Notes under the pieces: generated by a model
The model's input: only the letters and a program-made list of their open reading frames with translations
Databases searched by the model: none
Told to the model about the DNA's origin: nothing
NCBI GenBank assembly: GCA_030390025.1
Contig: CM059449.1
Location: 15,562,001 to 15,626,000 of the forward strand
DNA: 64,000 nt
DNA from: Squalus acanthias
Lineage: Eukaryota
Reading direction: 5' to 3'
Position numbers and translations under genes: made by a program
Part shown: piece by piece, positions 1-64,000 of the stretch
Position numbering within the stretch: the first letter of the stretch is position 1
Layout of the letters: each line of letters starts with the position of its first letter

Positions 1-212
1 TTATAACAATCCTGTGAAGTGCCCTGAGAGGTTTTACTTTGTTAAAGGCACTATATAAATACAAGTTGTTGTCTTTCTCCATCTTTCTCTGTCTCCCTCT
101 CGAAACCTTTAACATAGAAAACATGCCACACACAGCAATGTATTTTGTCTTTATTTTAAATGGTAGAGAGAGAGACATTTCAATCAAGATTGAAGCTGAG
201 ATAGAGAGAAAG

Positions 213-244
<32 letters not shown>

Positions 245-880
245 CAGATGAGTGAAAGAAGGAAAAGAGGGACAGAGATGGGAACCTAGATAGGAACAGA
301 GAGAGGCGGAGAGAGAACAAAAGAGGTAGAGATGTGAAGAGAGAGATAGGGACAGAGAGAGAGAGGGACACAGATGGAGGTGACTGCTAAATGCCAGAAG
401 TGGAAGATGCACTGTAACATTTAATATACGCACAGCACCAATCCTGGCCTGAGCGGGTACGCGGCACTGAGAGGGAGAGGCACGGGGATCGCCAGTGTTT
501 GTGTGTTTACAATGAGGCAGAAACGGATTGGGAGACAGGCAGAGAGAAAGAAACGGTGAGGCAGAAAGATGCAGCTGGAATAATGGAGAGAGAGAGGCAG
601 AAGGAGAGAAGCAGAAGGAGAGACAGAGAAATAGAGGGAGAGAGTAACAGTGGGAGAGACAAAGGGAGAGAGAGACACGCACAGAAACAGAGGGAGAGAG
701 AGAGAGAGAGAGAGACAACAAGAACAACAAACATTTATACAGCGCCTTTAACGTGGTAAAACCTCCCAGGGCACTTCACAGGACCTTGAATAAAAAAAAT
801 TGACACCGAGTCACATAAGGAGATATTAGGACAGATGACCAAAAGCTTAGTCAGAGGTAGGTTTCAAGCAGCGTCTTAAA
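1..880. repeat. GA-rich low-complexity/microsatellite sequence with LINE/SINE 3'-tail fragments
   Basis: (GA)n runs at ~218-243 and ~690-713. The tails at 10-72 and 725-880 resemble the L2/SINE ends at 8050-8120 and 39180-39350. Confidence 0.7.
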
Positions 881-1618
881 GAAAGAAGGAGTTGACTGGG
901 TTAAACACACAGGGCGAGACACAGGCTTTGGGGGTCTCCAGTGTGTAGTCACTGCCCCGCTCCCAGCCTCTGCAGAAAAGCCCCTCTGTCACACCCTTCC
1001 AGAATGTAGGGATTAAACCTAACTCCTGGAACGCCGAGTTTAAAAAGTGTCCCAAAGGAATCAGCAGCTTAATCCTAGTTTGTGGGAGCTTGCTGTGCAC
1101 TAATTGGCTGCCGCTTTTCCTACATTACAACAGTGACTACATTACAACAATGAGTTCATTGTCTGTAAAGCGCTCATGAGGTTGTGAAACTAAAGTCCTC
1201 AACATGACCCGTCGAAAGGCTTTTAATAATTCCAGAATAATGCTGGTGTTTTGGACAATGCGATGATTGTGACTGTTAAGTCAGATATGCGGTGGACATT
1301 TTAACGAGGTTCTGAGTGTAGCATTGTTTCTGTGTCTCTCTGCACCTGTTCCTGTATCTCTCTCTGATCCAACATTGCCCGGTTTAAACTAACATGCAAA
1401 GATAATATTGTCTCCATCTCTTGTTTCAGTTTCTCAGTCCCTCTCACTGATTCTGTATATTCTGTACATTAGTTTTTGTATGTTTCCCTCACCCTCTCTG
1501 TATCCTCGCCCTTTATCTTCTGTTCTCTCCCTCTGTTTAACAAATGGGGCGAACATATTAACAGGGAGAGAAAGAAACAGAGCGACAGGCACAGTGAAAA
1601 TTCACTCTCTTTGCCCAG

Positions 1619-2291
1619 TCCTGTGTGGGGATTTTGTGCGGGTGTTTCAGTGGCCAATGTGGGATCAATAGGTTTTAAATCAGCAAAAGAAATGTCCCTG
1701 GTCAGAGCAGTGCTGCCCTGATACGATAGCAAAATACTGCGGATGCTAGAAATCCGAAATAACAACAGAAAACGCTGGAAAAACTCAGCAGGCCAGACAA
1801 CATCCATGGAGAGAGAAAGAGAGTTAACGTTTCAGGTCGAAACCCTTCGTCGGAACTGAAAGAGCAGGAAATAAACAGATGCAAGGGGGAGGCTGGGGGG
1901 AGGAATAAAAGAACAAAAGGGATGGTCTTTAGTAAGTAGAGACATTGAGAAATGCTCAAGGCAAGACGAGATGGTAATGGCACAGGTTGAGAAACAAAAG
2001 GTAAGGTGTGAAATGCTGGCAGAACAAGGTTGAAGAGCCAAACGGAGGTGCTGCCCTGGGCTCTCCGGGGATTAACATATCAATGAACAAGGCAGAATCA
2101 GAAATTGGCCCTGGTCAAACCAGTCCAGTCTCTGGATTAACATAACAAAGGACAGAAACCGGGCGGAGAAAGACATCCCAAGATGTCAAAGGCCCAAGGG
2201 AGGAGCTCCAGCCTACAGTCTACAAACTGCTGAGCTGGGATGGGGGAGGGTGGGTCCCAGCCCCAAAACCCACACCCTTTCTCCAGGGGAG
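1619..2291 (+). pseudogene. Possible decayed IgV (NCR3-like) exon interrupted by a Penelope-derived insertion
   Basis: Strong acceptor ttcactctctttgcccag (ends 1618) and donor GAG|gtgaac (2291/2292). Length is ~335 nt after removing the insertion and one TSD, versus 351 and 339 nt for the intact V exons. Phase-1 start reads VLCGDFVRVFQWP (cf. MSGIRVFQSP in gene B). Contains stops. Confidence 0.35.
1721..2047 (-). mobile_element. Penelope-derived pLTR fragment with 11-bp TSD
   Basis: Near-identical to 2313-2620. Flanked by GTGCTGCCCTG at 1710-1720 and 2048-2058. Contains a hammerhead-like motif at 1822-1857. Confidence 0.8.
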
Positions 2292-2310
2292 GTGAACACA
2301 TCTCAAGCCT

Positions 2311-3240
2311 TAATACGATAGCAAAATACTGCGGATGCTGGAAATCCGAAATAACAAAAGAAAACGCTGGAAAAACTCAGCAGAGCAGGCAACATCCGTG
2401 GAGAGAGAAACAGAGTTAACGTTTCAGGTCGAAACCCTTCGTCGGAACTGAAAGAGCAGGAAATTAAACAGATAAAAATGCAAGGGGGAGGCTGGGGGGA
2501 GGAATAAAAGAACAAAAGGGGGGGTCTATGGTAAGTAGAGACATTAAGAGATGCTCAAGGCAAGACGAGATGGTAATGCGACCGGTTATTAAACGAAAGG
2601 TGAGGTGTGAAATGCTGGCAGAATGAGAGACAGCTGCCGTGGGGGGAGAGAGAGAGAAAAAAAGGAAAAAGGCACGAACCAAAAGAGTGGATAAAATGTA
2701 TATATATGTGGTAGGGGCCGGGGTTATGATCTGAAATTGTTGAACTCGATATTGAGTCCGGAAGGCTGTAAAGTGCCTAAACGAAAGATGAGGTGCTGTT
2801 CCCCGAGCTTACGCTGCGCTTCCATGGAACAATGCAAGAGGCCGAGGATGGTGAGGTCTGAGTGGGCGTGGAGGGGTGAATTAAAATGACAAGCGACCGG
2901 AAGCTCGGGGTCATCCTTACGGACTGAACGGAGGTGTTCCGCAAAGCGGTCACCTAATCTGCGTTTGGTCTCCCCAATGTAGAGGAACCACATCGTGAGC
3001 AGCGAATACAGTGTACTAGATTGCAAGAAGTACAAGTAAATCGCTGTTTCACCTGGAAGAGGTGTTTGGGGCCCTGGAGAGTGGGAAGGGGGGATGTATA
3101 AGGGCAGGTGTTACATCTCCTGCGCTTGCACGGGAAGGTGCCGGGTGAAGGGGAAGGGGTACTGGGGGTGGACTAGGGTGTCTCGGAGGGAGCGGTCCCT
3201 ACGGAATGCTGAAAGGGGAGGTGAGGGGAAGATACGTCCT
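2311..3240 (-). mobile_element. 5'-truncated Penelope-like retroelement (GIY-YIG endonuclease C-terminus plus pLTR)
   Basis: ORF 2724-3035 reads LYIGETKRRLGDRFAEHLRSV...PVACHFN...LIFRLGTLQPSGLN, the GIY-YIG domain typical of Penelope elements. Confidence 0.9.
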
Positions 3241-3674
3241 GTGTGTGTCCTCCACCTTTCTCGTCAATCTTGTTCCTCTTTACATTCTCTAAGTTATAAA
3301 TGTAAATGCTGTTGCTGACAGAATATCCCTGGACCTGAGCGAGCGAGAATGAAGGAGCCTGGGCTCTTGCTGTGTAGTTTACTTCTTAATTCATTGTTTG
3401 CTTTGTTTTAATCAATTTTCATTTCTCTCTCTTCCGAGGATAATTTCTATGGAAGCTGCAACGTGACGATGCAGAGAGTGTTTTGGGACATGGAATCCTT
3501 GGAGAATAGTTTCCTTCAGAGGGGAGTGACTGAGGCCCCTCAGCACAGGCTGCAGCCAATGTGTCTGTTTAACACCCCGGGATGCATTTCCATCGCTTGC
3601 TCCCCCAATCGCCCAATGTAACTTCTACATATTTCTGCACCTCACTCTCTCCGTACCTCTGCAGAAAAGGCGCT

Positions 3675-4160
3675 TAAAATGGCATACAAGATACTTTCCT
3701 TTATTAGCCGAGCAATAGAATACAAGAGCAGGGAGGTTGTGCTAGAACTGTATCAAACACTAATTAGGCCACAGCTAGAGTACTGTGTACAGTTGTGGTC
3801 ACATTACAGGAAAGATGTGATTGCACTAGAGAGGGTACAGAGGAGATTCACAGGGATGTTGATAGGATTGGAGAATTTTAGCTATGAGGAAAGATTGGAT
3901 AGGCTGTGTTTGTTTTCTTTGGAATAGAGGAGCGTGAGGGAGATTAAATAGAGGTGTATAAAATTATGAGGGGCCTCGATAGAGTGGATGGGAAGGACTT
4001 ATTTCGCTCAGCAGAGAATCAATAACCAGGGGACATATATGCACTTGAAGTTCCATAACCTATAAGGCGACGGACCAAGAGCAGCAAAGTGGGATTAGGC
4101 TGGATAGTTTTATAAATCAGCCAGGTCAGACACGATGGGCCGAATGACCTCCTTCTGGGC
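3675..4160 (+). mobile_element. CR1 LINE 3' fragment
   Basis: LYQTLIRPQLEYCVQ...LERVQRRFT motif and tatgattc-type tail. Confidence 0.85.
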
Positions 4161-4849
4161 CATAAACTTGTATGATTCCCTCTCTTTGTCCCTATTTCTC
4201 CATCTCTATGTCCCTTATAGTCTGGGACCAGTGACAGAGAAACACGCAGGCCGTACAGTCGGACACACCTGTCCCTGTAGACACATCAGGGGTTAAATTT
4301 CCACTGGAGTTCTCTAGATTGCCGAATGTAAGCTGTATATTCATCACCCTCCCTCTCTAGTCACATCTCTGTATATGCACATCTTTCTTTATATCTGTAT
4401 CTCCACGTCGGTCTCTCTCTCCATCTTTCTTTGTCTCTTCCTGCAACTTTAAACTTTGCATCTCTTCATTTCCCTCTCTAATCTTCTCTGTATCTACATC
4501 TTTCTTGATATCTCTGCCTCTCCATCACTTTCTCTGTATCTGCATCACTCTTTCTGTTTTTCCCTATATCTCCAACTCTCTATTTCTGCATCTCTCTCCC
4601 TAACTTGCTCTTTCTCTTTGCAACTCTCTCCGTCTCTTTTTCCATCTGCCTATCTCTTTCTACGCTTCTTTCTTTTTTGAATCTCAGTTTCTCTGCCTTC
4701 TGGTCTCCGTTCCTCTCACTAGTCTGGCTCCCTGTCTGTCTCTGTTATTCCCTATCTAGCTCCCTCTCTCACTCAGTTCTGCCCCTTTGTCCTACTCTCT
4801 CTGTATCTCTGCTTTCTGCTACTCAGTCCCTCTCACTGGGCTAGATGTT

Positions 4850-5005
4850 GATTTAGCGCCACAGTGTGAACCCGGTGATAATGAACCGGGATCCTGCGTT
4901 ACATCTCTCCCGAGTTTTATTCCCATCGAGGTAAAAAGAGGGAGAGATGTGAAACGGGCGGCTGGTTCACAATCACCCGGTTTGTTCTGCAGCGCCAAGT
5001 TAAAA
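4850..5005. repeat. Imperfect palindromic MITE-like element
   Basis: Nested inverted segments: acatctctccc/gggagagatgt, tgaacc/ggttca, ggtgat/atcacc, ttagcgc/gcgccaa. Confidence 0.5.
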
Positions 5006-5469
5006 CCTACTTCAGTGTTCTTTCCCTCTCTACATCGCAGCTCTCTGACTGTCTTTGCCTCTCTCCTGTGGGTAAATGGAGTCGAGGTGCAGATCAGCCA
5101 CAATCTAACATTGGTGCGACAGGATCGAAGGGGTGAATGGCCTCGTACATCAACCAATGTTTGTGTGTCTCTTCTCTGTTCAGGGGTAAGGGACACACAG
5201 CTCAGGTTTTGATTCCCTGTACACTGATGGTGATGGGGAGGGGGGAACACCTTTCTGCAGTGAGGGATACGTCTGGAGCTGGGATCGTACTGTGCGTAAA
5301 GTTTGGGAATGCCAATGAGCCTCTGCATGACTCCATCTCTTGCTCCATGTCTGCCCCTCTGATCTCTTATCCCCCCACCCACCCCATCTCAGTCTCTCTC
5401 CTCCCGTATCCCCAGGCTTCTCAGTCTCTCTCCAATTAGGTACCAGCACTCATTATACTGCCACTGAGT

Positions 5470-7198
5470 GAGCGGCGACAGCCATTTTGTTCTTGGTGCG
5501 GGGGGAGGGGGGGTGTAGCCATTTTGTGCTTCGTGCGGGCGGAGTATTTTACAGAGTTTGTGTTTGTCTGGACATGAATTAAACCAAATTAAAGAGGGTC
5601 GTGAGTTGAAGCCACGCCAGGTAAGTGAGTCACACAACGGTTTAAAGAGAGTTTCACCAGCAGGGGGGAGGGAGATTCACAGGGCGGGGGAGGGGTGATT
5701 ATACATGGACGGAGATATATGGGGGTATTATACAGGGAGGCTGTGGAGTTTCACCAATGGGGAGGGAAGGATTTTCACAGAGGGAGAGATATACAGGGCG
5801 AAGTGTACAGGGAGATGGGGTGAATTATACAGGGGCAGTTATGCAGGGGCAGTTATACAGAGGGAGCTATGATAGGGGAGTAGCATACGGGTGGATTATA
5901 CAGGTGGGGGGGAGGGGGACGAGATTATACTGGGGGGTGACAAGGGGGAATTTTACTGGGGTGGAGGAGATAAGCGGGGTAATTAAATGAGGCTATTCTA
6001 CGGGTGGGTGGAACTCACAGGGGGATTAAACGGGGCTTTTCAAAGCGGGGGAAATTATGCACGGAGATTAAACAGGGAGTTTCAGTGGGGAATTATAAGG
6101 GGGGAGCTTCACGAGAGTGTGTATTATACAGGGGTATTATACGGGGGGCGTGTTTAATTGCGTGTATTATACCGGGGGGCAGGGGTGGAAGATTTACAGG
6201 GGTATAGTATACAGGGGGGGGGTTCACAGAGGGCAGCTCCACCAGGGGTATTATAAGGGGGGCGGGTGGGGGACGAGAGTTTCACAGGGGTATTGTATAC
6301 GGGGGGAGGAATTTCACTGGGGCATTATACAGACCGCAGGACACGGAGGGATGGAGATATACGTGGGGGGTGGGGGAATTAGACAGCGGAGGGGAGGAAT
6401 TAACAGGGGCAATAAAAGGGGCAGTTCACAGGGCTGGAGTTAGGAATAAATAGCCGGGGAGTGGGGAAATAAACAGCGTTTTGTGCTTATTGCAGAGGGG
6501 CAGACATTTTGTGCTTGGTGGGGCGGGGGGGGGGGGGGGGGGGGGGCGGGGGTGGGTGGTAGGGGGCAGCCATTTTCTGCTTGGTGCGGGGTTGAGGGTA
6601 GCCATTATCTGCTTGGTGCGGGGGTGCAGCCATTTTGCAGTTAGTGTGGGTGGAGTATTTTAAGGAGATGTGTAAGTGAGTCACACAAGGAGCAAAATAG
6701 ATTTTCACCAGCAGGGGGAGGGTGATTCACAGGGCGGTGGTGATGGGGGGGGGGGGCGGCGGGGGAGGCGGTTATACATGGATGGAGATATATGGGGGTA
6801 TTATGCAGGGGGGTTGTGGAGTTTCAGCAAGGGTGGGAAGGAGAGGGAGAGATATACAGGGAGATGGGGTGAATTATACAGGGGCAGTTATCCAGGGGGA
6901 GTACACGACTGGAATATATTCAGGGGAGGGGGAGGAGATAAGCGAGGAGAATTATACAAGTGGGTGGAATTCAAAAATGGATTAAACGGGGCAGTTCAAA
7001 GCGAGGGAAATTATAGATGGAGATTAAACAGGGAGTTTCATGGGGGAAGCTGCACGAGGGGGTGTAGTATGCAGGGTTATTATACGAGGGGCGGAGGTGG
7101 GGGAGTTTAATGGGGTGTAGTATACCAAGGGGCAGGGAGTGGAAGATTCACAGGGGTATAGTATACAGGGGGGTGTCACAGGGGTATCGTATACAGGG
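5470..7198. repeat. G-rich, diverged tandem duplication (~1.05-1.1 kb period) with clustered GCCATTTT motifs
   Basis: gtaagtgagtcacacaa...tttcaccagcaggggggaggg...atacatgga.ggagatatatgggggtattat occurs at ~5621-5730 and again at ~6672-6803. Many G4-G20 runs. Confidence 0.65.
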
Positions 7199-7199
7199 G

Positions 7200-7598
7200 A
7201 GTTAACGTTTCAGGTCGATGGCTTTTCGTGAGAACTGGAAAAAGTTGGAGATGGAACAGATTTTTAAGCAAGTATAGGGGCAGGGAAAGGGGGGAGGGGA
7301 GGAAAGAACAAATGGGACAGTCTGTGATAGGACGAAAGGCAGGAGAGATTAAGAGAGAAAAGGGATGATGTTGCAAGGCAAAAGGAGATGGTAATGGGAA
7401 AAGTTAAGAAACAAAAGATGACTCTAGATGAAGTGTAAATGGCAATGGCAGAATGATCGACCATCCCACCATTTTCTTGCATTATCTTTCACTTTAACCA
7501 AGTGCCACCATACTGACTATATTATTGTTTCTGTTTCTAACAGGAGCAGGAGTCGAGCCGATCTGCCATTTCCCCACACTCAGCGTTGGATTACAAGT
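7200..7598 (+). pseudogene. Duplicated copy of gene B intron end plus truncated stalk/TM exon (exon part 7544-7598)
   Basis: Colinear with 27183-27580. Reads (G)AGVEPICHFPTLSVGLQV versus (R)ARVEPICHFPTLSAGLQV; homology stops before the hydrophobic core. Confidence 0.8.
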
Positions 7599-7659
7599 AA
7601 AATGTTCAGTTTGTGCAGGAACTTTTATGTTACAGCACATGTGCAGCAAATCCCGTTCG

Positions 7660-8122
7660 CACATCTACCCTGTGCTCGCTGACCTACATTGGATCCCGCT
7701 TGAGCAACGCCTCGATTTCAAAATTCTCATCCTTGTTTTCAAATCCCTCCGTGGCCTCGCCCGTACCTATTGCTGTAATCTCCTTCAGTCCCACAACCCC
7801 CCGAGATATCTGCGCTCCTCTAATTCTGCCCTCTTGACCATCCCTGATTATAATCCTCAACCATTGGTGGCCGTGCCTTCTGTTGCCTGAGCCCTAAGGT
7901 TTGGAATTCCCTGCCTAAACCTCTCTGCCTCGATTACTTCTCTTTCCTCCTTTAAGAGGCTCCTTAAACCCACCTCTTGGACTAAGCATTTGGTCACCTG
8001 CCGTAATTTCTCCCTATATGGCTCGGTGTACATTTCTGTTGACTTACAATACTCCTGTGAAGCACCATGGGGCGTTTTACTACGTTAAAGGCGCTATATA
8101 AATACAAGTTGTTGTTGTTGTT
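7660..8122 (+). mobile_element. L2-clade LINE 3' fragment
   Basis: PVLADLHWIPLEQRLDFKILILVFKSLRGLA...LRSS motif; tail ctatataaatacaagttgttgttg. Confidence 0.85.
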
Positions 8123-9706
8123 GAATCCTTTAACTTTCATTATAACAGCAGTCTTGTGCTGGTCAGGAGTCTTGATTACTCATCCTGTGACTGTAAACAA
8201 GATCCACTTCCACTGCCTGAGGGAGAACTATCTGTTGGTAAATTACAATTGTCCAAGTCTCGAGAAGATGTCCTAGGCTGCTTATATGGTAGAAATCAAC
8301 TGACTTTACAAAAGCGACATTCTGATAACGTATTACTTCAACGTGATATTTTGATGCTATTTTAAATGTCTTCTGGGACTGCTTTTGTTTATTTTGCTAA
8401 TTATTGTGAAAGGTTTTGCTGTCTTTAATTCAATAGTGCTCGCCATGGGACTAACTTGCTTGCAATGCCTTTAACTGAATGCTGTACACGATCTATTCAA
8501 AATGCATGAATGCTTACGATGTGCCTTTTTATTGGCTCCTTTATGCGAGACTTTCTAATATAATGTGACGTATCTACAGCATGTATGAAAGGGCTGTTAG
8601 AATTTTTTTCCCCGATTAATGCGAATGCTTTCATTCTCGTGTTTAATCCAAGTTGGTCATTACTTGCTGGGCTAAGTAGAAATCCCATCCTCAGCTTCTT
8701 AGCAACAACGTTCATGCACCCCAGTGCGTCCTGTAGGAGATTCTAAAACTAGCATCATAGCTTAAAAATTAGAGCCAGACCTTTCGGGAGTGAAATTAGG
8801 AAACACTTCTATACACAAAGGGTGGTACAAGTTTGGAACTCTCTTCCACAAACGGCAATTGATGCTAGATCAATTGTTAATTTTAGAACCGGGATTGATA
8901 GATTTCTGTTAACTAAAGGCATTAAGGGGTTTGAGCCAAAGGTGGGAAAAGCGAGAGTGGTCGGAGAGAGAGAGCGAGAGAGAGAGAGAGAGAGCGGGAA
9001 AAAGTGAGGCTGTGATTGGAGGATCAGCGAGTACCAGGGTTGGTTGTGTGTGAAACTCAACAGCAGGTGACAAGAAGGGGGAGGAGCCTGGGAAGGACCG
9101 CAGAGCCCCGGGAAAGACCGGCTTTAGAAAGTTAGAGTGCTGCAAATTCATCAGTCGAGGTTTGGGGGGTGGGGGGGGGGGGGGGGGGAGAGTTGGTGGG
9201 GGGTGTGGGGCGCTCGGAAAAATCCCCCATTATCCACTCGTTTCCGAGCCGAATGAAACTGGTGTAAAGGGGAAAGTGGGACCATAAATACACACGAATA
9301 CCACCAACAGCAATTTCCAGGCCTAAAGTGAACGTAATGTGCCTGATGCCACTGCTTCTGACCTGTGATGTTCACCTACATCTGCACTTAAATTGTGCAG
9401 CTAAAGGTATCCCATTCATTAAGTTATTCTCATATACAGATAGGCACATGCACGATGGGCCGAACGCCCTCCTTCTGTACTCTATCATTGAATAGGAGGA
9501 ACTAATGGAATGATGGAGGTGTTGATATCCAGGTGTCCAACTCAGTTCCTGGCAGCGTTGTGCAGGACAGTTTCAAAGAGAGCAAGTGCAGCCATTTGCA
9601 CAAACATTTGCAATCCGCTCTCATTTCCTTGGCCCAGGGCTGAAACCAGTCACAGATGAAAGACAGCTCTTTCTACTGGTTGTGAGGGCCCCGTGAAAAA
9701 TACTGA

Positions 9707-10340
9707 ACATAATAAGAAATAGGAGCAGGAGTAGGACATTTTTTCCTTCGAGCCAGCTCCGCCATTCAATAAGATCATGGCTGATCTTCCACCTGATCTT
9801 CACTTTCCTGCACTATCCCCATATCCCTTGATTCCCTTAATATTCAAAAATCTATCGATGTCTGTCTTGAATATACTCAACGACTGATCCTACACAGCCC
9901 TCTGGTGTAGAGAATGTCAAAGATTCAACACCCTCTGAGTGAAGAAATTTCTCCTCCTCTCAGTCCTAAATGGCCCACCCCTTATTCTGAGACTGTGATC
10001 CCTGATTCTAGACTCCCCAGCTAGGGGAAACATCCTCCCTGCTTCTACACTGTCAATTCCTGTAAGAATGTTGAATATCTCAATGAGATCTCCTCTCATT
10101 CTTCTCAACTCTGGAGAAGATAGGCCTAGTCTACTCAACCTGTCCTGATAGGACAATCTCCCCATCCCAGGAACCTGTCTGGTGAACCTTGGTTACACTC
10201 CTTCTATGGCAAGTATATCCTTCCTTAGGTAAGGAGACGAAGCTGAACACAATACTCCAGGTGTGGTCTCACCAGGGCCCTATATAATTGCAGGAAGGCA
10301 TCTTTACTCTTATACTGCAATCCTCTTGTAATAAAGGCCA
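9707..10340 (-). mobile_element. CR1 LINE 3' fragment
   Basis: LYRALVRPHLEYCVQ and RRMRGDLIE...RRNFFTQRV in ORFs 10225-10422 and 9917-10165. Confidence 0.9.
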
Positions 10341-11530
10341 ACAGTAAATTCCCAGTTCTTAAAGGATGTGGTTCCACAGCACAAATCTTCATCATTGATT
10401 GCCACATAAGTGGAAATTTCAACCAATCGGTAAAGCCCTTAGTTCTGGGGCAGAAGTTTGCGGCTCAAGCCCCACTCCAGGAGTTGAGCACGTAAAGTAG
10501 GCGAATGTCCACTGCAACACTGAGGGTGCCTGGGAGTTAAGCCTGGGAGGAGCAAAAGGGGACGTTTGGCTGGGAACTTGGCACTGCAGTAACGGAAGGC
10601 GCTGGATTCTCCTTTTATCAAAATCAATGGAAGGAAATTCCAGCGTTGGAACCTTCCCATATGATTTTCCTCCATGCTGTGCCCCGGCGATGGTGAACCC
10701 CTAGACAGTGAAGACAAAAAATCTACCCGCCTCAGTCGGAAAGTAGTTAGGTGTGCCGAGCTTTGAGACGTCCTGCCAAGTAAACGTTTCTCGGGGAGGT
10801 GGTTCTGCCGGTCTCCTGCCGTGACATCGCGGAAGTTCGGCAGAACCCCCGGTTTAGCTGTTACGCGCTTCTGCTGAGTACCGCCGATCTTAAGCCGACG
10901 TTACCACAGGAGAGCGGGAGAACCCCGCATAAGTTATCACCCCCACTTGAGTTTAACATAAAACATTCATTTTAATAAAAGGTACAACGGAAAATCAACA
11001 GCACAACCAGACATGGGTCAACTGAGAAGAACTTTTATTACGAAAATATCAAATACTACATAGGATTATGATGAAATATAAGGAGTTATGTGATGAAACT
11101 AGGCTGAGTGAATAGTAACGAGTGTGAATGCTCAAAATGTTGATTTTCATTTTAGCAGCGGCATGAACCAGTTTATTTTCTAGGATAGCACGCCCCTAAA
11201 CATAGGAGACTTATACTTGTCATACAAATGTGATAAATGTTCACAACTAACACTAAAGAGTCGAATGTTAAAGCATTGGCGATTCCAAGCCCTTGTTACT
11301 GAATTATGTGTGGATAAACCTCACTCAATAAGTTAGAGGACAAAACATTCGCCTGGAAATTCCCATGGAGGGTTCTCCGATCATCCGCCGTTGAAGATCC
11401 CACAGAATCCCAGAGCTTCCGCCCAAGTTACGGCGGGATATCGGGACAACTCTGCGGAAATTACACCAGTTGTCCATCGCGGGTGGGGGCAGGTGCGTCT
11501 CATCTTTGGGGTGAAATGTGTCGGCTCCTC

Positions 11531-11636
11531 TTACTTCACCGAAGCGTACAGCACCGCTTCTCGCTTCACAGGGCGCTCAGTTTGATTGCTGTCCTGAACA
11601 TTCAGCGTGGCGTATTGTAACTTGTCATCTCCCTCT
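11531..11636 (-). CDS. Gene A terminal exon with two ITIMs: EGDDKLQYATLNVQDSNQTERPVKREAVLYASVK*
   Basis: LQYATL and VLYASV both match (I/V/L/S)xYxx(L/V). Acceptor ctcaataaag (phase 2); stop TAA at 11531-11533. Confidence 0.85.
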
Positions 11637-14600
11637 CTTTATTGAGATGAAAGTGTTTCAGTGTTAAATAAAATATTGTAAACTGAATATAGCGTAGGGC
11701 CTCAAATCCAGCGCAACAGATGTTGTGCAGTTTCAATGGAATATAATTCAACCCAGTAAACATTCTACAGATAATTAGGATATGACTCCACCTATCAAAT
11801 ATTGTTTCGTTAAATAGGATAGATCGCGCCGTCCTAAATATTCCTGTCCTTTTGAATATATTTCAGCGAGTCAACGATTGCACGATTTAAGTAACAAGCA
11901 AGAGAAACAGTCGATCTAATTAACACTTCATTATAATGTTAAAATCCATGCATTTAGAACAATTCACACTTAATGAATTCAGGAGCAGTGGGTCAGTCAG
12001 CATCTGGGAAAGACAGACTTACATTTGGGAATAACTGTTCAGGAGCACTTTCCGTTGAAGGCAAAGTGCCAGCCCACCGGTTTCCCTGTGCTTTCTCATC
12101 CAGGAGCTCACTGACATTCTTTGCATATCCAGCATTTTCTGTTACGGCTGCAGATTTCCTCCTTATCTCGACTTTGTCAAAGTAGGTGTATTTTTACATG
12201 TGTATGCCTGGGTGTTCCGATTTTGGAGTCTATTTTAATGTTCCTGAGTGTATCTCGTGCCTTATTGATTCGTTAATGGGATGTGGACGTCGCTGGCAAG
12301 GCCAGCATTTAGCCCATCTCTAGTTGCCCTTGAGAAGGTGGTGGTGAGCCGCCTTCTTGAACCGCTGCAGTCAAGGTACTCCCACATTGTTTTTCATAGC
12401 GGCTTTTTAAAACTGAGTGGCCATTTTAGAGGACAGTTGAGAGTCAACCACATTGCTGTGGGTCTGGCGTCACATATAGGCCAGACCTGTTAAGGACGGC
12501 AGATTTCCTTCCCTAAAGGGCATTAGTGAACAAGATGGGTTTTTACGACAATCCGATAGTTTCATGTCACCATTACTGATACTAGTTTTTTAGTCCAGAT
12601 TTATTTAATTAAACTTAAATTTCCCAGTTGTTGTGGTGGGGGATGAACTGACGTCGCACGGATCATTAGTCCAGGTCTGATGCATTACTAGTCCAGTAAC
12701 ATGAGCACTATGCTACCGTTCCCTATATATGTTTGTGCATGCACCTGCTTATTTGTGTGTGGCTATATGTATTTGCGAGTGTCTGTGAGAGTGTCTCTTT
12801 CTGTGTGTGCAGGTGTTTGAATTCTGGGACTGTCAGGTTTCATTTCATGCCTTTCCTGTTTGGCTTTCTGTTGAATTATAACGAATATTCCAATCCCCGG
12901 CTCTCTTCAATTTCGATTTTCAACTTGCCGCGCCTGTGCGTAAAACTGGCGTTTGGGTTGGGCCGCACCTGTGCTTTACGCCTGTGTGACAAGTTGAGAA
13001 TCTACCCCACATCTTCAAGAAGAAAATTTGAGCCCGTCCAACCTCGTTTCATCTTTAGAATTTTACATCAACTGAGAGAACTTTTTACATGATAATCTAC
13101 CCGGAAAAGTAAACAAGAGGTTACTAGGTTTAAAAATAACAAAAATAGCCCAAGTCATTGTGCTACATACCCGATTCGTTCTTCTGCATTCAGAGCTGTC
13201 ATAATTCCTCTCTATAAAGCATAGAAAAAAGAAACAAAGAAAGTCATGCATTTATATATCGACTTTCACCACCTCAGGACGTCCCAAAGCGCTTCACAGC
13301 CGATCAAGTACTTTTTGAAATGTAGTCGCCGTTGTAATGTAGGAAACGCCGCAGCAAATTTGCACACAGCAAGCTCCCACAATCAACAATCTGACAATGG
13401 CCAAATAAACTGTTTTTAGTTATGTTGATTGAGGGACAAACATTGGTCGGGACACCGGGGAGAGCTCCCCTTCTCCTCTTCAAAATAGTGCCAAGGGATA
13501 TTTTACGTTCAGCTGAGAGAGCAGACGGAGCCTCGGTCTATTCTCTCATCTAAAAGACGGTATCTCCGACAGTGCAACGCTCCCTCAGTACTGCACTGGG
13601 AGTGTCAGCCTAGGTTTTTGTGCTCAAGTATCTGGAGTGGGAACTTAAAACACACAGCTTTCAATGTTTCAGAGGCGAGGGTGCTACCAACTGAGCCACG
13701 GGAAATGACCCTCCCTAATTTAATTTACTGGAACAGTGTATACAATACAATACAACATATTGTGCCATAGATATAGCGCTGTAATGCACTGTGGTATAAT
13801 GCTATAGGATACAACATAACATGGTAGAAAACAGGAGAACGCAATAAAATGAAGTCTACAGTAGGATGTACCGTATTGCAAAACAATAAAAGGATACAAT
13901 TAGTATGGTCCAAGATATAATACGCTACCACGCAATATAAAACAGCATAAGGTTCTTCTGTGCGATAGAAACGGTGTTCATGTCAGATTCCTAGGCCCAC
14001 TATTTTAACTGTTTACTTTAAACTAATGCAAAAAGCAATTTGACATGAGCGCGCCAAGCACTCGTACGAGAATAGCGTGATGTCCAGACTAATCGACTAT
14101 AATATATGATATATAATACAGCATGACATTGAAACGTACTTTTTAATGTCATGTAATAATTCATCACAAAAAAAATCAGCGTGTGGTAAGAAAAAATTAT
14201 AAAATATTATATTATCCATAAACCTTAACACTTCCAATTGACTTTGTGGCCAATATGTCTAACATGTGTCACTCAATAACCGTTCTGGAAACAATAATTA
14301 TTGAATCATAGAGTCATACAGCACCGAAGGAGGCCATTTGGCCCAACCTGCCTGTGCCGGCTCTCTGAAAGAGCTATTAATTAATCCCACTGCCCCCACC
14401 CCCCCCCGCACCGCTCTTTCCCCATAGCCCTGAAACAATTCCCTTTTTAACCATTTATCCAATTCCCTTTTGAAAGGTATTCTTGACTCTGCTTCCACCA
14501 CCCTTTCAGGCAGCGCATTCCAGATCACAACAACTCACTGAGTAAATAAAAATCCTCTAATTTGTCCGTCGCATTTTCCCCCCCAGTATCTTAAATCTGT

Positions 14601-17600
14601 GTCCTCTGGTTGCCGACAGAATAATCAGACAGATCAATACTGAACTCATGGTCAACGGATTATACCTGATAGATAAGAAAATTAACCAAATTATCAATTA
14701 AAATCAAATTAAATCGAAGGAGTAAGCGTTCGGAGTTTATTAAAAATGACAGGTTGCTCACGTTTCTTTCTGTCACCCACCTGTTTCATGGATCTCTGAG
14801 TAGAGCGGATCTGGACTGAAGCAAAAGAGGACATCAGAAAATTTAGGCATCCCAAACAATAAAATGCATTAAAGAAAAAGAAAGTGGTTTTCTTTAAAAA
14901 AAAGTAGATCTATGTAAACAGTTACCTGGTGGGTTGCTGAAGAGCGACTGTGAGGAGAGAAAGACAAAGACAGAAAAATTAAAGAGCTGAAGTTATTGAT
15001 TATACCTGCAAGAAGCAACGGAAATAATTGGTATCGAAATAATTGAATCACATTTTGGGGGCAACTTTAACCAAACCCGCAGAGAAACGGACGGGATAGG
15101 GTGCAACGTTTTGAAGTCAAATGAGAGCAATATTGGGCGGGTCTAAACCCGGCGTTCCACCCGATACCCTGCGTTTCCCGCCCGGTGAGTTCGGATAAAA
15201 TTATCAGAGAATTTGCCAACAACATGGAATTCAGTAGAGGTACAATTAGTGCTGTTACCTCTCTTACGATGCCGGCTGATAACAACTATGATTATGATGA
15301 TGATGATGATCACGAGAGGCACCGCTACCGCTGCATAGACGAATGGTTGGATCATTGGTGCGGACTCGCCGTGGCTGCTCTCTCCACCACCTGTGTGTAA
15401 ATCTAAAGTTTCTTTTGTGAGACAGAGCAGTCAAGAGCAGGACAATGGTCACATTGAGATTGAGGATCCGCAAATGGGACACAGATTCCCAATCCCCTTT
15501 GACATGCGGGGCTATTTCACACTGGCATACATCAAACTAGGCCACGGATCAAAACGCAAAATGTCACCAGTGGGCAACAGGGGATATTCCCACCCTGGAA
15601 GTAACACTGGGGGAATTTTAATGTAGGGACGCTTAATGGGTTGGTGCCAGTTTCCTTTCATTTAAATAGCGGGGGGTGGGGTGGGGGTCGTGTGAGTTCT
15701 GTTAACATAGGAACATGAGGAGGTCATTCAGTCCCTACAGCCTTTTCCACCATTCAATGAGATCATGGCTGATCTGCGACCTAACTACATATAACCGCCT
15801 TTTGCCCCATATCTGTTAATACATTTGGTTAACAAAACTCTATCAATCTCCGATTTAAAATAAAAAATTGATCAGTTGTCGTTTGCGGAATAGAGTTCCA
15901 AACTTTTACCACCCTTTGTGTGTGTAGAAGTGTTTCCTAATTTCACCCCTGAAAGGTTTAGCTCTAATTTTTAAACCCTGGAGATCCAATAGGTCCAGAG
16001 CAAGAACGAGAAAATCTTCCCCTCGTATTTACGGGATGCTTAAGACAAAACAAACATCTGGAAATTAGACGGGCCGAAACTGGGTGATCAACGTGGTTCT
16101 TCCGCGGACCAATCTTTGCATTTTGTTGGCGCAATGTTGTAATTTCTATTTACACACTCAACTATATCCGTCACTACCTTCATTTGCAGGATGACAGTGA
16201 AATCTAACTTATCATACATGTGTTGTCCGGTTTATTCCCAATATTGGTACGCGGTGATTTCAAGGCTCACATGTTGCTCTAATTACGGGGCTCCAGTCTT
16301 CACCTCGCACACTGTAACTGGGTTGACTTCTTATCTATAGTCCTACCTAAAATTGTATACAGCAACTGAATGTCATTAATATCCCCTCCATTTATTTATT
16401 TTAAAAGATCATTCTCGGGTTACGGGCGACGCTGGCGAGGGGGGCATGTTATTGTCCATCTCTGCTTGACCCCTTCAGAAGGTGCTGGTGGGCCGCCTTC
16501 TTCTTGAACCGCTGCAGTCCGGTGTGGTGATGGTTCTCCCGCAGTGCTGTGAGGGAGGCAGTTCCAGGATTTTGGAAGGAACAGCGATACAAGTCCAAGT
16601 CAGGCTGGTGTGTGACTTGGCGGGGGACTTGGAGGTGATTATGTTCCCATGCGCCTGCTGCCCTTGACCTTCTAGGTGGTGGAGTTCGCGGGTTTGGGAG
16701 TTCCAATTGATCTGATGGAGAATTTACCTATACGGCCAATATTACCCCCTAGTAAAATCCCACATGAATGCGTGCAATTTCATTGGTAAGAATATCTCCA
16801 CCAATCCAAACTTACTCTGTTGACGCCGTTCCACGGTCACTGTTGTCCCGTGTCCCTCTGCTGCAGCGAATCCCACGAGCTGCACCTTGCAGAAATAGAA
16901 CCCTGTATCTTCCGGTTTCAGTTGGATTATTCTAATGGACGCGTCTCTCCTCTGTCTGAAATCCTCTTCACTTGCCCCGAACACCCTGCCTCTGTATTCC
17001 GCTGTATTGTTGGAAACTTCATTTCCCTGTTTGGTGCCTCGGTGCCACGTGTAGCTGCCGATTCCTGTGGGACCCTCATATCTGCAGAGTAGGTCCGCTG
17101 TCTGGCCCGCGGTTTTGGTGAGTGATTGCGGTCTCTGAATTACGGTGATGTTTCCAACAGTAACTGCTGCAAGTGGGTAAAACAGACCATCTATAAATAT
17201 ACAGGGCACTTCTTTGCTTTAAAGCACGCCGTGGAAGGGCTGGTTTTAAACAAATATTATTTCGGAGGATTTTTGATAAGGTATTCCTGATCTTTAACTT
17301 GAGGGAATAAAAACAGAAAATACTGGAAACGCTCAGCAGGCCAGGCAGCATCTGTGGAGAGAGCAACAGAGTCAACGTTTCAGGTCGACGACTTTTCGTC
17401 AGAATTGGAAAAAGTTGGAGATGTACCAGGTTTTAAGCAAGTGTAGGGACAGGGAAAAGGGGGGAGGGGAGGAAAGAACAAAAGGGAAGTTCTGTGATAG
17501 AGTGGAAGGCAGGAGAGATTAAATAACACAAGCGATGATTGGACAAGTAAAAAGGAGATGGTAATGGGACAAGTAAAGAAACAAAAGATGGGTCTAGAAA

Positions 17601-19518
17601 AGGTTTAAATGTTTAACTTGAGGGATATTGGTGCTGGAGCTGGAGCGCCTTTGGTTTTTGGGCGCACTCCTCGGTCAAGTATAGAATGGATCTGGTACAA
17701 AGTACCTCTGTCCCGTTCCAGATAATAAGCATTCAATTTAATTTCAGTTCTCCCGATATTCTTTCTGTGCTGCCCGCCGGTCTCATTAACACTTTGAGCG
17801 AGGGTGTGAAATGGGCAATCTCGAATTAAACGGCTTGCCCGATGTTCTCTTCCATTTGGGGGTCATTTTAACTTTAGGTGCTAAATGGTCGAGAGCGGGT
17901 CGGCTGCCTGAAATTAAAATCGGGGCAGGTGTACAACGGGCGGCTGATCCGATGTCGCCCGTTTCAGTCGGTCCTGCAAATTCAAAATTACCCCCAGGAA
18001 TTGAGGAGAAGTTTAATCTCATTAGTCTGATCATATTGGAACTCAGATAATTGCTAAACCCCAGCGACCTTCTCACTATTAATCAGCGGTGACTGGAGAA
18101 TATGGAAAATACAAACAGAATATTAATAGTCAAAATAATGAAACCGGCTAAATGTTACATGTAGCGACATTACAAATTGGATGAATGATTTCCCACTTTG
18201 GGTATATCTTGTACAATCGCCAATACCTCTTTAAAAATTGTTTACGGATCAGAGAAAATAGCCAATGCATTTGCGACCTCATTGGAAGCAGCAAGCAGCG
18301 CAACTCTTGCCCTGTGTTGATAACTAGAGAAAGGTTGTATCCAGTTAAATTACTATAAATAATAGGAATTGAACAAAAAAAAAGTCATGCCCCCTGGAAA
18401 CGGGTCTTTACTTGAACACTGCCAGCACTGCAAATATTCACTGTTGTGGATAGAGAATATTGGCATTTTTTGTAGATATAATAACATAGAATCATAGAAT
18501 AGTACAGCAGAGAAGGAAGCCTTTCGGCCCATCGAGTCTGCGCCGGCTCTTTCGAAGAGCAATTCAGTTTGTCCCACTCCCCCGCTCTTCCCCGCTATCC
18601 CTGCAATATTTTTCATCATTAAATATTTGAATCTGTATCCACCACCCTATCAGGCAGAGTACTAGGGCAATCTGTACTTCAGGGAGCAACATACATTGTG
18701 CTCTCCTGGAACAAATACAATAAACCTCGTTATCCGAGAGCTGATCCGTCTCTCACGTTTAGCTCTCTCTATCTCTCTCTGTCTTCCTCAGTCTCTCTTT
18801 CTCTCTCTCACACACACGCCCGATTGGAACCCATTTCTCTCTCTCTCTGTTTTCCTATTCCTATCCATCACTTGTTGATTTAACCCGTCTACCCTCCCAC
18901 TATTTCCAACCTTGATGCTGTCATACGCCATGGGCCATGGGCCCTTCATTAAATGCTTCAATTAAAAATAAGCAACCTCGAAAGCGTTAGCTTCTCTGTG
19001 GCGAGCCCTGGTTAACTGCGAGATTGATTATATTACCAGGACATTAATCATTACCACGGCGCTGAGAAATTAAGATGGTTAATCTCGCGTCCATGAGAAT
19101 GTCCGCACAAACCTGATGTTCTTTGAATTGCAGGCGAGCTGGTCATGAATGTAAACTGGGTGAAATCTACAATCTGGTGCTCTGATCAGCAACTATGGAT
19201 ATCGGAATAAGATTTAACCAGATACACATATAAGTAAGAAAAAAATAGATGGGAGGACATCGCTATGGGTCTTTAATATCTAATTAAGACATAGAATATT
19301 TTATTAAAGTCATTAAGAAATTATGGAAATTAAAATCAGTCCATTTCAATAACAGGCGGCCGCTCCGCAACGCCAGCTTCACGCCCAGGCGGCAAGTTGA
19401 AAATCTACGCCATATTCTTGAATGGAGCTGATGTATCAGAAATAAGCTTACCGGAGAACATAGCGAATGCCCAGGTAACTGCAGCCCAATTCATTCTCCC
19501 TCTCGGCGGCGATATCAT
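11531..19518 (-). CDS. NCR3: Gene A: NKp30/NCR3-family inhibitory-type receptor (leader - IgV - TM - Tyr module - ITIM tail), multi-exon
   Basis: Exons 19452-19518, 16816-17166, 15259-15390, 14926-14947 and 14781-14815 join in frame with GT/AG sites. Terminal exon 11531-11636 has two ITIMs. The junction(s) between 14781 and 11636 are unresolved. The symbol is family-level, not orthology. Confidence 0.85.
12270..12722 (-). mobile_element. tRNA-derived SINE with LINE-like tail
   Basis: Minus-strand head ggtagcatagtg...ttactggactagtaat; the same family recurs at 31260-31390 and in every unit of the 56-64 kb array. Confidence 0.7.
13171..13211 (-). CDS. Candidate gene A cytoplasmic exon (41 nt; ERNYDSSECRRTNR in phase 1, or RGIMTALNAEERIG in phase 0)
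   Basis: Very strong acceptor tctttgtttcttttttctatgctttatag and donor CGG|gtatgt. Its phase does not close with both neighbours without another small exon. Confidence 0.5.
13230..13700 (-). mobile_element. HE1-like tRNA-derived SINE
   Basis: A-box-like tggctcagttggtagcacc head, aagttcccactccag, conserved body; paralog at 20365-20820. Confidence 0.75.
14303..14615 (-). mobile_element. CR1 LINE 3' end
   Basis: IWNALPERVVEAES...FKRELD; ctatgattc tail. Confidence 0.8.
14781..14815 (-). CDS. Gene A 35-nt cytoplasmic exon (S)PDPLYSEIHET
   Basis: Acceptor tcctcttttgcttcag, donor AG|gtgggt; phase 2 to 1; YxxI motif. Confidence 0.75.
14926..14947 (-). CDS. Gene A 22-nt cytoplasmic exon (V)ALQQPT
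   Basis: Acceptor ctttgtctttctctcctcacag, donor CAG|gtaact; phase 1 to 2. Confidence 0.75.
15058..15205. repeat. MITE-like palindromic family member
   Basis: ggggcaactttaacc...aaaattatc ends; related to 34158-34342, 17859-17995 and 42823-42989. Confidence 0.5.
15259..15390 (-). CDS. Gene A stalk/TM exon (S)GGESSHGESAPMIQPFVYAAVAVPLVIIIIIIIIVVISRHRKR
   Basis: Acceptor ttacacacag, donor AG|gtaac; phase 1-1. Uncharged hydrophobic stretch followed by an RHRKR stop-transfer sequence. Confidence 0.9.
16425..16702 (-). mobile_element. LINE 3' fragment (same family as 23020-23520 and 33380-34125)
   Basis: Shared ...GLQRFKKAAHHHLL terminus and ttgcccatccct-type tail. Confidence 0.75.
16816..17166 (-). 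CDS. NCR3: Gene A VJ-type IgV exon, NKp30-like
   Basis: LLC...IGSYTWHR...GNEVSNNTAEYRGR...DASIRI...EDTGFYFCKV...GHGTTVTVE, compared with NKp30 IGSVTWFR...GKEVRNGTPEFRGR...YVCRV...GNGTRLVVE. Acceptor ccacttgcag (alternatives at 17190 and 17163); donor A|gtaagt. Confidence 0.92.
17305..17610 (-). mobile_element. Penelope-derived pLTR repeat with degenerate hammerhead (17370-17406)
   Basis: Same family as 27080-27440, 40020-40345 and 45429-45790. Confidence 0.75.
19452..19518 (-). CDS. Gene A leader exon MISPPRGRMNWAAVTWAFAMFS
   Basis: ATG at 19518 (second in-frame ATG at 19494), hydrophobic segment, phase-1 donor G|gtaagc in frame with the V exon. Confidence 0.8.
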
Positions 19519-19809
19519 TTCAGAAAAGAAATTCAGGTAGTGTACAGACAGGAATATTTAAGTAATGCAGCGGGAGAGTGAACCTGAGTCAGAGTCCGGA
19601 TGTGAGGGAATGGAAAAAAAAATGAATTGCAAGCTGTTTATACAACCGCAGTTATCTCTCTCGCACATGGTTTGTCTCTCTCTCTCGCTCTCACGCACAC
19701 ACACACACACACACACACACTCGCATTCTCTCTCAAGGACAGTTCGCAGCAGATACTCACACGCGGGGTAGATTCATGGCTTCACCCGTAACCTGGGTCC
19801 TTAACTGAC

Positions 19810-20350
19810 CACGGGATAGGAGGCAGAGAGTCGTGGATGTTTCTGTCACTGGTGAGAAGTATGCAGTGGGGTTCCCCAGTGATTGGTATTAGGACCATTG
19901 CTTTTCTTGTTATATAGAAATGTTCTGGACTTGTGTATAGGGAGCACAATTTAGAAATTTGTGAATGATGCAATAATTGGTAACATAGTAAATAGTAAGA
20001 GGGACAGTAGCAGACTTCAGGAGGACATAGCCTGATGAAATGGGCAGGTACATGGCAGATGCAATTGAATGCGGCTAAGTGTGAAGTGATGCACTTTGAG
20101 AGGAGCAACATGGAGAGGCACTGTGACCTAAATGGTGATATTTTGAGGGGGTGCAAGTGCAGAGAGACCTGGGTGTGCATATTCACAAATATCTGAAGGT
20201 GGCAGGGCAAGTTGACAAGGCAGTTAAGAAAGCGTGTGTGATACCTGTCTTTGTCAATCGGGGCATTGAATGCAACAACAAGGAAGTGAAGCTAAGCCTT
20301 TACTAATCACTGGTTAGGCCTCAGCTTTTGTATTGTGTGCAATTCCCGTT
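19810..20350 (+). mobile_element. Degenerate CR1 RT fragment
   Basis: Decayed SGVPQ / KWAGTWQMQLNAAKCEVMHF / LVRPQL..CVQ motifs. Confidence 0.75.
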
Positions 20351-20364
20351 TTCTCGTTTAGAAA

Positions 20365-20820
20365 GAAAAGAAGGAATTGCATTTATATAGCGCCTTTCAC
20401 CAGCTCAGGATGTTCCAAAGTGCTTTCCAGCCAATGAAGTACTTTTTGGAGTGTAGTCACTGTTGTAATGTAAGAAACGCGGCAGCTAAATCTGTGGACA
20501 GCAAGCTCCCACAAACAGCAAGGTGATAATGATCAGATAATCTGTTTTATAGTGATATTTACTGAGGGATAAATTTTGGCCCAGGACACGGGGAGAACTC
20601 CCCCTGCTCTTTTTCGAAATAGTGTCGTGGGACCTATTACATCCACCTGAGAAAGCAGACAGTTTAACCTCTCATCCGAAAGAAGGCACATCCGACAGTG
20701 CGGCGCTCCATCAGTACTGCCACTGGAGTGTCAGCCTAGATTTTTGTGCTCAAGTCTCTGGAGTGGGACTTGAACCCACGACCTTCAGAGACTCAAGCGC
20801 TGCCCGCTGAGCCACAGCTG
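20365..20820 (-). mobile_element. HE1-like tRNA-derived SINE
   Basis: gtggctcagcgggcagc...gtgggttcaagtcccactccag (A/B box-like). Confidence 0.8.
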
Positions 20821-21154
20821 AATCCTAAAGGGCTCCTGTTCCTTCATTTTACTTCACACGCACATAGTCAAGAACTCCCTTTTCAGCTTCCCTAATGTGC
20901 GTTGAGTTTTCCTTTCCCGATCCTTGCTCTCTCTGAAGAATTTGTCACATTGCGTGTACACACACACATATATATATATATATACATAACTCTAACTGCA
21001 ACAGCAGTGCTGGGTTGACTGGGCGTGTATGAGCGTATGTCTGTGAGAGAGAGGATGTGCAAACTGTGTGCGTGCGAATCAGAAGGATAGTAAGGGCTTT
21101 CTGCACAGAGTATCTGACAGCTTGTCAGGGTCTGCAACGACCTGCGAGCTATTG

Positions 21155-21200
21155 ATGTTCGTGGCCCTGGTGTCAGTCAACACGTTGACTCCGCTCTGCG
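21155..21200 (+). CDS. Candidate leader exon of gene B (MFVALVSVNTLTPLC)
   Basis: 46-nt ATG-initiated phase-1 segment in frame with the V exon at 25634. The donor gtcagc is weak and hydrophobicity is modest. Confidence 0.3.
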
Positions 21201-21511
21201 GTCAGCTACGTGCCAAGAGTGAAGCTGTGTGGGCGTCGAGCTCTTCGCTGCCCAACCCAACCTGTTAACCTGAGCGAGTATTTTGAAAACTCGCAGATGA
21301 AGTCCTATAAATATTCTAGCGAGATCGACAACTGACTGAAATGTGTTTATCGCTGAACGCTACAGATCGTGAGGTGTGAACTGTGGGCGGGTAACTGCAG
21401 AGAATCATCTCGCAAATATTTCCACTGCTTTAGTGCGAGGCCTATTTTGCCTTAAAGCAAATCTAGAGGCCAATGATATATCAAATAGGGAATTCAGAAG
21501 AAGCTTCTTAT

Positions 21512-22072
21512 AGAATTACAGACGGTTACAGCGCAGAAGGGGGCCATTCGGCCCGTCGAAGAGCACTTCAGCTAGTCCCACTCCCCCGCCCTTTCCCCGT
21601 AGCCCGGCAATTTTCTTTTCCTTCAGGTACTTATTCAATTCCCTTTTGGAAGCCACGATTGAATATGCCTCCACCAGCCTCTCAGCCACTGCATTCCAGA
21701 TCCTAACACCTCGCTGCGTAAAAAAGTTTTTCCTCATGTCGCCTTTGGTTCTTCTGCCAATCACCATAAATCTGTGTCCTCTGGTTCTCGACCCTTCCGC
21801 CAATGGGAACAGTTTTTCTCTATCTGCTCTGTCTAGTGCCCTCATGATTTTGAACATCTCTATGAAATCTGCTCTCAATTTTCTCTGCTCTAGGGAGAAC
21901 AACCCCAGCTTCTCGAGTCTATCCACGTAACGGAATTTCCACATCCCTGGAACCATTCTTCTAAATCTTTTCTGCACCCTCTCTAAAGCCTTTACATCTT
22001 TCCTTAATTGGACACAATACTCCAGTTGTTGCTGGACCAGTGTTTCATAAAGGTTCCTCATAACTTCCATTG
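21512..22072 (-). mobile_element. CR1 LINE 3' fragment
   Basis: ORF 21516-22070 carries CR1 ORF2 C-terminal motifs. Confidence 0.9.
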
Positions 22073-23019
22073 ATATGAAAAGGTAAATCGGCTGGGGTTT
22101 ATTACAGGCTGCCGATCCGCCACTGCCCGTTTTCCGCTCCCAAAGGAAGTTGACATTTGACCCTGCTGTTCTTTTTCCAGGTGCTCTCCCCTATCTGGAA
22201 CTACAGTGTTGATTTATCCCAGTTTAGGCTCTCGTCGTCCTACCGCAGCATTACAGTTTCTTGGGACAGGTAACTCTTAAAAGTACAGGATTTTTTTTTT
22301 AAGTTTGGCTGGAATAAGTAGCAAAAAGCACTAATCATGTCGTGCCCGTCGAAAGGGCTCTGAAAGTGAAAGGCATGCTGTTGGATTTACACAACTGGGC
22401 TCAGCACCATTCCGTGACATGTGGCCAACACATGTTCATGTTTCAGACAATTGCCAGGCACTATTTATTTAAATCAAACCCGAGTACTATCACCGGTTCT
22501 CATTTACAAACTCTGCGCCCTCTAAGTTCATTCTAACATGTTTGTCATTGTTTAAACAGGGCGAAGATGAGTTTCAATGCCCCGGGTGCGTAAACACTCA
22601 CTGAAATTAGTGAAGGGTGAAACTGAACTGCGAGGCGTTATTCCTTTGTTTCAATGTACCGCTTGTGTAATGTTAAAGTAGTGCTTCTTTCTTAAGTATT
22701 CTTAAAATATGACGTTTCCGACTACAATTGGAAAACGTGCGTAGTGAACAGAGTTCCTCTGTGCTTTGTTAAACCACCAGAAGGTTTCGTCATATAAGTG
22801 AACGTCTGCTGTGGGATGTTTGCTAAACTTAACAGCACTTTCGGACGCTGCAGGTCAGATGTTAACTCGTAGTGTTCTGCGGAGCAAGAATGAAAATGCC
22901 TCCTATTCGCATGTGGAAGTTGTTGAATTAACGGAACATACTTTTGCCTATCGGTGAGCCGCTGTCTTCTGATGTACACATTTTAATGTTTTTTCGGGTT
23001 TTTTAAATTCGCTTATGGG

Positions 23020-23520
23020 TTCTGTGTGTCGCTGGCAAGGCCAGCATTTATTGCCCATCCCTAGTTGCCGTTGAGAAGGTGGTGGTGAGCCGCCTTCTTG
23101 AACCGCTGCAGTCCGTGTGGTGAACGTTCTCCCACAGTGCTGTTAGGTAGGGAGTTCCAGGATTTTGACCCAGCGACGATGAAGGAAGGTGTGTGACTTG
23201 GAGGGGAACTTGGAGCTGGTGGTGTTCCCATGCGCCTGCTGCCCTTGTCCTTCTAGGTGGAAGAGGTCGCGGGTTTGGGAGGTGCTGCCAAAGAAGCCTT
23301 GGCGATTTGCTGCAGTGCATCTTGTAGATGGTACACACTGCAGCCACGGTACGCCGGTGGTGTAGGCAGTGAATGTTTAAGGTGGTGGATGGGGTGCCAA
23401 TCAAGTGGGCTGCTTTGTCCTGGATGGTGTTCGAGCTTCTTGGTGATGTTGGAGCTGCACTCATCCAGGCAAGTGGAGAGTATTCCATCACACTCCTTAC
23501 TTGTGCCTTGTAGATGGTGG
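23020..23520 (-). mobile_element. LINE RT C-terminal fragment
   Basis: MEYSPLAWMSAAPT...IQDKAAHLIG. Confidence 0.85.
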
Positions 23521-24749
23521 AAATTCTATATTTATTAAGGTGTACGATTATTTGTTTGGGCAGGTTGTTTCCTTATGCAGAACTAATATATTACGAAGTT
23601 ACAGTGTGTAAAAAAAACGATTTTATTTTATTATGCTGTGTTACTTTGCGTTGAATCCACCTTTTCAAAGGTATATGCTTTTTATCTTTCGGGGAACTTT
23701 ATATATATATTATACACATTAACGTTCTCCTCCATGCAGAAGCTGTGAATTTGCATTTTACAATTAACATAATTAATAGGGCCTACTAAAATGTATTTAT
23801 GGAAATAAATTAACTCACGGACTCCTAAACGACTGTGTTGCACATGGAATTATCTGATATATTATACCTTCTACTCGACAAATCAACGTCTTTGCGTTCG
23901 ACACAATTTATTCCATTCGCAAAAAATTGATATTCAACCCGTTTCCAAAAGTTCCCATACTTACACTTGACATAATAGAAAGGACAGATTTCCTTCTTAA
24001 ATGATTAAAGATGACAGAAGTGAAATCTGCCCCCAGTATGAGGTTGAAATAGAAATGATTTGGGGAATGGTGATTATATTATGCCAATACAAAGTAAACA
24101 AACTGCGTGAAAACACAGCAGATCCGCCTTTATAAAGTGACAATTGCCTCTAATTTTTCCACTATAAAGGTTCTGAATATATACAGATGTTCAATCTGAT
24201 TATGGACTGCAATTTCCCAAAGTTCCGTGAGAAACGGGAAAAGGACCCAATGTAATGACAGCTGATATAGGTTTGTAGCTCAATGATTGATGGATCAATC
24301 AGCATTTTAAATTCTTCATAATAGCTTGTAAATTGTGGGACACAAGAGATCATTTTGTCCAAAAAAAACCTGTCCCTGTTTGACAGATCAATGCTTCTTT
24401 CTCCAGAAACAAACATGTTGTCTCTTGAATCTATTTGTACTGCCCACTCCCACGGCCGTCTCCAGTAACTTGTTCCACAAATCCCTTACTCTATAGGCGT
24501 ACAGTTTACGCCTGACTTCCCTTCTTATAGCTAACTAGTTAACGTCTAAAGTGTGACCCTTGGAAATGAGATCCTTCCCCACAGTGACCGATCTATCTGG
24601 GCTCAATTCATAATAATTGTACAACGTTAATTGACAGGTTGCGGTATTTCATGTACGATACATTGATTCGAATTTATTCCAACAAAAAAGGACACCCTGT
24701 AACATCAATTAGTGACAGTGAAATATACTTTAATTTGAGCTTCACACCT

Positions 24750-25572
24750 CGTGGCAGATGACATTTCACGCAAGAAAGTGCGAAGTGTTACATTTTGGTA
24801 GGAAGAACGAGGAGAGGCATGATAAACTGAAGGTTACGATCCAAAAGGGGCTGCATGAACAGAGAGACCTGGGGGTACATGTGCACAAATCATTGAAGGT
24901 GGCAGGCCAGGTTGAGAAAGCGGTTAACAAAGCATATAGGAGACTCGGCTTCATAAATAGAGGCATAGAGTACAAAAGCAAGGAAGTTATGATGAACCTT
25001 TATAAAACACTGGTTCGGCCTCAACTGGAGTATTGTGTCCAATTCTGGGCACCACACTTTAGGAAGGATGTGAAGGCCTTAGAGAGGGTGCAGAAAAGAT
25101 TTACAAGAATTGTTCCATGGATGAGGAGCTTCAGTTATGTGAATAGACTGGAGAAGTCGGGGCTGTTCTCTTTGGAGCAGATAAAGTTTAGAGGAGATCT
25201 GATAGAGGTGTTCAAAATCATGAGGTGTCTGGACAGAGTAGATAGAGAGAAACTGTCCCCATCGGTGGAAGGGTCGAGAACCAGAGGACATAGGTTTAAG
25301 GTGATTGGCAAAAGAACCAAAGGCGACATGAGGAAAACTTTTTTACGCAGCGAGTTGTTAGGACCTGGAATGCACAGCCTGAAAGGATGGTGGAGGCAGA
25401 TACAATCGTGGCTTTCAAAAGGGATTTGGATGAGTACCTGAAGGGAAAAAAATGCAGGGCTACGGCGAAAGGGCGGGTGAGTGGGATTAGCTGAAGTGGC
25501 CTTGCAGAGAGCCGGCACGGGTTCGGCGGGCTAAATGGCCTCCTTCTGTGCTGTAACCATTCTATGATTCTC
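24750..25572 (+). mobile_element. CR1 LINE 3' fragment ending ~60 bp upstream of the gene B V exon
   Basis: ORF 24758-25441 KCEVLHFG...LVRPQLEYCVQFWAPH; ttctatgattct tail. Confidence 0.92.
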
Positions 25573-25633
25573 TACTGGTCTATAATTCTGTAGGTCACTA
25601 TTGACAGATTGCATTGTTCCATTTATACTCTAG

Positions 25634-25972
25634 ACAATGGGTTGATGAGTGGAATCAGAGTGTTCCAATCCCCAGATGCCATCAATGTAATAGAAGGAGG
25701 ATCGGTACAGCTGAACTGCACTTTTGAGGCGAATAGTACTGTCGGACGAGTTGTTTGGAGGCGGGCCTCACAAAACATGGAAGTGTCGGTTCGGAATCCT
25801 TTCTATCAGAGCCGGGTAACGAAGCCAGTGTCGAAATTATTTGCAGAAAAAATGGCTTTCATTGAAATGATCAATTTACTGACAATGAACGCGGATTTAT
25901 ATAACTGCGAGGTGGAAATTCCGGCGCTTGGGAAAGCAGGCGGGACAGGAACACAACTTATAATAACTGACA
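25634..25972 (+). CDS. NCR3: Gene B VJ-type IgV exon, NKp30-like
   Basis: VFQSP...EGGSVQLNCTF...VGRVVW...EVSVRNPFYQSR...LYNCEVEIPALGKAGGTGTQLIIT. Acceptor tatactctag, donor A|gtaagt, phase 1-1. The symbol is family-level. Confidence 0.9.
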
Positions 25973-26767
25973 GTAAGTAGAAAAGATCAGAGTTCGTTTT
26001 AAGAATTTACCAATATTTTGACATTGGTATGGCTGTACATGTGCTATGCTAAGAGATTTCAGTTCGTTTGCTGAATTGTGTCCGTGTGTCAATATCACTT
26101 TCAAAGTACATCAGGAACAATTGTTCGACAATTAATATCCTGAAAGTGCCGTATATCTGACTTGAATCTGGCTATTCAAGGCGCGGTGCTTTAGGAATAG
26201 GAATACACGAGCTTCAAGCTACTCCCCCACCCCCACCACCCCACCAGCTGAAGGTTAGTGTTATTTCAAAATAGTACTTTGCATTATCCCTTGATATTCT
26301 TGCTTGGCACCTTACCTTACCTCTGTTAGGGAGGTGCTGCTGAAGAAGCCTTGGCGAGTTTAATGAAATAGGCTTTAGGTATAATTTACTGTTTTCGATA
26401 TAAGCCTTTATTTTAAACAGGTTAGCGTCTTGGTTAAAATGAAAAGAATTTGCACGCTAGTATTTCAACAAATAATTATAGTTTTTTCAGTTTCCACGTG
26501 GATGCAATACCTCAGATTACATAAAAATAGGAAACGGCCTTTCTTTAACGTATAGAACGCCACTGGAATGATATTTCAGTTTTCATATCCTATAACTGAG
26601 CAATCCAAATTTAATTATTAAATTGCGCACTAGTGGCCTTCGTTATGGCGATTTCTGATTTCAATTGATAGGCGGGGTGTGGGAGGCGGGGCAGTGTGAT
26701 CGCCTGATATACACTCCGCCCAGTAATGCGTCCAATTGCCTTAAAATAAAACTGAATATAGGGCGCA

Positions 26768-27440
26768 CCAAAGCCAAATGCTGCGGATGCTGGTAATCTG
26801 AAAAAAGAAACAGAAAATGCTGGAAAATACTCAGCAGGTCAGGCAGCATCTGTGGAGAGTGAGAAACAGAGTTAAAGTTTCAGGTTTCTGACAGAAGGGC
26901 ATCGATCCGAAACGTAAACTCTGTTTCTCTCTCTCCCTGCAGATGCTGCCTGACATGCTGAGTGTTTCCAGCATTTTCTGCTTTTTTTATATTGAATATT
27001 GGGCGAGTTGTACAGCGGTCGGCCAATATGATTCTGTCTGCCTTGAGAGCACGTCCATGTCCAATTTCACCCCTACAACAACACAAAAGCCAAATACTGC
27101 GGATGCTGGAAATCTGAAATAAAAACAGAAAATGCTGGAAATTCTCAGCCGGTCAGGCAGCGTCTGTGGAGAGAGAAACAGAGTTAACGTTTCAGGTCGA
27201 TGAGCCTTCGTCAGAACTGGAAAAAGTTGGAGATGGAACAGGTTTTTAAGCAAGTGTAGGGGCCTGGAAAGGGGGAGGGGAGGAAAGAACAAAAGGGAAG
27301 GTCTGTGACAGGATGGAAGGCAGGAGAGATTAAAGAGACAAAAGTGATGATGGTGCAATGCAAGAGGAGATGGTAATGGGACAACTTAAGAAACAAAAGA
27401 TGACTCTAGATGAAGTATAAATGGCAATGGCAGAATGATC
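26768..27440. mobile_element. Penelope-derived pLTR cluster (inverted pair 26768-26990; longer copy 27080-27440 with hammerhead 27182-27218)
   Basis: cagaaaatgctggaaa...gcagcatctg arms in inverted orientation; minus-strand AGTT-CTGACGA...GAAACGTT-AACT. Confidence 0.8.
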
Positions 27441-27525
27441 GATCACCCCACCATTTTCTTGCATTATCTTTCACTTCAACCAAGCGCCACCATACTGACT
27501 ATATTATTGTTTCTGTTTCTAACAG

Positions 27526-27647
27526 GAGCTAGAGTCGAGCCTATCTGCCATTTCCCCACGCTCAGCGCTGGATTACAAGTTACAAAAACGGAGCTGCTGA
27601 TCATTCTCATAATCACAGGCCTGACGACGTACCTCTGTCCCACGTAG
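27526..27647 (+). CDS. Gene B stalk/TM exon (R)ARVEPICHFPTLSAGLQVTKTELLIILIITGLTTYLCPT*
   Basis: Acceptor gtttctgtttctaacag, phase 1, in frame with the V exon. Lys and Glu lie in or at the edge of the TM. TAG at 27645-27647 overlaps a possible donor AC|gtaggg. Confidence 0.75.
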
Positions 27648-27874
27648 GGAAAAATACTATGATTTATAACAAGATACATCAGCAAACGCTGTTAGAAAAG
27701 ATGTCGAAAGTCGATGTAAATTTTATCAGGAAGTTCTTTATGTTGCCCATGGTCGATATCTTTGTGTTACAGCATTGCATCGATGTGGAGTAAAGCATGG
27801 GCGATGATAGATATCGTTTTATTACAAAATATTTCAATTAAAGTTACTGCAGCGTCAACATAATAACTATGAAT

Positions 27875-30702
27875 TAGCTGCGCAAATAGAGGTAAACGAA
27901 TATGATTTGATTGGGATTACTGAAACATGGCTCCAGGGTTGCCAAGGCTGGGATCCAGCGGTACTCAGTATTCAGGAAAGATAGGCAAAAACGAAAAGGA
28001 GGTGGGGTAGCATTGCTGGTTAAAAAGGGCATTAACACAATTGAAAGGAAGGATATTAGCTCTGATGATGTGGAATCTGTATGGGTTGAACTGAGAAATA
28101 ACAAGGGGCAGAAAACGTTAGTGGGAGTGGTATATGGACCTCCAAACAGTAATGCGGAGGCTGGGGATGGCATTAAAAGGGAAATTAGAGAAGCGTGCAA
28201 TAAGGGCACTGCAGTCATCATGGGTGACTTTAATCTACATAGAGAATTGGCTAACCAAATTAGTAACAATACTATGGAGGAGGAATTCCTGGAGTGTTTA
28301 CGGGATGGTTTCCTGGACCAATATGTCGAGGAACCAACTAGACATCAGGCCATCTTAGACTGGGTATTATGCAATGAGAAAGGGTTAATTAGCAATCTTG
28401 TTGTGCGAGGCCCCTTGGGTCGGAGCGATCATAATATGATAGAATTCTTCATTAGGATGGAGAGTGAAGCAGTGAATCAGAGACTAGGGTCCTGAATTTA
28501 AATAAAGGAAACTACGATGGTATGAGGTGTGAGTTGGGTAGGATTGATTGGGGAATGTCACTCAAAGGGTTGACGGTGGATAGTCAATGGCAAACATTCA
28601 AAGACCGCATGGAGAAACTACAGAATTTGTTCATCCCAGTTTGGCATAAGAATAAAACAAAAAGGGTGACTCAACCGTGGCTAACAAGGGAAATTAGGGA
28701 TATATAAGAATCAAGGAGAGGGCATATAAATTGGCCAGAAAAAGCAGTAACCCTGAGGATTGGGAGCAGTTTAAGATTCAACAAAGGAGGACAAAGGGAT
28801 TAATTAAGAAGGGAAAAATAGAATACGAGAGTAAGCTTGCTGGGAACATAAAAACTGACTGTAAAAGCTTTTATAGATATGTGAAGAGAAAAAGATTAGT
28901 GAAATCAAGCATAGGTCCCTTGCAGTCAGAATCAGGGGCACTTATAATGGGGAACAAAGACATGTCAGCCCAATTAAATAGATATTTTGGTTCTGTCTTC
29001 ACAAAGGAGGACACAAATAACCTCCCAGAGATGTTGGGGAACATAGGGTCTGATGAAAGGGAGGAACTGAAAGAAATCAGTATTTGTAGGGAAATGGTGT
29101 TCGGGAAATTGAAGGGATTGAAGGCCGATAAATCCCCAGGGCCTGATAATCTACATCCCAGGGTACTTAAGGAAGTGGCCCTAGAAATAGTAGATGCATT
29201 GCTGATCATCTTCCAACATTCGATGGAATCTCAAACAGTACCCATGGATTGGAGGGTAGCTAATGTTACCCCACTATTCAAAAAGGGTGGTAGAGAGAAA
29301 ACGGGGAATTACAGACCCGTAAGCCTGACATCGGTAGTGGGGAAAATGCTAGAGTCCATTATAAAAGATGTAATAGCTGATCACTTGAAAAACAGTGACA
29401 GGATCGGACAAAGTCAACATGGATTTACAAAAGGTAAATCATGCTTGACTAATCTACTGGAATTTTTTGAGGATGTAACTGGTAAAATAGATAAGGGAGA
29501 ACCAGTGGATGTGGTGTATTTGGACTTCCAAAAGGCTTTTGATAAGGTCCCGCATAAGAGATTAGCGTGTAAAGTTAAGGCACATGGGATTGGGGGCAAG
29601 GTATTTACTTGGATAGAGAACTGGTTGGCAGACAGAAAGCAAAGAGTTGCAATAAACGAGTTTTTTTCCGAGTGGCAGGCAGTGACTAGTGGGGTACCGC
29701 AGAGATCGGTCCTTGGACCCCAGCTATTCACAATATATATTAATGATCTAGACAAGGGAACTAGATGTAATATCTCCTAGTTTCCAGACGACACAAAACT
29801 GGGTGGGCGTGTGTGCTGTGAGGAGGATGCCGATAAACTCCAGGATGATTTGGACAGGTTGGGTGATTGGGCAGAAGCGTGGCAGATGCAATATAACGTG
29901 GATAAATGTGAGGTTATGCACTTTGGTGTCAAAAACAGAAAGGCAGATTATTATCTGAATGGCAATAGATTGGGAGAAGGGAAAGTGCAACGAGACCTGG
30001 ATGTCCTTGTGCACCAGTCGCTGAAGGTAAGCATGCAGGTGCAGCAGGTGGTTAAGAAGGCAAATGGTATGTTGCCCTTCGTAGCGAGAGGGTTTGAGTA
30101 CAGGAACAAGGATGTCTTGCTGCAGTTGTACAGGGCCTTGGTGAGACCACACCTTGAGTACTGTGTGCAGTTTTGGTCGCCTTATCTGAGGAAGGATGTT
30201 CTTGCCATGGAAGAAGTTCAGCGAAGATTCACAAGGCTGATACCTGGGATGGCAGGAATGACGTATGAAGAGAGATTGGGTCGATTGGGCTTATACTCGC
30301 TGGAGTTTAGAAGAATGAGAGGGGATCTCATTGAAACTTATAAATTTCTGACAGGACAGGACAAACTAGAAGCAGGAAGAATGTTCCCGATGGTCGGGGA
30401 GTCCAGAACCAGGGGTCACAGTCTAAGGATAAGGGGTCAGCCATTTAAGACAGAAATCAGGAGGAATTTCTTCACCCAGAGAGTGGTGAACCTGTGGTAT
30501 TCTCTGCCACAGAAGGCAGTAGAGGCCAATTCATTAAGTAGATTCAAGAAGTAGTTGGATATATTTCTTAAGGCTAAAGGGATCAAGGGATATGGGGAGA
30601 AAGCAGGGACAGGGTACTGAATTTGGATGATCAGCCGTGATCGCATTGAATGGCGGAGCAGGCTACTCCTGCTCCTATCTTCTATGATTCTATGATTCTA
30701 TG
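27875..30702 (+). mobile_element. CR1 LINE with nearly complete but disrupted ORF2 (APE endonuclease + RT)
   Basis: GDFN and SDHN endonuclease motifs; NYRPVSLTS, YLDFQKAFDKVPH, SGVPQ.SVLGP; (F)PDD after a stop at 29778-29780; (ttctatga)n tail. Confidence 0.95.
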
Positions 30703-30709
30703 GTAGTTT

Positions 30710-31255
30710 CATAGAAACATAGAAACATAGAAAATAGGTACATGAGTAGACCATTCGGTCCTTCGAGCCTGCACCGCCATTCAATGCGTTCATGGCTGAA
30801 CATGCTACCTCAGTACCCCATTCCTGCTTTCTCGCCATACCCCTTGATCCCCATAGATGTGAGTGTTATATCTAACTCCCTTTTGAATATATTTAGCGAA
30901 CTGGCCTCAACAACCTTCTGTGGAAGAGAATTCCATAGATTCACCACTCTCTGGGTGAAGAAGTTCCTCCTCAGCTCAGTCTTAAATGGCTTCCCCTTAA
31001 TCCTTAGACTGTGACCCCTGGTTCTAGTTTTCCCTAACATTGGGAACATTCTGCCCGCATCTAATTTGTCTAAACCAGTCAGGATTTTAAATGTCTCTAA
31101 AAGATCCCCCCTCATTCTTCTGAACTCCAGAGGATACAAGTTCAGTTGACCCAATCTTTCTTGATATGTCAGACCGGCCATCCCAGGAATCAATCTAGTG
31201 AACCTTCGCTGCACTCCCTCAATAGCAAGAATGTCCTTCCTTAAGTTAGGAGACC
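30710..31255 (-). mobile_element. CR1 LINE 3' fragment, tail-to-tail with the previous element
   Basis: ORF 30810-31214; catagaaa tail repeats. Confidence 0.9.
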
Positions 31256-31389
31256 ATTGCTGATACTAGCTTTTTATTCCAGATTTATTCAATTATTTCA
31301 ATTTAAATTCCCCAGCTGCCATGGTGGGATTTGAACCCATGTCCTCGGATCATTAGCCCAGGCCTCTGGATTACTAGTCTAGTAACATA

Positions 31390-31737
31390 ACAGGGTCGAT
31401 GCTGCGGGATGTTTCCCCTGGCTGCTGAGCCTAGAACAATGGTCACAGTCTCAGAATAAAGGGTCAGCCATTCAGGACTGAGATGAGTAGAAATGTCTTC
31501 ACTCAGAGAGTTGTGAATCTTTGGAATTCTTTACCCCAGAGGGCTATGGAGGCTCAGTCTTTGAGCATATTCAAGGCTGAGATCGATAGATATTTGGACT
31601 CTAAGGGAATCAAGGGTTATGGGGCTGGGGCAGGAAGGTGGAGTTGAGGTGGAAGATCAGCCATAATCATATTCAATGACGGAGCAGGCTTGAAGGGCCG
31701 AATGGCCTACTCCAGCTCCTATTTCTTATGTTCTTAT
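31390..31737 (+). mobile_element. CR1 3' fragment nested in a SINE
   Basis: GHSLRI...FTQRVVNLWNSLP motifs. The SINE head (cataac) resumes at 31735-31755. Confidence 0.75.
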
Positions 31738-31804
31738 AACCACGATGCTACCGTCCGCCCTTAGTAAATTTTAACACTTTTGCCATCACCTTTTATTCCC
31801 ACGG

Positions 31805-31980
31805 CCCTCGAACCTGCACGCTTACAACGGTCAGTGATATATTGAAGTGCAGATCACTCTTCTCTTTATCTCTCTATTTAATTGATGTGCATTTAGATAT
31901 TCAATCCACTGACATCTTTTTCCCTTTTCCGTTTTGATCTCAAAGCAATATTGCGCCTTGCAGTAACATTATTTTTAATG
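31805..31980 (+). pseudogene. Degenerate tail module 1 (25-nt exon 31805-31829 with GG acceptor; 35-nt exon 31946-31980 NIAPCSNIIFN)
   Basis: ttttattcccacgg instead of ...cacag. The 35-nt exon keeps AG/gtgagt but has TGC at the codon where paralogs have Tyr. Confidence 0.55.
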
Positions 31981-32204
31981 GTGAGTATTAGTTATATGCA
32001 TTTAACTGTTCGATTTTCTAAATAGTCCTTGAAGCAATTTTTTTTAATGAGCAATTATTGTTAGTAAAGGACTTCAGTAGTTGCGCTGATTTTTATTGCT
32101 GGATGTACAGAAGAGGTACATACAATTTTAATCTCATTTCACATTATCAAATGTCTTGTTTGCATCAAAGGATAGACCTTAATTTTCGGCTTTCATTCCC
32201 ACAG

Positions 32205-32362
32205 AGTTAGCTCCACAAGCACAAAGGTTGGTTGGTGGTTATGAGGGTGAAGCATTTTTTAAATTACCTGGATTTTTGTTTCAGCTATGTGATGTATCTT
32301 TTCTCTTCCCAGACCCTGGATGGACATCGCTGGTTCCGCCTATGATGACATTAATCCAGCTG
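32205..32362 (+). CDS. Intact tail module 2: exons 32205-32226 (ELAPQAQ) and 32313-32362 (RPWMDIAGSAYDDINPA)
   Basis: Acceptors ttcattcccacag and tttctcttcccag; donors AG|gttggt and TG|gtgagt; phases 1-2-1. SAYDDI is ITIM-like. Confidence 0.7.
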
Positions 32363-33104
32363 GTGAGTGACGCACCTGCAGAGCAGTTAACCTGCTCCTC
32401 AATGGACCGGTTGCTTCAGAGCCTACCTGCACTGCCCGGTGTACTCCTGAGTCACCAGTGCCAGAGAGATCCCATGGTTAGATCCGTGAGATGTGCCGAA
32501 CTAACTGATCTTACTCTGGCTGGTGATTGGGTGCTACGGTGGCCGGGATTTTAATCGGGAGTCTGGTTGGGTGCAGAGCGGAAAGACTGGCTGGGAGCTG
32601 TGAGGTGGGAGGTATCAGGTGCGGGCCGGAGGTGAGGTTGGGTTGTCGGGGGCCGGAGGAGGATTGGGCAGGAGGGAGGGAAGCATCGGGGCCGGAGCGT
32701 CGAGGAGGTGAGGGAGAGAAGATCGGGGCAGGAGCATTGGGTGGGGGGTGGTGTGGACAGGGAAAGAATATCGGAGCCGGAGCATCAGGGGAGAAGGGAG
32801 AGAACATTGGGGTTGGAGCCTGGGGGCAAGGGGGGATCGGGAGAAAACATCTGGGGGTGGGGGTGGGGGGAGAGGTGGGATCTGCTTGCACCATCTTTTC
32901 AGGTCGTGCTTTCCCTATCATAACAACTCACTGCATAAAAAATTCTCCTGAACTCCCCTCTGGTACTTTTGCCAATTATCTTGAATCGGTATCCTCTGGT
33001 TACCGACCCTCCCACCAGTGGAAACAGTTTCTTGTAGTCGAACTGTTTTTAAAAAGATTGCATTAACGTTACAAAGCTTTCATGGTGAACTTTTACTTTT
33101 GTAA

Positions 33105-33263
33105 ATGTTCCTCCACCACTTGGAAGGTCGGTAAATCTCAGAGTTAACGTTTCCTACATCTTTTATGCTAATTGCTCTGTAACTCTGCAGTAACACTCAT
33201 TTTCTCTTATTTGTATGTCGTCCCGAAGGAATGAGCCGTTCTGTGATTAAACTAACTTGGATG
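33105..33263 (+). pseudogene. Dead tail module 3 (22-nt DVPPPLG exon with AA acceptor; 35-nt exon 33229-33263 NEPFCD*TNLD)
   Basis: Same sizes and phases as the intact modules. Acceptor ttttgtaa, Tyr position TGT, in-frame TAA. Confidence 0.55.
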
Positions 33264-33379
33264 GTGGGCACCACCGATTAAAGAATCATTTAACAAGATT
33301 CAATAAGGCTTCAGTATTATACTTGTGTGAATAGCTCAGGATCAAACTCAGTAGCTTGGTGTTTGCTATTTTTTTAAAT

Positions 33380-34125
33380 ATTCGTTCTTTGGATGTGGGC
33401 ATCACTGGCAAGGGCAGCATTTATTGCCCATCCCTAATTGCCCTTGAGAAGGTGGTGATGAGCCGCCTTCTTGAACCGCTGCAGTCCGTGTGCTGAAGGT
33501 ACTCCCACAGTGCTGTTAGGGAGGGAATTCCAGGATTTTGAGACAGCGACGATGAAGGAACAGTGACATACTTCGAAATTAGGATGGTGTGTAACTTGGA
33601 GGGTAACTTGGAGGTGATGGTGCTCCCATACGCCTGCTGCCCTTGTCCTTCTATGTGTTACAGTTCGCGGGTTTGGGAGGTACTGCCGAAGAAGCCTTGG
33701 CGAGTTGCTGCAGTGCATCTTGTCGATGGTACACACTGCAGCCACGTTACACTGGTGGTGGAGGGAGTGAGTGTTTAAGGTGGTGGACGCAATGCCAATC
33801 AAGTGGGTTGCTTTGTCCTGGATGGTGTCGAGCTTCTTGAGTATTGTTGGAGCTGCACTCATCCAGCCAAGTGGAGAGTATTCCATCACACTCCTGACTT
33901 GTGCCTGGTAGATGGTGGAAAGGCTTTGGGGAGTCAGGAGGTGCGACACTCGCCGCAGAATACACTACATCTGGCCTGCGCTTGTAGCCACATTATTTAT
34001 GTGACTGGTCCTGTTAAGTTTCTGGTCAATGGTGACACCCCCAAGATGTTGATGGTGGGGGATTCAGCGATGGTAATGCCGTTCAATGTCAAGGGGCGGT
34101 GGTTAGACTCTCGCTTGTTGGAGAT
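33380..34125 (-). mobile_element. LINE RT C-terminal fragment
   Basis: ORF 33434-33949 IYQAQVRSVMEYSPLGW...WNSLPNS. Confidence 0.9.
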
Positions 34126-34157
34126 GTAATATTCTTCACCTTGTGCTGTTGGACACG

Positions 34158-34342
34158 GGGCAATTTTAACCTAACCCGACCATCGGGAAACTGACGAGAT
34201 CGGGTGGAACGCCGGCATTACATGCCGCTCGATTTTACTCTCCAGTGAAGTCAGTGGAGGGTAATATGGGGCAGGGGGTGTAAAACCGGAGTTCCACCCG
34301 ATCCCGTGGGTTTTTCTGGCCGGCCTTAGGCTAAAATTACAC
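34158..34342. repeat. MITE-like palindromic element
   Basis: gatcgggtggaac/gttccacccgatc inverted repeat; centre ctccagtgaagtcagtggag; aattttaacctaa/ttaggctaaaatt ends. Confidence 0.65.
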
Positions 34343-34840
34343 ACGGTATCAGCAGCGAGCACTGCTGGAGCGCTATTGAATTACAGCACCGGTTCGGAGG
34401 AGCGTAGAGTCCCCCCTGCACCGTACTAACGCTATACTTTAGCCACAATCTCTGAAGAATACCTCTCATTGGATCAGTATGACATCGCTTTTGATTGGTT
34501 GGGCAGCTACACACCATCCCTTTAATGCTTCATTATATTCAGTTCAACCACGCCCGCTGGATGCTGGATTACCTAAACTATCTTTACACATTGCCCCTCT
34601 AGACAGGGATAAAGGGCACCCTCACCCGGCAGTTAGAGTTGGAATGAAACTGGTCGCATAATGAAATGGGAACCGACTGCAGTGAAACCTTCCCACTCCC
34701 ACTCCCCTCAGATAAACAATTATTAATTAATATTGAAAAATGATAAAAACCAAGACGCAGTTAAGAATGGAGCTGTGCTAAACGCAGTCTCAGATATAAC
34801 AGAGTTACGAATTTCTTTTTTGTTCATTGTCTTTCCACAG

Positions 34841-34974
34841 ACTTCTCTCCACCTTTGCAATGGTGCGTAGATATCACTGTGACATTTTGCTGCCTTTATT
34901 TTCATGGCACGTACCGCGTGTCCTCCCTTTGTGGTTCAGTGATGAAGAGGTGTATGCCGAAATCCCCCCGCTTG
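34841..34974 (+). CDS. Intact tail module 4: exons 34841-34862 (DFSPPLQ) and 34940-34974 (CDEEVYAEIPPL)
   Basis: Acceptors tgtctttccacag and ccctttgtggttcag; donors TG|gtgcgt and TG|gtaagg; 22 + 35 nt, phases 1-2-1; acidic YxxI. Confidence 0.75.
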
Positions 34975-36129
34975 GTAAGGATTGTTACAGTGTCTTACTT
35001 ACAAGCTACTATTGTCTATATTAGCCTTTCATTTATGCGACATTCATTACTTCGATAGAGATAGAGGAACAGATATGTCGGCAAATCTCAGAGAAGTGTA
35101 GAAATAATAGGATAATAATTGTAGGGGATTTCAACTTCCCCAATATTAACTGGGATAGTCCGAGTGTGAAAGGATTAGAGTGTGTGGAATTCTTAAAATG
35201 CATCCAGGAGAGCTTTTTGAGCCAGCATGTAGAAAGTCCTACAAGAGAGGGGCGGTACTGGACCTAATTCTAGGGAATGTAGCCGGACAAGTGATAGAAG
35301 TGTCAGCAGGAGAGCATTTTGGTGACAGTGACCATAATTCGGTGAGATTTAAGGTAGTCATGGAAAAGGGCAAAGATGGACCGGAAATTAAATTTCTAAA
35401 TTCGGGGAAGGCCGATTTTAATATGATAATGCTGGATCTGGCCAAAGTGGACTGGGATCAGCTACTTGTAGGAAAATCCACATCAGAGCAGTGGGAGTCT
35501 TTCAGAAAGGAAATAGAGAGAGAACAGCGCCAACATGTTCCCGTGAAGGTCAATGGTGGGACCAACAAGCCCAGGGAACCCTGGATGTCAAGGGATATAC
35601 AAGAATGAATTAGGAAAAAAGGGAGGGTTTGGCAGATACAAAGGACTAAAAATAGTGGAAGCCCTAGAGGGGTATAGAAAGTGCAGGGGGTACTTGAAAA
35701 AGAAATTAGGAGAGCGAAGAGGGAGCATGAAAAAACACTGGCGGGCAAAATAAAGGAAAGTCCCAAGGTGTTTTATAAGTTTATTAAGGGCAAGAGGATA
35801 ACCAGGGAAAGAGTAGGGCCCATTAGGGACCAAAGTGGCAATCTGTGTGTAGAGCCGGAAGATGTAGGTGAGGTTTTAAATGAATATTTTTCATCTGTGT
35901 AAACTATGGAGAAGGACGCTGTAGGCATAAAAATCAGGCAGGGGGATTGTGATATACTTGTCCAAATTAGTATTGAGTGGGAGGAGGTACTAGCGGTTTT
36001 AGCGGGCTTAAAAATGGTTAAATTCCCAGGCCCAGACGAGATGTATCCCAGGCTGCTGTGTGTGACAAGGGAGGAGATTGCAGGGGCTCTGACACAAATT
36101 TTCAGAACTTCTCTGGCCACAGGGGAGGT

Positions 36130-36359
36130 CATGATGCGGAGATGCCGGTGTTGGACTGGGGTGGACAAAATTGAGAGGTCGCACAACACCAGGTTATAGT
36201 CCAACAGTTTTATTTGAAATCACAAGCTTTCGGAGCTATCGATTGCTCCTTCCTCAGGTGAAGTGAGGAAGGAGCAATCGATAGCTCCGAAAGCTTGTGA
36301 TTTCAAATAAAACTGTTGGACTATAACCTGGTGTTGTGCGACCTCTCAATTTTGTCCAC
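36130..36359 (-). mobile_element. Young Penelope-type pLTR insertion forming a perfect hairpin, with 13-bp TSD
   Basis: Arms 36161-36256 and 36264-36359 with a 7-nt loop; CCACAGGGGAGGT at 36117-36129 and 36356-36368. Confidence 0.85.
36220..36261 (-). ncRNA. Minimal type I hammerhead ribozyme
   Basis: TCAC-CTGAGGA-A-GGAGC(aatcgata)GCTCC-GAA-AGCT-T-GTGA: intact core, stems I and II, palindromic stem/loop III. Confidence 0.8.
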
Positions 36360-37964
36360 AGGGGAGGTGCCAGAGGAATGGAGGGCAGCCAACGTAGTAC
36401 CATTATTCAAGAAGGGTAGTAGGGATAAACCAGGAAATTACAGGCCAGTGAGCCTAACATCAGTGGTAGAGAAATTATTGGAAAAAAATCTGGGGGACAG
36501 AATTAGTCTCCACTTGGAGAGGCAAGGATTAATCAAGGATAGTCACCATGGCTTTGACATGGGGAGATCATGTATAACCAATTTGATTGAATTTTTCGAG
36601 GGGTTGACTAGCTGTGTGGATGAGGGTAGTGCAGTTGATGTAGTCTACATGGACTTCAGTAAGGCTTTTGACAAAGTCCCGTGTGGGAGTCTGGTCAAGA
36701 AGGGAAGAGCCCATGGGATCCAGGGCAATTTGGCACATTGGATCCTAAATTGGCTCAGTGGCAGGCGGCAGAGTCTGGTTCTCGAATATGGTTTTTGTGA
36801 CTGGAAGCCTGTGCCCAGTGGTATACTGCAGGGATCGGTGCTGGATCCTTTGCTGTTTGTAGTGTACATTCATGATTTAGATATGAATGTAGGAGGTATG
36901 ATCAGTAAGTTCGCAGATGACACGAAAATTGGTGGAGTGGTAAATAGCGAGGAGGGAAGCCTCAGGGTACAGGACGATATAGACGGGTTGGTCAGATGGG
37001 CAGAACAGTGGCAAATGGAATTTAACCCTGAAAAGTGTGAGGAGATGCATTTTGGGAGTACTAACAAGACAAGGGAATACACAATGAATGGTAGGACGCT
37101 AGGAAGATCAGAGGATCAGAGGGAGCTTGGTGTGCATGTACATATATCCCTGACGGCAGCAGGACACGTAGATAAGGTGGTTAAAAAGGCATATGGGATA
37201 CTTGCCTTCATTAGCCCAGGCATAGAATATAAGAGCAGGGAGGTTATGATGGAGCTGTACAAAACGCTTGTTAGGCCACAGCTGGAATACTGTGTGCAGT
37301 TCTGGTCGCCACACTATAGGAAGGATGTGATTGCATTGGAGAGGGTGCAGAGGAGATTCACCAGGATGTTACTGGGCTGGAGCGCTCAGCTATGTAGAGA
37401 GACTGGACAGGCTGGAGTTGTTTTCCTTAGAGCAGAGAAGGCTGAGGGGGAATGTGATTGAGGTGTACAAAATTATGAGGGGCATAGATAGGGTAGATAG
37501 AAAGGAACTGTTCCCTTAGTAGAGGGGTCAATAACCAGGGGGCATTGTTTCAAGGTAAGGGGCAGGAGGTTTAGAGGGAATTTGAGGAAAAACTTTTTCA
37601 CCCAGAGGGTGGTTGGAATCTGGAACTCACTGCCTGAAAGGGTGGTAGAGGCAGGAACTCTCACAACATTCAAGAAGCCTTTAGATGAGCACTTGAAACG
37701 CCATAGCATACAAGGCGACGGACCAAGTGCTGGAAAATGGGATTAGAATAGACAGGGCTTGATGGCCGGCGCGGACACGATGGGCCGAAGGGCCTCTTTC
37801 TGTGCTGTAAAACTCTATGACTCTTGACTCCGGCTCGCATTAAACGGCGATAAGGGCCACTCCCCTTAATATAAATAACAATAACCCTATGGCTATAATT
37901 AACGTGAAAAAACTCGCACATATTAGAGTGTACTTCTAATATTGTACCGACTGTGTTATGAGAA

Positions 37965-38660
37965 TCATTGAAAGTTAACATGCAGGTAAAGCAAGCAATT
38001 AGGAAAGCAAATGGTACGTTGGCCATTATTACAAGAGGATTTGAGTAAAAGAGTAAAGACGTCTTACTGCAATTATATTGGGCGCTGGTGAGACCACACC
38101 TGTAGTATTGTGGACAGTATCTGTCTCCTTACCAAAGGAAGGATATACTTGCCATAGAGGGAGTGCAACCAAGGTTCACCAGGCTGGTTCCTGGGATGGG
38201 GGAATTGTCCAATGAAGAGAGATTGAGTAGACTAGGCCTATATTCTCTAGAGTTTAGAAGAATGAGAGTTGATCTCATTGAAACATACAAAGTTCTTGCA
38301 GGGCTTGATAGGGTAGATGCAGGGACGATGTTTCCCCTGGCTGGGGAGTGTAGAACCAGGGGTCACAGTCTCAGAACAAGGGGTCGGCCATTTAGGGCTG
38401 AGATGAGGAGACATTTCTTCACTCTGAGGGTGTGGAATCTTTGGAATTCTCTACCCCAGAGGGCTGTGGAGGCTCAGTCGTTGAGTATATTCAACACAGA
38501 GATCGATAGATTTTTGAATATTAAGGGATCAAGGGATATGGGGATAGTGCAGGAAAGTGGAGATGAGGTAGAAGATCAGCCATGATCTGATTGAATGGCG
38601 GAGCAGGATCGAAGGGCCAAATGGCCGACTCCTGCTCCTATTTCTTTTCTTCTTATGTTA
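37965..38660 (+). mobile_element. CR1 LINE 3' fragment
   Basis: ORF 38163-38585. Confidence 0.9.
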
Positions 38661-39989
38661 TTATGTCTCCTTCCGTATGAAAAAATAAGGTACTTTTCCT
38701 GTTCGCTATAGTAACGGTCGGATTTGCTGTGTAACCAGACCACATGCTTGTGGCTATAAACATTATGCACAGTGAATGTTTTCATACTGACATTAAATTT
38801 AGTGCGATTATTTTGCTCTTCGTCCCGAGCCATACTTTCGATTTCCTGCAAAGTTGCTTCCTAGAACCGTCCTTTAAACATGTAACAACAGTCAAATGTT
38901 CAGATCCAAATGTTTTCTTAGTTGTCAGATATTATAGAGATGGTTTGCTCCGTAGATTTTAACGGTGTGCTATGTAATATTACAGTTACTGAAATTCAGA
39001 CATAGAATGTATTTATTGTTTCTGTAAAAAAAACCCATGTCAGGTAAAAACGAAAAGTTCCTCAGAGCGAAAAATGCCACTTTTGAACTCACTATAAAAG
39101 CTTATACATTTTTGGAAAAAGGGAAATCCATTAGGCAAACCGAGCCACTGTCCCCTATTGTGAGACAAATCCAACCTAACAACAACTACTTGCATTGATA
39201 TAGCGCCTTTTATATAGTAAAACGTCCCACAGGCTTCACAGGAGCGATTATCCATCAAAATTTGACACAGAGCCACATATTAAGACAGAGGTAGGCTTTA
39301 AGGAGCGTCTTAAAGGAGAATAGCGAGGTAGACAGGCTTAGGGAGGGAATTACAGAACTGAGGACCCAGCCAGCTGAAAGCCTTCTCATCCAATCGCTTA
39401 ATCCACTATCTCTCTGGAAGCGCATTTAACAGTGGTCTTGCAGTACGGCAGTCTCACCTAAGCAAAACAGTTCGCGGTACCCTTGGATGTGACAGCAGCA
39501 GTGGAGCTTGGGGACCAAGCTGTCAGTCAGACTACAATTGTACTGAGGCAACCAGGTGTGAGACCACCTCGAGCAAAGGGACGAGCATAGCCAATCCGCT
39601 TCATAATCTCGCAAACATGTGCGCCATTCTCTTGAAATTTCCTCTCCTCCTAAGAAAAACATGGCCAAACTCAATAACTTTCCTTGATAACATATTATTC
39701 AGTTTGTTCCTGAACTGTTTCCCTTTTCCTGAAGACGCTTCTTATTTGCATACTGCTCAATGAGTGATGGCCGTCCTCCAGTAACTCGGCCAAGTGGCCA
39801 TTGTGCATATGTGAACATCGACCGTGAATTTAACAAGCCGATCCTGTAATCAGCAGAGTCCCACACTAATGCCATTTCTATTACATGGTCGATGAAGATC
39901 CAATGAGTACACGGAATCTAGCTAAAGCTCCATCCCTAACCCAGTGGCGTTGAACCACCTCTCCCCAACACTTGCCGAACTCTACTACT

Positions 39990-40345
39990 CTCCTTTTGCC
40001 TTGCACCATCTCTTAATGTCTCGTAATGTCTCTTAAGCTTCCTGCCTTCCATCAAGAGCCATCTTTTGTTTCTTAACTTGTCCCATCACCATCTCTTTTG
40101 CCTTGCACCATCTCTTAATCTCTCTTAATCTCTTTTGTCTTCCATCCTATTACAGGCCTTCCCTTTTGTTCTTTCCTCCCCTCCCCCCTTTCCCTGCCCC
40201 TGCACTTATTTAAAAACCTGTTCTATCTTCAGCTTTTTCCAGTTCTGACGATGGGTCATCGACCTGCAACGTTAACTCTGTTTCTCTCTCCACAAATGCT
40301 GCCTGACATGCTGAGTATTTCCAGCAGTTTTCTGTTTTTATTTCA
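39990..40345 (+). mobile_element. Penelope-derived pLTR repeat with mutated hammerhead (40241-40277)
   Basis: AGTT-CTGACGA-T-GGGTC atc GACCT-GCAACGTT-AACT (GAAA changed to GCAA). Confidence 0.75.
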
Positions 40346-40444
40346 ACTAAAGTGTTGCTTGCTTGTTCTGTGCAGCTCCTCTACTCAATGGACTCACGCC
40401 TTTGAGGCATGGGGGAGCGTTTATCCTTAAAAAAGGAAATCACC

Positions 40445-42790
40445 GAATCATAGAATGACACAGCACAGAAGGCCATTCGACCCATTGTACCTGTGCCGGC
40501 TCTTTGATAGAGCTATCCAATTAGTCCCACTGCCCCGCTCTTTCCCCATAGTCCTGTATTTTTCCCCTTCAAGTGTTTATCCAATTCTCTTTTGAAGGTT
40601 ACTGCATTTCAGACAGTGCATTCCAGAGCACAACAACTCGCGGTGAATAAAGAGTTTCCTCATGTCACCTCTGGTTCTTTTGCCAATCAACTAAACTCTG
40701 TGTCCTCTGGTTACCGACCCTTCTGCCACTGGAAACAATGTATCCTTATTTACTCTATCAAAACCCTTCATGATCTTAAACACCTCGATCAAATCTCCTC
40801 TTTAAATTCTCTGCTCTGCGAAGAACACGCCCAGCTTCTCCAGTCTGTCCACATAACTGAAGTCACTCAATGGTACCATTCTAGTAAATCTCTTAGTCCT
40901 TCTCATCATCAAGCTATCACTCTATCACTGCATCACTTGAAAGTTCCTCCACATTCTCTAGTCGGACTCTATATCTTCTGTAACATCTCTAGTCTGACAT
41001 CTCTCTCTCTAAAGTCTCATAAGCCAGCTGAACACCTCTCTCAGGTCTTGACATCCTTCTTAAAGTGTGGTGCCCAGAATTGAACACACTCTAGCTGAGC
41101 CATAACCAGTGTTTTATAAAGGTTCAGCATAACTTCCTTGCTTTTGTAATCTTTGCCTCTATTAATAAAGCCAACGATTCTATAAGACTTGTTAACACCC
41201 TTCTCAACTTGTTCCGCCATCTTCAAAGATTTATGTACATACAACTGCAGGTCTTTCTGTTCCTGCACTCCCTTTAAAATGTTATCATTTTGTTTATATT
41301 GCCTCTCCTCATCCTTCCTACCAAAATGTATCCCTTCACGCTTCTCTGCGTTAAATTTCATCTGCCATGTGTCCGCCCATTTCACCAGTCTGTCTATGTC
41401 CTCCTGAAGTTTCCTGCTCATTCTTTACTTCATTTCCGATTTTTTTTTCATCTGCAACCTTTGAAATGATGCCCTGTATACCCAAGTTGAGGGCATGAAT
41501 ATATATCAAAAGCAGGGTTCCCAATACTGACCGCTGGGGAGCACCACTGTACACTTCACTCCAGTCTGAAAAACCACCGTTCACGACGACTCTCTGCTTG
41601 CTGTCCCTTAACCAATTTCATTGCCACTGTCCCTTTAATCCCATGGTCTTTAATTTTGCTAACAAGTCTATTATGTGAGACTTTGTCAAACGACTTTTGA
41701 AAGTCGATATATAAAACATCAACCACACTACCCTCATCAACCCTTTCCATTACTTCATCAAAGAATTCAATCCAGTTAGCAAATCACGATTTTTCTTCAA
41801 CAATACCGTGCTGACTTTCATTTATGAGCCCACACTTTTCCAAATGCCAGTAAATTTTGTCACGGATAATTGTCTCTCAAAGTTTCACCACAACCCACAT
41901 TCGGCTGACTGGCCTGTAGTTGCCGGGTGTATTCTTCTACCATTTTTTAAACAAGTGTGTAACATCTGCAATCCTCTAGTCCTCTGGCACTACCCCCATT
42001 TCTAAGGAGGATTGGAAGATTGTGGCCAAAGCCTGTGTAATTTCCGCCCATACGTTCCTCTGCAACCTAAGATGCATCCCATCCGGACCGGGTAAGCTTT
42101 CTACTTTGAGGACTGCCTAACTCCTCTTAAAATATTTGTATCCTAAATATATCGCCACTACCTCCTCCTTTACTGCTACATTGGCAGCATCCTCTTCTCT
42201 AGTGAAGACAGATAAAAAGTATTCATTTAGTACCTCAGCCATGCCTCTGTCGGAGCAAGAATTACATAGGATTACATCGGCACAGAAACAGGGCTTTCGG
42301 CCCAAGCAGTCCATACCGGTGTTTATGATCCACTCGAGCCTCCTCCTGTCTTTCCTCATCTAAATCTGTCAGAATAACCCTCTATTCCCTCTCCCTCATG
42401 TTTGTCCAGCCTCCCCTTAAATGCATCTATACTATTTGCTTCAACCACTCCCTGTGGTAGCGAGCTCCACATTCTCACCAGTCTTTGGGTAAAGAAACTT
42501 CTTCTAAATTCCCTATTGGATTTCTTGGTGCCTTTCGTATATTGATGGCGAAAATTGCCTTTTTGGTCCCTAATCTGTCCGATCCTTCCTTTGACTACCC
42601 TTTTACTATTTATATGTTTATAAAAGACTTTTGGCTTCCCTTTATGTTGCCGCTCATCTATTCTCATACTCTCTCTTTGCCCCTCTTATTCCCTTTTATA
42701 GATCTCCTCTGTACTTCCTGTGTCCATCCTGCTTCTCGACTGTATTATGAACCTTACGTTTGTCATAAGCCTCCTTTTTCTGTCTCAACT
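40445..42790 (-). mobile_element. Degenerate CR1 LINE with a nested CR1 3' end (~42260-42530)
   Basis: YIDFQKSFDKVSH, SGAPQRSVLG and KWADTWQMKFN motifs in successive ORFs. Confidence 0.9.
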
Positions 42791-43031
42791 CTGAACTCGG
42801 TCACCTTGGGGGGGGGGGGGGGCGGTGAAATTGATCATTGGCGAAGCCGCAAAACAGGTGGAATCGCATATACTACTGATAATGAATTCCATTGAAGTCA
42901 ATGGCGTTGAATATCGGGCGCAGCGTATAACAGGGGACCCATGCAAAACCGCCTGTTTTCCGTCCCTGCCCATGTCAAATTTCAACCCCACCCTCCATAT
43001 TTCTTGTTTGCCCCTGTTAACTTTCTCAAAG

Positions 43032-43181
43032 GCAAGAATATTTGTCCTGTGATTGGGTGACCAGAAAAGATCACGTGCTGCTCCGGATGGATTCTGATTT
43101 CTGAATTAATAGTTGGCTTTATGCTTTCCTTTGCTTTAATAAAGAGAAAATGTAAACCTTACCTATATTTCTAAGTTATAA
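43032..43181 (+). CDS. Candidate final tail module: 25-nt exon 43032-43056 (GKNICPVI) and terminal exon 43145-43181 (GENVNLTYISKL*)
   Basis: Acceptors aactttctcaaag and ctttgctttaataaag (cf. gene A terminal acceptor ctcaataaag|AGAG); phases 1-2; 88-nt intron. Confidence 0.5.
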
Positions 43182-44179
43182 GCCTAGAAATTGTACGTCG
43201 TTATTGAAGTAACAACACTTAAAACCATTCGGTACTAAATCTCTCTAAGAGAGATTTTTAATCCATTTATGCTAAAGGTCCTGTGCCTTCCTCAAGTAAC
43301 AGGCAATGAAATTTGATGGAAGTGCTTTAAGCGTTTTAATGATAACATAACATCTGGGGGACATTATATGTAACAAAGGAGCAAACCGATTCTGTATAAA
43401 TAAGATATTAATTTCATTCAGCATAGTGCATAGGAGAAACGGTCCCTTATATTAAATTTCAAGCTCTTGTGTAATCATGTCTAATGTTTGGTCAGAATTT
43501 TGCCAGCTGTGTTTTATTCAGTTTTAATAGATTCGTTGATCTTCGAATTTTTCACAAATTTTCCTTCATTTCGTTCTGTGGTGAAGTTTGTAATATGTTT
43601 TATTACTTTAACATAAACATAATGAAAACATGTTTAAACCATATGCAACAGTGAAGAAGAAAACAACATAAAATATGGGATCTGCATTTGGAAGGGACTG
43701 CAATGAGGAATTCGGTATAAACAGCTCCACAAGTGTAAAGTGTAAAGATTGTGCTTTTTCACATGACTCCTGCAAACTATCTAATCCATCAAATCTGTTT
43801 CGGGGTGATTGCAAAGATGTCTCTGGCAATGTTGGTCAAGCATAAAATCTGTAAATAACAGTTTGTTAAAAGTTTCAATGATGATTCCATTAATTGATAA
43901 AACATAATCTGATTAATCTGCTTGCTCGAAAAATGGTATCTTGATCACAGATTGCACACCGTGTCTTACTATCACAGATAGCATCCCAGTAATCGTAAGA
44001 TATTATTGATTTAGGCTCTATTTTATCTTTTGAATATGCCAAAGAAATCAGTAATAGATCAGAAACAGCACTGATCTCCCACAGAAATATAGACCGACTG
44101 GTAAAATGGGCAGTCTGATTTTTGGATGCCCTCAGCAGGAAAATCAAGCAACGCTGTTGTGGGCAAGTTATTATAATCA

Positions 44180-44960
44180 ATATTTAAGGACAGCGTGACT
44201 GAGCACTGGGAGAAATTTGAGGTGATTAGAGAGCGCCAACATGGAATTGTAAAGGGTAGGTCATGTCTAACGAACCGAATTGAATTTTTTGAGGAAGTGA
44301 CTAAAGTAGTCGAGTGGGGATTGTCTATGGATGTGGTTTATATGGACCTCCAGAAAGCATTTGATAAGGTTCCGCATAAGAGACTGTTGGCTAAAGGTAA
44401 AGCTCATGGAATTGAAGGCAAATTATTGACCTGGTTACGAGATTGGTTAGACGGTGGAAGACAGACAGTAGGGATAATGGGTTTATACTCGAATTGCAAG
44501 GTATTAACTAATATTGTCCCACAAGGATCTGCGCTGAAGCCTCTTCTATTCACTATATAGATTAATGACTTAGATAGCACAATAGAAAGCCACATACCCA
44601 AGTGCACCAAAGATGCAAAATAGGTGGTGTAGTAAGTAGTGTAGATGGGAGCATAAAATTACAAAGAGTCATTGATAGATTAAGTGAGTGGGCAAAGCTG
44701 TGGCTGTTCGATTTCAACGCAGGTAAGTATGAGGTCATCCATTTTGGTTCAATTCAGGACAGATACAAATATTTTCAAAACGGTGAAAAGCTAGGAACAG
44801 CGGAGGTCCGAAGAGATTTAGGGGTCCATGTACACAGATCACTAAAATGTAGTAACCAGGTACAAAAAAATAATCAAAAAGGCTAATGGAAAGTTATCCT
44901 TTATATCTGGAGCACTAGAAAATGAAGGGGCGGATATTTTGCTGTAGCTATACAAAGCCG
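44180..44960 (+). mobile_element. CR1 RT fragment
   Basis: QHGIVKGRSCLTN, YMDLQKAFDKVPH. Confidence 0.9.
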
Positions 44961-45428
44961 CTTCTACCCTCTCACCTGGAGGGAAAATGTGCCCCAGCTC
45001 TATTTGGACAAGAGCAGGGGACGAGGGCATTTTAGGAATCCTGAAAATCGCTATATAAATGCACCACTTTTCATTCTTGAAGTTACATTTATAATGCGCA
45101 CTTTGAGAACTCCAAGCAGTCAGAGACGGCTTCCTATGTGAAGCCTCACACATCAGGACGCTAGGGCCCTGGGAAACTTCAGAGTTATATTACTACAAAT
45201 GCGTTGATTTTCACTTTGCATTAACACAAACAACAGTTTAAACAGTTTTTTGTGATGAACAGAGTAACTTCCGGTCTGATTATATGAACTATCTACCCAA
45301 ATGGAAAGATACCAATACAGATTATCCTAGGCGGCATTGGGCTGTTTTGGGTTACATTACCCTTGAAGCGGAGGGGGGGGGGGGGGCGGTCCCACCCTTG
45401 CTAGTTGACCAATGACTAACCAGTGTAC

Positions 45429-46017
45429 ACAAAAGCAAAATACTGCGTATGCTGGAAATCTGAAATAAAAACAAACAATGCTGGGAATACCCAGCAGGTC
45501 AGGCAGCACCTGTGGAGATAGAAACAGAGTTAACGTTTGAGGTCGATGGTACTTCGTCAGAACTGGAAAAAGCTGGAGATGTAACAGGTTTTTAAGCAAG
45601 TGTAGGGGCAGGGAGAGCGGGGAGGGGAGGAAAGAACAAAAGGGACTTTCTGTGATAGGATGGAAGGCAGGAGAGATTAAGAGACAAAAGAGATGATGGT
45701 GCAATGCCAAAGGAGATGGTAATTGGACAAGTTAAGAAACAAAATATGATTCTAGATGAAGTGTAAATGGCACTGACTGAATGATCGATGTGAGAGAGAA
45801 TTTTTTTTTTTTAAAGATAGGGGCAGAGGTTATGGTCTGAAATTGTTGATCTCGATGTTGAGTGCATCGGGTTGTAAAGTACCTGATTGAAAGATGAGGT
45901 GCTGTTCCTCGGGCTTACGTTGTGCTTCATTTGAACAGTGTAAGAGGCCGAGGACGAGAGGTCAGAGTGTGAGTGGAGCGGAGAATTAAAGTGACAGGCG
46001 ACTGGAAGCTTGGGGTC
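45429..46017 (-). mobile_element. Penelope-like element 3' part (continues at 54390-54498; split by the ERV)
   Basis: Homologous to 2320-2910. The sequence resumes after the right LTR as homologue of 2910-3015 (GDRFVGHLRSVRKGD). Confidence 0.85.
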
Positions 46018-46538
46018 TGTCGAAGTATCGACTTCCGATTCAAGACTCTTGTAAACAATATCGTCAAAGAAGGCTTTTTATTATATTTTACTTGCAAGGA
46101 GACTGCAACCATAGCCCAATTAGCTATGATGACAGACTGCCGAATCACAGAAAATGGAGTATTCTTATACAGTATAATATCACATGACATGTTGTTTAAG
46201 GTAAGCTAAGTTAACAATTAGAAAAAACACGTTAGAAATGCCTTACAATGAGACTAGCTAATCTCTATAAAATGGAGTCTCTCTATTTTACTTCTCTCAC
46301 CAAGGCCAAGGCGCCTGGTTTGTTTACTTTACTAGCCCTTGGTTATCTCAATATTAAGCCTGTTTTCTTTTGTGCAGGCAGACTTTTGCTGACAGCATAG
46401 TCTAAGACTTTTAAGTTATTTTCAGAAAAGAACATAACAATGGATTTTTTCCCTTTTCCACACAAGTCAGAGTCGGCCATTTTATTAGTTTAAATTCAAG
46501 GAAACCATTTTGTCCGAGACAGAAACTGCACTTCCACA
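46018..46538 (-). repeat. 3' LTR
   Basis: TGTGGAAG...CTTCGACA on the minus strand, preceded by PPT AAAAAAGGGGGGAA (46539-46552). Confidence 0.95.
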
Positions 46539-47246
46539 TTCCCCCCTTTTTTGTCCTTCTAGGACAAAATAGCTCAATTTAACTTTTTCGGTCTTTTTTG
46601 TCGGTTCCTGTACCAAATTTGGATTTTGGCCAGGGATGCCAACTTCTTTTCTGTTTTAACCATCCTCGGGATTATACCTGTACTGATGGCTGACCTTATT
46701 TAAGATCGTCCTTCTTCTCTGCCTAGTCTCGGTGTTTGGGCGTATGTTCTTGCAGGGGTTTTAGTTGTGTTTTGGTGACTGTGGCGTACTTTTGTGGTTC
46801 ATTAGTCTGCTGTTCTCTAACTTTTCCTGCAGCTTTTACTAGCCTGCAGTTCAGGTGTCGCTATACACCCTCTAAGGTGATAGGGTACAGCAGCTTATAG
46901 AGGAGTTCTATGTCATGGCCCACACAGTTTATGCCTAACCTGTGGGGTTCTCCTAGGGAACTGCAGCTTATAGAGGAGGACTGATTCATGACCCACACAG
47001 TTTATGCCTAACCTGTGGGGTTCTCCTAAGCACAAGTGCTTCTACGTGAGCCTCCAGAGTGCGGACCAAGTGATATACAAGGTCGATGTCACCGGCAGTT
47101 GAAAGGAGTCCTCTCTCTTTCCCTAGCCTGCAGATCCCATTGATGGCTGGAAGAATGTTTACCGAAAGTGGGGAGCATGCAAAAATGTATATATATCTAT
47201 ATGTATATTTTGTCTAGATTGTCTAATCATCAAAATTGTATTTTAT

Positions 47247-47967
47247 TCAATCGCCTCAGTTCCTCCCCGAAGGGACCATACTTTTCTTCTTCGTCATTTA
47301 TTTCTTTCTGTTTCATTGTACTTACTTCAGGTATGACTACCTTGCCTAACCTATCAAATCTTTTAATCATCTTAAACACCTCGATCAGGGTTCACGTTGG
47401 TGTGGAAAACGGTAAAACCCATCTGATTGTCAGTATTCAATCGTTTAGTCCCATTCCATGGTCTGTTATTAGTCAAATTCATCAAACTGGTAGTATTGAA
47501 CCACCAGCTTTCCATGGAACTTCCTGCCTTGTACGTAATAAACTTTTGTATGCAACGACTTTTCCCCATATTAACTCTGTTCCCTTTAGTCTGTCCTAGA
47601 TTTTCTAACGAATATCCTCCCCCCTTAAACTCGTTTCTTAGGCTAGACCACTTTTGTTCCCATTCTTTCCCGAAGGTGGATAGGGTGGTATCTTTCTGTT
47701 TCGTATGATTTTCATTAATTATCCATTCTGCCATATCTGTGAGGTTCAAGGGTATCGGTCGCAGAGGTATTCCTCTTTTCACATGGGTAGGAATATGGCT
47801 ACATACCCAACAGGCGTTTATCCCACTTTTGTTTTGGCATACTTATATGACATATAAAAAAAGGTGTTCATATGTAATTCTCGTTTCTTTCGGGGTTCTT
47901 TTCGTCTTCCTTGGCAGGCTATACATATCAGTCCGATTAGTAGGTAAAACGTAAATAACAGCTTCAT
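47247..47967 (-). pseudogene. env: Gamma-type env remnant (signal peptide, CWVC SU motif, internal deletion)
   Basis: MKLLFTFYLLIGLMYSLP from 47967; after a frameshift GINACWVCSHIPTHVKRGIPLRPIPLN. No TM ectodomain is visible. Confidence 0.75.
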
Positions 47968-47992
47968 TGTTTAAGTCTTTTCAAATTCAAAT

Positions 47993-48735
47993 TCAACTGT
48001 CCTTATCTGATACTTTCTTGCAATGGGATGCGTGGATCCAAGTAGGTCTTTCCTTGACCTTTACAGCTGTATTTGTTGTCAAGAGTACTTGATATGGCCC
48101 TTCAAAGCGTGGCTGCAGACCGTTCTTCCTCTTATAGACCTTTACATAGACGTCATCTCCTGGTTCCAAGTTATGGCACTTTCCTTCGGCCGGTTCCGTT
48201 TGAGCTTCCTTTACCTGTTGGTGAAAGCTGGAAATACATCTAGTTAATGCAATGCAATAGTTTAGCATACTTTCATCCATTTTATGAATGTCCATTTGTT
48301 TAACCGTAAAGGGTGCTGAGAATGGCAGCCTTTGGAGTCGTCCCATAACAATCTCATGTGGTGACAGTCCAGTTGTCCTGTTAGTTGCTGCTCGCATTAC
48401 CATCAATGCTAAGGGTAACAGTTCAACCCATTTTAGTCCAGTTTCATTGCAAAGTTTAGAAAGTTTATTCTTCAGCATTCCATTATATCTTTCTACTAGT
48501 CCTGCGGATTGCAGATGATAACTGCAGTGGAAATGCTGATTAACCTGCAAAGCCTTACATAGTTCCTTTATGATCATTCCAGTAAAATGTGATCCGTTGT
48601 CGCATGAAAGTTGCATAGGTATTCCAAACCTTGGTATGATTTATTTTAACAAACACTTTGCAACTGTTACAGCATCATTCTTTTTACATGGAAAAGCTTC
48701 AACCCATCTTGAAAACATATCTATAATTACCATTG
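47993..48735 (-). pseudogene. pol: Integrase core and C-terminal fragment
   Basis: VIIDMFSRWVEAFP...[17 protein letters not shown]...[11 protein letters not shown]...GPYQVLLTT...WIHASH; one stop; N-terminus deleted. Confidence 0.95.
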
Positions 48736-48758
48736 TGTAAGTCCTTCAAAATTTAATT

Positions 48759-49446
48759 TTTTTTCTCTGTCTATTACCCCCCCCCACCCTGTGTTGTTTT
48801 GCATTTTACGATTCCCTTATCACTTCTATTTGTCTTTTGATGCTTGATATTCGACCTTGCTGGCAGTTCTGCTATGTATTCCTGGCTGCATGTTGTCAGT
48901 TTCTGTTCTAAGAATTAAAACCCATCTTTGAATCTAACAGCTATTTCTTACAATTCCCTTCTTTGAGAAGGAAATAAGGGTTATTTCCTTCTCAAAGAAG
49001 GGAATTGTAAGAAATAGCTGTTAGATTCAAAGATGGGTTTTAATTCTTAGAACAGAAACTGACAACATGCAGCCAGGAATAGATAGCAGAAATGCCAGCA
49101 AGGTCGAATATCAAGCATCAAAAGACAAATAGAAGTGATAAGGGAATCGTAAAATGCAAATCTTGTATATTAGCTTTTATCTCGGCACAGACACTAATAA
49201 CTTCCATGCCGGTAAACCTTTTTTTTTCTCTGTCTATTACCCCCCCACCCTGTGTTGTTTTGCATTTTACGATTCCCTTATCACATCTATTTGTCTTTTG
49301 ATGCTTGATATTCCACCTTGCTGGCATTTCTGCTATCTATTCCTGGCTGCATGTTGTCAGTTTCTGTTCTAAGAATTAAAACCCATCTTTGAATCTAACA
49401 GCTATTTCTTACAATTCCCTTCTTTGAGAAGGAAATAACCCTTATT
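48759..49446. repeat. Direct-inverted-direct triplication with a 180-bp-arm palindrome
   Basis: Arms 48798-48977 and 48981-49160; insert 49157-49216 copied from 52710-52769; third copy ~49219-49438. Confidence 0.9.
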
Positions 49447-49689
49447 GACTTCTCACAATCGGCTCTTGACTAATCTAGCTTCTTATTGCTCTCTCTCAAC
49501 TTGGGCATTAGTTAGTAGGGAGTCTTGAAGATTTCTCCCTTCTAATAGTCCATTCCGGTGTTCCAATTCTGCCCCGCCTTTGGTATCCTCTGTTTCTTCT
49601 ATCTTTCCTGATGTTTCCCCGCCTGGAGTCTCCTCTACATTGCTTCGGATCTTCTCTTTCGATGTGCTCAATTTGTTAGTGCTGGTTAG

Positions 49690-50161
49690 TCATGGGCATG
49701 AGTACCCAATTGCTCTTGTGTATCTTACTACATAGGTTACATATATCAAATACACTATCATTACAAGTTGGAGAACTACCAGAGCGTGTGAAATAATACA
49801 AATCTAAGTGTGTGCTGATATATTAAGCCCAATTATCCCACCAGTGTGAGTTGTCCCCTATACTGTCAATTTCAATATCTATTCTCGAGTTGTCTTCCTT
49901 CAGAACATAAAAATGCTTTAGGGAGGAGTTCAGTCGCATCATGAGCTCACTGATAACTTTAGACAACAGGGGAATGTCGTATCCGAATTATGCCACATAA
50001 TTGTGCAGCTCATACTTAAGTACCTCATTTACTGTCAGTTTCACTTGAGCATAGGTTTCGATATTATGTAAAATGTGTTGGTTAACGGGACAGGTCCTGT
50101 TAGACCCGTAAAGCATGGTAGTTGCGGTAGTAGTGACACAGGAGGCACTACCAAAACCACC
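49690..50161 (-). pseudogene. Decayed C-terminus of a second, non-gamma envelope-like membrane protein
   Basis: SCVTTTATTMLYG...TCPV...LSKVISELMMRLNSSLKHFYVLKEDNSRIDIEIDSI...HWWD, then after a frameshift IISHALVVLQLVMIVYLIYVTYVVR; contains stops. Confidence 0.55.
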
Positions 50162-53100
50162 TCATACTGGATTCGCACTGGTTTTTCCCACGCTCTGTTA
50201 CCTACAAAACACAATTATTACAGTCACAGTTAAATTCAGTCTTACAATTTCAAGCAACATTACAGTTTAACATCTAATCAACAAATCATGGACTTAAAAG
50301 ATTCTCCAGATCTCTTTTTTACTCGTATCCATCTTGTGGATAATTCTTGTTAAACATGATTTCTCCTTAGCCCTCAATTGTCTCAATCCAGATTCCATGT
50401 AACTCTCCACTTCAACTTCAATTTCAATCCTTCTAACAGGTACCAGTGTGTTTAACTCTATTCTGATTGTTTCATTAATTAGATAGTTTCTCGATGGAGT
50501 ATGTGTCAATGCTTTAAAAGTTGTCTCGCTCTCCAGAGCCACATTAACCATTTCATGTCTTGCTGTTGTCAAGTAACTGAGCATGTCTGAGACCCGTTCT
50601 TCAGTGCAAATTCAACATACATTTCCAGATGGTAATCGCTTCATACATAACAAATCACATTTGCACACTCATACCGGTATCTCAATATCGTGCCACATGT
50701 GCCCCTCTCGGGCTCCCAGGCATCTTATCAAAAGATTGTCTTTGTTCATCTTCCTCTGCATGGTCCCGATATCTTGGATAGTGGCCAGGCTATCAAATTC
50801 AGTTTTCTTAAAAGTTCATTATAGGCAGGGACACAAATGTCTCCAAGAGAAAGCTAACAATTTACTATTCTTAGCTACACTTTCCTGACTTTCACTAACA
50901 AGTTTTTTTTAAATTCCCATTCAGCAGTGTAATTTCTCCTGTTTCTATCTTACACATCCCATTAATTACCATTCATATCTCATTCATGAGCCCTGGAGTA
51001 ACTTTACTGTCCAGTATAATATTTAAGATTGAAAACATAGATCAAACATTCTCACTAGGTCCAAGTTACTAACACTTTTTATTTATCATTATTTTAGAGG
51101 ATCTGTTATTTTCCCAAAAGTAACCCAATATATAGTGCCTGAGTCCATTTTGTTATTACAAAATTATCCCAAAATCCAAACAGCAGTACTGTTGAACTGA
51201 TAGGTTTTGTCAATGTTCAATTTCATTTCTATCAATTTATCCTCCATTTCCAATTTCAGAAACAAGTGATTCACAGGCTAGGTGGCTTGCACAGTGTTTT
51301 AACATTAGAGACAGAAGTGCTGCAATTAGTTTACAAGGTAACTTCCATATAACAAAAGAAAGAAGAGACTCCATTGTGACTCTACTTAGAGCCCAAGGGG
51401 TTAATTTATCAAATCATAATTTTCCTTCTGTCACTGTGGGGACATATTAACTTAAAATTAAGAAACTTATATTTAATAATGTCCAATATCTTTAAATTTC
51501 ATACTAAAGTTGTTGCTCGATGAACTTAATCAGCTGTCAGTGGAAAGGGTTAACTACTTTGCAGGTTTTTTTAAGAAGGTGAGCAAAACATTATCAGGCG
51601 CACGCAATTGCGTCACTTCACGTAAATTAAAAAAAACTTTCCCGATCCAAAAAAGCAGTTGTGTTTTCACACTTTAACTAAACACGAACAGAACAGATAA
51701 AACAAAACAAAATAGCACATGCTTGCAGAACTAGTAAATTACATCATATTTCTTATTGTCCTTTCTTCAGATGTCTTTCCAAAATACTATAACTATAAAT
51801 TAGTTTTTCACATTTAAGCAATTCAAATCAAATTGCTTTGGAAGATTTCACCATAGCAACCGCGACTCCAAGGTTAAATCTTAGACCGAAACTTATTCTT
51901 TTGTTAAACAAACTTTTTTTGTTGTTCTTCTCAGTTTTTACACACCAGCTTAACTTAAATTGTAATTCAAATTAGTTTTGTTTTCTAATTCTTGGGGCAC
52001 TTTCCCTGCAAAGTCTGATATAAAATTCCTGTCTATCCCTGACAGTAAAGGCGAATTTCCTTGTGATTCTCTGCCAATGGTATGGACCAGAACCCGTTCT
52101 GTATCCAAGACTGTAAATATTTCAAAATCTGGTTTCAGACCATTAAATATCTTATTCAATGCGGTCTACACAAATTTACACCAACCAGAATTTCACCGTG
52201 CACAATGAAAGTCTGGTTTTTAATAGGTTAATTAACCTCAATAATTCCAATTCAATCCAGATCAATTTTTTTTAAAACTAACCAGTGTCAGTTGGAAAAG
52301 AAACCATAGTCACATTTAACAAAGAAACAATTACCATGCCTTGTAAACATTAAAATTAATTTTCTTTCCAGGCACATTGGCAACTGTGACTTCAAGGCTG
52401 AAGCTTATACCTCTTTTGTAAAACAATTAACAAACTTAAAACAACAACGCTTGAGTATCATTCAAGACAAGTCTTCAAAGAGTTAAAAAACAGCTTTTAG
52501 CTCTCTGTACAAAAGAGTGGGTGGAGCTAAAACATAAACAAAATGATTAACACCCTTTTTTTTAGGCAGAACTTTTTTTCTCAAGGACAAAATAACACTG
52601 TAACTTAACAAACTTAAACATTCACACAATCAGGAATCTTTTACACTTTTCACACACACTTTCACACAACTGAGATCCCAGTATTCCTTTTAAGATTCCT
52701 TTCACTCAACAAATCTTGTATATTAGCTTTTATCTCGGCACAGACACTAATAACTTCCATGCCGGTAAAACTTTTCTCAGCAGCTTTTCCTGGCTTTCCA
52801 AATCCCTTTTTTTTGCTTTGAGTTTCAGATTTCAATTCTGGTCCTTCGGTGTTGCGGAACCTGCTTGCTCCATTAAGAGGGAAACTTTATTCTTTTGGTC
52901 CCTATTTGTCTAACTTCATTTTGTTTAGCCAATTTACTCACGGGGTCTTTTCTCTTATTTTTAATGTCAGATCTACTGGCTTGTATACTACGGTCCTTAC
53001 GCCTTTCTGCTTCCTTTTTCCAGTCTGAAAAGGCTGACCAATTTACTGACTTTTTTTTGTGGGTCTCTATTTGCGAGACAGTCCTCTAGACATGTAATTC

Positions 53101-53844
53101 TTCTATTCTTAGTAAAGTTTTAATTATACTAGGCACTCTTCTTCTTCTAAATCGCAAGTTTTACCCTTTACCCCCTTACGATTATTTCTGACCATCCAAT
53201 TCTATTACAAGACGATAACAAGAACTAACAACAATCAAGACAATTATAAGTAATGCAAAAAAAGCCCAAATAGGCAAACAAATCAAATAATTAAACATTT
53301 AACCTTATACTTTAAACTAAACAAATAGTCAATTCTCAGTTTTGCATTGTTCTTCATTACAAACTGAATCCTTAACATTTAACTTATACTCTATACTCTG
53401 CCGTGAGATTCTCAATAGTCAATTCTCAGTTATCTTTTCACAGCTCAAGGGCCCCACCCTTGATACTGCAGTTTTATTTCCTGGTACCATTTATACTGCA
53501 GCTTTCGCTGCTCAAGGACAAGGGACCCACCCTTGAGACTGCAGTTTTAATCCGGGATACAACCCTGTCGACTTTTTCCCTTGCCTTCTTTGCCCGACAG
53601 TATTTTTTTAAATTTCCTTCCCTTTTTTTTTCCAATTTGTCTAAATCAAAAGCTGCAAGATTCAACTCAAATCTAAACAAAAGTCTTAACAATCGCAGTG
53701 TACCTGTCGGAAGAAACAGACATACACCATTCAGGATCTAATGAGAAATCCCTTTTTTTTGTGATGAAAAATCACTGTGGCCATAGGATTTGTCACTAGA
53801 AATTCATGATGCCTTGTCCGTGACTTACCGAAAGATAGCAAGCA

Positions 53845-53862
53845 ATCTCGGTGGGACCTCCA
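53845..53862 (-). promoter_or_regulatory. Primer binding site, tRNA-Gln
   Basis: TGGAGGTCCCACCGAGAT, complementary to the tRNA-Gln 3' end. A candidate major splice donor CG|GTAAGT follows at ~53823-53830. Confidence 0.9.
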
Positions 53863-53868
53863 AGAAAC

Positions 53869-54389
53869 TGTCGAAGTTTCGACTTCCGATTCAAGACTCT
53901 TGTAAACAATATCGTCAAAGAAGGCTTTTTATTATATTTTACTTGCAAGGAGACTGCAACCATAGCCCAATTAGCTATGATGACAGACTGCCGAATCACA
54001 GAAAATGGAGTATTCTTATACAGTATAATATCACATGACATGTTGTTTAAGGTAAGCTAAGTTAACAATTAGAAAAAACACATTAGAAATGCCTTACAAT
54101 GAGACTAGCTAATCTCTATAAAATGGAGTCTATCTATTTTACTTCTCTCACCAAGGCCAAGGCGCCTGGTTTGTTTACTTTACTAGCCCTTGGTCATCTC
54201 AATATTAAGCCTGTTTACTTTTGTGCAGGCAGACTTTTGCTGACAGCATAGTCTAAGACTTTAAAGTTATTTTCAGAAAAGAACATAACAATGGATTTTT
54301 TCCCTTTTCCACACAAGTCAGAGTCGGCCATTTTATTAGTTTAAATTCAAGGAAACCATTTTGTCCGAGACAAAAACTGCACTTCCACA
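53869..54389 (-). repeat. 5' LTR
   Basis: Matches 46018-46538 with about 7 substitutions counted by eye. Confidence 0.95.
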
Positions 54390-55609
54390 GGTCCCCCTTA
54401 CGGACTGAGCGGAGGTGTCCCACAAAGCGGTCACCCAATTTGCGTTTGGTCTCCCCAATGTAGAGGAGATCGCATCATGAGCAGCAAATACAGTATACAT
54501 CAAACCAGTGAACATTCTCCATCGTGCGGGGAGTAAAGTGATGGCTTCAAACTCAAAATGCCTCCATGGTGACTCACTGGAGTAAAGGTTCAGAACCAAA
54601 GTAACTATGTTACAGCCTAAGTAATGGGATAGCTGAGCCAGAATTAACCACCGGGCCCAACCTGCCATCTGCTGACATTGACAGATGCACAATATTCGGC
54701 AGGGGAAGCCCTCCTTAGTTGATTAGCTTCCGTCGATCATTGTCCGGGCTCACAGATGAAGATGGCCACTAAGGATTACCACCTGTGGAACAATAGGCAA
54801 CCCGTTACTCAGCTCCTTCAGCGGGATGGCAGGGGGTCAATTATGTAAATAGCTTCATGAGATATTTCTTGCCCCCTAAATTTCCTGTATCAATCTAATC
54901 GAAATCACCAAAAGCAAGCTCTTTTTTTCTGTTGGCCGCGTTTGCTTTTCCAGACGTTTAATATTTACAGAGAGAATTGTTGTTCTTTTTTCACTGACTT
55001 GTTTTCTGTGCAGAATGTGGCTCATCTGCAGGTTACTAAAGTTCATGCCGAGTGTGCTATTCTGCACGTAGCTTCATGTGTTCAGCCGGATTCACACTAA
55101 CACCGAAACTCTGCAACAAAGCACTTGAGTCAAAGGCCGAATCTATGAAAGACACTGAGCCTCGTTCAAAACCTAAAGCTGGAATCCAATGTGTTAGAAA
55201 AGTGTTAGGTTGCAAAAATGTGTGTTGCTGTTTCTTAATTGCAGTCACTTAATTTAAGCAACGAGAACCATTCGTCAACTTGACTCGACACTGCACGATG
55301 CTAAGGAAAGCCTGAGTGAACTCCATCCCAGTCTGTGGTCAGCTCCATCCTCATTTTAGATAGCATCATAACGTGGAAGAAAGATACCAACAGACCAAAA
55401 TCCACCGCAACTGCCTAAAATTCAGACATTACGCCTGGGCCTTAAATTTACAAATAAAATATAAGGAAACTTACCACCTTCACGTGCAACCATTGTATAT
55501 GTCTTTTCAGGAAGATGTTAACTTTTTTACTTTAAAAAAACTTCAAGGACTCCAATAAAATGACAAGCAAGAGAAATTGATAATATAGAGCGAAGATTTC
55601 AGTCTTTTA

Positions 55610-58600
55610 GAATCAGAAACATTTACGGCACAGAAGGGGGCCATACGCCGCATCATGTCTGTGCTGGTTTAAATAGAGCTCACCAGCCGAATCCCACTTT
55701 CCTGCTCTTGGTCCGTAGCCTTGTAGATTACAGCACTTCAAGTACATATCCAACTATTATTTAAATGTGACGAGGGTTTCTGCCTCTACCACCCGGTCAG
55801 ACATTGAGCTCCAGACCTCCAACACCGTCTGGGTGAAAAAAGTTCGCCTCAACTCCCATCTAAACATCCCATCAATTACTTTAAATCTATGCCCCCCTGG
55901 TTATTGACCTCTCTGCTAGGGGAAATAGGTCCTCCATATCCACTCTATCTAGGCCCCTCATAATTTTATATATCTCAATCAAGTCTCCAGTCAGCCTCCT
56001 CTGTTCCAAAGAAAACAGTCCCAGCCTATGCAAACTTTCCTCATAGCTAAAACTCTCCAGCCCTGGCAGCATCCTCGTAAATCTCTTCTGTACCCACTCT
56101 AATGCAATGACACCTTTCCTGTAATATGGTGAATATAACTGTACACAGTATTCTAGCTGTGGCCTAGTTAAAGTTTTATATAGTTCAAGCCTAACCTCCC
56201 TGCTCTGATATTCTATGCCTCAGCTAATAAAGGAAAGTATCCTGTATGCCTGTCCTGCTATTTTCAGGGACCTCTGGGCATGCATTCCAAGTTCCCTCGG
56301 TTCCTCTATGCATCTCAGTATTCTACAAATTAATGTGTATTCCTTTGCCTTATTAGCACTCCCCAAGTGCATCATACTTCTCCAGATTTTACTTATTCCT
56401 TCACAGGATGTGGGCATTGCTGGGAAGGCCAGCATTTATTGCACATCCCCCAATTGCCCTCGCGAAGGTGGCGTTGAGTTGCCTTTTTGAATAAGTGGCT
56501 TGCTAGGCCATTTCAGAGGGCAGTTAAGAGCCTACCACATTTCATTGGATCTGGAGTCACATTTGGCCAGACTAGATAAGGACGGCAGATTTCCTTCACT
56601 AAAGGGCATTAGTGAACCAGATGGGTTTTTACGACAATCTGGTAGTTTCATGTAATTTTTGTAATTCATTGAAGCTGCAGTGGTGGTGATAGGAACTCAT
56701 ATCTCCGGATCATTAGTCCAGGCGCCTGAATTACTAGATCAGTAACATAACCATTATGGTACCAAACCCCCAATTCCATTTGCCACTTTTCTGCCCAGCT
56801 GATCAGTCGATTGATATATTGCTGCATTCTACAGCTTTCATCCTCATTATCAACCAAACGGCCAATTTTTGTATCATCTGCAAATTTCTTCATCATGCCC
56901 CTTACATTGAAGTCTATATCGATTATATTTTTAATGTAGTATCGCTGCAAGATAGTAATTCTTTCCAAGTAATTGATTAACATTCTCTTAATCAAGGTGT
57001 ATAAAATTATGAGGGGACTAGATAGAGTGGATAGGAAGGACCTATTTCCCTTAGCAGAAGGGACAATAACCATGGGACACAGATTTATAGTAATTGGTAG
57101 AAGGATTAGGGAGGAGTTGAGGAGAATGCTATCACCCAGAGGGTGGTGGGGATCTGGAACTCACTGCCTGAAAGGGTGGTAGAGGCAGAAACACTCATCA
57201 CATTTAAACTGTACTTGGATATACCTGAGAAGAGCTGTAACCAACAGGGCTACGGACGAAGAGCTGGAAAGTGCGATTAGGCTGCAGAGCTGGTTTCGGC
57301 CGGGCAGTCAGGATGGGCCGAATGGCCTCCTTCTGTGCCATAAACCTCTATGATTATAAAAAGCCTATATTTGTGAAGGAGGAGGGATGGTCCTGGTTAT
57401 GTCAAGCTTATGGATTTTTAACAAGCTGCAAGACGACCATTCTTGACTTGTTTCTAAGTTCAGCAGCTCCTTACAGAGCCGTGTTGCTATTGCAAAACAT
57501 AAACAGGAAACGCTGAAAGTGCTCAACATGTCAGTCGACATAGAATCATAGAATCATAGAAAGTAACAGCACGGAAGGAGGCCATTTCGGCCCATCGGGT
57601 CCGCACCGGCCAACAAAGAGCTATCCAGCCTAATCCCACTTCCCAGCTCTTGGTCCGTAGCCCTGCAGATCACAGCACCACACGTACACATCCAAGTACT
57701 TTTTAAATGTGGTTAGGGTTCCTGCCTCTACCACCCTTTCAGGCAGTCAGTTCCAGACCCACACAACCCACTAGGTGAAGAAATTTCCCCTCAAATCCCC
57801 TCTAAAATTCCACTAATTACTGTAAATCAGTGCCCCTTGGTTTTTGACCCCTCTGCTGAGGGAAATAGGTCCTTTCTATCCACTTTATCTGTGCCCCTCA
57901 AAATTTTATCCATCTCAATAAGGTCTGCCCTCAGCCTCCTCAGTTCCAAGGAAAACAGACCCAGCCTATCCAGTCTTTCCTCATAGCTAAGATTCTCTGC
58001 TCCCGGCAACATCCTTGTAAATCTCCTCTGAAAACTCTCTAGTGCAATCACATCTTTCCTGTAATGAGGTGACCAGAACTGCGCGCAGTAATCTAGCTGA
58101 GGCCTAACTGTGTTTCATACAGTTGAAGTATAACCCCCCTGCTCTTGTTTTCTATGCCACGGCTAATAAAGGCAAGCATTCCGTATGCCTTCTTAACTAC
58201 CTTATCAACCTCGCCTGCTACCTTCAGGGATGTGTGGGCATGCATTCTAAGGTCCCTCTGTTCCTCTATGCTTCTCAGTATCCTACTATTTAATGTGTAT
58301 TCCTTTGGCTTATTAGCACACCCCAAGTGCATCATACTTCTCCAGATTTTTTCTTATTCCTTCACAGGATATGCGCATTGCTGGGAATGCCAGCAATTAT
58401 TGCCCATCACCCAATTGCCTTGCGACGGTGGCGGTGAGTTGCCTTCTTGATTAACTGGCTTGCTAGGCCATTTCAGAGGTCAGTTAACAGCCTACCACAT
58501 TTATGCGGGTCTGGAGTCACATATAGGCCAGATTAGGTCAGGACGGCAGATATCCTTCCCTAAAGGACATTAGTGAACCAGATGGGTTTTTACGACAATC

Positions 58601-61600
58601 TGGTAGTTTCATGCAATTAGTGTAATTCATTTAAATTAAATTCTTCCGCTGCAGTGGTGGAGATATGAACTCATATCTTCGGATCATCTGTCCAGGCCTC
58701 TGAATTACTAGACCAGTAATATAACCATTATGTTACCGTGCCCCCAATTCCATTTGCCACTTTTCTGCCCAGCTGAACAGCCATTGATATATTCCTGCAT
58801 TCTAGAGCTTTCATCCTCATTATCAATCAAACGGCCAATTTTTGTATCATTTGCAAACATCTTCATCATGCCCCTTACTTGAAGTCTATATCGATTCTAT
58901 CTTTTAATGTAGTATCGCTGCAAGATAGTAATTGTTTCCAAGTAATTGATTAACATTCTCTGAATCAAGGTGTATAAAATTATGAGAGGCCTCGATAGAG
59001 TGGATAGGAAGGACCTATTTCCCTTAGCAGAAGGGTCAGTAACCAGGGGCCATAGATTTAAATTAATTGGTAGAAGGATTAGGGAAGATTTGAGGAGAAT
59101 GCTTTCACCCAGCGGGTGGTGGGGATCTGGAACTCACTGCCTGAAAGGGTGGTAGAGGCAGAAACCCTCATGGCATTTAAACTGTACATGGATATACACT
59201 AGAAGTGCTGTAACCTACAGGGCTACGGACCAAGAGCTGGAAAGTGGGATTAGGCTGGAGAGCTGTTTTTCGGCCGGCACAGTCAGTTTGGGACGAATGG
59301 CCTCCTTCTGTACCATAAACTTCTATGATTTTAAGAAGCCTATATTTGCGAAGGAGGAGGGTTGCTCCTGGTTATGTCAAGCTTATGGATTTTTAACGAG
59401 CTGCAAGACGACCATTCTTGACTTGATTCTAAGTTCAGCACCTCCTTACAGAGCCGTGTTGCTATTGCGAAACATAAACAGGAAACGCTGAAAGTGCTCA
59501 GCATGTCAGTCGACATAGAATCATAGAATCATAGAAAGTAACAGCACGGAAGGAGGCCATTTCGGCCCATCGTGTCCGCACCGGCCAACAAAGAGCTATC
59601 CAGCCTAATCCCACTTCCCAGCTCTTGGTCCGTAGCCCTGCAGATTACAGCACCCCACGTGCACATCCAAGTACATTTTAAATGTTGTTAGGGTTCCTGT
59701 CTCTACCACCCTTTCAGACAGTCAGTTCCAGACCCACACAACCCACTGAGTGAAGAAATTTCCCCTCAAATCCCCTCTAAAATTTCCACTAATTACTGTA
59801 AATCAGTGCCCCTTGGTTTTAGACCCCTCTGCTGAGGGAAATGGGTCCTTTCTATCCACTTTATCTGTGCCCCTCAACATTTTATCCATCTCAATAAGGT
59901 CTGCCCTCAGCCTCCTCTGTTCCAAGTAAAACAGACTCAGCCTATCCAGTCTTTCCTCCTGGCTAAGATTCTCTACTCCCGGCAACATCCTTGTAAATCT
60001 CCTCTGAAAACTCTCTAGTGCAATCACATCTTTCCTGTACTGTGGTGACCAGAACTGCACGCAGTAATCTAGCTGAGGCCTAACTGTGTTTCATACAGTT
60101 GAAGTATAACCCCCCTGCTCTTGTTTTGTATGCCACGGCTAATAAAGGCAAGCATTCCGTATGCCTTCTTAAACACCTTATCAACCTCGCCTGCTATCTT
60201 CAGGGATGTGTGGGCATGCATTCCAAGGTCCCTCTGTTCCTCTATGCTTCTCAGTATCCAACTATTTAATGTGTATTCCTTTGCTTTATTAGCACGCCCC
60301 AAGTGCATCATACTTCTCCAGATTTTTTTTTATTGCTTCACAGGATGTGCGCATTGCTGGGAAGGCCAGCAGTTATTGCCCATCCCCCAATTGCCTTGCG
60401 ACGGTGGCGGTGAGTTGCCTTCTTGATTAAGTGGCTTGCTAGGCCATTTCAGAGGTCAGTTAAGAGCTTACCACATGTCTGTGGGTCTGGAGTCACATAT
60501 ATGCCAGATTAGGTCAGGACGGCAGATTTCCTTCCCTGAAGGACATTAGTGAACCAGATGGGTTTTTACGACAATCTGGTAGTTTCATGTAATTAGTGTA
60601 ATTCATTTAATTTAAATTCTTCAGCTGCAGTGGTGGAGATATGAACTCATATCTTCGGATCATTTGTCCAGGCCTCTGAAGTACTAGACCAGTAACATAA
60701 CCATTATGGTACCGTACCCCCAATTCCATTTGCCACTTTTCTGCCCAGCTGAACAGCCATTGATATATTCCTGCATTCTACAGCTTTCATCCTCATTATC
60801 AATCAAACGGCCAATTTTTGTATCATTTGCAAACATCTTCATTATGCCCCTTACTTGAAGTCTATATCGATTCTATCTTTTAATGTACTTTCGCTGCAAG
60901 ATAGTAATTGTTTCCAATAATTGATTAACATTCTCGGAATCAAGGTGTATAAAATTATGAGAGGCCTCGATAGAGTGCATAGGAAGGACCTATTTCCCTC
61001 AGCAGAAGGGTCAATAACCAGGGGCCATAGATTTAAATTAATTGGTAGAAGGATTAGGGAGGATTTGAGGAGAATGCTTTCACCCAGAGGCTGGTGGGGA
61101 TCTGGAACTCACTGCCTGAAAGGGTGGTAGAGGCAGAAACCCTCATGGCATTTAAACTGTACTTGGATATACACTAGAAGTGCTGAAACCTACAGGGCTA
61201 CGGACCAAGAGCTGGAAAGTGGGATTAGACTTGAGAGCTGTTTTTCGGCCGGCACAGTCAGTTTGGGACGAATGGCCTCCTTTTTTACCATAAACTTCTA
61301 TGATTATAAGAAGCCTATAGTTGTGAAGGAGGAGTGATTGTCCTGGTTATGTCAAGCTTATGGATTTTTAACGAGCTGCAAGACGACCATTCTTGACTTG
61401 ATTCTAAGATCAGCACCTCCTTACAGAGCCGTGTTGCTATTGCGAAACATAAACAGGAAACGCTGAAAGTGCTCAGCATGTCAGTCGACATAGAATCATA
61501 GAAAGTAACAGCACGGAAGGAGGCCATTTCGGCCCATCGTGTCCGCACCGGCCAACAAAGAGCTATCCAGCCTAATCCCACTTCCCAGCTCTTGGTCCGT

Positions 61601-64000
61601 AGCCCTGCAGATTACAGCACCCCACGTGCACATCCAAGTACTTTTTAAATGTGGTTAGGGTTCCTGCCTCTACCAACCTTTCAGGCAGTCAGTTCCAGAC
61701 CCACACAACCCACTGGGTGAAGAAATTTCCCCTCAAATCCCCTCTAAAATTTCCACTAATTACTGTAAATCAGTGCCTCTTGGTTTTTGACCCCTCTGCT
61801 GAGGGAAATAGGTCCTTTCTATCCACTTTATCTCTGCCCCTCAAAATGTTATCCATCTCAAAAGGTCTGCCCTCAGCCTCCTCTGTTCCAAGGAAAACAG
61901 ACCCAGCCTATCCAGTCTTTCCTCATAGCTAAGATTCTCTACTCCCGGCAACATCCTTGTAAATCTCCTCTGAAAACTCTCTAGTGCAATCACATCTTTC
62001 CTGTAATGTGGTGACCAGAACTGCACGCAGTAATCTAGCTGAGGCCTAACTGTGTTTCATACAGTTGAAGTATAACCCCCCTGCTCTTGTTTTCTATGCC
62101 ACGGCTAATAAAGGCAAGCATTCCGTATGCCTTCTTAACCACCTTAACAACCTCGCCTGCTACCTTCAGGGATGTGTGGGCATGCATTCCAAGGTCTCTC
62201 TGTTCCTCTATGCTTCTCAGTATCCTACTATTTAATGTGTATTCCTTTGCCTTATTAGCACGCCCCAAGTGCATCATACTTCTCCAGATTTTTTTTATTC
62301 CTTCACAGGATGTGCGCATTGCTGAGAAGGCCAGCAATTATTGCCCATCACCCAATTGCCTTGCGACGGTGGCAGTGAGTTGCCTTCTTGATTAACTGGC
62401 TTGCTAGGCCATTTCAGAGGGCAGTTAAGAGCTTACCACATTTCTGTGGGTCTGGAGTCACATATAGGCCGGATTAGGTCAGGACGGCAGATTTCCTTCC
62501 CTAAAGACATTAGTGCACCAGATGGGTTTTTACGAAAATCTGGTAGTTTCATGTAATTAGTGTAATTCATTTAATTTAAATTCTTCAGCTGCAGTGGTGG
62601 AGATATGAACTCATATCTTCGGATCATTTGTCCAGGCCTCTGAAGTACTAGACCAGTAACATAACCATTATGGTACCGTACCCCCAATTCCATTTGCCAC
62701 TTTTCTGACCAGCTGAACAGCCATTGATATATTCCTGCATTCTACAGCTTTCATCCTCATTACCAATCAAACGGCCAATTTATGTATCATCTGCAAACTT
62801 CTTCATCATGCCCCTTACTTGAAGTCTATATCGATTCTATCTTTTAATGTAGTATCGCTGCAAGATAGTAATTGTTTCCAAGTAATTGATTAACTTTCTC
62901 TGAATCAAGGTGTATAAAATTATGAGAGGCCTCGACAGAGTGGATAGGAAGGACCTATTTCCCTTAGCAGAATGGTCAATAACCAGGGGCCATAGATTTA
63001 AATTAATTGGTAGAAGGATTAGGGAGGATTTGAGGAGAATGCTTTAACCCAGAGGGTGGTGGGGATCTGGAACTCACTGCCTGAAAGGGTGGTAGAGGCA
63101 GAAACCCTCATGGCATGTAAACTGTACTTGGATATACACACGAAGTGCTGTAACCTACAGTGCTACGGACCAAGAGCTGGAAAGTGGGATTAGGCTGCAG
63201 AGCTGTTTTTCGGCCGGCACAGTCAGTTTGGGACGAATGGCCTCCTTCTGTACCATAAACTTCTATGATTATAAGAAGCCTATATTTGTGAAGGAGGAGG
63301 GATGGTCCTGGTTATGTCAAGCTTATGGATTTTTAACGAGCTGCAAGTCGACCATTCTTGACTTGATTCTAAGATCAGCACCTCCTTACAGAGCCGTGTT
63401 GCTATTGCGAAACATAAACAGGAAACGCTGAAAGTGCTCAGCATGTCAGTCGACATAGAATCATAGAATCATAGAAAGTAACAGCACGGAAGGAGGCCAT
63501 TTCGGCCCATCGTGTCCGCACCGGCCAACAAAGAGCTATCCAGCCTAATCCCACTTCCCAGCTCTTGGTCCGTAGCCCTGCAGATTACAGCACCCCACGT
63601 GCACATCCAAGTACTTTTTAAATGTGGTTAGGGTTCCTGCCTCTACCACCCTTTCAGGCAGTCAGTTCCAGACCCACACAACCCACTGGGTGAAGAAATT
63701 TCCCCTCAAATCTCCTCTAAAATTTCCACTAATTACTGTAAATCAGTGCCCCTTGGTTTTTGACCCCTCTGCTGAGGGAAATAGGTCCTTTCTATCCACT
63801 TTATCTCTGCCCCTCAAAATGTTATCCATCTCAATAAGTTCTGCCCTCAGCCTCCTCTTTTCCAAGGAAAACAGACCCAGCCTATCCAGTCTTTCCTCAT
63901 AGCTAAGATTCTCTACTCCCGGCAACATCCTTGTAAATCTCCTCTGAAAACTCTCTAGTGCAATCACATCTTTCCTGTAATGTGGTGACCAGAACTGCAC
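55610..64000. repeat. Tandem array of ~1.97-kb units built from CR1 and SINE fragments plus short unique spacers (runs off the window)
   Basis: Landmark tcagtcgaca at 57531, 59506, 61481 and 63446 (periods 1975, 1975, 1965); the leftmost unit is more diverged. Confidence 0.95.

Follow-up and report, generated by a model that had tools for sequence, protein, structure and literature searches.

Two divergent NKp30-like genes of Squalus acanthias: an old NCR3 subtype with a likely inhibitory tail and a likely decayed hybrid

The window, a stretch of 64,000 nucleotides from Squalus acanthias that was analyzed at its full length, was found to contain two V exons on opposite strands, termed here V exon A and V exon B (Table 1). 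An earlier note on this DNA had described them as divergent and separated by about 8.5 kb; the measured gap is 8,467 bases, which bears this out. Each V exon is single and open, runs from phase 1 to phase 1 and carries the G-x-G-T motif. Both were assigned to the V-set family by Pfam, and human NKp30 was the best PDB match of either exon (E = 1.3e-13 for A and 4.7e-08 for B), with NKp30 structures making up the top 4 of 305 matches for the V domain of A and 4 of 4 for that of B. The NKp30-like identity proposed earlier for the two exons was confirmed and is also backed by their orthologues, the likeness to human NKp30 lying in the single V domain. The proteins nearest to both V exons were shark proteins. 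Apart from A and B no V exon was found within the 64-kb window, and no MHC gene was recognized in it. LINE-type and other repeats occupy most of the window.

Table 1. Exons and related features of the NCR3-like locus. Positions are those of the window; TM, transmembrane; + and -, strand.
Feature	Position	Strand	Basis
Gene A signal-peptide exon, coding part, phase-1 donor	19452..19494	-	Orthologue leaders of horn shark, catshark and nurse shark
Gene A V exon, VJ-type, 351 bases, open	16816..17166	-	Pfam, PDB match, orthologues
Gene A stalk and uncharged TM exon, 132 bases	15259..15390	-	
Gene A tail exon, 22 bases	14926..14947	-	Canonical AG/GT, frame kept
Gene A tail exon, 35 bases, with PLYSEI	14781..14815	-	In frame, canonical sites
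Gene A tail exon, 41 bases, missed earlier	13171..13211	-	Resembles horn shark exon
Gene A last coding exon, LQYATL and VLYASV	11531..11638	-	Tails of three shark species, lungfish protein
Gene B candidate non-coding 5' exon	22181..22269	+	Good acceptor and donor only
Gene B candidate small 5' exon	22560..22585	+	Good acceptor and donor only
Gene B signal-peptide exon, in-frame TAA at 22929-22931	22896..22953	+	Orthologue leaders
Gene B V exon, open	25634..25972	+	64% identical to horn shark XP_067865593
TM-like exon, stop at 27645-27647, weak phase-2 donor at 27643	27526..27648	+	Weak similarity, position
C-type tail exon, acceptor GG	31805..31829	+	
C-type tail exon, intact	31946..31980	+	Rank 1 of about 128,000
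C-type tail exon, intact	32205..32226	+	
C-type tail exon, YDDI motif, intact	32313..32362	+	
C-type tail exon, acceptor AA	33105..33126	+	Rank 1 of about 128,000
C-type tail exon, in-frame stop at 33248-33250	33229..33263	+	
C-type tail exon, intact	34841..34862	+	
C-type tail exon, YAEI motif, intact	34940..34974	+	Rank 1 of about 128,000
Repeat copy	7199..7598	+	Direct, 91.5% identical to 27181-27580

Kinlein et al. are said to have described, in 2021, eight divergent MHC-linked NCR3 subtypes in sharks. Accessions MT914154-914161 are given for nurse shark NCR3 genes in a section of PMC12227049. In the horn shark (Heterodontus francisci) the NCR3-like RefSeq genes lie on one contig and comprise subtypes like those found here, which we designate A (XP_067865393-96), B (XP_067865589-93), C (XP_067865360-69) and D (XP_067865380-81); the letters are labels of the present analysis. 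The horn shark genes match the window exon by exon for A, by leader and V exon for B, and by tail exons for C.

The leader, V, TM, 22-base and 35-base exons of gene A splice in frame at canonical sites. Its V exon has a tandem acceptor 3 bases further on, which is mirrored by the horn shark isoforms X1 and X2. For its V domain, identities of 70-72% were obtained with XP_038671257 from catshark, XP_067865395 from horn shark and the nurse shark NCR3 protein QTT61898.1, the last of which also gave 72-74%; for the members of its clade as a whole the values were 64-74%. In a tree of V domains, built from 22 rows picked from our own matches and without a non-NCR3 outgroup, gene A fell into a clade of six rows with 100/100 support, together with the catshark and horn shark proteins, two bamboo shark models and QTT61898.1. 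The placement among named shark NCR3 proteins that the earlier note had called for is therefore in agreement with its proposal as far as gene A is concerned. The stored QTT61898.1 protein itself ends before the ITIM exon. Judged from its sequence, gene A is an orthologue of an old NCR3 subtype that is present in four other shark species.

For gene A, an uncharged TM and three tyrosine motifs had been reported previously. All of these are present, but the ITIM pattern used here, (I/L/V/S)xYxx(L/V/I), is matched by LQYATL and VLYASV only. PLYSEI was rejected as an ITIM, having Pro at position -2 and lacking the Tyr in two of three orthologues (horn shark and catshark). The last coding exon, whose start is uncertain by 2-6 bases, matched four proteins of catshark, horn shark and bamboo shark with z-scores of 20-24, and it matched the lungfish NCR3-like protein XP_043938374 with 40% identity over 30 residues (z 7.6; reached by 0 of 500 shuffles, with 88 proteins compared). 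Both of its ITIM tyrosines are conserved in three other shark species. Because of the orthology of gene A and these tail matches, the ITIM exon can be assigned to gene A. Orthologues ending in the same two-tyrosine exon also support the inhibitory type of tail suggested for gene A before, and the gene likely signals inhibition through its two cytoplasmic tyrosine motifs. ITIMs recruit SHP-1/SHP-2 once they are phosphorylated, and by analogy the phosphorylated ITIMs of gene A would be expected to do so. Some caution is called for by NKp44, the ITIM of which recruits no SHP-1/2 according to a passage in PMC6514059.

ITIM-pattern tails were also found in sturgeon and stingray proteins, and the RefSeq models of shark NCR3-like genes already include them. 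Taken together, the lungfish, sturgeon and stingray tails suggest that an inhibitory NKp30-like receptor existed in early jawed vertebrates, a conclusion drawn from sequence comparison that may already be published. Neither ITIM-bearing nor paired shark NCR3 was the subject of any paper returned by the literature search, which did not extend to the primary shark NCR3 papers. Ohta et al. reportedly found, in 2006, that XMIV of Xenopus are MHC-linked NKp30-related V genes with ITIMs or charged TMs; if so, XMIV is prior art for opposite signaling on an NKp30 scaffold.

The use of the ITIMs in this species is unproven, since the 41-base exon shifts the register of the last exon. Its similarity to the horn shark exon extends to both frames that occur among the horn shark isoforms. 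Spliced at the nearest AG/GT sites, the 41-base exon misses the frame of the ITIM exon by 2 bases. The shift may lie on the donor or on the acceptor side, and it may be genuine, reflect an allele or stem from a slip in the assembly. A simple mutation of the last acceptor was dropped as an explanation, as two missing bases are equally possible on the donor side. One reading of these data is that both genes are losing function, gene A being mainly ITIM-less through the frameshift at the 41-base exon. This agrees with the nearest AG after that exon, use of which brings a stop in the last exon after 3 codons, and with an annotated horn shark isoform, XP_067865396, that reads the last exon in another frame. 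However, the ITIM exon is free of stops and 49-62% identical to its orthologues with both motifs retained, slips of 2 bases within a run of AG are typical of assembly errors or alleles, and the ITIM exon stays in frame by 3 of 9 AG-based routes. We regard a general loss of function as unlikely, but it deserves to be kept in mind; loss of the gene A ITIMs could coexist with the explanation of gene B that we prefer below.

The relatives of gene B were found by a HMMER search, a word-index search with its V domain being empty at near lengths. Identity to the nearest rows, which are automatically annotated NCR3-like proteins, was 51-65%. The V exon retains both Cys and the Trp, while the conserved Asp of D-x-x-x-Y-x-C, before the second Cys, is replaced by Asn. 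In the tree, gene B forked with nurse shark QTT61901.1 (84/92, not starred, the tree having no non-NCR3 outgroup), and its clade was without starred support. Two of its four closest single-V relatives, XP_067865593 from horn shark and XP_048376288 from zebra shark, are full length, while the other two are models without a TM. Both full-length orthologues have long tails with ITIM-pattern motifs. Among the matches listed, the TM and tail segments of these two proteins had no collinear match in the window.

To place the leader of gene B, all 6,749 GT-anchored sites of the window were scored against two orthologue leaders. The exon given in Table 1 ranked first with a score of 39, compared to 33 for the next site (z 4.4). 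It has the ATG as codon 1, exactly 19 codons and a phase-1 donor, and the flank upstream of it resembles an N-terminal extension of the horn shark protein. Its codon 12 is the TAA, where both orthologues have Leu. A second leader-like stretch at about 21155-21200, which speaks against a loss of gene B, was set aside as chance-like. It is one of 13 alike in 128 kb of strand and shows no likeness to the orthologues, although the filter behind this count is crude and omits the real leader of gene A.

A TM with Lys and Glu and a minimal tail had been ascribed to gene B. The open frame, the two charged residues and the stop were indeed found in the TM-like exon, but Lys and Glu stand ahead of the hydrophobic core, a run of 15 residues, and Arg is absent. 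A GT is missing at the phase-1 end of the exon. Its hydropathy of 1.54 is the lowest of 12 TMs of the family (1.71-3.51 for the others) and next to that of two C-type TMs. Like the two C-type TM exons, it begins with a VEP motif; its stop sits where the horn shark C exon ends in T-K-G. Compared with the C-type TMs it gave z 2.5 for catshark, third of 71 and behind two other proteins, and z 0.7 for horn shark. This homology is weak and no more than suggestive, but the exon, which stands ahead of C-type tail exons, probably represents the decayed TM of a third subtype, C. The short 'charged' tail of gene B would then be a by-product of decay and not an adaptor-binding design. The direct repeat copy to the left of gene A takes in a repeat fragment and the acceptor and reaches 55 bases into the TM-like exon.

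A minimal activating tail is further contradicted by the decayed C-type tail exons that follow it. Eight small exons matched the tyrosine-rich tail of the horn shark C-type proteins; the placed exons are all on the plus strand and in horn shark order, and the eight alternate in splice phase. Out of nine placed peptides three ranked first among about 128,000 frame positions and the rest ranked 6-151, the expected places having been chosen after sight of the sequence. A 22-base candidate at 27730-27751 ranked only 151. Two exons have lost their acceptor and one contains a stop. No counterpart of the C-type exon that bears the first YDDI motif turned up in the window, and among the matches listed no C-type leader or V was collinear with it. 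A clade of the gene B V and the C-type V was rejected (p-AU 0.00002). When the ESM Atlas was queried with the C-type protein of the horn shark, the clusters obtained were generic V-set ones only.

Six sequencing runs, presumed to be RNA, had a best word share of 0.33 and are thus from relatives; four of them were compared. The 15 joints listed of 977, which were crowded by repeats, included no exon-exon joint, and stretches that the reads leave uncovered carry no weight. In run X1 one contig spans exactly the V exon of gene B, and another exits the window at the acceptor of gene A at 17166. These contig ends hint weakly at splicing in a relative and are silent on which exons join. Relative to the run of one relative, the V exon of gene B differed at 34 of 339 bases, although the contig used could be a paralogue, and a piece of the gene B intron at 23 of 209 (p 0.77). 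The V exon of gene A differed at 8 of 214 bases, fewer than that of gene B (p 0.008). Five of the seven differences listed for the gene B V exon are synonymous. Since this exon is open, has its Cys and Trp and carries mostly synonymous changes, any loss of function should be recent or partial.

The explanation that fits these observations best, to which we assign a probability of roughly 0.7, is that the locus belongs to a cluster of shark NCR3 genes, with gene A representing an old, likely inhibitory subtype and gene B, whose leader carries a stop, being probably a defunct hybrid. In these genes of the horn shark every V exon has its own TM and tail, whereas here a B-type V precedes C-type tail exons in a unit that carries stops and lost splice sites. 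A deletion or an inversion may have joined the V-TM introns of two neighboring NCR3 genes. The resulting hybrid would have consisted of a B-type V with C-type membrane and tail exons and would subsequently have decayed, possibly after having worked for some time. In the catshark, a C-type gene comes after A on the same strand (in a fused model), while here the tail exons of C type are found on the opposite strand, upstream of A; an inversion would explain these differences in strand and position. The inversion variant predicts that the reciprocal half, a C-type V on a B-type ITIM tail, lies to the left of the window. The shark NCR3 cluster comprises old divergent subtypes with different tails and, on this account, undergoes turnover by rearrangement and decay, a gene turnover like that of other NK-receptor clusters.

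The hybrid could instead be alive, using an alternative first exon, the donor at 27643 and the five intact C-type exons, which would give it an adaptor-like tail with tyrosine motifs (YDDI and YAEI). This route removes the stop of the TM-like exon and yields an open product of 212 residues. The exons it skips are exactly the damaged ones, all lesions of the C-type tail being located in exons whose loss is frame-neutral via this donor, and the open V exon with its largely synonymous differences is also in its favor. Against it stand the stop in the orthologous leader and an alternative leader that resembles no orthologue. Moreover, the donor scores 0.3 compared to 2.7-5.5 for the donors of gene A, no basic residues follow the TM, and the conserved V motif has lost its Asp. 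We consider a living gene B doubtful, and it is just as much a long shot that such a gene would be a functional tail swap, in which a B-type V, inhibitory in other sharks, sits on the tyrosine-rich C-type tail. If true, exon shuffling would recombine NKp30-like ligand specificity and signaling polarity in the oldest adaptive-immune lineage.

The earlier note had interpreted the two genes as an activating/inhibitory pair. Human NKp30 has a TM arginine and signals with CD3zeta/FcRgamma, as stated in part of PMC6514059. This arginine is absent from genes A and B, both of which lack the signature of the mammalian-type activating receptor (TM Arg and short tail), the tail of gene A being long. As in the KIR, LILR, CD300, PILR and SIRP systems, relatives that differ in the type of their tails sit next to each other here. 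In paired receptors the regions that bind the ligand are very much alike, as described in PMC3533184, whereas the V domains of A and B are 28% identical, a clade of the two was rejected (p-AU 0.00015), and gene B is broken. By these sequence criteria A and B are distant relatives in separate old subtypes rather than a matched on/off pair. An inhibitory A and an activating B with a charged TM and an adaptor, sharing a promoter, would suit the head-to-head layout, the opposite-looking tails, the Lys near the TM edge and the existence of short-tailed Arg-TM members in the family (XP_043533794 and XP_039594836), but this is highly improbable in view of the divergence of the V domains, the ITIM-type tails of the B orthologues, the leader stop, which by itself largely refutes it, a Lys that lies beside Glu and outside the core of the weakest of 12 TMs, and the 3.4 kb, rich in repeats, that separate the two ATGs.

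The sequence between the orthologous ATGs, which are 3,402 bases apart, gave no sign of a shared promoter and had no single CpG-rich block. Pieces of LINE and other repeats are located at 19813-20345, 20367-20768 and 21509-22068, and the CpG ratio was raised near 19.0-19.8, 21.0-21.8 and 22.6-23.0 kb and low in between.

A pair of exons, one of 22 bases (phase 1 to 2) and one of 35 bases (phase 2 to 1), was found to recur in the tails of both subtypes, with a tyrosine motif often located in the 35-base member. The pair adds up to a 57-base module, which a tail can gain or lose with no change of frame. The end of a horn shark C-type tail (P0156) matches an antisense LINE frame at 25056-24996 (minus strand) of the window, and because of this match the last exon of that tail may be derived in part from a repeat.

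NCR3-like proteins with uncharged TMs and ITIM-pattern tails were also found outside sharks, in lungfish (P0148), sturgeon (P0140), and stingray (P0130), and the lungfish tail could be aligned with the last exon of gene A, the minus-strand NKp30/NCR3-like gene. A horn shark B-type protein (P0007) combines an Arg at the TM edge with an ITIM-pattern tail, similar to the dual design of human NKp44.

Positions of tail exons, repeats and other features in the window
Feature	Position	Strand	Remark
22/35-base tail exon pair, gene A	14947-14781	-	
22/35-base tail exon pairs, C-type	31805-34974	+	
Short stretch led by ATG and followed by a strong donor; lies upstream of gene A leader	19777-19761	-	Candidate first exon
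Direct copy of 27181-27580	7199-7598	+	91.5% identity
Second palindromic insert	34162-34338		Weaker
Palindromic insert within LINE	36161-36359		199 bases, near-perfect (97%)
Retroviral-like element	46017-54399		Direct repeats and integrase remnant
Tandem duplication of LINE fragments	55608-64000		Unit of about 1.97 kb, at least four copies

The ATG-led stretch is a possible first exon. Included in the direct copy are a repeat fragment, the acceptor of the TM-like exon (27526-27648) and that exon's first 55 bases, past which the similarity stops abruptly; the copy is perhaps a relic of the proposed rearrangement.

The direct repeats of the retroviral-like element are 532 bases long and 98% identical (46017-46548 and 53868-54399). 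The element carries the integrase remnant at 47993-48637 (MLVIN_C, E 1.4e-15) and a near-perfect inverted repeat at 48798-49160, and no long open frames were found within it. Copies of the tandemly duplicated LINE-fragment unit are 88-93% identical.

What the first reader, a model, noticed from the sequence alone, without database searches (positions are those of the whole stretch)
31805..43181. Modular tyrosine-motif cassette: tandem 22/25-nt + 35-nt micro-exon pairs undergoing birth and death
Seen: repeated symmetric (phase 1-2-1) exon pairs with short internal introns (77-116 nt) at 31805/31946, 32205/32313 (50-nt variant), 33105/33229, 34841/34940 and 43032/43145, plus 14947/14815 in gene A. 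In the 35-nt exons Tyr is at full codon 5 and Ile at codon 8 (LYSEI, VYAEI). The two modules whose first acceptor is broken (cgg, taa) are exactly those whose Tyr codon has become Cys (TGC, TGT), and one also has a stop. None of this is visible in the ORF track. Inference: receptor signalling tails are assembled from a duplicable, skippable ~19-aa YxxI cassette, allowing tunable numbers of phosphotyrosine sites. I know of no description of this for NCR3-family genes. A further eroded module may lie near 38830-38964.
Basis: partly seen in the sequence, partly recalled or inferred. Interest (0 to 1): 0.85.

Follow-up and report, generated by a model that had tools for sequence, protein, structure and literature searches.

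The report
Micro-exon tyrosine tail of shark NKp30-like receptor
Four pairs of tiny exons behind a shark NKp30-like receptor gene are real, old coding units for short tyrosine-bearing tail segments, matching an annotated horn shark gene, but this copy is partly broken and nothing shows the units are switched in and out.

Summary

**Chance.** The bare geometry (AG-22/25-GT, short intron, AG-35-GT) is at chance frequency: 264 hits in the window against about 230 expected.

**Homology.**
- M1-M4 (31805-34974) are real. They match units 2-5 of the five-unit tail of a horn shark RefSeq NCR3-like gene, one by one and in order.
- M4 and the gene A pair have the best splice signals of all 264 hits.
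- M5 (43032/43145) and 38830-38964 have no support.
- A last-exon homologue lies at 43615-43671, but its expected acceptor reads AC.

**Live or dead.**
- M3 is dead, as claimed.
- M1's Cys is not a decayed Tyr of this copy. The horn shark gene has the same Cys in all 9 isoforms.
- No horn shark isoform skips a unit.
- No RNA was available for this species.
- The units show almost no DNA similarity to each other (only M3-M4 first exons, z 3.3), so they are ancient, not recent duplicates.

**Verdict.** This is a new variant of a known kind and moderately interesting. First-reader notes report the same cassette elsewhere in this genome (unchecked).

The parts
25634..25972 (+). V-set Ig exon of gene B (339 nt, phase 1 to 1)
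   Evidence: Pfam V-set E 8.3e-06. 65% identity to horn shark NCR3-like P0014. Acceptor and GTAAGT donor read.
27526..27643 (+). Status unresolved.
   Evidence: Ends in phase 2, which fits the 35-nt exon at 31946. Its acceptor and first 55 nt lie in a stretch repeated at 7199-7598 (91.5%), next to a SINE-like repeat. The hydrophobic core is short. Similarity to horn shark and catshark TM exons is not significant: 143 and 30 of 500 shuffles reach it.
31805..31829 (+). M1 first exon (25 nt), counterpart of horn shark unit 2 first exon. Acceptor reads GG, so it is probably unusable.
   Evidence: Peptide LEPARLQ against the horn shark unit 2 first exon scores 19, the best of five units. It keeps a pyrimidine tract score of 15 and a donor score of 7, against backgrounds of 8.7 and 4.3.
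31946..31980 (+). M1 second exon (35 nt), intact, Cys at codon 5. Counterpart of horn shark unit 2 second exon.
   Evidence: 9 of 11 residues identical to P0026/P0160. tblastn E 0.002-0.004. AG acceptor, GTGAGT donor.
32205..32226 (+). M2 first exon (22 nt), intact
   Evidence: best match is horn shark unit 3, score 20. Splice scores 15 and 7.
32313..32362 (+). M2 second exon (50 nt), intact, AYDDI with Ser at -2
   Evidence: tblastn match to horn shark unit 3, 7 of 9 residues over the motif. Splice scores 17 and 8.
33105..33126 (+). M3 first exon (22 nt), acceptor reads AA. Relic of horn shark unit 4 first exon.
   Evidence: VPPPLG against VPPPLE, 5 of 6 identical..
33229..33263 (+). M3 second exon (35 nt), dead: Cys where the horn shark has Tyr, and an in-frame stop at codon 7
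   Evidence: score 15 against about 60 for self. 4 of 11 residues identical to horn shark unit 4.
34841..34862 (+). M4 first exon (22 nt), intact
   Evidence: best match is horn shark unit 5, score 24. The pair ranks 2 of 264.
34940..34974 (+). M4 second exon (35 nt), intact, VYAEI
   Evidence: 7 of 11 residues identical to horn shark unit 5, which has His in place of Tyr.
43615..43671 (+). Homologue of the horn shark isoform X4 last exon (YATV, then stop). The expected phase-1 acceptor at 43611-43612 reads AC, and an in-frame TAA lies at 43609-43611.
   Evidence: tblastn E 0.001, 11 of 18 residues identical. Sequence read.
43032..43181 (+).
   Evidence: No counterpart in any horn shark unit. 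Best database scores are at unrelated positions. AAG acceptors.
14926..14947 (-). Gene A first micro-exon (22 nt)
   Evidence: The pair ranks 1 of 264 for splice signals.
14781..14815 (-). Gene A second micro-exon (35 nt), LYSEI
   Evidence: Matches nurse shark NCR3 P0006 and horn shark P0008 at the same place in their tails.
11534..11638 (-). Gene A last exon with QYATL and LYASV. Starts in phase 2.
   Evidence: tblastn E 3e-10 to horn shark P0155 and 2e-07 to P0009. Read.
15272..15394 (-). Gene A transmembrane exon (region of the tblastn match)
   Evidence: Hydropathy scan. tblastn E 3e-08 to nurse shark NCR3 P0006.

Best explanation
The stretch 31.8-35.0 kb holds four consecutive two-micro-exon coding units. 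Each has a 22- or 25-nt exon, an intron of 77-116 nt, and a 35- or 50-nt exon, in phase 1-2-1. They belong to the cytoplasmic tail of a shark NKp30/NCR3-like immunoglobulin receptor.

**What each unit encodes.** About 19-24 residues: a proline-rich piece from the first exon, and a piece with the core Y-x-[D/E]-I-[P/N] from the second.

**Origin.** The four units are the positional counterparts of units 2-5 of a five-unit tail in a horn shark (Heterodontus francisci) RefSeq gene. The array therefore arose by old tandem duplication and has been inherited as a block.

**State of this copy.** It is eroding:
- unit M3 is dead (no acceptor, a stop codon, Tyr codon changed);
- the first exon of M1 has lost its acceptor;
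- the last-exon homologue at 43.6 kb has lost its acceptor;
- unit 1, the exon before the last, and a recognisable transmembrane exon were not found.

M1's second exon, M2 and M4 remain intact.

**Shown.** Coordinates, phases, splice signals, colinear homology, the lesions, and constitutive use of all five units in the nine horn shark isoform models.

**Inferred.**
- The tyrosines are phosphorylated and act as SH2 docking sites. The acidic Y-x-[D/E]-I core fits the recalled preference of Src-family SH2 domains better than the inhibitory motif. Only M2, with Ser at -2, fits the ITIM pattern.
- The number of working sites differs between gene copies through loss of units and Tyr replacement (Cys, His, Asn at that place in relatives), rather than through regulated skipping.
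- If this copy is still expressed, the in-frame path is V exon, the exon ending in phase 2 at 27643, then 31946, M2 and M4.
For: **Structure**
- coordinates, lengths, phases and splice dinucleotides.
- splice-signal score. Gene A's pair and M4 rank 1 and 2 of 264 geometric hits. All eight M1-M4 exons have pyrimidine-tract scores of 11-17 against a background of 8.7 +/- 3.1, and donor scores of 6-8 against 4.3 +/- 1.3.
- M1-M4 lie in non-repeated DNA between transposon copies.

**Homology**
- profile search of 1.84 billion representatives (760 hits at E <= 0.001, best 150 listed).
- among those 150, P0026 is the top scorer for M1's second exon (49) and for M4's two exons (24 and 40).
- P0026 and 8 sister sequences are isoforms of one horn shark gene named NCR3-like or SIRP beta-2-like.
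- tblastn hits are colinear on the plus strand.
- the score matrix is diagonal (first exon, second exon): M1 with unit 2, M2 with unit 3, M3 with unit 4 (29, 15), M4 with unit 5.
- colinear chain of 104.7 bits, against shuffles of mean 56.3, sd 8.8, max 84.3; 0 of 200 reach it.
- the 3-nt isoform differences in the horn shark fall exactly where the window's exon junctions predict (at the split codon between the two exons of unit 1, and at the start of unit 2).

**Lesions at the last exon**
- last-exon homologue and its broken acceptor.
Against: - There is no transcript evidence for this species. Only three small runs of uncertain kind were listed, and none holds the V exon. Their contigs cover only the transposon parts of 31700-35100. 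Depth on the exons is zero, apart from 5.11 in one run in bin 32156-32269.
- The horn shark proteins are XP_ computational models, and I could not inspect the evidence behind them.
Its exon lengths are therefore inferred, not read.
- Gene B's V domain is of a different subtype (65% to P0014) from the V domain of the horn shark gene that carries this tail (36%). The tail may not belong to gene B at all.
- The thresholds of the chain test were set after a permissive version failed and after I had seen the five matches.
- Individual tblastn E-values are weak, apart from M1's second exon and the last exon.
Confidence: 0.75

Rival explanations
1. One reading: a live, dynamic system. Units are currently being duplicated and lost, and are individually skipped by alternative splicing to set the number of phosphotyrosine sites per receptor molecule.
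For: - Every unit is symmetric (phase 1 to 1), so skipping keeps the frame.
- Related horn shark genes do show cassette-type isoform differences.
  - P0158 and P0061 differ by a 14-aa in-frame insert.
  - P0154 carries an extra piece with a YDVI motif that P0155 lacks, followed by a frameshifted end (sequences). The window's gene A last exon reads N-T-P-R-stop in the alternate frame, the same as the end of P0154.
- Three tandem 19-aa units in P0061 are 12 of 19 identical, which suggests a younger duplication.
Against: - 0 of 9 isoforms of the gene that matches M1-M4 lack a unit. They differ only by TM-exon skipping, 3-nt shifts and alternative ends.
- Units in the window are almost undetectably alike at DNA level. 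Of 15 pairs per part, only M3-M4 first exons reach z 3.3.
- No RNA was available for this species.
Confidence: 0.2
2. The whole tail (31.8-43.7 kb) is an orphan pseudogene relic of a horn-shark-type gene whose V and TM exons are gone. It merely lies downstream of an unrelated V exon (gene B). M2 and M4 are intact only because too little time has passed.
For: - Three of 17 examined splice sites are broken (M1 first acceptor, M3 first acceptor, last-exon acceptor), and M3 has an in-frame stop.
- Horn shark unit 1, the exon before the last and the TM exon were not found.
- SINE and LINE copies fill most of 26.7-31.7 kb.
- The V subtype does not match the tail type.
- The tail and TM of the horn shark gene with the B-type V (P0014/P0153) are absent from the window.
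Against: - Intact exons keep 64-82% residue identity to the horn shark, similar to the V domains (65-72%), while dead M3's second exon has 36%.
- The exon at 27526-27643 ends in phase 2, which is what the 35-nt exon at 31946 needs after loss of M1's first exon.
- The V exon is open and has good splice sites.
Confidence: 0.35
3. Chance: the pairs are AG/GT coincidences in transposon-rich intron, picked out by eye.
For: - The geometry is at chance frequency (264 against 230).
- A transposon ORF gives a perfect Tyr5/Leu8 hit at 23643/23495.
- The relaxed 'dead' geometry gives 3386 hits.
- This reading probably holds for M5 and for 38830-38964.
Against: For M1-M4 and gene A: colinear homology to annotated proteins and top-ranked splice signals.
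Confidence: 0.03

Closest known systems
Horn shark (Heterodontus francisci) RefSeq gene with isoforms XP_067865360-369, named NCR3-like or SIRP beta-2-like
   Same: The tail units appear in the same order. The window's M1-M4 match its units 2-5, and its isoform X4 last exon matches 43615-43671.
   Different: - It has five units, a clear TM exon and an A-like V domain.
- Tyr is present in units 1, 3 and 4 and replaced by His in unit 5. Here Tyr is in M2 and M4, and unit 4 (M3) is dead.
- It is a computational model, and I found no paper describing its tail.
PECAM-1 (CD31) cytoplasmic exon 14
   Same: A 19-aa tail exon carrying a functional tyrosine that is included or skipped (abstract start of PMC2132561). 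19 aa equals 22 + 35 nt.
   Different: It is one exon, not a split pair, and it is not tandemly repeated. Skipping is documented there and not here.
Chicken BG genes (MHC-linked V-domain, butyrophilin-like)
   Same: The tail is built from many repeated micro-exons, and their number differs between gene copies: 13 to 36 exons of 21 or 24 nt (passages of PMC4046983).
   Different: Those are single 21-nt heptad exons forming a coiled coil, not tyrosine motifs. The phase and unit structure differ.
Human NCR3 (NKp30) and NCR2 (NKp44) splice variants
   Same: It is the same receptor family name. Splice variation within NCR3 exon 4 gives three cytoplasmic domains with different signalling. One NKp44 isoform carries an ITIM (passages of PMC5371597).
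   Different: Human NKp30 has a short tail from one exon and signals through a TM arginine and adaptor chains. It has no micro-exon array.
CEACAM1 long and short tails
   Same: Inclusion of a short exon that is not a multiple of three changes the frame, and with it the tyrosine motifs of the tail. This resembles horn shark P0154 against P0155.
   Different: It is a different family. The parallel concerns gene A's relatives, not M1-M4.

Membership tests
Shark NCR3/NKp30-like receptor family | Single-exon V-set Ig domain most similar to proteins named NCR3 | tested here: met
   - Pfam V-set for both V exons.
- Gene A's V is 73% identical to nurse shark NCR3 P0006.
- Gene B's V is 65% identical to horn shark NCR3-like P0014.
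Shark NCR3/NKp30-like receptor family | A transmembrane exon following the V exon | tested here: inconclusive
   Gene A: met. Gene B: the candidate at 27526-27643 has a short hydrophobic core, is partly in repeated DNA, and shows no significant similarity to relatives' TM exons.
Shark NCR3/NKp30-like receptor family | MHC linkage and B7H6-type ligand (recalled from Flajnik 2012 and Kinlein 2021, neither read here) | not testable with these tools
   The window holds no MHC gene that I identified. The papers were not held.
ITIM (recalled pattern [S/I/V/L]-x-Y-x-x-[I/V/L]) | Small or hydrophobic residue at -2 and I/V/L at +3 | tested here: not met
   Of three intact Tyr exons, only M2 (Ser at -2) fits. 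M4 has Glu at -2 and gene A's exon has Pro at -2. As a class the units are therefore not ITIMs.
ITAM (recalled pattern YxxI/L, 6-12 residues, YxxI/L) | Spacing of two motifs | tested here: not met
   Counting residues of M2 and M4 gives 15 residues between the first Ile and the next Tyr if M2 is followed directly by M4. Horn shark Tyr positions are 185, 232 and 251.
Alternatively spliced tyrosine cassette (PECAM-1 exon 14 type) | Isoforms with and without the unit | tested here: not met
   0 of 9 horn shark isoforms of the matching gene lack a unit. It could not be tested for this species.
Tandem micro-exon tail (chicken BG type) | Repeated exons of one fixed small size encoding a periodic peptide | tested here: inconclusive
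   A repeated two-exon unit of 57-72 nt is present. The sizes, phases and peptide type differ from the 21-nt heptad exons.

The most novel reading that the evidence does not exclude
A two-micro-exon unit of about 19 aa (22 + 35 nt, phase 1-2-1) is the common building block of cytoplasmic tails across the shark NCR3-like multigene family.

- Units are duplicated. A horn shark paralogue has three tandem copies.
- Units are silenced, as M3 is here.
- Units gain or lose the tyrosine. Relatives carry Tyr, Cys, His or Asn at that place.
- In some genes, units or neighbouring cassettes are alternatively included.

This would give an old NK-type receptor family a combinatorial way to set signalling. 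Gene predictors mostly miss it: the catshark model stops after the TM exon.
Probability: 0.35. Interest if true: 0.6.

Novelty: new variant of a known kind. Interest (0 to 1): 0.42.

Why it matters
Whether a shark NKp30-like receptor activates or inhibits is read from its tail. Here the tail sits in exons of 22-50 nt that no ORF scan shows and that annotation often drops.

- Among the database hits, only the horn shark models carry this tail.
- The catshark model of the orthologous V and TM stops after the membrane segment.

Knowing the unit structure (sizes, phases, core motif) gives a practical search key. It can complete these genes in other cartilaginous fish and sort the family into signalling types.

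It also gives a clean case of unit-by-unit decay inside a receptor tail. It does not overturn any view of immunoreceptor evolution, because multi-exon tyrosine tails and micro-exon tails are already known from PECAM-1, chicken BG and others.

Tried and rejected
**RNA evidence**
- One run search with the gene B V exon listed 3 runs of the same species label. None holds the stretch.
- Laying them on 31700-35100 covered only transposon parts. No conclusion about expression is possible.

**Fetching the horn shark locus**
Exon lengths there are inferred from the protein and from the places of the 3-nt isoform differences.

**Papers**
- Kinlein 2021 and Flajnik 2012 were not held. What I say of them is recalled.
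- My claim that the unit is undescribed rests only on searches. None returned a paper on shark NCR3 tails.
- I did not ask for supplements. The BG paper's supplementary figures on exon groups were not seen.

**Unit-to-unit DNA similarity**
- Essentially none, so I rejected recent duplication.

**First colinear-chain test**
- It was too permissive. The best 'real' chain was noise on the minus strand: 134.3 bits against a shuffle mean of 120.5 and max of 151.4. It was uninformative.
- I replaced it with a stricter test (matches of at least 16 bits, span of at most 4 kb).
- I chose those limits after seeing and the five matches, so the 0 of 200 is somewhat flattering.

**Missing horn shark pieces**
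- tblastn searches for unit 1, the TM exon and the exon before the last found nothing above noise.
- The same holds for the TM and tail of the B-type horn shark gene P0014/P0153.

**Other rejected points**
- TM exon of gene B: similarity to relatives is not significant. Left unresolved.
- 38830-38964: no module-like reading in any frame.
- M5: weak likeness to the C-terminus of P0014 and P0029 (score 24 of a possible 54) is matched by equally high scores at unrelated places. Rejected.

**Joined model**
The micro-exon peptides were compared exon by exon.
- Database searches used the V exon ORFs or proteins that the tools had returned.

Full report
**What is in the window.** Two V-set immunoglobulin exons face away from each other.
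- Gene A is on the minus strand (V at about 17155-16816).
- Gene B is on the plus strand (V at 25634-25972).
- Both pass Pfam V-set.
- Gene A's V is 73% identical to a nurse shark protein named NCR3. Gene B's V is 65% identical to a horn shark NCR3-like protein.
- Much of the rest is transposon sequence: reverse-transcriptase ORFs at 27.9-30.6 and 35.2-37.5 kb, and several copies of a SINE-like repeat.
- The window has no N.

**Check of the observation.** The geometry alone means nothing.
- AG-22/25-GT, an intron of 60-130 nt, then AG-35-GT occurs 264 times on the two strands. Simulated sequence gives 230 +/- 22.
- 105 of the 264 are open in the required frame (90 expected).
- Three have Tyr at codon 5 and I/L/V at codon 8, against 0.65 expected. 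13 of 100 simulations gave two or more. One of the three sits in a transposon ORF at 23643/23495.
- Two independent tests rescue M1-M4 and gene A's pair. The first is a crude splice-signal score: pyrimidines upstream of each acceptor plus matches to the donor consensus, with the consensus recalled. Gene A's pair and M4 rank first and second of the 264.
- All eight M1-M4 exons, including the two with broken acceptors, score well above background. The second test is homology.

**Homology.** A profile of the two V exons was searched against 1.84 billion representative proteins. This gave 760 hits at E <= 0.001, of which the best 150 were listed. I compared each micro-exon peptide, one exon at a time, with those 150.
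- One protein, P0026, came top for M1's second exon (score 49, 9 of 11 residues identical). It also came top for M4's first exon (24) and second exon (40).
- P0026 also held matches for M2.
- P0026 is XP_067865368 of Heterodontus francisci. With eight sister sequences it forms the isoform set of one gene, named NCR3-like or SIRP beta-2-like.

The longest isoform (P0160, 320 aa) reads as follows:
- a V domain;
- a 43-aa transmembrane segment;
- five successive units of 18-26 residues, each a short proline- or glutamine-rich piece followed by a piece with the cores YDDI, a Cys-containing piece, YDEI, YHDI and HSDI;
- a short acidic piece;
- alternative ends.

tblastn of this tail on the window gives plus-strand hits in the same order as the protein. 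They lie at 31923-31985, 32335-32361, 33104-33130, 34840-34860 and 34926-34970.

| Window unit | Best horn shark unit | Score, first exon | Score, second exon |
|---|---|---|---|
| M1 | unit 2 | 19 | 49 |
| M2 | unit 3 | 20 | 40 |
| M3 | unit 4 | 29 | 15 |
| M4 | unit 5 | 24 | 43 |

- M5 and gene A's pair have no counterpart in this gene.
- A first, permissive chaining test was swamped by noise.
- A stricter test gave exactly these five hits as the best chain: 104.7 bits, against shuffled tails of mean 56.3, sd 8.8 and max 84.3. 0 of 200 reached it. I set its limits after seeing the data.
- The small isoform differences in the horn shark fall where the window's junctions predict. One residue is present or absent at the split codon between the two exons of unit 1, and one near the start of unit 2.

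- M3 is a dead unit, as claimed. Its first exon still reads 5 of 6 residues like the horn shark's. Its second exon has Cys where the horn shark has Tyr, a stop at codon 7, and only 4 of 11 identities. Its first acceptor reads AA.
- M1 is different. Its second exon is the best conserved piece of the whole tail, and the Cys is there in all nine horn shark isoforms. The Cys is therefore not a sign of decay in this copy. Only the acceptor of M1's first exon (GG) is a lesion.
- The units are old. Within the window they are almost undetectably alike at DNA level. Of 15 pairs per part, only M3-M4 first exons reach z 3.3. Each is closer to its horn shark counterpart than to its neighbours.
- 'Skippable' is not supported for this gene. 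The nine isoforms differ by TM-exon skipping (three isoforms), 3-nt shifts and three alternative ends. None lacks a unit.

Relatives do show cassette behaviour.
- P0158 and P0061 differ by a 14-aa in-frame insert.
- P0154 carries an extra piece with a YDVI core that P0155 lacks, and then a different C-terminus.
- The window's gene A last exon, read one base out of frame, ends N-T-P-R-stop exactly as P0154 does. That isoform is therefore a frameshifted tail.
- P0061 has three tandem 19-aa units without tyrosine, 12 of 19 identical between the first two. Unit duplication has thus happened more than once in the family.

**The end of the gene.**
- The last exon of horn shark isoform X4 matches 43615-43671 (11 of 18 identical, E 0.001, core YATV against YSTV).
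- In the window, the two bases where a phase-1 acceptor should be read AC, and an in-frame TAA lies just upstream.
- Horn shark unit 1, the acidic piece and the TM exon were not found.
That would splice in frame to the 35-nt exon at 31946, bypassing M1's dead first exon.
- However, its acceptor and first 55 nt lie in a stretch present twice in the window, next to a SINE-like repeat. Its hydrophobic core is short. Its likeness to the horn shark and catshark TM exons is not significant.

The copy carries at least three broken acceptors, one stop and several missing parts. Whether it is still a working gene is open. I put that at about 0.4.

**RNA.** None holds the V exon. Their contigs lie only on transposon parts of 31700-35100. 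The exon bins have zero depth, except 5.11 in one run at 32156-32269, and I could not see that contig. This says nothing about expression either way.

**Likely working.** Shown: the exon structure, the conserved core Y-x-[D/E]-I-[P/N], and the proline-rich partner piece.

Inferred:
- The tyrosines are phosphorylated and serve as SH2 docking sites.
- By the recalled motif rules, only M2 (Ser at -2) fits an ITIM. One horn shark unit (Thr at -2) fits an ITSM.
- The spacing is too wide for an ITAM.
- The acidic residues after Tyr, with Ile at +3, fit the recalled preference of Src-family SH2 domains.
- Gene A differs. Its last exon carries two motifs (QYATL, LYASV) conserved in horn shark and bamboo shark relatives. 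That is an inhibitory-looking pair.

**Known relatives of the idea.**
- PECAM-1 has a 19-aa tyrosine exon that is skipped or kept (abstract start only).
- Chicken BG genes have tails of 13-36 micro-exons of 21 nt (passages).
- Human NCR3 and NCR2 change tails by splicing (passages).
- I found no paper on the shark NCR3 tail structure. The two most relevant papers were not held, so I cannot say it is not in print.
- Among database proteins, only the horn shark models carry this tail (2 of 20 candidates; 5 of 695, the others matching through V or TM only). The catshark model stops after the TM segment.
- First-reader notes of this scan report the same 22+35 cassette and longer micro-exon tails in neighbouring windows of this genome. 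I did not test them.

**Verdict.** This is a real, conserved, two-micro-exon tail unit in a shark NKp30-like receptor cluster, seen here in a partly decayed copy. It is a new variant of a known kind.

Noticed in passing
window 27181-27580 and 7199-7598: A 401-nt stretch is present twice at 91.5% identity. Its first part (27081-27443) belongs to a SINE-like repeat with at least five more copies (45427-45789, 40345-40050, 17306-17611, 2312-2603, 1728-2000). It is either transposon-derived or a trace of a further gene copy near 7.5 kb.
   Followed up: partly
window 25058-24996 and 41064-41123: The last 21 or so residues of horn shark isoform X1 match antisense LINE ORFs in this window (E 0.02 and 0.26). 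That horn shark end therefore looks like a transposon-derived alternative last exon.
   Followed up: no
window 11534-11638 minus strand: Gene A's last exon starts in phase 2 behind an AAG acceptor, whereas the 35-nt exon at 14815-14781 ends in phase 1. At least one more exon of the 22-nt type should lie between 14780 and 11640. I did not find it.
   Followed up: partly
window 23643/23495 minus strand: A perfect 25+35-nt 'module' with Tyr at codon 5 and Leu at codon 8 lies inside a transposon ORF. The same peptide recurs at 33434-33949. It is a ready-made false positive for this pattern.
   Followed up: yes
proteins P0061 and P0158 (horn shark): The tail has three tandem 19-aa units without tyrosine, with core T-[N/D]-I-P. 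The two isoforms differ by a 14-aa in-frame insert that holds a Cys where gene A-type tails have Tyr.
   Followed up: partly
protein P0002 (Scyliorhinus canicula LOC119975537): The model fuses an A-type gene with the V and TM of the catshark counterpart of the horn shark gene. It stops shortly after the TM segment, so the micro-exon tail seems unannotated there.
   Followed up: no
window 32156-32269: One of the three laid runs (X3) has a mean depth of 5.11 in this bin, which holds M2's first exon. All other exon bins are zero. The contig itself was not listed.
   Followed up: no
window 47993-48616 minus strand: An ORF of 207 aa looks like a retroviral or retrotransposon integrase C-terminal part, judged from the translation only.
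   Followed up: no
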